From positions 210,001-242,000 of the forward strand of contig CP060232.1 of the NCBI GenBank assembly GCA_023898645.1: 32,000 bases of DNA, written 5' to 3'. The notes beneath the pieces were generated by a model, which saw only the letters and a program-made list of their open reading frames with translations, did not search any database and was not told the DNA's origin. This DNA comes from Candidatus Saccharimonadota bacterium (GTDB lineage Bacteria > Patescibacteriota > Saccharimonadia > Saccharimonadales > Saccharimonadaceae). How positions within the stretch are numbered: position 1 is the stretch's first letter; each line of letters begins with the position of its first letter. Of this stretch, positions 1 to 32,000 are shown piece by piece. The translations under genes were made by a program, and so were the position numbers.

Positions 1-1
1 T

Positions 2-769
2 ATTGCACAGTGGATACGTTTTAGCAAACCGACATTCACTGTAGAGTCAGGGGAGTGGATGACCGAAAAAATCCATATTGCGTTACCCAAAAACACAGGA
101 TTCAGCTACTCATTCGTGTTGCTTATTCAAAGAGCGCAGGATACAACTGTCATAGAATCGGGCCGATTAATTAAAGGTTCGGTCGCGGTGTTTACTCTTA
201 TAAATGTAGATCGTCCTGGCGCTGTGCGTAGCCTGACGGTAGAGAAATTCGTGGCGTCGCAATCAATGTACGAATATTTGCCTGCCTCGCTAACAATGCA
301 GTTTAGGAATAACGGTAACACGATCATTCAACCGTTTGGCAATATTTTTATTCAACGAGGCAGCAATGATGCGTCGCCGATTGCAACCCTCCCAGTCAAT
401 AACCAAGCCGGATATATTTTGCCAGGGAGTAATCGAGTGCTAACGGCCCAATGGTCAGGCGGTTTTCCTTTATTTAAAGCAACAACCGCTTCCGATGGTA
501 GTCAAAAAACGAGCGAAGAGTGGGACTGGTCAAAATTGTCTCAATTTCGTATAGGTGCTTACACGGCAAAGCTAGTGGCAGTATACAACGATGGGTTGCG
601 CGACGTTGCTATTCAAAAAGAAACCTCATTTTGGGTGTTGCCATGGAAAATATTGTTAGGAGCGGTGGCCGTAATAGCAATTCTTTTATTGGGAGTGTGG
701 AGTATTATCCGCAGGATATTCAAACTATTTAGGCGACCCAAACGCAGCGAGCAAAAACCAGAAGAGTAA
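2..769 (+). CDS. Hypothetical cell-surface protein with C-terminal TM anchor; probably 5'-truncated by the window edge
   Basis: ORF track 59..769. The same frame stays open back to nt 2 (IAQWIRFSKPTFTVESGEW-M...), so the true start may lie upstream of the window. Beta-rich ectodomain, then hydrophobic helix ILLGAVAVIAILLLGVWSII and basic tail RRIFKLFRRPKR. Confidence 0.55.
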   Translation: MAQWIRFSKPTFTVESGEWMTEKIHIALPKNTGFSYSFVLLIQRAQDTTVIESGRLIKGSVAVFTLINVDRPGAVRSLTVEKFVASQSMYEYLPASLTMQFRNNGNTIIQPFGNIFIQRGSNDASPIATLPVNNQAGYILPGSNRVLTAQWSGGFPLFKATTASDGSQKTSEEWDWSKLSQFRIGAYTAKLVAVYNDGLRDVAIQKETSFWVLPWKILLGAVAVIAILLLGVWSIIRRIFKLFRRPKRSEQKPEE

Positions 770-772
770 CAT

Positions 773-800
773 TGTGATACCGCTAATGCTCTGCTATACT
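773..800 (+). promoter_or_regulatory. Putative sigma70-type promoter for the 825..1028 gene
   Basis: TTGTGA (773-778), 16-nt spacer, TGcTATACT extended -10 (792-800). AGGGGA Shine-Dalgarno at 811-816 precedes the GTG start at 825. Confidence 0.4.
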
Positions 801-824
801 AGTAAGCACTAGGGGATTAATGGT

Positions 825-1028
825 GTGAAAGAAACAAAAGAACTGACAAGTGAGCTGTTTGCAAAGGAAATGACCCGCAAGGAATTCGTGCAGCTTGCAG
901 GTATGGCAATCATCGCTTTGTTTGGCGTTAATAATTTTCTTTCGTTTCTTCTTAAGAGCGGTGGCAAGGCTATGCATTCCAATGCACAAGCCGGTCGTGG
1001 CTTTGGTTCGAGCAAATTCGGGGTATAA
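825..1028 (+). CDS. Small (67 aa) single-pass membrane protein, hypothetical
   Basis: GTG start 9 nt after an AGGGGA SD. Charged N-terminus, one hydrophobic helix (LAGMAIIALFGVNNFLSFLL), Gly-rich basic tail. Confidence 0.45.
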   Translation: MKETKELTSELFAKEMTRKEFVQLAGMAIIALFGVNNFLSFLLKSGGKAMHSNAQAGRGFGSSKFGV

Positions 1029-1043
1029 AACCGTAATTACACA

Positions 1044-1072
1044 TTGCTCTCACGCTTTCGCGAGGGTATACT
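1044..1072 (+). promoter_or_regulatory. Putative promoter feeding the leader of the giant gene
   Basis: TTGCTC (1044-1049), 17-nt spacer, TATACT (1067-1072). This implies a ~290-nt leader before the ATG at 1368. Confidence 0.35.
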
Positions 1073-1245
1073 AAACACAGACCTTCGAATAGGGGGTCAA
1101 TTCACGTATCAATAACTGAACAAAGGGGTTAATGAAACAGCGTACACCACTGTTTTACATTAAGCGTACCCGTACAGCTTCTCTGTGCACCCCTGTTCAA
1201 ACGATCTGGCCGATTGCAATCGGTCTTGCTCAGTTTGGCTACGGG

Positions 1246-1280
1246 TTAGGAGCTAGGAGTTGGGAGTTAGGAGTTAGTGG
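1246..1280 (+). repeat. Five tandem heptamers with Shine-Dalgarno-like cores (TTAGGAG CTAGGAG TTGGGAG TTAGGAG TTAGTGG)
   Basis: Read directly from the sequence. Lies ~90-120 nt upstream of the giant-gene start codon. Confidence 0.8.
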
Positions 1281-1367
1281 GGTCATCTCTTGGCTCGTTG
1301 CTATTATTTACCAAATCCCAATCACTATTTCCCATCTCCCAATTGACCTCCAAAGGAGGGCACCGTA

Positions 1368-4300
1368 ATGCCTACTCCGCAACGCCTCCCCATAGTCAAC
1401 TCCGACGACGGTGTTTGGGGTGATATTCTTCGCCAATACCTTGCGAAGGAGCACTTCAACGACGATACCGACAATGCCATCAACGGCGGTCACCAAAAAA
1501 TCACCATCCAGCCGGGCACCGCAGCGGCAGGTACCGCTCCGCTCAAGTTCACCAGCGGTACCCTGCTCACCACTCCCGAAGCCGGAGCCATGGAGTTTGC
1601 CGGCGATAACTACTACCTTACGGACACGTCTGGCCCGACTCGCCGCAAGATTGCCGCCTACGACGACACCTCTGGTGCCACCGGCGATATCTACTACCGC
1701 AATTCGTCTGGCTACTTCACACGACTCGGCATTGGTTCTACTGGCAACGTTCTTACTGTTGCCGGAGGTATCCCATCGTGGTCTTCTTCTATTAGCAACA
1801 CGAGTACCATCACTCTCAAAGACACAAACTTCACCCTGCAAGATGACGGCGATACCACAAAGCAGCTCAAGTTTGAACTCACTGGCATCGCTACTGGCAC
1901 TACTCGAACGTGGTCATTCCCCAACGCCGACTCGGCCTTTGTTGGTACCAATACGGCGCAGACGCTGACAAATAAGACGATCCAGGCCCCGACAATCACC
2001 GATTCCAACGGTGCGACGGTTCTTAACACGAGCGGGTCAGCTAGCGCAGTCAATTACATCACTCTGTCGAACTCAGCTACCACTTCTTCTGTCGGTATTT
2101 CGGCGACAGGTTCTGATACGAATTTGTCGCTGTCAGTTTATACAAAAGGAACTGGCGCAGTTATTCTACGTTCCGCACAGAATGGGATAGCTTTCCAAGC
2201 CGCCTCGCCTAGTGCATCGTCGGTGAACTACATTCAAGCACTGGGTGCTGTCTCTGGTTCTTCCCCAACGTTTCAGGCAGTAGGGTCTGATACAAATATT
2301 AACCTCGTCATGTCCACTAAGGGCACAGGGGTTGTTTTATTGTACACAGGCAGCAATATCGCCTTTAGGGCATGGGCACCAACTTCGTCCGTAAACTATA
2401 TTCAGGCGAACGGTTCCACTACTGGTGTGGTGCCGTCGTTGACTGCTGGTGGCACAGATACGAATGTTGGTATTAATCTTATTCCAAAGGGAACAGGTAC
2501 AGTTCAGGCCAATGGTGTTGATGTTGTCACGACGACTGACACACAAACCCTCACGAACAAAACCCTCACCAGCCCGAAGGTTAATACGGTTTACGATACC
2601 AACGGTAATACGGTGTTGAATTTTACTGCCAACGCGAGCGCAGTCAACTACGTTAATATTGCCAATAGGGCGACGACCGCAGGTCCAATAATTAAATCTG
2701 CAGGGTCAGATACAAATATCGACTTGATTCTATCGTCAAAGGGCACAAGCTTTATCTACCTGACCCCTGGTGGCAGTAACGCTCTATTGCTTAATACTGC
2801 AGCTAGTGCGGTGAACTACGTTCAAATTGTCGGCCAGTCTACGGGTAATGGTCCGCAGATTTTGGCTATGGGCGCAGATACCAATATTCACCTAACCCTT
2901 TCCGCCAAAGGAACTGGTGTAGTCAAGGCCAATGGTATCGAAGTTGCCACCATCACAGGTACGCAAACACTGACAAATAAAACCCTTACCACGCCAATAA
3001 TTGATCAAATAAAAGACACAACTACGTCGAATGTTGTGGCTGAATTTACTAGTGAAGCAAGCGCGGTAAACTATTTGCGATTGCGAAGCAGGGCAATTGG
3101 TGTTGCACCAAGCATTGTTGCTGTCGGAGCAGAATCAAATATCGGTATCACTTTCACGCCTCAGGGCAACGGCGCTGTTTCGATCTATGCAGCCACAGGG
3201 CAAACTCCTACGCTTCAAGCTACGGGCGTCGATACGAATCATGACTTGAAACTCCTCGCCAAGGGTTCGGGTACGGTGCGCATGGGAAGTAGCGTAACAG
3301 TACCAAACGGCAATTTAACGACGTTGTATAACACTGCCGATGAAACAACAAATTATGAGAAGGTAAGTATACGCTACAATTCCAATGTCGCCGAAATCGG
3401 TGGCTATGTGGCTGGTACGGGTGTACATCGTGATCTTCGTATTGGTATTAATAACTCTACGTACAATCCAACAAATCTTTATAGTTATGCGCAATTTTCA
3501 GTAAGCAGTACGCGTATAGCTCTGCGTTGGGAAACTTCGGCTAGCGGTCTCAAGATGGTTAGCGTAGGCGGAGGTACCGACTCTCTTGCCTCCGCAAGCA
3601 CCATTCAAAATGTCTTGGCCATTGAGCCTACTGTTAATCAGTCTGGCACGGCTGGATATACAGGGCTCCTCATAAACCCTACCGAAACAGCCACAGGTTC
3701 CGGAACCAAACTCCTCATCGACGCACAGGTCGGTGGCGTATCGAAGTTCTCGGTAGACAATACTGGTGTGGTCACTATGGCAGCTGTCGGCACAGGCGCT
3801 GGGTCGGTGGTGACTGTCGACGGCACGCAGACTCTCACCAACAAAACGCTCACCAGCCCTAAAATAGGTACGTTGTACGATAACAATGGTGCTATATGGC
3901 TTAGTGTTACGCCGACTGCTTCAGCTGTAAATTACGTAAGTGTTATCAACGCAGCAACAGGAGGACAGCCATATGTGACGGCTGTTGGTGCTGATACAAA
4001 TATTAGTCTTTCACTACGCCCAAAGGGTACAGGAAGCACTATTATACGAAGTGGCATCGATAGTGCCTCTGTCGCTATTTTTACAGGCGTGACATCAGGA
4101 GTAAATAGAATCGACTTCACTGGTGCGGCAACTGGTAATGGTGTTTCAATAGCCGCTAACGGTTCAGATACCAATGTTGACTTACTGCTCACTGGTAAGG
4201 GAACTGGTGCAGTCAAAGCAAACGGAGTTGAGGTAGCGACAATCAGCGGAACGCAAACTCTCACGAACAAGACGATATCTGGCGCATCGAACACTCTATC

Positions 4301-6917
4301 GAACATCGCCCAATCATCAGTCACGAGCCTGACGACAGACCTCGCCAACAGAGCCCAGATTACCGCCTATAACTCTGCAAATGAATTGAAAACAGTGACA
4401 CTCAACACCAACCCCGAGAGCGCTTGGTATACGTTTGAGCCGAATTATACTTCGGATCTCACATACAACTTGTTCCGCGGCGGTGCGGTAGACGTACAAA
4501 AGAACGGCTCTCCATTCAATACCTATGGTGCTGGCACTGGATTTTATAACGTATCTGGTGTTGGTTTGGCAGCAGATGACTGGTTTAAAGCAGATACATC
4601 GTTTTGTTTAGATAATCCGACTATTGCAACCGACACGTACGTTATTACCGTTGATATAGCTCCGTCTATCTTGCAGCGATATGGCTGCTACATGGGCATT
4701 GTGTTCCCTCACGGCTGGGGCACAAAGGATGTGCAAATAGAAGTATACAAGAGTGGCTGGTCAACACTTTATACTGTAACCGACAACTCTGACCCGGTGC
4801 ATCGTGTCTACTTTGGCGGTGACAGTACAACCTACACAAAGATACGCTACACCCTGGGGCGCCCATGGGGGGCACAGGTACGTATTAGTTCGCTATTTTC
4901 ATATGCTTACAACAGTACTGGTCGAGGCGAAGGCTATCTTACTCGTGGTGGTGGTGCTATTTACGGCAGCAACTCAACACCTATCGCATTTACTGCTACC
5001 GGTAGTGATACGAATATTAGCATCAATATCGTGCCAAAGGGAACGGGAACACTCAACCAGAACGGTGTTGCTGTCGCGACAATCAGCGGAACGCAAACGC
5101 TCACGAATAAGACTCTCACAAGCCCGAAGATTGGTGAGATTTACGGAAGTAATAATGGAACTACCGTTGCCCAATTTAAAGATGACACGACTGTAGCGAA
5201 TTACATAACGATAAAAAGCTATGCAACAGGTGGAACCCCAGCTATCCAGCTTGGCGCTAGCGCTGATACAAACGTCGGTCTAACTATAGTTCCAAAAGGG
5301 TCCGGAAAAGTTTCAATTTATTCCACGACGGGTCAAACACCGACACTTCAAGGTACAGGTGCTGACGCCAATCACAATTTGAACCTAACTTCCAAAGGCA
5401 CTGGCACTGTCCAGGCTAATGGCAACCCTGTCATCGCATCCGTTACTGCCATTCCTGCTGTTACCGGTACACCGTCAAGCAGCACTTTTCTTCGTGGAGA
5501 TGGTACTTGGTCCACGCCAACTGGCGGCAGTGGTGGCATGCTCGCTCCTTGTCAGGGTATGACAGTTGGTTCTGAGACATTTACTATTTCATCTGGCAGC
5601 GTCACACAAGTCTCTGGCACAACAATCAACGGCTACACGCCAGCCATTGGCGACCGTATTCTTATTATTAATGCTCCTGCCACGACCGGCGTCGGTTCGT
5701 CCTACGCTACGACATTCCAGCCAACCAACGGTATTTATGTGGTCACTGGAAATACCACAAACCTGACCGTCACTCGTGCGAGCGACATGTCTGGATCGAA
5801 CAAGCCAAATGGCATGAGTGTCCATGTGCAAAACGCCACGTGGCCAGGAGCGTGGACACTCTTCTTCGTTGAATATCCGAATGACGCCTCTGCATTCACC
5901 TGGGGAACGACTGGTATTTCATTCAAATATTCCGGTGGCATAGGTGGTCAGATGCAGCAAGTTTGGCTAGCAAATAACGGCCTTGGCTTTAACGTATGGA
6001 ACGGTACGGGCTGGACAAAATTCAGCGCTGCAACGAACGCTGGTACGCAAACGCTGACGCTACCGGCAACGGCCACATCTGACACGCTTGTCGGTCAGGC
6101 ATCGACAGACACATTGACGAATAAGACTTTGACATCTCCCAAGATTAATCAGGTTAATGATACGAATGGCAATACTTCGATTAATTTGACTGCTACTTCG
6201 AGTGCAGTAAATTACGTTAATATCACGAATACCGCTACTGGCAGCGGGCCGTCTGTCGCAGTAGCGGGTAGTGATACCAATATCGACTTGAACCTCGATA
6301 CAAAGGGTAGTGGCTCTGTGTATGCCAATGGCGATATTGTCATGACATCCCAGTCGCTGTACCCGCTTTTCATGGATTCTGGCCGGTTTGAACCGTTTCC
6401 GCAAATCTTGTGTCACAACAATTGGGCATTAAATTCAGGCGATATGCCTATGACGCTCTTTACTCCGACTGCAAACATGACCGTCAGCAATATTCTTTCT
6501 ATGACAGCTGGAGGCACCTCTTCGCAGTCAGGAGCGACTGCCTGTAAAGTCGCTATTTTCCGGGTGGATGATCTTGGTGTGTGGCCGGCCGATATGACAT
6601 GTATTGCTCGCTCAGCAAATAAGGCAGATAGGTGGAATGGTGCTCTGCTCGATACCGCTCCGATTGTCGACGACGGTGCAGCGTCGCCGAATTCTATATC
6701 ATCGGTAAACCTTACTGCCGGTCAGATGTACGCAGTTGGATTTATGTCGGTTGGTCATACGGGGAGCATACAACTCGCTGCTATGGGGGTTTATCGCCCG
6801 TGGACTCTTGAGCCGCACATTGGTTACTTTGGTGATGGTAGCTATTCGGATATTCCGGTAAATCTCACGGGTGGCTGGATAGAAGAGTGGACTTATGTGT
6901 GGTTTGGTCTGACGTAA
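1368..6917 (+). CDS. Giant (1849 aa) modular repeat protein, phage tail-fibre-like putative adhesin
   Basis: Strong SD (AGGAGGG, 7-nt spacing). No N-terminal signal peptide. 13 modules of G-[SA]-D-T-N-x-x-L-x-L-x-x-K-G-[TS]-G preceded by [AS]-V-N-Y. 7 linkers (A/T)(Q/D)TLTNKT at 1956, 2541, 2961, 3825, 4251, 5091 and 6105. FLRGDGTW at 5487-5510 and GDRILI...NGIYVV...RASD, which I recall as typical of tail-fibre proteins. Confidence 0.9.
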   Translation: MPTPQRLPIVNSDDGVWGDILRQYLAKEHFNDDTDNAINGGHQKITIQPGTAAAGTAPLKFTSGTLLTTPEAGAMEFAGDNYYLTDTSGPTRRKIAAYDDTSGATGDIYYRNSSGYFTRLGIGSTGNVLTVAGGIPSWSSSISNTSTITLKDTNFTLQDDGDTTKQLKFELTGIATGTTRTWSFPNADSAFVGTNTAQTLTNKTIQAPTITDSNGATVLNTSGSASAVNYITLSNSATTSSVGISATGSDTNLSLSVYTKGTGAVILRSAQNGIAFQAASPSASSVNYIQALGAVSGSSPTFQAVGSDTNINLVMSTKGTGVVLLYTGSNIAFRAWAPTSSVNYIQANGSTTGVVPSLTAGGTDTNVGINLIPKGTGTVQANGVDVVTTTDTQTLTNKTLTSPKVNTVYDTNGNTVLNFTANASAVNYVNIANRATTAGPIIKSAGSDTNIDLILSSKGTSFIYLTPGGSNALLLNTAASAVNYVQIVGQSTGNGPQILAMGADTNIHLTLSAKGTGVVKANGIEVATITGTQTLTNKTLTTPIIDQIKDTTTSNVVAEFTSEASAVNYLRLRSRAIGVAPSIVAVGAESNIGITFTPQGNGAVSIYAATGQTPTLQATGVDTNHDLKLLAKGSGTVRMGSSVTVPNGNLTTLYNTADETTNYEKVSIRYNSNVAEIGGYVAGTGVHRDLRIGINNSTYNPTNLYSYAQFSVSSTRIALRWETSASGLKMVSVGGGTDSLASASTIQNVLAIEPTVNQSGTAGYTGLLINPTETATGSGTKLLIDAQVGGVSKFSVDNTGVVTMAAVGTGAGSVVTVDGTQTLTNKTLTSPKIGTLYDNNGAIWLSVTPTASAVNYVSVINAATGGQPYVTAVGADTNISLSLRPKGTGSTIIRSGIDSASVAIFTGVTSGVNRIDFTGAATGNGVSIAANGSDTNVDLLLTGKGTGAVKANGVEVATISGTQTLTNKTISGASNTLSNIAQSSVTSLTTDLANRAQITAYNSANELKTVTLNTNPESAWYTFEPNYTSDLTYNLFRGGAVDVQKNGSPFNTYGAGTGFYNVSGVGLAADDWFKADTSFCLDNPTIATDTYVITVDIAPSILQRYGCYMGIVFPHGWGTKDVQIEVYKSGWSTLYTVTDNSDPVHRVYFGGDSTTYTKIRYTLGRPWGAQVRISSLFSYAYNSTGRGEGYLTRGGGAIYGSNSTPIAFTATGSDTNISINIVPKGTGTLNQNGVAVATISGTQTLTNKTLTSPKIGEIYGSNNGTTVAQFKDDTTVANYITIKSYATGGTPAIQLGASADTNVGLTIVPKGSGKVSIYSTTGQTPTLQGTGADANHNLNLTSKGTGTVQANGNPVIASVTAIPAVTGTPSSSTFLRGDGTWSTPTGGSGGMLAPCQGMTVGSETFTISSGSVTQVSGTTINGYTPAIGDRILIINAPATTGVGSSYATTFQPTNGIYVVTGNTTNLTVTRASDMSGSNKPNGMSVHVQNATWPGAWTLFFVEYPNDASAFTWGTTGISFKYSGGIGGQMQQVWLANNGLGFNVWNGTGWTKFSAATNAGTQTLTLPATATSDTLVGQASTDTLTNKTLTSPKINQVNDTNGNTSINLTATSSAVNYVNITNTATGSGPSVAVAGSDTNIDLNLDTKGSGSVYANGDIVMTSQSLYPLFMDSGRFEPFPQILCHNNWALNSGDMPMTLFTPTANMTVSNILSMTAGGTSSQSGATACKVAIFRVDDLGVWPADMTCIARSANKADRWNGALLDTAPIVDDGAASPNSISSVNLTAGQMYAVGFMSVGHTGSIQLAAMGVYRPWTLEPHIGYFGDGSYSDIPVNLTGGWIEEWTYVWFGLT

Positions 6918-6958
6918 AATAATCGTTTTTCATTATTCTCAATTTCACTCAATAATAA

Positions 6959-6985
6959 TTAGCACTCTTGACATCCGAGTGCTAA
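6959..6985 (+). promoter_or_regulatory. CIRCE operator (HrcA binding site) upstream of dnaK
   Basis: TTAGCACTC-TTGACATCC-GAGTGCTAA, a perfect match to the CIRCE consensus TTAGCACTC-N9-GAGTGCTAA. A T6 run follows. Confidence 0.93.
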
Positions 6986-6996
6986 TTTTTTACACT
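6968..6996 (+). promoter_or_regulatory. dnaK promoter P1, with -35 inside the CIRCE spacer
   Basis: TTGACA (6968-6973), 17-nt spacer, TACACT (6991-6996). Confidence 0.55.
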
Positions 6997-7003
6997 CAAA
7001 GTA

Positions 7004-7033
7004 TTGGCAATCTACATGGTAGAGTGCTAGAAT
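7004..7033 (+). promoter_or_regulatory. dnaK promoter P2
   Basis: TTGGCA (7004-7009), 18-nt spacer, TGcTAGAAT extended -10 (7025-7033). Overlaps a CIRCE half-site GAGTGCTAG (7022-7030). Confidence 0.5.
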
Positions 7034-7081
7034 AGAATAAGAATAACAGTACAAAATATCTTAAGGGAAAGGGTATATATT

Positions 7082-8998
<1,917 letters not shown>

Positions 8999-9011
8999 TT
9001 TAACATTCGCA

Positions 9012-9039
9012 AAAGGAGGAGCTTCGGCTCCTCTTTTTG
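9012..9039 (+). terminator. Rho-independent terminator after dnaK
   Basis: GAGGAGC-TTCG-GCTCCTC perfect 7-bp stem with tetraloop (9016-9033), flanked by A-run and T-run. Confidence 0.85.
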
Positions 9040-9052
9040 TTATTATTGAATC

Positions 9053-9496
9053 ATGGAAATCGACAGAATATATCCCGACGACGAAGACTTTAAGCAAGTG
9101 CTGAAATTACGTTACGAATTGCTCGATGAGCCGGTTGGCGCGCCGGAAATTACCGAGCCAAGCGACAATGATCGAAACCCTGACAATGTACACATGGTGC
9201 TTTATGGTGAGGAGAGGCGCATAGTGACGGCAGTACGTCTCGATAAATCTGGCGATGCCGAATACGTGGTGCGCCGAATGGTCGTAGCAACTGAGCAACA
9301 GCGTCGCGGACTGGGCGGGTATGCCATGGGTATACTCGAAGGTATTGTAGGAGTTATGGGCGGTCAGCGAGTACGGCTGAATTCAACACCAGAGGCCATA
9401 CCGTTTTATCATGCACTTGGTTACGAAGATACTGGCGAAGGTGTCGAGTGGGCGGGTGCGTATCACCCAGAGATGATAAAAGATATTATTTCTTGA
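9053..9496 (+). CDS. GNAT-family N-acetyltransferase
   Basis: 147 aa. Acetyl-CoA binding motif QQRRGLGGYAM (Q/R-x-x-G-x-G/A) and an ALGY-type C-terminal strand. Confidence 0.75.
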   Translation: MEIDRIYPDDEDFKQVLKLRYELLDEPVGAPEITEPSDNDRNPDNVHMVLYGEERRIVTAVRLDKSGDAEYVVRRMVVATEQQRRGLGGYAMGILEGIVGVMGGQRVRLNSTPEAIPFYHALGYEDTGEGVEWAGAYHPEMIKDIIS

Positions 9497-10604
9497 CATC
9501 GAGCTCTAGAAAGATTGCTGCCCAGACCATACCTGGGTCTCCATTGTAGAGCGGCGCTGTAAACCAGCCACCGTCTGGACCTACCATTTCGGGGTACGTG
9601 CCGTGACGTTCTATCAGTTCCGAAAACTTGGCATATTCGCGTTCATACTCTGGTCGTTTATTATCTTTGAGTAGGTGTAAGTACCATGACCCAAACCATG
9701 TCCAGATGGTTGTACCGGTGTAGTTTGGCATTAAAGTCTTGCCCATGAAAGGTCGATAATAAAACTTATCAGGCTGCTGACAGTACTGTAGTGGATACGG
9801 CTCGTTGAGTTTTGCTTTGTTGATGTAGTCTAGTGTTTTGCCAAGCTTTTCTTTGTCGTCTATGACGCCTAGGTAAAACGGAATTAGGCCGCATTCTGAG
9901 CTCCAGATATCGGTTACAAAGTCGGCTTTAAAGAAATCGCCGTTCCAGTAATTGACAAGAAGTAGGTCGCGGTAATGAGTCGCCGGGTAGGGAAAGCCGT
10001 TGAGTTTTAGTTTTTCGACACAGGTTGCCATGCGAGCGATCAGTGCGATTGAGTAGGCGCTTCGGTTGTAATTGACTGCGTCGCGTAGTTCGGCGTAGCG
10101 AACTCTTTTGAGGTTACCAGTAGTACCTTCCAGCAAACCTTTGCAGTAGCCGCGTAGTTGCCGCTCCAAGAATTTACGCTCCATTTTGTTGAGTGGGTAG
10201 TCACTGACGACGATGCTGTGAAGTAGCCAAGGTAGGGCGTCGACGCTTTTCTTGGCTGGTGCGTTAAATGTGTGGCCAGACTTGTCGATGCAAAGTGTTA
10301 CTTCGCCGGCTCGTTGGAAATGGTACATAGCCCACGACAACGTTTCGTGTACGTGATCTTTGTATCCGATTTTAGTGAGCGACTGCGCAACGGTGCCAAA
10401 ATCACGCATCCAGAAAAAGTCGAAATGCCCCAGGCTGGTGCGGTAAAAGTCGCCCTCCCATAGCTGGTCGACGACCTGTTCGCAAATTTGCTTGGCATCA
10501 CCCTCGAAGTAAAAAACAGTGCCAAAGTAACGATTGAAGATTTGTTGGTATTCGGCGCGGAGTGTACCCAGGATGCCGCCGACAGCGCGAGTAAATTTTT
10601 CCAT
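9486..10604 (-). CDS. (alpha/alpha)6-barrel glycoside-hydrolase-like protein (GDE_C/GH15/GH63-like)
   Basis: 372 aa. FFWMRDFG motif resembles the W-x-RD motif of glucoamylase and debranching-type barrels. Aromatic-rich with helical periodicity. Assigned from memory of these families, not by search. Confidence 0.45.
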   Translation of the reverse strand: MEKFTRAVGGILGTLRAEYQQIFNRYFGTVFYFEGDAKQICEQVVDQLWEGDFYRTSLGHFDFFWMRDFGTVAQSLTKIGYKDHVHETLSWAMYHFQRAGEVTLCIDKSGHTFNAPAKKSVDALPWLLHSIVVSDYPLNKMERKFLERQLRGYCKGLLEGTTGNLKRVRYAELRDAVNYNRSAYSIALIARMATCVEKLKLNGFPYPATHYRDLLLVNYWNGDFFKADFVTDIWSSECGLIPFYLGVIDDKEKLGKTLDYINKAKLNEPYPLQYCQQPDKFYYRPFMGKTLMPNYTGTTIWTWFGSWYLHLLKDNKRPEYEREYAKFSELIERHGTYPEMVGPDGGWFTAPLYNGDPGMVWAAIFLELDVKK

Positions 10605-10625
10605 TAGCGTAAGTATAACATGAAG

Positions 10626-10671
10626 TTAAAAAGAAAATGCCCCCGAACCGCGTAAACGGACAGGGGGCATT
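10626..10671 (-). terminator. Rho-independent terminator after the 10685..11077 gene
   Basis: On the minus strand: AATGCCCCC...(18-nt loop with inner CCG/CGG)...GGGGGCATT, followed by TTTTCTTTTT. Confidence 0.7.
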
Positions 10672-10684
10672 GGTGAGATTTTGG

Positions 10685-11077
10685 TCAGATGGAGCAAGTA
10701 ACGCTACTGACAGCGGTGTGGCTTGAGACAACAACGCCGTTGACTGAGATTTTGCACGTGTACGTGACAACGCCATAGACGGGGTTTGGGTTGGTCGGCT
10801 GTGCGCTCAGGTACAAGAAACCATAGGGGCTTCTATGCACGTAGAACCATTGATGCCACGGGGTTGCGTCTACGTTGAACCAGTCGCTAGCCACAACGTT
10901 GTCTCGATTAAACGAGATGATGGTTGACCGGTTAGTCTGCACGCCGTTTGTCGTCGCGGTTACGCTCAGGTCGATTCTCGACCCGGTGATTGGCGGTCCG
11001 TCTGCAGCTGCGCTGGGAGCGAGGCCGGCGGATAAGCCAAGAACAGCAAGTAGTGACACGAGCAATCTCTTAACCAT
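10685..11077 (-). CDS. Small secreted MmpS-like protein
   Basis: 130 aa. AGGAGA SD. Signal peptide MVKRLLVSLLAVLGLSAGLAPSAAA. C-terminal pattern PW...LSAQ...YTCKISVNGVVV...VTC parallels mycobacterial MmpS (LPW...LAQ...ITCRITVDGEV...TYC). Confidence 0.5.
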   Translation of the reverse strand: MVKRLLVSLLAVLGLSAGLAPSAAADGPPITGSRIDLSVTATTNGVQTNRSTIISFNRDNVVASDWFNVDATPWHQWFYVHRSPYGFLYLSAQPTNPNPVYGVVTYTCKISVNGVVVSSHTAVSSVTCSI

Positions 11078-11233
11078 TTGTTCTCCTAAAAAGGACTCCT
11101 AGTCACAACAACGTGACTGTTATCGCGTGATATGCGACCACCATGCGGGAGCAGGGAATTTGCAGTGATTCTATAATGAAACCATCACGATTGCAAGAAA
11201 AGGCGAGTATTCAGGTGTTATACTGATGATGCT

Positions 11234-11965
11234 ATGAAACCTCTTATTGGTATTACGGCGGAGACAATCCGAGAACAGCAGCAGTCTGAGCATCAATCTT
11301 ATTATGGGCAAAAAATCAGTTATATAGATGCAGTCCGTCAGGCTGGCGGCGTACCGATGATTATACCGACGGCGTCGAGTGTGGACGATGTGCGCGACGT
11401 CTTTTATCAACTCGACGGCATATTGTTTGCCGGTGGTGATGACATATCGCCAAGGCAATATGGCGAACAATCACGATATGCGTATGGAGTCGATGAAGCT
11501 CGCGACTGGCATGAGCTAACCCTCATGGAAATGGCACTCAGAAACAGGATGCCGATTCTTGCGATTTGCCGCGGCATGCAACTTTTGAACGTAAAGCTTG
11601 GCGGCACACTTTATCAAGACATTACGCACGAAGTGCCGGGGGCAATCGATCACGACGGCCATAACTTGCAGGCAGGTATTGGACATCTTTCACACGAGTT
11701 AAGAATCGAGCATCAATCGGAGTTGGCTCGAATTTTAGGAAAGACGAGCATAATGGCGAATTCATTTCATCATCAGGCAATCAAAGACGTTGGCGAGAAC
11801 CTAGTCGTGAGCGCTCGAACTAGCGATGGAATCATAGAAGCGGTAGAGGGTTCGGGTGCCGGGTATCTCATTGGAGTGCAGTCGCATCCGGAGAGAATCG
11901 TGAAAAATGAAACGTCGCGTTGGACGCGGTTATTTCGGTCGTTTGTTGAAGCAACGACTGATTAG
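11234..11965 (+). CDS. Class I glutamine amidotransferase, gamma-glutamyl-GABA hydrolase (peptidase C26, PuuD-like) family
   Basis: 243 aa. Nucleophile elbow ILAICRGMQLLNV and the GVQSHPE His/Glu motif. Confidence 0.85.
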   Translation: MKPLIGITAETIREQQQSEHQSYYGQKISYIDAVRQAGGVPMIIPTASSVDDVRDVFYQLDGILFAGGDDISPRQYGEQSRYAYGVDEARDWHELTLMEMALRNRMPILAICRGMQLLNVKLGGTLYQDITHEVPGAIDHDGHNLQAGIGHLSHELRIEHQSELARILGKTSIMANSFHHQAIKDVGENLVVSARTSDGIIEAVEGSGAGYLIGVQSHPERIVKNETSRWTRLFRSFVEATTD

Positions 11966-11972
11966 ATGACGT

Positions 11973-12833
11973 TTAAAGAGCGACTATACGTTTATGGGCA
12001 GACTCCCACGGTGATTGTTTTGCTTCACCATCCGAGCGATAAAACATGGATTTAACCACGGCGCAAATACCAAGCAAAACGATATAGCCAAGTGAGGTTG
12101 GTATGAGCAACGCATAAAAAATTCTTTGACGAAATGAGAGGTGAGGGTAGTGTGTGATTGCAGCAACCATCCATAGCCAGAAGCAACTCAGACAGCCAAT
12201 GAGTAAAATTGGTTGGTAAAGAAAAAGAGCGAGAAAACAAGCGTATATCTGCGCAACGATGCACGCTACGAAAGCAAACCATCGAGTGATTGCGTACGTT
12301 TTCGTTCGCATGTTTTTATGATAACTTGGCCGTATTAGAATTGGGTTGAGCGGATGAGTGAGTGCAATGCCAAACCCGGCACGCGATGAAGCAAAAGGGG
12401 CGGCAGCAATGAGGCGATATGCGTGAAGCAACTGTCCGAAAGTATCTGGAAACTGGAGAACCGGCGATAGTTCAACGACGACGAGCGACCGGTCTTTTTC
12501 GAGCCGGTGAACTGCGTAATTTATCGCCGATTTTTCTAGAACGTAGTCAGACTTTAGTCTCAGTATGAGCTTGCCATTGATCGGTTGACTGAGTGGTTTT
12601 ATTTCAATTTTTCGATAATCGTTGTTCCATATACTTTCCATGCATTTGTTGGACGGCGTACCGTCGACATAGATCGATACGAGGGGGAGTTTTTTGAAAC
12701 GAATGCGCGGGCGGCTGCGTAATTGCGATTCAAGTCTTATTTTGCGAATGTCGTGAATTGTCATGCCTAGCAATGTCGCTCCGGTAACAAGAGCGAGTAT
12801 AAAACCGATGATAGTTATGACGATAAGCTCCAT
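11973..12833 (-). CDS. Polytopic membrane protein with a degenerate GT2-like cytoplasmic domain
   Basis: I prefer the Met at 12833 (MELIVITIIG...) because it gives a TAATG stop/start overlap with the sortase gene. One N-terminal TM, a ~170-aa soluble domain (LPLVSIYV...SIWNNDYRKIEI resembles a GT2 N-terminus but lacks DxD and QxxRW), and four Cys-rich C-terminal TMs. Confidence 0.6.
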   Translation of the reverse strand: MELIVITIIGFILALVTGATLLGMTIHDIRKIRLESQLRSRPRIRFKKLPLVSIYVDGTPSNKCMESIWNNDYRKIEIKPLSQPINGKLILRLKSDYVLEKSAINYAVHRLEKDRSLVVVELSPVLQFPDTFGQLLHAYRLIAAAPFASSRAGFGIALTHPLNPILIRPSYHKNMRTKTYAITRWFAFVACIVAQIYACFLALFLYQPILLIGCLSCFWLWMVAAITHYPHLSFRQRIFYALLIPTSLGYIVLLGICAVVKSMFYRSDGEAKQSPWESAHKRIVAL

Positions 12834-13435
12834 TACTGCACCTTTTGGAATGAAAAAATAAATTCTGTTCGCCACTCACTGAACGCGCCGGTGCACGTTT
12901 GTACAATGAGCCGCGGTGGACCAGACGCGACGTTACTTAATATGGAAGTATCGGTCGGATTTAAGTTGTGAACTGACTGCAGTACGTAAGTAAACACGTG
13001 TTTATTGTCTGTATGAATTTCGGCGACGCTACCTATTGGCGGATGGTTGGTGCCAATTCTTCCAAGTACCGGGTAGGTTCCGTGGCCGTATATAAATGTA
13101 GCGCCCCCTTGGTCGTTTGCCGGCATGGTTGATGTCGCGAATTCAGCATGAGTCGGGCTGAGCGTCCAAGTTTTGGAAGCCTCGTCATACCTGCCCTCGT
13201 CGATTTGTAAATCGATATTTCTTGCTGGTATGACGAGACGGATAGGCTCACCAGAAATTGTGTCTGGTACCACAATGACTGGTTTAGCTGGTTTTCGATA
13301 TGTTGGACTCGGTTTACTTATAGCCCATACTGGCGTACCAAATGTATGTGACGAGTACAGGACTATAGCAATCACTCCTATGGTTAAAAGATAGACGGAG
13401 GCTATGCTGCTATATAAATTGATTTTTTGCAGCAT
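12833..13435 (-). CDS. Sortase-family transpeptidase
   Basis: 200 aa. N-terminal TM anchor, LVIPARNIDLQI, catalytic His in FIYGHG, catalytic Cys in LIVQTCTG, downstream Arg. Confidence 0.8.
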   Translation of the reverse strand: MLQKINLYSSIASVYLLTIGVIAIVLYSSHTFGTPVWAISKPSPTYRKPAKPVIVVPDTISGEPIRLVIPARNIDLQIDEGRYDEASKTWTLSPTHAEFATSTMPANDQGGATFIYGHGTYPVLGRIGTNHPPIGSVAEIHTDNKHVFTYVLQSVHNLNPTDTSILSNVASGPPRLIVQTCTGAFSEWRTEFIFSFQKVQ

Positions 13436-13448
13436 GCTTCCGCTCCTC

Positions 13449-13979
13449 TTATTTCAATTTATAGTGACGAAACGCGATGATGCCTAGGCGCGTAGCAACG
13501 TAGGCTCCCGCGGCGGTCACTATGCCAGTAACTGCAATACTGAGTGGTGTATCGTTGGCTGTATATGGGAGTACTGATGGGGTAGTAGAGCCTGCGCCAC
13601 TAGGATTTTCAGGTGCGCTAGGTGTAGGTGTGGACGCTACACCTACGCCACCACCTCCATCGGCACCGTTACAGCTAGTACCGATGGTGACATTTTGGCC
13701 GTTGTCATTGACAACTGTACCTGTAGCCACGTTGCCACCTGTAGTATTGCCGCTCACGTCACCGCTGCCGCTAGACCCAGTCTGGTTGTTGACCGTACCT
13801 ACCCATAAATTGTTGTTACAGGTCACGTTGATGTTATTTACATCATTACAACTTACTGTGTTGTTTGAGTCAGGGCCGGTTAATGTGACTATACCGTCAC
13901 ACGTTGCCGCACTGGCAAAACTACCCATACATGCAGCACTTACTACTGCTGACGTTGCTATGTGGATGACCTTGTTCAT
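13449..13979 (-). CDS. Secreted Asn/Gly-rich single-repeat protein with LPYTA sorting signal (putative sortase substrate)
   Basis: 176 aa. AGGAGA SD, signal peptide, TGPDSNN...SGDVSGNTTGGNVATG repeat core, Pro/Ser linker. C-terminus is LPYTA (13557-13571), then a hydrophobic helix and an RHYKLK tail. Confidence 0.8.
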   Translation of the reverse strand: MNKVIHIATSAVVSAACMGSFASAATCDGIVTLTGPDSNNTVSCNDVNNINVTCNNNLWVGTVNNQTGSSGSGDVSGNTTGGNVATGTVVNDNGQNVTIGTSCNGADGGGGVGVASTPTPSAPENPSGAGSTTPSVLPYTANDTPLSIAVTGIVTAAGAYVATRLGIIAFRHYKLK

Positions 13980-14204
13980 TCAAATCTCCTAATCGAAATT
14001 TAATTATTTCCTATTCCCATTTTATGCACATTAAAATATATATGACAATCATCAAAATTTATTATATTCATAAGCAGGTTGATTTTTAAGGGGGAAAATG
14101 GGATAAGTGTAATTTTTTTAACAAAATAATATTCAAACTCTCACTACACTGAAAGGAATCAATCGCGCACATTCTAAGGAAAATCAGGGAGGAAATTACA
14201 TACA

Positions 14205-14705
14205 ATGAGAGGTTATTTTGTGTCAGTCGTCAGGTTTTTAACCAAGTCGGTTCCGTATATTCCTAATTCTAGAAGGTTCATCTCGCGGCACCGCGCCTTT
14301 GTATTTATCATGGCTGCGACGCTACTAGTAGTTACAACTACGGCACTGCTTACTACAAAACACTTTGTGACTTCGAATACGTCGAGTGCTGCAAATGATA
14401 GCCAGCTTTCTCCAGGCTCGAGTACATCTAGTAGTACACCTGGTGTACATGCGTCTCAGCAGATCACTAATATAGTTTCACCGTCAGGAGGTTCCATGAG
14501 TACGAATATTCAGGTAAATGGCAAGCAGATCAAAGTCCCAGAAAATGGGTCGATGCACAAGACTATTTATTCCGACGATGGAAGTAAGACTGATATTAAT
14601 GTGTCAACAAGCGGAAACGCGACTAATTCGAATATTTATACGTCGTCATCGAATGTACAGGTAACAACTAATCCGGAGGACTTGCAAGCGGGGTCGGGTA
14701 ATTAG
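14205..14705 (+). CDS. N-terminally membrane-anchored Ser/Thr-rich protein, hypothetical
   Basis: 166 aa. TM FVFIMAATLLVVTTTALLTT, then an S/T/N-rich ectodomain. The start is uncertain, with a GTG at 14220 as an alternative. Confidence 0.55.
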   Translation: MRGYFVSVVRFLTKSVPYIPNSRRFISRHRAFVFIMAATLLVVTTTALLTTKHFVTSNTSSAANDSQLSPGSSTSSSTPGVHASQQITNIVSPSGGSMSTNIQVNGKQIKVPENGSMHKTIYSDDGSKTDINVSTSGNATNSNIYTSSSNVQVTTNPEDLQAGSGN

Positions 14706-14718
14706 GTGAGTGGTCAGT

Positions 14719-14753
14719 CGATTCCGACAGCAGGCTGTCTGCAGTCGGAATCG
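14719..14753 (+). promoter_or_regulatory. Strong intercistronic RNA hairpin upstream of the 14803 gene
   Basis: CGATTCCGAC (14719-14728) pairs perfectly with GTCGGAATCG (14744-14753), and 4 inner base pairs extend the stem. No T-run follows. Confidence 0.65.
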
Positions 14754-14802
14754 GGCGAACACCCGAAGTCAAAATCCATTAATAACAATAAGGAGGGACA
14801 AA

Positions 14803-15393
14803 ATGAAAATAGCAAGGTCAGCAGGTGCGGTAGTGACGTCGCTCGGTCTAGTGGTGGGACTTTCCGGGTTCGCCGGTGCGACTGCAGGAACGATCGGCTA
14901 CACAGGCCCATCGTCAAATAACCAAATATCTTCGTATTTAAACAACAATGCGAATTTAAACAACAACAACAATTTAAACGCGAACAACCTGAATAATCAG
15001 AACGCGCATTCCGGTTTTGCAAACGTTTCTGGTAATACGTTTGGCGGTACGGCTCAGACCGGACCAGCAAGCAACTTCAATAGTTCGAACGTTTCTGCAA
15101 ATGTCAGCAATGCTGGTGCAGGTTATGGCGGCTGGTTCGCTGGTGCCGCTGCGGCAAACAGCGTGGCCAATATCAATACGACTGGCCCTTACTCGAACAA
15201 TCAGGTTCAGTTCAGCACGAACAACAACCTGAATGTAAATAACAATAATAACTTCAATATCACAAACACGAATAACCAGAATGCTCAGTCTGGTAGCGCA
15301 AGCGTGGACTGCAACACGACTGGTGGTTCTGCCATCACTGGCGCAGCAACCAATACGAACACACAAACAGTTAACCTGAGCGTTAACAACTAG
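14803..15393 (+). CDS. Secreted Asn-rich two-repeat protein (candidate free fibre subunit)
   Basis: I prefer ATG 14803 (AAGGAGGG SD at 14790-14797) over the track start at 14710. Signal peptide MKIARSAGAVVTSLGLVVGLSGFAGA. Two ~73-aa repeats (14893-15114 and 15172-15390), each TGP-x-SNNQ...NNNNN...NNQNA-x-SG-x-A-x-V-x-x-NT-x-GG-x-A-x-TG. No C-terminal anchor. Confidence 0.8.
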   Translation: MKIARSAGAVVTSLGLVVGLSGFAGATAGTIGYTGPSSNNQISSYLNNNANLNNNNNLNANNLNNQNAHSGFANVSGNTFGGTAQTGPASNFNSSNVSANVSNAGAGYGGWFAGAAAANSVANINTTGPYSNNQVQFSTNNNLNVNNNNNFNITNTNNQNAQSGSASVDCNTTGGSAITGAATNTNTQTVNLSVNN

Positions 15394-15410
15394 TACGGGT
15401 GAGCCGACAT

Positions 15411-15449
15411 GGGGGAGTGCGTTAACTCCCCCGCCAGAAATTATTTTTC
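15411..15449 (+). terminator. Hairpin, possible partial terminator or attenuator after the 14803..15393 gene
   Basis: GGGGGAGT-GCGTTA-ACTCCCCC 8-bp stem (15411-15432). A T5 run occurs only 12 nt downstream, so this is non-canonical. Confidence 0.45.
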
Positions 15450-15483
15450 GGTAACGACAACAATATAAAGAAAGGAGGGGAAC

Positions 15484-17328
15484 GTGCAACGAGCTAGACA
15501 CATTATAAGGGGAGTAGTCATTTACCTGTTCGTGGTGATATTTGCGGGTGGCGCCCCTCTATCTACTATCGTTAGTGCTGACACTGCTCAAAACAAGAAG
15601 CACAACTATACATATAATACAGCCGATAAACACTGGAGTGATGAGGACTGGACGTGGAACAAGGCGACAGGCAAATACGTAAAGAACACGTCTGTATCAC
15701 CGAGCCCTTCTGATTCACCCGCTCCTACAAGCGACACGACGCCACCTGACACTACCGCGAAATCTTCGGACCCAGCTCCAGCGGGCGATGCTACTGTTAC
15801 TGACAGCACCAACGCGGCGGCAACGACAAACGACAACAATAATGTGGGCGTGACGAACAATCTGAACTCAAATACCGGTAGCGGTGATGCGGGTGTCGTC
15901 AAAAATACGACCGCCGGTGATGCGCAGACAGGTGACGCAAACGGTAGTACGACAATCATTAATAGCGTTCACTCGACGGTTGGTAACGGCGATACTTCTG
16001 GAATCGCGCACTTTACGATGAACCTTTATGGCGACATCACTGGCGACATTAGCATTGGTCCGAACATCAATAATGCAACGATTGATAAAAATACAAATCT
16101 TTCAAGCAAGACGAATGTTAACAACAACGACACACTTGTGAACAATCAGACGCTTAAGTCTACTAGCGGTAATGCGACGGTCAGCGGCAACACGACTGCC
16201 GGCAGTGCGAAGTCTGGCAATGCCAACACTGTCGCCGATGTGATGAACCTGATCGACACGATTATTGCAGCCAACAAATCATTCATTGGCACGGTTAACA
16301 TATACGGCAATTTAAACGGTGATATATTGGTCTCTCCTGACTTCATACCACAATTACTGGCAAGCAATGCTCAGGTGTATGGCAATTACAACCTAGACCA
16401 GACGGCAAACATTAATGACAACCAGTCGATAGTTAATAACGTCAAGTTAAACGCGACGAGTGGCACGGCTACGGTTAGTGGCAATACGACTGCCGGTACG
16501 GCAAAAAGCGGCAATGCTCAGACGAATCTAACAATTTTGAACTTGACCGGTCATCAGGTTGATGCCAAGAAAAGCCTACTTGTTTTCGTGAACGTGCTTG
16601 GTAAATGGGTAGGCATGATCGTCGACGCACCGGGTGCAACATCTGCGGCTCTCGGTAGCGGAGTAATCAGTGACACTACGAATATAAGTGACACCGCTAA
16701 TCTAAATAACAACGCGAAGATTATCAATAACCTTGATCTGTCATCAGCATCTGGCGATGCGACTGTGACGAAAAATACGACAGCTGGTGACGCCGTGACA
16801 GGCAATGCTACAGCTAGCGCTAACATTGCCAACATCAGCACGAGTCAGTTTAACCTGAGCGACTGGTTCGGCGTACTGTTTATCAATGTGTACGGTACGT
16901 GGATCGGTAGCTTCGGCATAAACACAGCGGCGGGCACCATCACGCCACTCAGCGGTGACGCTGTTCCGTCGGCTGGAGCCAGAATCGCTGCATTGCCAAC
17001 GGCCGGCCAACTGATGCATTTCGGATATACGCCGGCCACGCAAAGCCACGCGACAGTAGCGGGAGTAAGTGGTTCTGGCAGTAAGCCGACTGGCGGCAAG
17101 CCATTCACTCAGCTGAGCGGCCTACGTGCTCCATCTGAACAATTGAGGTTAATCCCAGTTGCACCAAAGCCTTTCGAAGATGTATTTTCAAACATCTTGA
17201 TGACTATCGGCTTCGGCGCCGCCGGCATATCAGGTGCACTTTGGCTCATTCGAAAGCGCCGGCCAACGTTGCCGACTAGGGCGCCGCACGGAGGAGGCTT
17301 GACCGAGGCAGTAAGCTCGCGAACATAA
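15484..17328 (+). CDS. Large (614 aa) four-module Asn/Gly/Thr-rich repeat protein with N-terminal signal/anchor and C-terminal TM
   Basis: GTG start after an AAGGAGGGG SD. Hydrophobic N-terminus, Pro/Ser/Thr linker, four ~97-aa modules (15829-16932) each containing SG-x-A-x-V-x-x-NTTAG-x-A-x-(T/S)G. C-terminal helix ILMTIGFGAAGISGALWLI followed by RKRR. Confidence 0.85.
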   Translation: MQRARHIIRGVVIYLFVVIFAGGAPLSTIVSADTAQNKKHNYTYNTADKHWSDEDWTWNKATGKYVKNTSVSPSPSDSPAPTSDTTPPDTTAKSSDPAPAGDATVTDSTNAAATTNDNNNVGVTNNLNSNTGSGDAGVVKNTTAGDAQTGDANGSTTIINSVHSTVGNGDTSGIAHFTMNLYGDITGDISIGPNINNATIDKNTNLSSKTNVNNNDTLVNNQTLKSTSGNATVSGNTTAGSAKSGNANTVADVMNLIDTIIAANKSFIGTVNIYGNLNGDILVSPDFIPQLLASNAQVYGNYNLDQTANINDNQSIVNNVKLNATSGTATVSGNTTAGTAKSGNAQTNLTILNLTGHQVDAKKSLLVFVNVLGKWVGMIVDAPGATSAALGSGVISDTTNISDTANLNNNAKIINNLDLSSASGDATVTKNTTAGDAVTGNATASANIANISTSQFNLSDWFGVLFINVYGTWIGSFGINTAAGTITPLSGDAVPSAGARIAALPTAGQLMHFGYTPATQSHATVAGVSGSGSKPTGGKPFTQLSGLRAPSEQLRLIPVAPKPFEDVFSNILMTIGFGAAGISGALWLIRKRRPTLPTRAPHGGGLTEAVSSRT

Positions 17329-17351
17329 AGATTTTACTAGAGAATAGTTGA

Positions 17352-17378
17352 CTAGCACTCTTGACTCCGGAGTGCTAG
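17352..17378 (+). promoter_or_regulatory. CIRCE operator upstream of dnaJ
   Basis: CTAGCACTC-TTGACTCCG-GAGTGCTAG, a 9-N9-9 perfect inverted repeat that differs from the consensus only at the outermost base of each arm. Confidence 0.9.
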
Positions 17379-17389
17379 TTTACTATAGT
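17361..17389 (+). promoter_or_regulatory. dnaJ promoter, with -35 inside the CIRCE spacer
   Basis: TTGACT (17361-17366), 17-nt spacer, TATAGT (17384-17389). The ATG is only 8 nt downstream. Confidence 0.65.
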
Positions 17390-17397
17390 GGATACAG

Positions 17398-18504
17398 ATG
17401 ACAAAACGTGATTATTACGAAGTTCTAGGCATCGGCAAAAGCGCTTCGGCCGATGAAATCAAAAAGGCTTTTCGCAAGGCTGCGGTTAAACATCACCCCG
17501 ACAAAGAGGGTGGTGATGAAACGAAATTCAAAGAAATAAACGAAGCCTACGAAGTGCTCAAAGACCAGCAGAAACGCCAACGGTATGACCAGTTCGGTCA
17601 TGCTGGAGTTGGTGGTTCAAGCGGCGGCGGTGGCGGAGGCGGTAATCCCTTTGAGGGCTTTGGTGGATTTGGCGGTCAAAACGTTCATTTTGATTTTGGT
17701 GATGGTGGTTTAGGCGATATGTTCGGTCAGTTCTTTGGGGGCGGGCAGCAGCAACAGCACGGCCCGCGACGCGGACGCGATGTAGAAACGAGCATGACGT
17801 TAACATTTGATGAAGCTGTATTTGGTGTTGAACGCGACGTCTCGCTCGACATGGAAGTCGAGTGCGAGCACTGCAAAGGCACGACGGTAGAGCCCGGTCA
17901 TAGTTTGAAGACTTGTCCGACATGTCAGGGTAGCGGTCAGCAGGTACGAATTGTTAATACGGTTTTTGGTCAGATCCAACAAGCAACAACTTGTGCGGAG
18001 TGTAAGGGCCGAGGTCAGATTCCAGAGAAAGTTTGTAGCGTCTGTCGTGGCAAAGGGACTCAACGCAGCAAAGAGCAGCTAACAATTAAGATTCCAGCTG
18101 GTATAGATGACGGTGCGACGATACGATTACAAGGTCACGGCGAGGCAGCTGGTGGCGGTGGTCGGGGCGATTTGTACGTACATATTAGAGTTAAGGCTCA
18201 CAAAAAGTTCACACGCGAAGCAGACATTATATTGTCCGAAGAGCATGTCGACATGGTAGAAGCCGCACTGGGTACAGAGATCGAAGTCGACACGGTAGAT
18301 GGTATGGTCCGTATGAAAGTGCCGTCTGGCACGCAGAGCGGAACAGATTTTAAACTTTCAGGTCACGGCGTACCGCACTTACGCGGTCAGTCGCGTGGAC
18401 CGCACATTGTAACGATTGTCGTAGATACTCCGACGAAGCTGTCAAAGCAGCAGAAAGAATTGTTGCAGCAATTCGGTGGCTCCAAAAAACGTGGCATATT
18501 TTAG
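17398..18504 (+). CDS. dnaJ: Molecular chaperone DnaJ (Hsp40)
   Basis: 368 aa. J-domain with HPD, G/F-rich region, four CxxCxGxG zinc-finger motifs ([32 protein letters not shown]). Confidence 0.97.
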
Positions 18505-18511
18505 AATTTAG

Positions 18512-18540
18512 TTGATGAAAATACAAAAATAGCCTATAGT
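18512..18540 (+). promoter_or_regulatory. Putative promoter for the 18582 gene
   Basis: TTGATG, 17-nt spacer, TATAGT. Confidence 0.45.
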
Positions 18541-18581
18541 TTCACTAAGTGACACAGTCACTCGAGTGAGAGGATAGGGAC

Positions 18582-18920
18582 ATGCTGAAAACAGGACCGC
18601 GGACGTTTGCGACTGTAGTTGTGACCGTCTTGGGCCTTTGGCTTTTTGGCTGGTTGTTCGGTTTTTTCGGTTTATTGATTGCATTGATCGTTGTTGGTGG
18701 AGTGACCATCGGAGCTATTTCATGGAAAGCCGGTGGTAGTAGCCAAAAAGAACATGACACATCAATGAATCGGCTTCCAGGAATCGATAAACCTGCCAGG
18801 GAATGGGCGTCTGATTTAGATGAATATGAATTTCCGCCACTTCCTGATATGCCAGAAGATTTTAAGATCAATGTGGCCGAAAATCAGCCCGAAGATACTC
18901 CCACCGAAACCCCACAGTAG
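18582..18920 (+). CDS. Small two-TM membrane protein with acidic C-terminal tail, hypothetical
   Basis: 112 aa. GAGG SD. Helices VVVTVLGLWLFGWLFGFFGLLIALIVVGGVTIGAI. Confidence 0.6.
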   Translation: MLKTGPRTFATVVVTVLGLWLFGWLFGFFGLLIALIVVGGVTIGAISWKAGGSSQKEHDTSMNRLPGIDKPAREWASDLDEYEFPPLPDMPEDFKINVAENQPEDTPTETPQ

Positions 18921-18942
18921 GTCAGCCCTACTGTGGGGTTTT
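18910..18942 (+). terminator. Rho-independent terminator
   Basis: CCCCACAGTAGG-TCAGC-CCTACTGTGGGG perfect 12-bp stem that includes the stop codon, followed by TTTT. Confidence 0.85.
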
Positions 18943-18993
18943 ACCCCAAATTTTGAATTCATTAGTCTTATGTTTACATAGACTGAAATATAG

Positions 18994-19022
18994 TTGAAAT
19001 CTTGACTATAAAATAGTATAAT
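18994..19022 (+). promoter_or_regulatory. Putative promoter for the 19033 gene
   Basis: TTGAAA, 17-nt spacer, TATAAT. The ATG is 10 nt downstream of the -10. Confidence 0.55.
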
Positions 19023-19032
19023 AACAGATGTC

Positions 19033-21702
19033 ATGTGGGATTCTATCCGATTGTCCACGGTCGGCGGTTTTACTTTACGCAAGATTGCCCTGCTGTTAAT
19101 GGCCGTATTGACGTCGGCCGTGTTCATGGCAGCCACGAATAGTCCCACTTCTTTTGCGGTAAACGCTAGCTGGAATGGCGATTCAATTAGCTATAACGGC
19201 AATACTTACGACAAGGTACAATCGCCGCCAACACTGCCTGGTGTTCCAATAAATTGGAATGTTTATTCTACGCAACCAACAGGTGGGCAGGATGTGTCAA
19301 TCATTGCGATTGATCCTAGCGCAGACACGACCAAAGACGTTTCCAACGCTAAGTCATTTACATACAGTTATGATGGTCAGATATACAGTAATCCGCGTCC
19401 GCCAAATGGAGACATGATTACCGTTAGTGCCAATACAAGTGGCGCCAATGGTGATGCAAGCTCTAGTAACAGCCAGAATCACACATCCTGCGCCGTGACT
19501 GGTGTAGGCTGGATTATTTGTAGCGTATCTCGATGGATTGCCGATGGCATGGATCATGTCTTCAATCTCATCAGTGGTTTTTTGACTGTCCGACCACTAA
19601 CTACAGATACAAATAGTGGCATGTATCAGGCGTGGACGATTGCTCGCAATCTGGCTAACACATCATTTATCGTGGCGTTTTTAGTGATTATTTATGCTCA
19701 GATATCTACGTATGGCATAAGTAATTACGAGCTTAAAAAGATGATTCCGCGCCTTATCATAGCCGCGATTTTAGTCAACGTGTCATATTACATTTGTACG
19801 GTAGCCGTAGACGTGTCGAATATTTTAGGCGACAGCGTACAGCAAGCATTGGTGCAAATTCGTCAATCATTACCGGCAGCGATGCCTGGTGGCAGTGTAT
19901 TGAACTGGAAGAGCATGACAGAGTTCCTGCTGAGCGGTGGTACGGTGGTGGGCGCCGGACTTGCCGGATTTGCTGCGTTTACTGGCGCAACCGTAGCTGG
20001 GTCTATGACGGGCTTGGTTATCTTGCTGTTTCCTATCTTGATTGCAGGCATCTTGAGTGTGCTCGTGGCGCTCATCGTATTGGCCGCACGACAGGCGCTG
20101 ATTACTGTGCTCGTTATTATTTCGCCACTAGCTTTTGTCGCCTTTTTGCTCCCTAACACTGAGAAGTTTTTTGAACGTTGGCGTAAATTGCTCACTACTT
20201 TGTTGTTGGTATTTCCGATGTTTTCGTTGTTGTACGGCGGTTCACAATTAGCGTCGTATATTGTCATTCAAAACACCGACCAAATCAGCGTTATGTTGTT
20301 AGCGATGTTTATACAAGTTGCACCGTTGGCGCTCACGCCGTTTTTGATACGCTTTAGCGGATCGCTCATGGGGCAGTTGGCAGGCATGCTCAACAAGCCA
20401 AGGAGCACACTGGTTGGACAGGCAAAGAACTTTGCGCAAGACCGCTCCAAGACTCAGGCTGCAAAGGGCCGAATTGCAGCTGCAAACGGCGGCGGTACGT
20501 ATTTCCAGCAACGTGCCCTCAGGCGATTTAATGATCAAAAAGATCGTGATGCATGGCAAAAGAGCGGCGAAGCGTATGCTGATGCCTCGTGGCACAACGA
20601 CAAGCGCTACCGTCGTCACCACACGATATCATCGACAGCGAATCTCATGAAAGAGAGTGGCGAGGCGATTGCTACTCGCGAGTTTGAACATGAGAAGGCG
20701 CACGATAGGCGACTACAGAAGTTTTCGGGAGTTAAGCGTTTGGAAGATTCTCGCGTTAAGCAATTGCAGGCTGCCGACAATGCTCGCTGGGAAGAAGCCG
20801 TTACTGGCAAAGTGAATCCGAACGATGCTTCTCAGCCATATGCAGCTTACTCTCAAGCAGCGCATACGGTATTTAGAGAACAGCGTATTGCCGACAGTAA
20901 CGCCGCCCGAGCACAGGCCGTACAGCAGCGTGAGTACGCTAACGAACTAACTTCAAACGTTGCATTGCAGCAATTAGCCGGCGGCAGTATAGACAAACTT
21001 GGTGCAGTTAAGGTCAAGGCGCAAGCAATGAGTGAAGTAATTCAAGCCAGTCAGCAAAATGTCGAGTCCATCAAAACCGCGTCTCATGTGAAAGCTGGTG
21101 ACATCAATGAAATGCGTAAAGAATTCGACAAGGCGGTTAGAAGGCAGGACGTCGACTCGCTACGTGCCTACGCCGACATGCTGGGTAATTCCAAGGATCC
21201 GGGTATTAGAGAGTTACGTAAAGCGCTTAATGATCATCATGCCGATATCAAATCATCAGATATGCACGAGACATTTATGCACTTCCTTAGCAATAACGGA
21301 AATATTAATAACTCCGCCAAGGATATCGGCGATTATAGCCGTGACGTTGCAGCGGGCTACCGCAAACTGAGCGAAGTCAGTTCTAGCGCGAAGACGTGGA
21401 AAAACATGGATGCCAATCAGTTTGCCGCCCAGAAGGCATCTTCACAGGTGGAGGCGCTTAAAGCGAGGGACGACAATGGTAACTGGGCAATTTCGCGCAG
21501 TACGGCTGTCGACCTGATGAAGTCTGTATCTTGGGAAAACATTAAGACAGACATGAAGCCGTTGATACGGGCGCGTGCCGAGGGGCGCTTGGCCGTTAAT
21601 GTTCGTACGGGTGATCTTGATCCGCGTAGAATGGAACAGCGAGACGACACCATGAATCCGCCAGATCAACAAATTCCAGACTCTATGGTGCCACCAGAGT
21701 AG
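19033..21702 (+). CDS. Large polytopic membrane protein, VirB6/TrbL/TcpH-like (putative type IV secretion channel component)
   Basis: 889 aa. Signal-like N-terminus, ~150-aa extracytoplasmic domain with a Cys pair (SCAVTGVGWIICS), ~7 TM helices (approx 19645-20370), and a ~440-aa charged helical C-terminal domain. The call rests on architecture only. Confidence 0.4.
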   Translation: MWDSIRLSTVGGFTLRKIALLLMAVLTSAVFMAATNSPTSFAVNASWNGDSISYNGNTYDKVQSPPTLPGVPINWNVYSTQPTGGQDVSIIAIDPSADTTKDVSNAKSFTYSYDGQIYSNPRPPNGDMITVSANTSGANGDASSSNSQNHTSCAVTGVGWIICSVSRWIADGMDHVFNLISGFLTVRPLTTDTNSGMYQAWTIARNLANTSFIVAFLVIIYAQISTYGISNYELKKMIPRLIIAAILVNVSYYICTVAVDVSNILGDSVQQALVQIRQSLPAAMPGGSVLNWKSMTEFLLSGGTVVGAGLAGFAAFTGATVAGSMTGLVILLFPILIAGILSVLVALIVLAARQALITVLVIISPLAFVAFLLPNTEKFFERWRKLLTTLLLVFPMFSLLYGGSQLASYIVIQNTDQISVMLLAMFIQVAPLALTPFLIRFSGSLMGQLAGMLNKPRSTLVGQAKNFAQDRSKTQAAKGRIAAANGGGTYFQQRALRRFNDQKDRDAWQKSGEAYADASWHNDKRYRRHHTISSTANLMKESGEAIATREFEHEKAHDRRLQKFSGVKRLEDSRVKQLQAADNARWEEAVTGKVNPNDASQPYAAYSQAAHTVFREQRIADSNAARAQAVQQREYANELTSNVALQQLAGGSIDKLGAVKVKAQAMSEVIQASQQNVESIKTASHVKAGDINEMRKEFDKAVRRQDVDSLRAYADMLGNSKDPGIRELRKALNDHHADIKSSDMHETFMHFLSNNGNINNSAKDIGDYSRDVAAGYRKLSEVSSSAKTWKNMDANQFAAQKASSQVEALKARDDNGNWAISRSTAVDLMKSVSWENIKTDMKPLIRARAEGRLAVNVRTGDLDPRRMEQRDDTMNPPDQQIPDSMVPPE

Positions 21703-21732
21703 AGTTATAAGAAGAATTGACTTAGTAAAGCT

Positions 21733-22194
21733 ATGAATATACACTCTGATGGTATGAAAAACGGTAGTCAGCAACTTGTGTTTGGCTCGTTTGAACCGGT
21801 GGTGCTACCGGGATTTTCGCCAGACACATTTATTGCCAAGATCGACACTGGTGCGTTCTCTGGCGCAATCCACTGCTCGCTACTTCGTGAAGTTAAAGTT
21901 GGTAGCCACACAGTTTTGCACTACCGTCCGTTAACATGCAAAAAGACATTAAAAACCGAAAACTACACTCGCAAATACGTACGTAGTTCGACTGGTCATC
22001 GAGTTAGCCGCTATCTGATAGAGACTGACATTGTGGTTCAGGGCAAGACATATAAAGTAAAAATCGGGTTATCGAATCGGGCCGACATGCAGTACGAAAT
22101 ACTTATAGGCCGACGCTTCTTGCGAGAAAACGGGATTATAGTAGACGTGCGTGAAAACAGAGAACTTGATAAAGAGGAACAGTCACAATTATGA
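21733..22194 (+). CDS. RimK-associated retropepsin-like aspartic protease (ATP-dependent zinc protease / DUF785 family)
   Basis: 153 aa. KIDTGA (D-T-G-A) motif and ILIGRRFL C-terminal motif. 4-nt ATGA overlap with rimK. Confidence 0.8.
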   Translation: MNIHSDGMKNGSQQLVFGSFEPVVLPGFSPDTFIAKIDTGAFSGAIHCSLLREVKVGSHTVLHYRPLTCKKTLKTENYTRKYVRSSTGHRVSRYLIETDIVVQGKTYKVKIGLSNRADMQYEILIGRRFLRENGIIVDVRENRELDKEEQSQL

Positions 22195-23102
22195 AAATCG
22201 CAATTTTATCTAACGGAAACGGCAATTATTCGACCAAACGATTGGTTGAGGTTGCTCGCGCCCGTGGTCACGAAGTTAAAGTAATTAAATATCGTGATTG
22301 TTATGCTTCTATAGAAAAAAATAATCCTACTGTTAGTTATCGAGGTAATGACTTGGGTGGATTTGATGCAGTGATTCCACGGATTTCTGCCAGCATGACA
22401 CGGTACGGCTCGGCAATTGTTCGTCAGCTCGAAATGCAGGGCGTATACAGCGTGTCGAGTTCAATCGCGATTGTTCGTGCGCGCGACAAATTACGTAGTT
22501 TGCAACTACTCGCCAAGGCCGGAGTGGGTATTCCGAAAACTGTCGTCTCACGAAACTCAACTGACATAGACGACTTGCTCGACAAACTTGGCGGTACGCC
22601 GGTAATCATCAAGCTTGCTCGTGGTACTCATGGCAACGGCGTGGTCTTAGCAGAAAGCAAGAAGGCAGCTAAGTCAGTATTGCAGGCATTTTATCTGACT
22701 AACGAAGACGGTACGAATATTTTGTTGCAAGAGTTTATCAAAGAATCGGCCGGTACGGACATTCGTGCTTTTGTAGTGGGTGGACGTGTCGTTGCAAGTA
22801 TGCAGCGTCGCAGTTTGGACGATGATTTTCGTTCGAATCTTCACAAGGGCGGTGAGGGTACTCCGGTAAAATTGACGGATGAAGAACGCAAGACTGCTAT
22901 AAAGGCGGCGAGAGCGCTCGGATTAAACGTTGCCGGTGTCGATTTAATGCGTAGTGAACGAGGACCGCTTGTACTTGAAGTAAATGCGAGCCCAGGCTTT
23001 GGCGTCGAAAAGGTAACTAGTCGCGACGTCGCGACGGCAATTATTGAATATGTAGAAATGAACGCCAAGCGCCGCAACAAAAAGGACAAAGTAGGGGCAT
23101 AG
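22191..23102 (+). CDS. rimK: Ribosomal protein S6 L-glutamate ligase RimK (ATP-grasp)
   Basis: 303 aa. MKIAILS..., ATP-grasp motifs (PVIIKLARGTHGNGV, DIRAFVVGGRVVA, VAGVDLMRS...VLEVNASPG). Confidence 0.9.
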   Translation: MKIAILSNGNGNYSTKRLVEVARARGHEVKVIKYRDCYASIEKNNPTVSYRGNDLGGFDAVIPRISASMTRYGSAIVRQLEMQGVYSVSSSIAIVRARDKLRSLQLLAKAGVGIPKTVVSRNSTDIDDLLDKLGGTPVIIKLARGTHGNGVVLAESKKAAKSVLQAFYLTNEDGTNILLQEFIKESAGTDIRAFVVGGRVVASMQRRSLDDDFRSNLHKGGEGTPVKLTDEERKTAIKAARALGLNVAGVDLMRSERGPLVLEVNASPGFGVEKVTSRDVATAIIEYVEMNAKRRNKKDKVGA

Positions 23103-23108
23103 ATAGTT

Positions 23109-23561
23109 ATGCGACGGTGGGTGAAGCCAGGTTTAATCACACTTGCCGTAATTGCTGGCGTGACTGCTCTTTGGTGGCAGATGTCAGTTGATCAGTCGAC
23201 GTTACGACTAGACGGCGTCCTGTATCACATCAGTATTATGCGAACTAAGGCGGAGCTTGAAAAGGGATTGTCGGGTACGGACAGCCTAGCTCAGGGCGAA
23301 GCAATGTTGTTTGTTTTTCCGGAAAACACAGTGCCAAGGATGTGGATGAAAGACATGAAATATCCAATCGATATGGTGTGGTTGAACGATGCAACGCAAG
23401 TTGTCCATGCAGTAGAGAACGCCCAGCCTTCGAGTTATCCAAAGACTATTTTTGTGTCGCCCGTACCTGCACGTTACGTGATTGAGTTTCCGGCGGGTAC
23501 TGTTGAAAAAGTCGGCATCAAAAATGGTGACCCCGTCGGTTTGCCTTCGGGCGTTAGATAA
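23109..23561 (+). CDS. DUF192 (COG1430) family protein with N-terminal TM
   Basis: 150 aa. MLFVFP...MWMKDMKYPIDMVWL...YVIEFPAG pattern typical of DUF192. Confidence 0.75.
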   Translation: MRRWVKPGLITLAVIAGVTALWWQMSVDQSTLRLDGVLYHISIMRTKAELEKGLSGTDSLAQGEAMLFVFPENTVPRMWMKDMKYPIDMVWLNDATQVVHAVENAQPSSYPKTIFVSPVPARYVIEFPAGTVEKVGIKNGDPVGLPSGVR

Positions 23562-23618
23562 ATTGCGAAACTTTGACTTGCATGCAACGACTTTGTCTCC
23601 TTGGAGTATAATGTAAGC

Positions 23619-24092
23619 ATGAGCATCGTCTTAGTTCTCATTATAATCATCGCGATACTTTTTGCTTTTACATATGTGACACGTCGACGATTTGGCGTAC
23701 TTGGTCTGGCGCTTTGTGCTGGCTATCTGCTTTCGACCATGTGGACGTCGCAGGTGACACCGTGGGTCGAAGGAGCTGGTTTTGATTTATTAACCCCTCC
23801 ACTTTCAAGTGTAGTCGCCGCCACCCTTGTATTGCTGCCACCGGTAGTTTTGCTTTTGTTTGGCGGGCCTACATATAATGGTCCGTTTCTTCGGCTTATC
23901 GGCGCCGTGGCATTTTCTTTACTGGCAACGTCTTTCTTGCTCGGACCGCTCGGTAGCAGTTTGACGCTCGACGACACTGGCATGAAAATTTACATGTTTC
24001 TGGTTAGTAACAAGTCGATTATTATCACGGCAACAATTGGGTATGCGCTGTACGACATCGCAATTATGCGAACACCAAAGAAAAAGGGTTAG
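23619..24092 (+). CDS. Polytopic membrane protein, hypothetical
   Basis: The track gives a TTG start at 23601. I prefer ATG 23619 (MSIVLVLIIII...) because TATAAT at 23607-23612 sits 6 nt upstream. 4-5 TM helices. Confidence 0.6.
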   Translation: MSIVLVLIIIIAILFAFTYVTRRRFGVLGLALCAGYLLSTMWTSQVTPWVEGAGFDLLTPPLSSVVAATLVLLPPVVLLLFGGPTYNGPFLRLIGAVAFSLLATSFLLGPLGSSLTLDDTGMKIYMFLVSNKSIIITATIGYALYDIAIMRTPKKKG

Positions 24093-25054
24093 TTTGCCGG
24101 GTTGGCGTCGTTCATTAGTCGGTCAAGCATAGCCATGCGTATATAAAGACCATTGCCGGCTTGACGGAAATATTTTGCTCGTGGGTCATCGTCGACTTCG
24201 GTTGAGATTTCGTCAACACGGGGAAGTGGGTGCATGATTATGGCGTGTTCGGGCAATACGTCAAGCGCGGCTGCCCCTATGCGGAATTGCGCCTGCTTGA
24301 GACTAAGTTCTTGTTGGCTTAACTCGATGCCGCTACTCTTAAGGCGTTCTAGTTGCAAACGAGTCCAGTATACAACGTCAGCGTCTCTGAACGCGTCATA
24401 CATTTCTGCTGTTTCTTGGTGCGCGACGCCAGCTTCGTCAAGCCTTGCCTTGATGTCTTTGCCTATCTGAAGTTCGGGTGTGGAAACGAATGTTATACGG
24501 TTTCCGTGATATTTCGAAAGTAAAACGGCAAGTGATCGTGCGGTTCGTCCTTGAAGTAAATCGCCGCCTATGACCACGTTGAGATTGTCCAGCTTGCCAA
24601 GTTCAGAGTTGATCGTGTACATGTCGAGTACTGCTTGGGTCGGGTGTTCACCTTTGCCGTCGCCACCGTTCAAGATGGGGACGTTGCTTACACTGGCAGC
24701 ACGGTCGGCATGACCTTCTTCTTTGGTGCGCAGACTAATGGCATCTATGCCGTATTCGTTGAAAACACGTACCGTGTCTTCAATAGTTTCACCTTTTGCC
24801 GCCGAAGAAAACTCAGCTGCGTTTTCGGTTCCGATGACTTCCATGCCTAGTTTTTTGGCGGCGATTTCAAAACTAAATCGTGTACGAGTGGACGGTTCAT
24901 AAAACATAGACAACATCATGCGGCCAAAATGACGGCGCATTGTATCTCGCTTTGTTTCGATACTGTTATCGTTTTGTCTGAAGTAGTCGGCTCCTTCAAA
25001 CAGCTCGGATAACTGGGCCGTGTCAAATTGCTCGGCGCGTAAAATGTGTCGCAT
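24089..25054 (-). CDS. pyrB: Aspartate carbamoyltransferase catalytic subunit
   Basis: 321 aa. GGAGGA SD. STRTR, HPTQ and HPLPR motifs; HPLPR rather than HCLP distinguishes ATCase from OTCase. Confidence 0.9.
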   Translation of the reverse strand: MRHILRAEQFDTAQLSELFEGADYFRQNDNSIETKRDTMRRHFGRMMLSMFYEPSTRTRFSFEIAAKKLGMEVIGTENAAEFSSAAKGETIEDTVRVFNEYGIDAISLRTKEEGHADRAASVSNVPILNGGDGKGEHPTQAVLDMYTINSELGKLDNLNVVIGGDLLQGRTARSLAVLLSKYHGNRITFVSTPELQIGKDIKARLDEAGVAHQETAEMYDAFRDADVVYWTRLQLERLKSSGIELSQQELSLKQAQFRIGAAALDVLPEHAIIMHPLPRVDEISTEVDDDPRAKYFRQAGNGLYIRMAMLDRLMNDANPAN

Positions 25055-25133
25055 GTTTCCTCCGTGATTTTTGTCTATTTTAGTGGGTCAGAGGGCTGGG
25101 CGCAAGCTGCAAATACAAAAGCGTTACGCGCAC

Positions 25134-26120
25134 TTAGCGGCTAACTATTAGTTCGGCAGGATTTTGCGTATCGTTCCATGTAATCGTCGACAAATCTTCG
25201 GTAGTTTTAATGCCATCCTGCATAGTCGGATTACCGCGGGTTAAAACGGCGATGGCGTACTTACCCTTGGTATAGCCGATACTGTTGATTGTCCAGTCGT
25301 CAGTATCGGAATATGCGTTTGCAGTAAAGGCGTCTGGAAACCAGCCGTTTTTAAGTTTGACCGGCATATCGCTTGGGACGCCGCCGCTCACACCCCAGCG
25401 TTGATCTGGTACGACATTGTCCATTAGCTCATTTGCCACTGTGCCGGACTCGACCGAGAGGGGTGATAATGGGGTGCCCGCATAGGCAACGGCGTTTACC
25501 ACCTTTAGTTGATCGATGGCTGTTGTTTGCGTGTTTCCCCAGTTGCCACCTGTAGCTGCGGTAGTCGAAACCGCGCCGATTTGATGCCAGTAATCGTCCA
25601 TAGCAGGTGCATCACCAACTTCGTTCCACAAAATCGAGGCGGCATCGTTGTCGCTATTTTCAATCATTTCGGCAGCGATTGCCTTTTGATTGGGCGTTAT
25701 AGGCTGTCCACTTGTCTGACTTTGTAAAAGTAAATTCTCGAGAGTCGAAAGTTTAACGATACTTGCAGTATCAAATGTCGCACCGTCGGCCTCTTTTGGG
25801 TAATGGGTATGAGCAACTTGTCCTGTCGTAAAGTCATAGGCGGCGATGTCAACTTCGCCCACGTGATTGTTTAGGTAGGTGTCCCAATCTTTTTCAAGCA
25901 GGTTAGCGAAATCAGGACGCTGTAAGACAATATACGGTTGATTGTTTGTGTCCGCAGAAGCGACAGGCACGATAGAAAGGTGGAAATTTTTGTCCGGTTG
26001 ATCGCCGCATGCTATTAACGCGGTACTAGCTAGGCTAATTATCGCAGCAGTGTATTTTAGTTTATTTACGTTGTAGTTGGAACGCTCTGCACCTGTGTTC
26101 ATTAAGTAATACTTTAGCAT
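25134..26120 (-). CDS. Class A beta-lactamase-fold serine hydrolase, putative lipoprotein
   Basis: 328 aa. Lipobox LIAC-G. S-x-x-K (ASIVK), SDN (ENSDND), and KNG in place of KTG. The start is ambiguous between 26120 and 26102. Confidence 0.6.
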   Translation of the reverse strand: MLKYYLMNTGAERSNYNVNKLKYTAAIISLASTALIACGDQPDKNFHLSIVPVASADTNNQPYIVLQRPDFANLLEKDWDTYLNNHVGEVDIAAYDFTTGQVAHTHYPKEADGATFDTASIVKLSTLENLLLQSQTSGQPITPNQKAIAAEMIENSDNDAASILWNEVGDAPAMDDYWHQIGAVSTTAATGGNWGNTQTTAIDQLKVVNAVAYAGTPLSPLSVESGTVANELMDNVVPDQRWGVSGGVPSDMPVKLKNGWFPDAFTANAYSDTDDWTINSIGYTKGKYAIAVLTRGNPTMQDGIKTTEDLSTITWNDTQNPAELIVSR

Positions 26121-26322
26121 AAAAGTGATTAATTTACAATGGTATCGAAGGTGTTAGAGCGTCTGTTGAGCAATAAACTAAATTAATCTTTGCAAAATAA
26201 AAAACACCGACTGGTAGCGATTCCTTGAGTCGATGTTTCTTAAGTTTTAATTTTAACATAAAATAAGTTATATGTAAATTATTAAGGCTATCGGCTAAAG
26301 TCTCCTTATTTTACTCGTTCAA

Positions 26323-26355
26323 GAAAAAACACCTACGCGAGGTAGGTGATTTTTC
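26323..26355 (-). terminator. Rho-independent (bidirectional-looking) terminator after tRNA-Lys
   Basis: CACCTAC-GCGAG-GTAGGTG 7-bp stem (26330-26348), flanked by an A6 run and ATTTTT. Confidence 0.75.
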
Positions 26356-26356
26356 T

Positions 26357-26433
26357 TGGAGGGTCCAGTGAGGCTTGAACTCACGACACCCTGCTTAAAA
26401 GGCAGGTGCTCTAACCAGCTGAGCTATGGACCC
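26357..26433 (-). tRNA. tRNA-Lys (anticodon UUU), CCA encoded
   Basis: The reverse complement folds by hand into a cloverleaf. Acceptor GGGTCCA/TGGACCC, D-arm GCTC/GAGC, anticodon stem CCTGC/GCAGG with loop CTTTTAA, T-arm GTGAG-TTCAAGC-CTCAC, discriminator T, CCA. 77 nt. Confidence 0.95.
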
Positions 26434-26546
26434 GCGTCGGCGTTCACTCTGAGTTCTCGCTTCCAAGCAAGCTTGAAAGCTGTCACTCATTCGTTACGCC
26501 TCCTTTCAATTTTCCAAACAGCTAAAGCTTGGTTTGAAAAATTGTG

Positions 26547-26572
26547 GGCGAACAGGTTCGCCTGAGAGGCGA
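26547..26572 (-). terminator. Possible terminator after pgl (two alternative hairpins)
   Basis: On the minus strand, GGCGAAC-CT-GTTCGCC is followed by CACAATTTTT. The alternative TCGCC-TCTCA-GGCGA shares one arm. Confidence 0.35.
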
Positions 26573-26607
26573 CCTTGGAATAGGATAGCATTTTACAGGG
26601 GTATCTG

Positions 26608-27321
26608 TCAATTAGGTGAAGCGGCGGTGTCGACAAGCCAGTGCACTGAGCCTTCATGCGTCTCAACTATGGCGACGGCTAAGCCGATTGGCATTTGGCT
26701 GTTTAGCTGTGCCTCGGTGACGGCTCGCTTTTTGTCTGCGCCTGCGGCTAAAATAACGACCGTAGCGGCACCTTGAAGTGCGCGTAGCGACAAACTAATG
26801 CGATCGCGAGGTGGCTTGGGAGAATCGTGTACAGGTATAACTAAATCATTGGCCGGCAGCAAGCTGTTGTGTCCGGGAAAAAGAGACAACGTGTGACCGT
26901 CTTGGCCAACACCAAGCCACACTAAATCAAACCGTGGCAGACCGTTGTCAATTTTGGGTAGCGACGAAAGCTGGTTCGAATAATTTTTGGCTGCATTTTC
27001 GGCAGACTGGTCAGACAACGGGCGTAGTTTTACGGTAGGTAAGTCACCAATGATTTCGTTGATTGCATGCCAGTTGCTGTCTGGACCGTCGAGTCTACCC
27101 ACGCGCTCGTCGCCTAGTATGACGGTGACCTTTGACCAATCTACGTCGTTCTCGTGATTCGCTGCAATGATTCTGTACGTCATAAGCGGCGTAGAGCCAC
27201 CGGCTAGTACCCATACGGCACTACCATATGTTTCGATGGCACCTTTTAGTACGTCGACGGTCTGCTTGGCAGCCGCCTTCGCAAGGAGTGAAGGATCATC
27301 GAATACACGTATGTCGCTCAT
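26608..27321 (-). CDS. pgl: 6-phosphogluconolactonase
   Basis: I prefer the Met at 27321 (MSDIRVFDD..., 237 aa). The track ORF to 27531 would overlap the divergent comEC start. Motifs LAGGSTP, ILGDERV, GVGQDGHTLSLFPG. Confidence 0.85.
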   Translation of the reverse strand: MSDIRVFDDPSLLAKAAAKQTVDVLKGAIETYGSAVWVLAGGSTPLMTYRIIAANHENDVDWSKVTVILGDERVGRLDGPDSNWHAINEIIGDLPTVKLRPLSDQSAENAAKNYSNQLSSLPKIDNGLPRFDLVWLGVGQDGHTLSLFPGHNSLLPANDLVIPVHDSPKPPRDRISLSLRALQGAATVVILAAGADKKRAVTEAQLNSQMPIGLAVAIVETHEGSVHWLVDTAASPN

Positions 27322-27358
27322 AGTTATAGTATGACACATCTTAAGGTATCCTTGAAAC

Positions 27359-28816
27359 ATGCAGTTATGGCAGTTGAGGCAGAAAGTCCATTCATCTTGG
27401 TTGATCGCAATGGCATGTGTGGCGATTGTTGTTGGTACGGCTTCCGCACCAATTATTAACCAAGCGATATTTAGTTCGGCGGCATGGTTATTCGTTGGGA
27501 TTGCGTTGGCTACGGTCGTCCTGTGGCGCAAGTCGATTTATCTTGTTCCGTTGATAATTATCGCTGGCCTGATTGTTGGATTCTGGCGCGGCTCATTGTT
27601 GCAGTCACGGCTTGTTGTGTATCGCGGTCTTGTCGGTCACTCAGTAACTGTGCATGGAAAAGTGACGGACGATCCTGATTCTGGACGGAGCGGAGAAACC
27701 TTATTGCGACTAGGAGATGTCACTATTAACGGACATGAAGTTACAGGAAAAGTATGGGTTAGCACGACGAGAGCAGGTGATATAAAAAGGGGAGACATCG
27801 CGCGAGTAAAAGGAGTGTTGAGTAAGGGGTTTGGTAGTTTTGCTGCGGTGATGTACCGGGCGAATGTTGTTGGCTGGCAGCGACCGGAACCTGGCGATGT
27901 GGCGCGTCAGGTTCGTGATTGGTTCGCCGACAAGATTCGGCTTGGTATAAGCGAGCCGCAGGCTAGCCTGGGGCTGGGTTATTTATTAGGACAAAGGCGT
28001 GCACTGCCTACGGAGTTGCAGCAGGCTTTGGTTGTGACGGGGCTAACGCATGTGGTTGTGGCGAGTGGGTACAACCTTACAATTTTGGTCCGGCTAGCAC
28101 GGCGATTGTTTGAAAAAATCTCGAAATATCTTTCAGCACTGTCCGCGACGGTGATGATTGCTGCATTCATGGCTGTGACGGGCGCGAGCCCGAGTATGTC
28201 GCGGGCAGGGTTGGTGTCGGGCATGAGCTTGGCAGCTTGGTATTACGGACGCAAATTCCACCCGCTTGTCATACTGCCATTTGCCGCCGCCATGACGGTA
28301 CTTATAGACCCGACATATGCATGGAATGATCTTGGCTGGCAATTAAGTTTTACGGCATTTGCGGGCGTTATGATTTTAGCGCCGCTTATGCAGCGATACT
28401 TTTTTGGCGATAAAGATCCGGGTACGATTCGACAGATTTTGGGTGAAACGATAAGTGCGCACATCGTGACGCTACCTGTACTCGTACTAGCCTTTGGTCA
28501 GTTTAGTAACGTCGCTATTTTTTCAAATCTACTTATATTACCACTTGTACCCTTGGCGATGCTGCTTACTTTTATAGCCGGTATTGGCACTATCTTTGCT
28601 CCAGTTTGTGCGGCTGCCCTTGGATTTCCGGCGCAGGCTGTGCTGATATATATGACGGGCGTTGTTCATTATTTTGCCAGTTTGTCATGGGCGCAGACGA
28701 TTATTGAGATTCAGCCGTGGGAGGTGTGGCTTTCGTACGCGTTCATTGTCTTCATTTGCGTTTATCTTTGGCGGGTTACGAAATACGATCTGAGAAACGC
28801 GAACATCGTCGAGTGA
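27359..28816 (+). CDS. comEC: ComEC/Rec2-family DNA internalization channel, short form lacking the C-terminal metallo-beta-lactamase domain
   Basis: 485 aa. N-terminal TM plus OB-like DUF4131 region (VTVHGKVTDDP...), competence domain (LVVTGLTHVVVASGYNLTIL), and many TM helices. The protein ends directly after the TM bundle. Confidence 0.85.
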   Translation: MQLWQLRQKVHSSWLIAMACVAIVVGTASAPIINQAIFSSAAWLFVGIALATVVLWRKSIYLVPLIIIAGLIVGFWRGSLLQSRLVVYRGLVGHSVTVHGKVTDDPDSGRSGETLLRLGDVTINGHEVTGKVWVSTTRAGDIKRGDIARVKGVLSKGFGSFAAVMYRANVVGWQRPEPGDVARQVRDWFADKIRLGISEPQASLGLGYLLGQRRALPTELQQALVVTGLTHVVVASGYNLTILVRLARRLFEKISKYLSALSATVMIAAFMAVTGASPSMSRAGLVSGMSLAAWYYGRKFHPLVILPFAAAMTVLIDPTYAWNDLGWQLSFTAFAGVMILAPLMQRYFFGDKDPGTIRQILGETISAHIVTLPVLVLAFGQFSNVAIFSNLLILPLVPLAMLLTFIAGIGTIFAPVCAAALGFPAQAVLIYMTGVVHYFASLSWAQTIIEIQPWEVWLSYAFIVFICVYLWRVTKYDLRNANIVE

Positions 28817-28876
28817 GTGGAATTTTGCGACAGTATAGTTTATAATATCTATCAAATCTAATCTTGGGAATTATGT

Positions 28877-29599
28877 ATGTCTGGACACAGTAAATGGTCA
28901 ACTATTAAACGAGAAAAGGGCGCAAAAGACGCTAAGCGCGGTGCGATCTTTACGAAAATCGGTAATCAAATTGCCATTGCTGCACGTTCTGGTACCGACC
29001 CTACCATGAATTCATCACTGGCGATGGCTATCGAAAAAGCCAAGCAGGCCAACATGCCCAACGCAAATATTCAGCGTGCTATAGACCGCGCGAATGACAA
29101 AAATGCTGCCGTTTTAGAAGAAACTGCCTATGAGGGAATGGGTCCTGGTGGCATAGGAATCATTATCGAGACCGCGACCGACAACAAGAACAGGACCTTT
29201 CCGGAAGTGCGAAATGCTCTGCAAAAAAACGGCGGTCGTATTGCCGACGCCGGTAGCGTGATGTTTCAATTTGACCGTAAGGGCGTTATCCGCGTAGAAG
29301 CTACAGGTGAGGACGCATTATTAGAGATTTTGGATGCCGGAGCAGAAGACGCAGTTGAAGAAGACGGCGAGATTATCGTCTATACGGACCAAAAAGAACT
29401 TGCAAAGGTGCGCACAGCGATTGCCGACGCCGGACTGAAAGTGCTAGATGCCGAATTGCAATACGTTGCGAAAAATATGATAGAAGTAGCAGAGTCTGAG
29501 GCAGCGCAAAAAGTACTGAAACTCCTCGACGCACTCGATGATTTAGATGACGTGGTAAACGTCCATACAAACGCAGATATTACAGCCGATATTCAATAA
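28877..29599 (+). CDS. yebC: YebC/PmpR-family transcriptional regulator
   Basis: 240 aa. MSGHSKWSTIKREKGAKDAKRGAIFTK N-terminus is diagnostic. Confidence 0.95.
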   Translation: MSGHSKWSTIKREKGAKDAKRGAIFTKIGNQIAIAARSGTDPTMNSSLAMAIEKAKQANMPNANIQRAIDRANDKNAAVLEETAYEGMGPGGIGIIIETATDNKNRTFPEVRNALQKNGGRIADAGSVMFQFDRKGVIRVEATGEDALLEILDAGAEDAVEEDGEIIVYTDQKELAKVRTAIADAGLKVLDAELQYVAKNMIEVAESEAAQKVLKLLDALDDLDDVVNVHTNADITADIQ

Positions 29600-29607
29600 G
29601 CTTATAG

Positions 29608-29636
29608 TTTACACTCAGTTTAATACTCTGTATATT
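29608..29636 (+). promoter_or_regulatory. Putative promoter for the 29647 gene
   Basis: TTTACA, 17-nt spacer, TATATT. The ATG is 10 nt downstream. Confidence 0.5.
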
Positions 29637-29646
29637 TTAAGGTAAT

Positions 29647-31344
29647 ATGCGAGTTGCGAGGGTTTTATTAAGTTTGTTGGTTGTGCTGGGACAGGTAGTC
29701 ACCTATGTGCCAACAGCAAAAGCTGATATTGCGACAACTCCTAATTCTAGCGTCGTTATAGCCCAAATGTACCCAGGCGCTTCGGGAACGGCTACGCAGG
29801 AATTTGTTGAGCTTTACAATAATTTCACTTCTCCGATTGAAGTAACGAATTGGTGCGTTAACTATATTTCATCGACAGGCAATACGACGAAGAAGCTTGC
29901 TTGCCTAGACTCCCCAGACGTCAGTACCGGGCTGTGGCTTGGTGCAGGTGGCTATGCGGTGTTTGTTTCGAATGACCTAAGGGATGCTATGTCGGTAACG
30001 GCCGATGCGTACTTTAGTGGTGGGATAAGCGCCGATCATGGTCATATTGTGCTTGTTGATGCGAGTAATAATGAAATCGACAGGCTAGGCTGGGGTGACG
30101 CAATAAATCCGGAGACGACGGCTGTCGCGTCTCCAGCGAATGGCAAGGCATTGCAGCGAAAAACGGCAAGCTTTCACTTGCAGGACACCGATGACAATAG
30201 TGTTGATTTTATCGAATCAGATCCACTGCTACATGCATCCGGTGTGTATGAAGATACGTTAGCCACGGATGTCTGCCCGAACATAGTCGACGCGCAGACT
30301 ACCATGCCGGATGGTTATTTAGCTGATGAAAATGGCGATTGTCAGCCGGATAGTTGCTTAAACCTTGATGGCCTACAAATTAGCGTGCCAGAAGGTTATG
30401 ATAGCGACGGAGCGGGTGTGTGTACGCAGCATGACGAGTGCGAAAATGTTGATGGCGTGCAGACTGACATACCTACCGGCATGGTGCGTGACGGCGCAAA
30501 TGATTGTAGCTGGAACGTGTTGCCAATCACGTTGACTGAACTTTACCCAAATGCGACGGGCAGCGATACGGGTAATGAATTTATCGAAGTGTACAATCCA
30601 ACTGATACGATGGTTGATTTAAGCCTGTACACGATTCGTGTGGGTATCAATTTAGACAAGACGTTTACATTTCCGATTGGTGCGACGATCGCACCAGGTG
30701 AATACAAGTCGTTTGATAATAATACGATTAAATTCTCGCTCGTAAACTCAACGAGTCGTGTTCAACTGGTTGGGCTTGATAATGTCGTGTATGGTGACAG
30801 CACTAATTACGAAAATCCGAATGAAGGCGAGTCATGGGCACTTATAAAAGGAACCTGGCAATATACTAATCGTCCAACGCCAAGCGATGAAAATCTCGCA
30901 TCGATTACTGTCGAGACGAACGATAATTCCAGTAGTGGCACTAGCCCGACTTTAAAACCATGCGCACCTAATCAGTATCGTAATCCTGACACGAATCGCT
31001 GTAAAAAAATTTCTACGACTTCGTTGGCACCATGTAACGATGGCCAAGTTAGAAATCCTGAAACGAATCGTTGCCGTAATGTCGTAACGACGGCGAGCGT
31101 CCGAAAGCCTTGTAGTGACAATCAGTATCGAAGTGAGGATACGAATCGATGCCGAAACTTGCCAGCCGCTACGGTACCTGACGCTAACTTTGCAGTTCAG
31201 CCCATCAAAGATACAGGTACGGCGTTCGTTGGCTGGTGGGCGCTTGGCGGAGTTGGCCTGCTTGCTGCAGGCTACGGCGCGTGGGAGTGGCGACGAGAGC
31301 TTGCGATGCTGTGGCAAAAAGGTCTTTATCGTTTCCATAAATAA
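29647..31344 (+). CDS. Secreted, C-terminally anchored protein with two lamin-tail domains and two Cys-repeat families
   Basis: 565 aa with a signal peptide. LTD1 approx 29749-30222 (QEFVELYN...WCV). Three C-x-N-x-DG-x-Q-x-x-x-P-x-G repeats at 30271-30507. LTD2 at 30523-30870 (NEFIEVYN). Three PC-x3-Q-x-R-x-x-x-TNRC(K/R) repeats at 30958-31155. TM FVGWWALGGVGLLAAGYGAW. Confidence 0.8.
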   Translation: MRVARVLLSLLVVLGQVVTYVPTAKADIATTPNSSVVIAQMYPGASGTATQEFVELYNNFTSPIEVTNWCVNYISSTGNTTKKLACLDSPDVSTGLWLGAGGYAVFVSNDLRDAMSVTADAYFSGGISADHGHIVLVDASNNEIDRLGWGDAINPETTAVASPANGKALQRKTASFHLQDTDDNSVDFIESDPLLHASGVYEDTLATDVCPNIVDAQTTMPDGYLADENGDCQPDSCLNLDGLQISVPEGYDSDGAGVCTQHDECENVDGVQTDIPTGMVRDGANDCSWNVLPITLTELYPNATGSDTGNEFIEVYNPTDTMVDLSLYTIRVGINLDKTFTFPIGATIAPGEYKSFDNNTIKFSLVNSTSRVQLVGLDNVVYGDSTNYENPNEGESWALIKGTWQYTNRPTPSDENLASITVETNDNSSSGTSPTLKPCAPNQYRNPDTNRCKKISTTSLAPCNDGQVRNPETNRCRNVVTTASVRKPCSDNQYRSEDTNRCRNLPAATVPDANFAVQPIKDTGTAFVGWWALGGVGLLAAGYGAWEWRRELAMLWQKGLYRFHK

Positions 31345-31367
31345 AGACTCGCAAGTATACTCGTGAT

Positions 31368-31844
31368 ATGAGAATCATCGGCATAGATCCCGGCACCGGC
31401 ATACTCGGCTTTGGCGTCATCGACGCGCAGGGAGGCAAGACCAAGCTGGTGACGGCGGGTGTCATAACGACACCGGCGCATACGCCGATTGACGAGCGGC
31501 TAGAGGAAATATTTGATGGTCTGACAGAGATTATCGCCGAAACGAAGCCCGAGGTTATGTCGATCGAGAAACTGTTTTTTTCGCAAAACGTCACAACGGC
31601 AATCAGCGTAGCGCAAGCGCGCGGCGTGGCTATGCTGACCGGCCGCAAGGCAAAGCTGCCAATCGCAGAATATACGCCACAGCAGATCAAACAGACACTG
31701 ACTGGCTATGGCAAGGCCGACAAGAAGCAGATGCAAGAAATGGTGCGGATACAACTTGGCCTGACTGAAGTGCCAAAACCCGATGACTGCGCCGATGCGC
31801 TAGCGGCGGCGATTACTCACTACATGATGAGTCGAATCGTATAA
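31368..31844 (+). CDS. ruvC: Crossover junction endodeoxyribonuclease RuvC
   Basis: 158 aa. MRIIGIDPG..., the catalytic acidic residues pattern, and DDCADALAAAITH C-terminal motif. Confidence 0.95.
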   Translation: MRIIGIDPGTGILGFGVIDAQGGKTKLVTAGVITTPAHTPIDERLEEIFDGLTEIIAETKPEVMSIEKLFFSQNVTTAISVAQARGVAMLTGRKAKLPIAEYTPQQIKQTLTGYGKADKKQMQEMVRIQLGLTEVPKPDDCADALAAAITHYMMSRIV

Positions 31845-31912
31845 CATACTGACCTCTGTTTGCAAGGGGCATTTAAGGGTTGTAATTATAAAAATCTGAT
31901 ATAATAGGTGCG

Positions 31913-32000
31913 ATGCAACGCCAAGGAAAATATACCAAGCGCGTGACGCCGACCCAACATGTTAAACGCCATTACCGACGAGGTTTTCGCTGGTGGCGCA
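31913..32000 (+). CDS. 5' end of an unidentified CDS running off the window (highly basic N-terminus)
   Basis: ATG 7 nt after an extended -10 TGaTATAAT (31897-31905). Open frame MQRQGKYTKRVTPTQHVKRHYRRGFRWWR... continues to the window edge. Not in the ORF track because it is truncated. Confidence 0.35.
   Translation, partial: MQRQGKYTKRVTPTQHVKRHYRRGFRWWR

Follow-up and report, generated by a model that had tools for sequence, protein, structure and literature searches.

One described setting for a gene of the kind analysed here is the pam operon, near which CPR genomes consistently encode a tail fibre-like protein (bioRxiv 10.64898/2026.03.03.709456). That gene is named in a neighbourhood network only, without sequence, architecture or function, and a single sentence in the same preprint was the only link found in the literature between Saccharibacteria and tail fibres or minor tail proteins. 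In the recognition and retention of hosts by CPR epibionts, type IV pili and the recently described Pam pili are the only structures to have been implicated to date. One such epibiont, M. amalyticus, attaches to Gordonia (bioRxiv 10.64898/2026.03.03.709456; PMC11880426). Outside the CPR, Bdellovibrio bacteriovorus, which also lives on other bacteria, has a large repertoire of phage tail fibre-like mosaic adhesive trimer (MAT) fibres (PMC10769870). MAT proteins begin with a signal peptide, after which comes a domain of ∼130 aa, and they combine an invariant N-terminal domain, proposed to lie at the cell surface, with swappable tips, some of which end in a Peptidase_S74 chaperone. Among viruses, the nearest relatives are minor tail proteins and fibres of actinophages (Mycobacterium phage Myrna gp112 and proteins of Gordonia phages), likewise mosaics that are conserved at the N-terminus and vary at the tips. 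A fourth system concerns export: Tat hitchhikers are signal-less proteins that leave the cell folded together with a signal-bearing partner, e.g. the large subunit of [NiFe] hydrogenase via the small subunit.

We analysed 32,000 nucleotides of a Candidatus Saccharimonadota genome (contig CP060232.1, positions 210,001 to 242,000; hereafter the window), in which an earlier note had described an 1849-aa protein with repeats, linkers, three inserts and a distinct C-terminal domain. This anatomy was borne out by the open reading frame and by a self-built HMM (Table 1). The reading frame begins at the first start codon past the upstream stop, and M1, R6, L7 and P8 were invariant in an alignment of 31 homologues; on both grounds the start codon is taken as real. 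A ribosome-binding site (AAGGAGG, 1353–1359) lies ahead of it, with the ATG 8 nt further on, and the GC content of the gene is similar to that of neighbouring genes. The protein is repetitive and rich in T, G, S, A and N. The four globular regions noted earlier (nt 3300–3770, 4330–4960, 5410–5940 and 6343–6914) correspond to non-repeat stretches at aa 643–815, 970–1200, 1353–1578 and 1656–1849. Searches with the whole protein gave no Pfam family and only noise against PDB sequences, and an exact look-up of this protein and of protein P0004 in the contig collection gave no match.

Table 1. Features of the fibre locus (nucleotide positions within the window; aa, residues of the fibre protein unless a gene length is given).
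Feature	Positions	Strand	Basis or remark
Chaperone-like protein, C-terminal 255 aa	2..769	+	Open frame from nt 2; runs off left window edge
Small membrane protein gene, 67 aa	825..1028	+	NF038009 match, synteny
Leader between small gene and fibre gene, 339 nt	1029..1367	+	Sequence reading
Fibre gene	1368..6917	+	Single open frame, 1849 aa
N-terminal family-defining domain, aa 1-223	1368..2036	+	Profile, PHROG, tblastn
Shaft block 1, aa 224-642	2037..3293	+	Seven 45-aa modules, two TQTLTNKT linkers
Insert 1, aa 643-815	3294..3812	+	Shuffled module
Linker and two shaft modules, aa 816-969	3813..4274	+	Module HMM, linker sites
Insert 2, aa 970-1200	4275..4967	+	Homologue of domain repeated in actinophage minor tail proteins
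Linker and shaft modules, aa 1201-1352	4968..5423	+	Module HMM, linker sites
Insert 3, aa 1353-1578	5424..6101	+	Bears FLRGDGTW, GDRILI, NGIYVVT
Last linker (TDTLTNKTLTSPK) and last shaft module, aa 1579-1655	6102..6332	+	Module HMM, linker sites
C-terminal tip domain, aa 1656-1849, and stop codon	6333..6917	+	Beta-sandwich
Two CIRCE (HrcA operator) elements and promoter-like hexamers	6959..7030	+	Ahead of dnaK (7082-8998)

The shaft is built from a module of ∼45 aa, for which the HMM matched the 13 copies counted earlier, ten of them full (aa 224, 282, 338, 422, 478, 563, 850, 908, 1274 and 1610) and three partial (aa 608, 1198 and 1319), with independent E-values of 1e-10 to 1e-25, far beyond chance. 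The partial module at aa 1198–1233 straddles the boundary of insert 2. Seven linkers had also been reported; LTNKT does occur at seven sites (aa 200, 395, 535, 823, 965, 1245 and 1583), the exact form T[QD]TLTNKTLTSPK being limited to four of them. The module is found in 108 of the 120 best homologues (median seven copies, maximum 25). No phage counterpart to it was detectable by PHROG or tblastn, and no isolated phage in the tblastn searches carries a shaft of such VNY...DTN...KGTG modules.

The N-terminal domain places the protein in a family. Its first ∼90 residues, with the motif RLPxVxxDDGxWGxIxRQYLxKEH..., are essentially CPR-specific, the exception being a short match to the residue 6–35 motif on one viral contig. 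Residues 90–222 bear phage tail-fibre motifs (GATGDIYYR..G..TRL..G..G.VLT...G.P.W, then FTLQDD.DTTKQ...TLTNKT). PHROG matches were to phrog_13925 (3e-10) and phrog_692, a virion structural protein (7e-8), and tblastn added matches to tail fibres from phages of Stenotrophomonas, Rhodobacter, Synechococcus and Rhodococcus. N-terminal motifs were also met on two viral contigs (L008 and L009), as two short-motif matches from a profile scan; the viral-contig scan that used the single fibre protein as query returned no relatives. Against PDB sequences the domain profile found nothing significant. An AF2 monomer model of aa 1–335 had a pLDDT of 63.5 with long unstructured stretches, and Foldseek of this low-confidence model was uninformative (best E 1.4).

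Identity in the N-terminal domain was 57–85% across 32 long homologues, and a profile search found the domain in at least 1312 proteins, all named members of which come from Saccharimonadales or other CPR bacteria. Most members are only ∼236 aa long, and throughout the family the N-terminus is conserved and the tips vary. Some members are fused to Peptidase_S74, collagen, C1q or YadA head modules, which are obligately trimeric, while others bear pectate-lyase-like or GDSL-lipase domains, or PF13385, which we take to be LamG. On sequence grounds, the window protein belongs to a very large CPR family, in which it is an expanded mosaic, and the idea of a domesticated fibre as a one-off event gives way to this family of at least 1312 members.

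The inserts differ in their affinities. Insert 2 is a sequence homologue of a domain in actinophage minor tail proteins. In tblastn searches of phages it matched 41 records, 37 from Gordonia phages and four from Mycobacterium phages, a tilt towards phages of Actinobacteria that could partly reflect database composition. It also matched phrog_33513 (1e-17) and phrog_13892, a minor tail protein (5e-11). Myrna gp112, whose gene sits in the tail gene block past the tape measure gene, holds two copies (pairwise E 3e-31 and 4e-19), each of which comes after a TLxNKT linker. Insert 1 recurs elsewhere in the family, where a protein may contain one to four copies; the insert had no PHROG match, and its family profile no PDB match. 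Insert 3 is common to 29 of the 120 listed homologues, sometimes twice, and gave no PHROG, PDB-profile or isolated-phage tblastn match at E≤0.01, a short motif in Myrna gp112 (KFWRGDKTW) being the sole likeness seen in a phage. At the DNA level, insert 1 is 99% identical to a module in HKST-UBA63, and in the nearest genome two contigs share 99% identity with the window inside the fibre gene, against 72–86% in the flanks. On these identities, the distal modules seem to have been subject to recent exchange.

The tip domain was absent from all 120 best full-length homologues. Its own homologues numbered 66 among 1.84 billion representatives; in these it is always C-terminal, and their N-terminal parts match tail fibre, minor tail and tailspike PHROGs. 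In isolated phages, tblastn with the tip found nothing at E≤0.01. The domain-wise AlphaFold and Foldseek comparison proposed earlier gave an AF2 model (pLDDT 94.1) that matched mycobacteriophage tail-tip proteins; Foldseek hits in the PDB were to cyanophage A4 (9jwb_Z, 1e-6), the Bxb1 tail tip (9d93_Pa, 4e-6, TM 0.64) and the Douge central fibre gp20 (1e-5, TM 0.65). Against BFVD there were 69 matches at E≤1e-3, mostly to minor tail proteins of Mycobacterium, Gordonia and Streptomyces phages; as with insert 2, database composition may account for part of this preponderance. The predicted fold of the tip is thus the beta-sandwich type of the distal end in actinophage minor tail proteins, and across the Bxb1 chain, Douge gp20 and other distal domains TM was 0.6–0.69.

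Taken by its parts, the fibre protein is assembled from modules of phage tail-fibre and minor-tail type. The label "tail-fibre-like" given to it earlier holds for insert 2, the C-terminal domain and residues 90–222, and does not extend to insert 1, insert 3 or the 45-aa module. Motifs common to the actinophage proteins and the fibre are GD(I/L)(Y/L)..G...RL..G..GQVL and F(L/W)RGD.TW. Unlike the actinophage proteins, however, the CPR fibre is encoded in a cellular surface-filament cluster rather than a virion module, is much longer at 1849 aa, and has the CPR-specific N-terminal residues and the 13-module shaft described above. The likeness to MAT fibres is one of description: in both, a conserved base bears mosaic, swappable tips, some of which end in Peptidase_S74. 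The differences are that the CPR fibre family has no signal peptide, the shaft module is another one, the N-terminal domain belongs to a different, CPR-specific family, and the organism is a monoderm CPR epibiont.

The fibre gene has a recurrent context, a gene order that seven loci share: a pilin-like gene, one or more genes for PapD-like membrane-anchored chaperone-like proteins, a gene of 59–69 aa and then the fibre gene. A homologue of the small gene lies immediately upstream of a fibre-family gene in all seven, and the fibre genes themselves encode from 233 to 2123 aa. In two of the loci (L002 and L004) the wider order hrcA-grpE-tatA-tatC-cluster-fibre-dnaK is kept. The chaperone-like protein that enters the window is rich in beta structure, with a transmembrane helix and a basic tail at its C-terminal end; it is ∼50% identical to full-length proteins of 361–367 aa in L002, L004 and L010, which have a signal peptide and a C-terminal transmembrane helix. 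Its family gave 727 matches, often as adjacent pairs within one genome, and its Pfam matches (fn3_5 and WxLIP_PGBD) were weak. It fits the published description of PamC/PamD, and the upstream cluster is called Pam-like by comparison with that description. A phmmer search of the pilin-like neighbour, sought as PamA/PamB, against PDB sequences gave no result. The fibre gene is a fixed member of this chaperone/pilin (Pam-like) surface-filament cluster.

The gene in the Pam neighbourhood (Troman et al., bioRxiv 10.64898/2026.03.03.709456) is similar in being tail fibre-like and from the CPR, and both genes occur with pilin or pilin-like genes and PapD/FimC-like chaperones with a C-terminal transmembrane helix. 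The flanks differ, with dnaK, grpE and tatAC here and ATP synthase and CorB genes there. The leader that separates the small gene from the fibre gene contains a short repeat of GGAGTT type at ∼1246–1275. An ORF at 1132–1368 is probably non-coding, since conservation with the L002 counterpart does not extend to its second half.

On these observations, and with only a modest leaning in its favour, we consider that the gene encodes a long, probably trimeric, host-binding cell-surface fibre of the Saccharibacterium, a mosaic member of the CPR family. The conserved N-terminal domain (∼140–220 aa) would be the cell-proximal attachment end by which the fibre is held at the cell. Beyond it would extend a shaft of 45-aa modules and LTNKT linkers, with interchangeable globular modules and the distal tip spliced in. 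The fibre may fold in the cytoplasm, as phage fibres do, and leave without a Sec signal, most plausibly via Tat, aided by the small Tat-associated membrane protein encoded upstream. Distal modules would bind the host cell envelope, and recombination that swaps modules could retarget the fibre. Trimeric state, surface location, export route and host binding are all features that we infer. To our knowledge, Actinobacteria are the only hosts so far known for cultivated Saccharibacteria.

A fibre family with more than 1300 members, encoded within a Pam-like cluster and bearing swappable actinophage-related tips, is a candidate host-specificity determinant of CPR epibionts. If this reading is correct, the host range of uncultured Saccharibacteria might be predictable from fibre tips, as it is for phages, and epibionts and the phages of the same hosts would draw on a common pool of modules. 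It would also be new to cell biology that a folded fibre can be exported without a Sec signal, possibly by Tat and a small adaptor.

The claim that the protein has no signal peptide was upheld: the top 19-residue Kyte-Doolittle mean in its first 60 aa was 0.07, compared with 1.6–3.2 in secreted neighbours, and none of 120 homologues had a hydrophobic N-terminus. Nor was a twin-arginine signal present, the N-terminus (MPTPQRLPIVNSDDG) having neither an RR motif nor a hydrophobic region. A sortase gene occurs in the window (12833–13435). The fibre C-terminus (...EEWTYVWFGLT) has no LPXTG sortase signal or transmembrane segment, and its identity as a sortase substrate was rejected for lack of LPXTG. 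All Pam components have Sec signals and the fibre has none, and so its physical link to the pilus is uncertain.

The clue to another route is the small upstream gene. Its 67-aa product has an [ST]R[KA]xF[LV] motif, a hydrophobic helix and a C-terminal GFGSSKFGV, and matched NCBIfam NF038009 (TatB_1, Tat-system-associated protein) at E 8e-10 and 38.8 bits, against a cut-off of 100 bits. Six of the small proteins upstream of fibres were scored, the L002 copy being left out; five gave E-values of 1e-9 to 1e-11, below the cut-off, and the L010 copy gave 8e-4. In L004, the gene that directly follows tatC is a paralogue (E 1e-19). In the orthologous loci L002 and L004, tatA and tatC lie a few genes upstream of the fibre gene, a position outside this window; these two are the only ones of the loci with long flanks where tatA/tatC adjoin the cluster. 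As far as sequence can tell, the small gene points to a Tat-linked export route, with the Tat-associated-like protein and the nearby tatA/tatC forming the candidate for non-Sec export. As a working hypothesis, the fibre may be compared with a Tat hitchhiker: it is a signal-less protein that would have to fold or oligomerise ahead of export, its gene adjoins that of a small protein which has a Tat-signal-like motif and is homologous to a Tat-associated family, and tatA/tatC occur nearby in the orthologous loci. The comparison differs in that the small upstream proteins carry RK or RA, not RR, and that the cargo is a very long fibre. We know of no precedent for Tat export of so long a fibre.

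A stronger version of the host-binding reading goes further, and we hold it only tentatively, as doubtful in its entirety. It would have a pre-folded, signal-less, phage-type trimeric fibre exported by Tat with the TatB_1-like protein of 59–69 aa as an in-trans signal, adaptor and membrane tether; the fibre, beside the Pam-like pilus, would be the main host-range determinant of the epibiont, and its receptor-binding modules would come from a gene pool common to it and the phages of the host Actinobacteria and be swapped between epibiont lineages by recombination.

The lack of a signal peptide also suits a different explanation, namely that the fibre is the receptor-binding part of a non-viral phage-like or secretion machine, such as a T4SS or the "lance-like appendage" of M. 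amalyticus, and is carried out by that machine rather than by Tat. Phage-type attachment motifs at the N-terminus would agree with this, as would the barb-tipped, lance-like tube that cryo-ET revealed in M. amalyticus (PMC11880426), the essential T4SS with pilins of Saccharibacteria (PMC10633639) and an unassigned 889-aa polytopic membrane protein in the window (19033–21702). No sheath, tube, baseplate or recognisable T4SS gene, however, adjoined the fibre gene in the loci examined, where the invariant neighbours were chaperone-like genes and the Tat-associated-like small gene, and we regard a machine-borne fibre as unlikely.

We give a similarly low probability to a structural role in the envelope (surface fibrils, an S-layer-like coat or a pilus accessory) that involves no specific host recognition. 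The repetitive, T/G/S/A/N-rich composition, the membership of a filament gene cluster and the short length of the commonest family members would suit such a role. What disfavours it are hallmarks of ligand recognition: a hypervariable tip on a conserved base, lectin-like or enzymatic tips in the family (PF13385, C1q, pectate-lyase-like, GDSL lipase), a tip fold predicted to be that of phage distal tail domains, and the apparent recent exchange of distal modules. That the fibre is an anti-phage decoy or receptor mask, competing with actinophages for host receptors or shielding the host, is very improbable: modules are shared with phages of Actinobacteria and TM7x is reported to change how susceptible its host is to phage, yet such an effect would be compatible with, and secondary to, host binding.

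The absence of a prophage, as stated in the earlier note, was confirmed by cellular neighbours (dnaK, dnaJ, a sortase and surface proteins) and by synteny of the locus across divergent Saccharimonadales genomes. No phage structural, integrase or lysis genes were recognised in the Pfam-scanned ORFs of the window, which extend up to 26120 (four further ORFs at 26608–31844 were compared with the fibre only), and the 9.4 kb upstream of the locus in the nearest genome likewise yielded none of them. The reading of the gene as a tail-fibre gene of a decaying or cryptic prophage, or as one recently passed from phage to cell, in either case with no cellular role, is rejected on synteny and gene content and is highly improbable: many fibre modules do have phage counterparts, and short fibre-like and Gly-rich minor-tail-like genes adjoin the long fibre genes in L004 and L005, but the 1849-codon ORF is intact with a strong ribosome-binding site and a GC content like that of its neighbours, no head, terminase, portal, tape-measure, integrase or lysis gene was recognised in the Pfam-scanned ORFs or in 9–10 kb of flanks in relatives, the gene occupies the same place after the chaperone-like and small genes in seven divergent loci, and the N-terminus is highly conserved in a family of this size. 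A conserved Cys/His protein beside the L004 and L005 fibre genes was considered as a CHAP/NlpC-type hydrolase, an identity rejected for lack of Pfam or PDB sequence support. Downstream, the CIRCE elements and promoter-like hexamers amount to a regulated promoter belonging to dnaK itself, which suggests that dnaK can be transcribed independently of the fibre gene.

The phage-fibre-like gene of the window (the fibre gene) is one open frame encoding a signal-less modular protein of 1849 aa, built partly of phage fibre modules, with a conserved base and variable tips. It is encoded within a conserved surface-filament cluster, where it adjoins a gene resembling that of a Tat-associated small protein. 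Its ATG lies 8 nt past an RBS-like AAGGAGG and is taken as the real start because it is the first start codon following the upstream stop and because M1, R6, L7 and P8 are invariant among 31 aligned homologues. An HMM trained on eight clear copies of the fibre's ∼45-aa module recovered 13 in all (ten full, three partial; independent E-values 1e-10 to 1e-25), bearing out the count in the earlier note, and the non-repeat stretches (see table) coincide with the three inserts and distinct C-terminal domain that it described. Its seven TQTLTNKTL(T/S)SPK linkers were recovered as seven LTNKT sites, but the form T[QD]TLTNKTLTSPK is present in four only. The reported lack of a signal peptide was upheld: Kyte-Doolittle means over 19 residues peak at 0.07 within the first 60 residues, versus 1.6–3.2 in secreted neighbours, and by this measure neither the fibre nor any of its 120 best homologues has a hydrophobic N-terminal segment. 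LPXTG is absent from the fibre sequence. The 339-nt leader 5' of the gene carries a short GGAGTT-type tandem repeat, and an ORF inside it is probably non-coding, since its second half is unconserved in a related genome.

The N-terminal 215 aa share 57–85% identity across 32 long homologues, and a profile search placed the N-terminal domain in at least 1312 proteins, the named ones all from Saccharimonadales or other CPR bacteria. As most members are of ∼236 aa (typically the N-terminal domain followed by ∼90 aa that form a C-terminal domain), the 1849-aa protein is an enlarged form within a common family. Of 120 long homologues, 108 contain the module (median 7 copies, maximum 25), the inserts vary in position and copy number from member to member, and domains at the end of or within other members include Peptidase_S74, collagen, C1q, YadA-head, pectate-lyase-like and GDSL-lipase. 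The first four of these families form trimers, and their presence in relatives suggests that the fibre scaffold is trimeric; a poor monomer model of aa 1–335 (pLDDT 63.5, with long stretches lacking secondary structure) is consistent with a trimer and proves nothing.

For insert 2, a tblastn search of the whole fibre against 50,697 phage records returned 41 records (37 Gordonia and 4 Mycobacterium phages), with all matches confined to aa 844–1210. The domain occurs twice in Myrna gp112, a TLxNKT linker preceding each copy (pairwise E 3e-31 and 4e-19), and the gp112 gene is sited in the tail block, past the tape-measure gene. PHROG matches include phrog_13892, a minor tail protein (5e-11). Judged by sequence, insert 2 and a domain carried by phages of Actinobacteria are truly homologous. 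All 120 best full-length homologues of the fibre lack the C-terminal domain; among 1.84 billion representatives it has 66 homologues, C-terminally placed in all, whose N-terminal parts match tail fibre, minor tail, tailspike and hyaluronidase PHROGs. Its AlphaFold2 model, based on an alignment of these homologues, is a beta-sandwich (pLDDT 94.1). Best PDB matches of this predicted model include the cyanophage A4 capsid-associated protein and the phi812 baseplate, and mycobacteriophage entries gave TM 0.64 (Bxb1 tail tip) and 0.65 (Douge central fibre gp20). Of 69 BFVD matches at E<=1e-3, minor tail proteins of Mycobacterium, Gordonia and Streptomyces phages predominate. The tail-fibre and minor-tail relatives found by domain searches and modelling agree with the phage tail-fibre type proposed earlier.

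Near the base, aa 90–222 have matches among virion structural PHROGs and among tail fibre proteins of Stenotrophomonas, Rhodobacter, Synechococcus and Rhodococcus phages. On one IMG/VR contig, which bears head genes as well, the last ORF contains the motif GATGDIYYRN...LT...G.P.W twice; on another viral contig, a Gly-rich protein beside tail-fibre ORFs has an N-terminus resembling the first ∼30 residues of the fibre. No counterpart of insert 1, insert 3 or the 45-aa module could be detected in phages or in the PDB. FLRGDGTW and GDRILI/NGIY are motifs of a phage-fibre-like kind; for the earlier reading of FLRGDGTW and GDR(I/V)L(I/V)/NGIY as phage motifs, the only computed support is a short KFWRGDKTW in Myrna gp112, no other match being found.

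The surroundings of the gene are cellular (dnaK, GNAT acetyltransferase, C26 peptidase, sortase, dnaJ, RimK, aspartate/ornithine carbamoyltransferase and several secreted repeat proteins). Consistent with the claim that phage genes are lacking nearby, a Pfam scan of the window ORFs up to position 26120 recognised no gene for head, packaging, tape measure, integrase or lysis. The gene order hrcA, grpE, tatA, tatC, several secreted proteins, fibre gene, dnaK is found in both L002, a contig of the nearest genome (wastewater MAG Candidatus Saccharibacteria bacterium HKST-UBA63), and L004, an 829-kb Saccharibacteria contig. The perfect CIRCE operator before dnaK gives that gene a predicted promoter of its own. 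The classical heat-shock operon hrcA-grpE-dnaK-dnaJ is split here by inserted surface-protein clusters: a Pam-like cluster with the fibre gene between grpE and dnaK, and ∼8 kb including the sortase gene between dnaK and dnaJ.

Seven loci were compared (the window, L002, L004 and the CPR loci L010 to L013), with fibre-family genes of 233 to 2123 aa. In all seven, one or two ∼330–395-aa chaperone-like genes precede the fibre-family gene; the copies examined (window fragment, L002, L004, L010) have a signal peptide, beta-rich domains and a C-terminal transmembrane helix. Directly 5' of the fibre-family gene, each of the seven also has a gene for a small protein of 59–69 aa. Secreted pilin-like proteins of ∼350 aa ending ...DYTDTITV[VI]GAGLF lie near the fibre gene in the loci checked (L002, L004, L010). 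This cluster matches, by published description, the Pam pilus operon of the Gordonia parasite Ca. [quoted passage not shown] A PDB search with the pilin-like neighbour for Pam homology gave no match. The long fibre genes of L004 and L005, a further CPR locus, have additional companions: a conserved Cys/His protein (61% identical between the two; no match in Pfam or PDB sequences), a short fibre-like protein (164 aa) that includes a TQTLTNKTL linker, and a Gly-rich protein of 90 aa. Three fibre-family genes stand in tandem in L005.

Coordinates of features in the window and in related loci
Locus	Feature	Position	Remark
Window	Chaperone-like gene	2-769	fragment
Window	59-69-aa gene	825-1028 (+)	directly 5' of fibre gene
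L002	59-69-aa gene	8856-9056	
L004	59-69-aa gene	9516-9695; 3199-3408	
L010	59-69-aa gene	9676-9885	
L011	59-69-aa gene	about 5640-5840	
L012	59-69-aa gene	5790-5996	
L013	59-69-aa gene	5561-5767	
Window	Leader	1029-1367	tandem repeat ∼1246-1275
Window	ORF in leader	1132-1368	probably non-coding
Window	Fibre gene	1368..6917 (+)	
Window	Non-repeat stretches of fibre	aa 643-815, 970-1200, 1353-1578, 1656-1849	
Window	CIRCE before dnaK	6959-6985	perfect
Window	CIRCE before dnaK	7004-7030	3 mismatches
Window	CIRCE before dnaJ	17352-17378	2 mismatches
Window	Sortase	12833-13435 (-)	
Window	Secreted N/T/S/G-rich cluster	13449-13979 (-), 14205-14705 (+), 14710-15393 (+), 15484-17328 (+)	beside sortase
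Window	889-aa protein	19033-21702 (+)	
Window	tRNA-Lys (anticodon TTT)	26357-26433 (-)	
Window	565-aa protein	29647-31344 (+)	
L004	Cys/His protein	16576-17223	
L005	Cys/His protein	9123-9521	
L004	Short fibre-like and Gly-rich proteins	15444-16315	
L005	Stretch with three fibre-family genes in tandem	1-18763	
Window / L002	99% identical DNA	3320-3922 / 10983-11585	within fibre gene
Window / L001	99% identical DNA	5061-7043 / 18-2000	includes 126 nt past stop codon

The small proteins combine a Tat-signal-like [ST]R[KA]xF[LV], a hydrophobic (TM) helix and a C-terminal GFG[ST]xxFG. Six fibre-adjacent copies, that of L002 not among them, were scored against NCBIfam NF038009, "twin-arginine translocation system-associated protein"; five gave E 8e-10 to 8e-11 and the L010 copy 8e-4, while a paralogue directly 3' of tatC in L004 gave 1e-19, all matches falling under the curated 100-bit cut-off. 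tatA and tatC lie a few genes 5' of the fibre gene in L002 and L004, and were not seen within 6–10 kb of it in the other four loci. Proteins that cross by Tat are already folded, and one with no signal of its own can be carried along as the partner of a signal-bearing protein. The earlier note postulated a non-Sec route; for this, Tat is the most concrete candidate, but its use by the fibre is only inferred. Tat was reported to be rare among Saccharibacteria genomes analysed in 2018 (PMC6031116).

Two stretches of the window are 99% identical in DNA to L002 and L001, both contigs of HKST-UBA63 (see table), with flanks of 72% identity upstream (window 1–1881) and 86% in dnaK; the middle architecture of the orthologue differs. 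These stretches may still be assembly chimeras, but the change in identity runs the same way on both contigs, which speaks for real recombination, and the pattern suggests that distal fibre modules were recently exchanged between lineages. We infer that the fibre would fold and trimerise in the cytoplasm, leave through Tat or another non-Sec machine, be tethered by its N-terminal domain and bind the host envelope through distal modules, with recombination retargeting it.

The fibre resembles phage receptor-binding fibres and the mosaic adhesive trimer (MAT) fibres of Bdellovibrio (PMC10769870) in working mode, but it belongs to neither: its gene lies outside any virion module, and it has neither the signal peptide nor the N-terminal domain of MAT proteins. 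Its closest named counterpart is the "tail fibre-like protein" encoded near the pam operon, which is uncharacterised. A bacterial predator is already known to carry fibre-type adhesins borrowed from phages, and there is one earlier mention of the gene in CPR bacteria. The literature searched held no description of the fibre family, its size and architecture, the invariant pairing with the Tat-associated-like small gene, module sharing with phages of Actinobacteria, or the apparent module exchange between lineages.

Elsewhere in the window, no protein of the secreted cluster beside the sortase gene matched Pfam; "SGNT(T/F)(A/G)G.A.(S/T)G" repeats occur in the products of all its genes except 14205–14705, and two of these three products have a C-terminal TM segment. 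The 889-aa protein (no Pfam match) combines a signal/anchor segment with a polytopic membrane core and a long, charged region at the C-terminus, and could be a secretion-system membrane component, e.g. VirB6/TrbL-like. The tRNA-Lys gene was the only RNA gene detected (Rfam, ARAGORN). The secreted 565-aa protein has two similar ELYPNATGSDTGNEFIEVYNPT-like segments, a C-terminal run of Cys-containing repeats (C..NQYRN.(D/E)TNRC) and a C-terminal TM segment.

Follow-up and report, generated by a model that had tools for sequence, protein, structure and literature searches.

Asn-rich beta-repeat paralogues of Saccharibacteria and other candidate phyla radiation bacteria: a plausible cell-surface assembly system

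The window analysed here, a 32,000-nucleotide stretch of a Saccharibacteria genome, carries two back-to-back operons: A176, a sortase and C286, in this order, on the minus strand (13979 to 11973), and D166, E196 and F614, in this order, on the plus strand (14205 to 17328). An earlier sequence-only reading had described two operons facing each other over an AT-rich region of 225 bp, and this layout, with all six ORFs of the ORF listing, was found again. The features are as follows.

11973..12833, minus strand: C286, polytopic membrane protein, encoded third in the sortase operon (ORF; start at the ATG of the sortase stop)
12833..13435, minus strand: divergent sortase (Pfam PF04203)
13449..13979, minus strand: A176, predicted wall-anchored paralogue (ORF; hhalign to the E family)
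13980..14204, no strand: intergenic divergent control region between the operons (225 bp, AT-rich, GC 0.28)
14089-14061 and 14048-14019: two promoter-like sites for the minus operon (consensus matches only)
14205..14705, plus strand: D166, first gene of the D-E-F operon (ORF; hydrophobicity)
14710..14766, plus strand: structured leader RNA of the E gene (alignment A3; covariation)
14803..15393, plus strand: E196, free secreted paralogue, proposed major subunit (ORF; gene callers' form)
15411..15449, plus strand: GC-rich hairpin (GGGGGAGU/ACUCCCCC) with an AT-rich tail, immediately 3' of the E stop (hairpin conserved in relatives)
15484..17328, plus strand: F614, predicted membrane-anchored paralogue (ORF; GTG start)

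Overall, the promoter scan of the divergent region gave no enrichment over shuffled sequences. In the minus operon, A176 consists of a signal peptide, one repeat unit, a Gly/Pro/Thr-rich linker, the LPYTA sorting signal, a hydrophobic segment and an RHYKLK tail, as expected from its earlier description as a secreted sortase substrate. The sortase call also stood, with a match to Pfam PF04203 (E 3.8e-8, 33.6 bits) above the cut-off of 26.6; the protein has an N-terminal membrane anchor, a His in FIYGHG and a Cys in VQTCTG, and its best match in a PDB sequence search reached just E 0.24. The following membrane-protein ORF is listed as 11973-12875 on the minus strand. The sortase stop and the start of this gene overlap in TAATG, the coupling that had been proposed and that we read directly from the sequence, and the membrane protein is therefore 286 aa long, from the ATG at 12833. 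It is polytopic, with three to four hydrophobic segments (residues 3-25, 187-205, 242-264 and one weaker), and no family was assigned to it by Pfam and NCBIfam searches.

D166 has an N-terminal membrane anchor, a stretch rich in Ser/Thr and, at its C-terminus, a small beta region, and it likewise received no family in the Pfam and NCBIfam searches. In 55 of 80 loci a D166 homologue immediately precedes the E gene on the same strand, mostly at a distance of about 100 nt. For E, the ORF tool gives 14710-15393, and the 196-aa form begins at the ATG at 14803, the start that gene callers use. This protein is a signal peptide and two repeat units with a Gly/Ala linker between them, and nothing more: it starts a few residues past the predicted signal-peptide cleavage site, ends at the invariant last Asn of unit 2 and has no capping sequence. 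The mature part (about 17 kDa) is 28.8% Asn and 78% N/Q/S/T/G/A and has one charged residue; 83 close relatives were found, and 2,045 at the profile level. F614, with more than 1,597 full-length homologues, begins with a signal peptide, a small Trp/Tyr-rich domain and a Pro/Ser/Thr linker; then come four repeat units, all of them with a hydrophobic hairpin as an extension, a disordered stretch of about 85 residues, a membrane helix and RKRR. The C-terminal membrane helix had been missed in the earlier reading.

A regular expression for the core motif finds one copy in A176, two in E196 and four in F614, exactly those that had been counted and with the sequences as quoted, and the TGP-x-SNN opening holds for every repeat of the two small proteins. 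The motifs are 93-98 residues apart, and the repeat is therefore a domain-sized unit, not a coil of about 20 residues; it is made of a module of about 77 residues and a linker of about 17. The alignment of the E family with the F family by hhalign gave a probability of 98.3 (E 1.3e-14), that of A176 with the E family a probability of 98 (E 2.3e-13), and an E-family HMM run against the six-frame ORFs of the window matched only the three repeat ORFs (E 3.5e-68, 3.7e-23 and 5.7e-18). By these profile comparisons (E 1e-13 to 1e-14) the three proteins are paralogues of one unnamed family, as their shared motif had suggested. No match to the family was found in Pfam, NCBIfam or PDB sequences, and we found no paper mentioning it, in agreement with the impression that these proteins had not been named. 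The family is Asn-rich and all-beta, with 1 to 8 units in a protein, and comprises about 2,045 clusters at 50% identity; it is conserved across the candidate phyla radiation (CPR).

In at least 72 of the 80 Saccharibacteria loci, the gene of the small secreted protein E comes before that of a large paralogue, which is anchored in the membrane at its C-terminus. Parcubacteria-type loci have the E-F pair without a sortase, in one case as a 4-unit protein of 376 aa and an 8-unit protein of 1011 aa that has a membrane helix, and in another as proteins of 589 and 794 aa. The cluster had been taken as sortase-centred, but its conserved core, as gene order in these loci indicates, is formed by the D-E-F operon, most of all by its E-F pair. 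By the same comparison, Saccharibacteria have added, in 37 of the 80 loci, an operon of a one-unit LPxT[SAG] substrate, a sortase and a membrane protein; a sortase within 6 kb is absent from about half of the loci. In all 37 sortase-bearing loci the substrate lies directly upstream of the sortase. A C286 homologue follows the sortase in 31 of the 37. The substrate-sortase pair may be divergent, co-directional or downstream relative to E-F, depending on the locus, and therefore its linkage survives rearrangement. Without exception, the sortase-adjacent A176 orthologues carry a single unit together with an LPxT[SAG] signal, so that the proposed pattern of one wall-anchored copy and one free secreted copy is kept.

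This conserved adjacency of a sortase and an LPXTG-like substrate would suit a pilus of the Gram-positive SpaA type, in which the repeat proteins would be pilins polymerised covalently by the sortase. We regard such a pilus as highly improbable. It is contradicted by the mature parts of A176 and E196, which contain no lysine and therefore offer no pilin-motif nucleophile. Moreover, E196 has no sorting signal, the Pfam and NCBIfam searches found no Cna-type or other pilin domain, the cluster has a single sortase, and the E-F pair occurs without any sortase in other CPR lineages.

Both ends of the E gene carry conserved RNA structures. The leader RNA forms a variable stem with compensatory changes (double changes at 12 of 16 pairs), followed by an invariant CGGG-YGAACA-CCCG mini-hairpin. 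Its covariation is 0.50, versus 0.20 for shuffled alignments (0/500) and 0.09-0.15 for slid ones. In 927 kb there are 40 copies of the motif, each of them just ahead of an E start, and the leader has no match in Rfam. After the E stop, a strong hairpin is found in 72 of 72 related loci, at or below -17 kcal/mol in 66 of them, as well as in one Parcubacteria locus; this energy is reached by 1.4% of random windows and by 16% of windows after the F stop. We propose that the 3' hairpin is a terminator, an attenuator or a 3' stabiliser. The two elements around E suggest an abundant subunit.

Mean-field DCA on a 77-column alignment of 672 units (Neff 608) revealed an antiparallel ladder at i+j=105 (28-77, 32-73, 34-71, 38-67, 40-65, 42-63 and 47-58). 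The ladder occurs only at positions of a conserved Asn/Val/Ala face, mostly with z 2-8, versus z below 1.4 at all positions of the variable face. This register fits two strands packed via the conserved face, as in beta-arches or steric zippers; alternatively, it could be an ordinary long beta-hairpin whose exposed face does not covary. Neighbouring units show strong in-register coupling. However, units within one protein are more alike than orthologous units (54% vs 43%), which gene conversion would give as well, and the coupling is therefore no evidence of stacking. The AlphaFold models are all-beta, with poor confidence for the E196 monomer (pLDDT 42) and moderate confidence for F614 (pLDDT 57, with 85-90 at each of the four motifs and a helix at 567-591). 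Foldseek gave no significant match (PDB E >1, TM ~0.05). All seven weak PDB matches of F614 were beta-solenoids or functional amyloids (CsgA 8c50, FapC 9nqd, SufB/SufD, Hbp, UpaB and a Caldicellulosiruptor adhesin), as were three of the four non-significant matches of E196 (FapC twice, SufB/D). Of the stacked beta-solenoid suggested earlier, the all-beta character was supported; model confidence was low to moderate.

One face of the unit varies between lineages and the other is fixed, which would also suit lineage-specific binding of a ligand, and the Trp/Tyr-rich N-terminal domain of F614 is modelled with confidence (pLDDT 82-88, residues 41-70). The units may then be non-polymerising binding modules, adhesins or lectin-like, for polymers of the host cell surface, displayed on the wall, on the membrane and free. 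Several surface adhesins are needed by Saccharibacteria for epibiotic growth (PMC10633639). We nevertheless find this account doubtful, because it is hard to see how a free secreted adhesin with neither an anchor nor a second domain could hold cells together, and because one-unit and bare two-unit proteins with almost no hydrophobic core are unlikely to be stable monomers, in agreement with the low pLDDT of E196. Across the CPR, a bare secreted form is conserved together with an anchored paralogue; templated assembly predicts this, and simple adhesins do not need it.

We lean, tentatively, towards a mechanism in which anchored paralogues seed the non-covalent beta-stacking of a secreted subunit. 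E196, with its two bare units, would be exported by Sec in large amounts from an mRNA set apart by the structured leader and the 3' hairpin. In each unit the conserved face would be buried between two long strands, leaving hydrogen-bonding edges or faces open, so that units could stack non-covalently on like units. Growth would be seeded and held at the cell by F614, whose four units sit on a long stalk held by a C-terminal membrane helix, and in Saccharibacteria also by A176, whose single unit would be joined to the wall by the dedicated sortase via LPYTA. D166 and C286 may act as membrane-bound accessory factors. The product would be a surface fibre or sheet, and the locus plausibly encodes a system for assembly at the cell surface, with one unnamed beta-repeat module as its building block; the family is a good candidate for a surface fibre or layer of these tiny bacteria. 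Against the fibre, those filaments that have been resolved to date on a Saccharibacterium in culture are Pam pili, built of unrelated Ig-like pilins (10.64898/2026.03.03.709456).

The same parts could make a two-dimensional surface lattice, an S-layer-like or rodlet-like coat with E as the lattice subunit and with F and A tying it to membrane and wall. CPR cells imaged by cryo-TEM lack an outer membrane and have a surface layer that is periodic (at 3.8 and 10 nm, or at 3.2 nm; 10.1101/2020.05.14.094862). The E-F pair is kept across CPR classes, as a basic part of the envelope would be, and both the indications of high expression and the presence of anchored paralogues would be as expected for a coat as for a fibre. 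To our knowledge, none of the proteins of the periodic layer has been identified so far. We consider the lattice unlikely, since mature E is far smaller than usual S-layer proteins, Pfam and NCBIfam searches found no SLH or other known S-layer anchoring domain, and 1 to 8 units per protein would be awkward for a fixed lattice; sheet and fibre fit the present computations equally.

Seeded stacking would have parallels in known systems. In Streptomyces chaplins, the long ChpA-C carry a sortase signal and the short ChpD-H are secreted. There, too, paralogues of one small domain come in sortase-anchored and free forms, the anchored copies are the expected starting points of a surface assembly, and the organism has an envelope of the Gram-positive type. 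However, there is no sequence relation (no chaplin Pfam match), the chaplin domain has about 40 hydrophobic residues whereas the repeat unit has 77 and is extremely polar (29% Asn), anchored A176 has fewer units than free E196, and the partner that is conserved more widely here is a third, membrane-anchored paralogue. Curli (CsgA/CsgB) and Pseudomonas FapC/FapB share imperfect repeats rich in Asn/Gln/Ser/Gly/Ala, a major secreted subunit that is uncapped and a paralogous cell-bound nucleator, and CsgA and FapC are among the non-significant fold-search matches. The curlin-type repeat period proposed earlier was not borne out, as the unit has 77 residues versus 19-23 in curlin, Curlin_rpt gave no Pfam match and hhalign to E. 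coli CsgA gave a probability of 4%. In addition, there is here no outer membrane and no CsgG-type channel, and anchoring would be via a membrane helix and a sortase.

The Pam pili found on Candidatus Mycosynbacter amalyticus are likewise CPR-specific surface filaments of previously unannotated secreted proteins, with accessory proteins anchored in the membrane by C-terminal helices; their pilins are two-domain Ig-like proteins of 39-55 kDa that are joined by donor-strand exchange and have chaperone-like partners (10.64898/2026.03.03.709456). In contrast, the repeat proteins are Asn-rich, lack Ig-like domains and have a sortase partner. In Bacillus TasA/TapA, too, one operon encodes the main subunit of a fibre, which is secreted, and an accessory or anchor protein associated with the cell, and the envelope is of the Gram-positive type. 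TasA has an unrelated fold, being globular and Peptidase_M73-like, and assembles by donor-strand exchange; Pfam gave no M73 match in the window. Separately, a faint M73-like gene was seen near a homologous pair in one Parcubacteria locus.

All six genes that the sequence-only reading had proposed were present in the ORF list of the window, where they form a minus-strand and a plus-strand operon separated by 225 bp of AT-rich sequence (GC 0.28). They are as follows.

11973-12833, minus strand: C286, gene of a membrane protein, ending at 11973
12833-13435, minus strand: sortase, 200 aa
13449-13979, minus strand: A176, 176 aa, repeat protein with a sorting signal
14205-14705, plus strand: D166, 166 aa, with an N-terminal anchor
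ATG at 14803 within the ORF 14710-15393, plus strand: E196, secreted repeat protein, 196 aa from that ATG
15484-17328, plus strand: F614, 614 aa, membrane-anchored repeat protein

Independent gene calls on public contigs gave the same 196-aa and 614-aa products for E196 and F614. The coupling that had been read from a TAATG sequence was also found; the stop codon of the sortase gene overlaps the next ATG. This start makes the membrane protein 286 aa long, and three to four of its segments are hydrophobic. The core motif occurs once in A176, twice in E196 and four times in F614, with the counts and sequences exactly as first quoted. These three proteins are paralogues. The E196 and F614 families aligned in hhalign with a probability of 98.3 (E 1.3e-14), A176 aligned with the E family at E 2.3e-13, and an HMM of the E family matched only A176, E196 and F614 among the ORFs of the window. 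Judged from these profile alignments, the likeness of the three repeat proteins is far beyond chance. Their place outside named families was borne out as well: Pfam and NCBIfam scans of the six proteins and of eight distant relatives matched the sortase only, and PDB sequence searches with F614 and E196 returned nothing meaningful. In the literature on sortases, S-layers, functional amyloids and Tn-seq in Saccharibacteria and Patescibacteria we found no mention of the family, and a paper on an archaeal sheath named Patescibacteria in its reference list alone. The protein family behind this cluster is undescribed, and the system that it forms is real and conserved.

The architectures of the paralogues show one module, the Asn-rich repeat unit, made in three forms. 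E196 consists of a signal peptide and two units and nothing further; the units begin a few residues past the predicted cleavage site, and the protein ends at the invariant last Asn of its second unit. Mature E196 contains 28.8% Asn, 78% N/Q/S/T/G/A and one charged residue. In A176 a single unit stands between the signal peptide and a linker with the sorting signal. In F614 the signal peptide leads into a small Trp/Tyr-rich domain, from which a Pro/Ser/Thr linker runs to four units with a hydrophobic hairpin after each (e.g. FIGTVNIYGNLNGDI); about 85 residues modelled at low confidence come next, and a C-terminal helix at 567-591 and RKRR complete the protein. The module is therefore made free (E196), membrane-tethered (F614) and wall-tethered (A176).

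The wall-tethered form would be attached by the sortase, whose identification held up against Pfam PF04203 (33.6 bits, cut-off 26.6, E 3.8e-8); its match to the NCBIfam model sortase_fam was under the cut-off. The best PDB sequence match was found at E 0.24 only, so the enzyme is very divergent. The catalytic motifs are present in the sequence, with the His in FIYGHG and a TLxTC-type Cys in VQTCTG, and the C-terminal end of A176 has the predicted LPYTA signal, followed by a hydrophobic stretch and RHYKLK. As far as sequence can tell, a catalytic His and Cys thus stand beside a putative cognate LPXTG-like substrate with hydrophobic segment and basic tail. A sortase next to its substrate could point to a covalent pilus of the SpaA type, in which the enzyme links the subunits. 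This is contradicted by the absence of lysine from mature A176 and mature E196, which leaves both without a pilin-motif nucleophile and rules out pilus-type sortase polymerization; Cna-type or other pilin domains were not found with Pfam or NCBIfam either. We also considered C286 as a decayed GT2 glycosyltransferase with membrane helices. Its residues ~50-120 resemble a GT2 core by eye, and the sole support was an NCBIfam match at E 0.2, to an XrtG-associated glycosyltransferase model; we make no such claim.

The family is large and appears to be confined to lineages of the candidate phyla radiation (CPR). More than 1,597 full-length homologues of F614, about 600 aa long, were found, 44-86% identical among the matches listed; none carried a Pfam domain, and those with a taxon label were mostly from Saccharibacteria MAGs. 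E196 had 83 word-index matches, and a profile search found 2,045 representative clusters; the sequences inspected from these had between 2 and 6 units. In 80 related Saccharibacteria loci, an E-type gene lay directly upstream of an F-type gene in at least 72, and a D166-like gene directly upstream of E in 55. A sortase was found in 37 of the 80, and about half had none within 6 kb. Where it was present, the check on synteny with sortase had a clear outcome: the protein before it was in all 37 cases 167-220 aa long, carried an LPxT[SAG] signal and had one unit, never more, and a C286-like gene followed in 31 of the 37. The operon of A176-like protein, sortase and C286-like protein was divergent from, co-directional with or downstream of the D-E-F genes depending on the locus, which indicates that the linkage survives rearrangement.

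More distant members occur in MAGs of Parcubacteria, Andersenbacteria and Woykebacteria. One Parcubacteria-type pair encodes a protein of 376 aa with four units, ending at the last of them, and then one of 1011 aa with eight units and a C-terminal membrane helix; a second encodes 589 aa with six units and then 794 aa with six units and a membrane helix. Neither of these two loci (L083 and L084) contained a sortase, and upstream of the small gene no D166-like architecture was obvious by eye. Because the pair stands there without a sortase, the core of the system is the secreted protein with its membrane-anchored partner, and the sortase arm is an addition of Saccharibacteria; the cluster is not centred on the sortase, as had been thought.

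Near the small-plus-large pair in L084, a 407-aa gene (1373-2596 of that locus) had a faint match to Peptidase_M73 (TasA/camelysin), and LTD, HemolysinCabind and Peptidase_S8 proteins and a T4SS coupling-protein gene were in the same neighbourhood. A protein identical to F614 is filed in NCBI under 'Candidatus Nomurabacteria bacterium' (H6797_01045). Close relatives with taxon labels were nearly all from Saccharibacteria or Saccharimonadales MAGs, and this label is probably wrong; one related locus (L062) is likewise labelled Nomurabacteria and is apparently from the same MAG series.

The gene of the free protein is flanked by RNA structures. A GC-rich hairpin follows the stop codon of E196 (15411-15432). 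Such a hairpin was present after the E stop in 72 of 72 related loci with unrelated stem sequences, and reached -17 kcal/mol or lower in 66 of them, a value reached by 1.4% of random windows of the same loci and by 16% of windows after the F stop; the small gene of a Parcubacteria locus likewise has a very strong hairpin behind it. On the other side, the spacer between D and E contains a leader RNA directly upstream of the E196 gene (window 14710-14766, plus strand), found in the D-E spacers of the loci L001-L078. It is composed of a stem with many compensatory changes and then an invariant CGGG-YGAACA-CCCG mini-hairpin. Its covariation was 0.50, compared to 0.20 for shuffles (0/500) and 0.09-0.15 for slid pairings, and all 40 occurrences of the motif in 927 kb of related sequence were just before an E start codon. 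Alternative folds of the leader are possible, since its 5' GUGGUC can in several loci also pair with the GGGCGAACA segment. An Rfam search with the leader and the 3' hairpin gave no match, and a scan for promoter and terminator consensus sequences showed no enrichment over shuffles. Genes of major structural subunits can be bracketed by 5' and 3' stem-loops, and the papBA transcript is a comparable case. With stem-loops on both sides and strong Shine-Dalgarno sequences, the E gene would resemble a gene of this kind.

The repeat unit itself was first likened to curlin-type or beta-solenoid repeats, and the curlin part of the interpretation failed. In its HMM one unit spans 77 match columns, the motifs are spaced by 93-98 residues, and the units are joined by Gly/Ala/Ser-rich linkers of ~17 residues. 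The consensus runs I-x2-TGP-x-S-x-N-x-I ... V-x-N-x-N-x-V-x-V-x-N-x-N-x-Q-x-A-x-SG-x-A-x-V-x2- and continues NTTGG-x-A-x-SG-x-A-x-N-x-N-x-T-x3-V-x-V-x-N, such that alternate residues are conserved and those between them are free. Length, spacing and alternation together indicate a domain-sized unit and not a curlin coil of about 20 residues; the strand-loop-strand repeats of curlin, stacked as a beta-solenoid, have 19-23 residues. A176, E196, F614 and the eight distant relatives had no Pfam match to curlin (PF07012) at E up to 1, and the E family aligned with a hand-entered E. coli CsgA sequence in hhalign with a probability of 4%.

Covariation in 672 distinct units (mean-field DCA, Neff 608) outlined how such a unit may fold. 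Pairs at i+j=105 (28-77, 32-73, 34-71, 38-67, 40-65, 42-63 and 47-58) form a ladder, residues 49-55 a tight turn and the pairs 3-16, 5-14 and 8-12 a small N-terminal hairpin, and the TGP turn is coupled with the NTT turn and with both SG motifs. The ladder is confined to positions of the conserved face (mostly z 2-8), while all variable-face positions had z below 1.4. This would fit two strands packed via their conserved face, the arrangement of beta-arches or steric zippers; the pattern may also come from an ordinary hairpin in which the exposed face does not covary. In the unit alignment, units within one E196-family protein were on average 54% identical, compared to 43% for orthologous units of different proteins, which may reflect gene conversion, co-evolution of units that stack, or a combination of the two. 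Gene conversion explains this difference equally well, and in-register covariation of neighbouring units was therefore set aside as proof of stacking. AlphaFold gave all-beta models for E196 (pLDDT 42) and F614 (pLDDT 57, rising to 85-90 at every one of its four motifs). Foldseek searches against the PDB and viral models gave no significant match; the non-significant PDB matches (E 1.2-9.7, TM ~0.05-0.1) were beta-solenoids or functional amyloids in 7 of 7 cases for F614 and 3 of 4 for E196, and included CsgA, FapC, SufB/SufD, Hbp and UpaB. The signs of a functional amyloid are indirect, namely the composition, the covariation of the conserved face and these non-significant matches to CsgA and FapC.

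In its logic the system is closest to the chaplins and to CsgA/CsgB and FapC/FapB. The likeness to chaplins (PF03777) that had been suggested was upheld in one respect, in that A176 with its LPYTA signal and the free E196 are sortase-anchored and free paralogues of one domain. The resemblance is one of logic; chaplins are hydrophobic, whereas the composition here is polar, and no chaplin Pfam match was obtained. CsgA/CsgB and FapC/FapB differ in their repeat period and in their outer-membrane machinery, which is absent here. The recently solved Pam pili of CPR bacteria have Ig-like pilins apparently unrelated to the present repeat proteins (10.64898/2026.03.03.709456); as described, these differ in size and architecture, being 39-55 kDa with a nine-strand beta-sandwich N-domain and a truncated Ig-like C-domain with a donor strand. 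The system is classed with surface assemblies of secreted subunits and anchored paralogues; the first observations were confirmed and their interpretation was supported in part.

How the assembly might work can be suggested tentatively. E196 would be secreted as an abundant subunit, and its uncapped units would stack on like units by non-covalent contacts; the polymer would be seeded and held by membrane-bound F614 and by A176, which the sortase would join to the wall, and a surface fibre or sheet would result. We consider this scheme a reasonable candidate, with somewhat less than an even chance of being correct. The analysis establishes the paralogy, the export and anchoring signals, the synteny, the RNA structures and the register of the conserved face; polymerization, its seeding by the anchored paralogues and the high abundance of E196 are inferred. 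The same proteins may instead build an S-layer-like lattice. CPR cells bear a periodic coat (10.1101/2020.05.14.094862), which favours a lattice; against it, neither SLH nor another described wall-binding module was matched in the proteins with Pfam or NCBIfam. They may also act as adhesins that do not polymerize; several surface adhesins are needed for the epibiotic growth of a cultured Saccharibacterium (PMC10633639). The bolder form of the stacking scheme, which we regard as improbable, is that the secreted-anchored pair is itself the periodic coat, from Saccharibacteria to Parcubacteria. The coat would then be a templated cross-beta (functional-amyloid-like) polymer of Asn ladders, seeded by the membrane and wall paralogues, with subunit supply set by the leader RNA. 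We know of no proteins yet identified for the coat.

CPR bacteria make up a large share of bacterial diversity and live attached to other microbes, so the surface is where their biology happens; to our knowledge most of their surface proteins are still without a name. The family bears on the question of what the surface structures of CPR bacteria are. If E196 polymerizes, the family offers a candidate at the molecular level for the periodic coat, or for additional filaments seen on CPR cells, and would be a new, non-homologous case of paralogue-seeded surface assembly; if the polymer forms the coat, bacterial surface polymers would gain a new class. The Saccharibacteria version has its own sortase and a subunit gene with its own RNA elements; the family offers concrete targets in a 17-kDa protein, a sortase motif and an RNA motif.

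The whole cluster lies between dnaK (window 7082-8998; Hsp70, E 8e-262) and dnaJ (17398-18504). The F-type gene was next to dnaJ in 17 of the 80 related loci, which may be neighbourhood inheritance. Downstream of dnaJ, an 889-aa protein (19033-21702, plus strand) starts with a signal-like segment, is hydrophobic and apparently multi-pass in its middle region, and has a C-terminal part that is long and charged. It had no Pfam or NCBIfam match and is preceded by a 112-aa membrane protein (18582-18920); in 8 of the related loci it is likewise found after dnaJ, with identities of up to 64%. Just outside the cluster, a 130-aa signal-peptide protein with no family match (10685-11077, minus strand) is kept in at least one related locus (L004, 65% identity). 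An ORF of 1849 aa at 1368-6917 (plus strand) carries no Pfam domains. At 21733-23102, 24089-25054 and 27359-28816, the neighbours include a RimB-like/RimK pair, an ornithine carbamoyltransferase and a ComEC-type competence protein.
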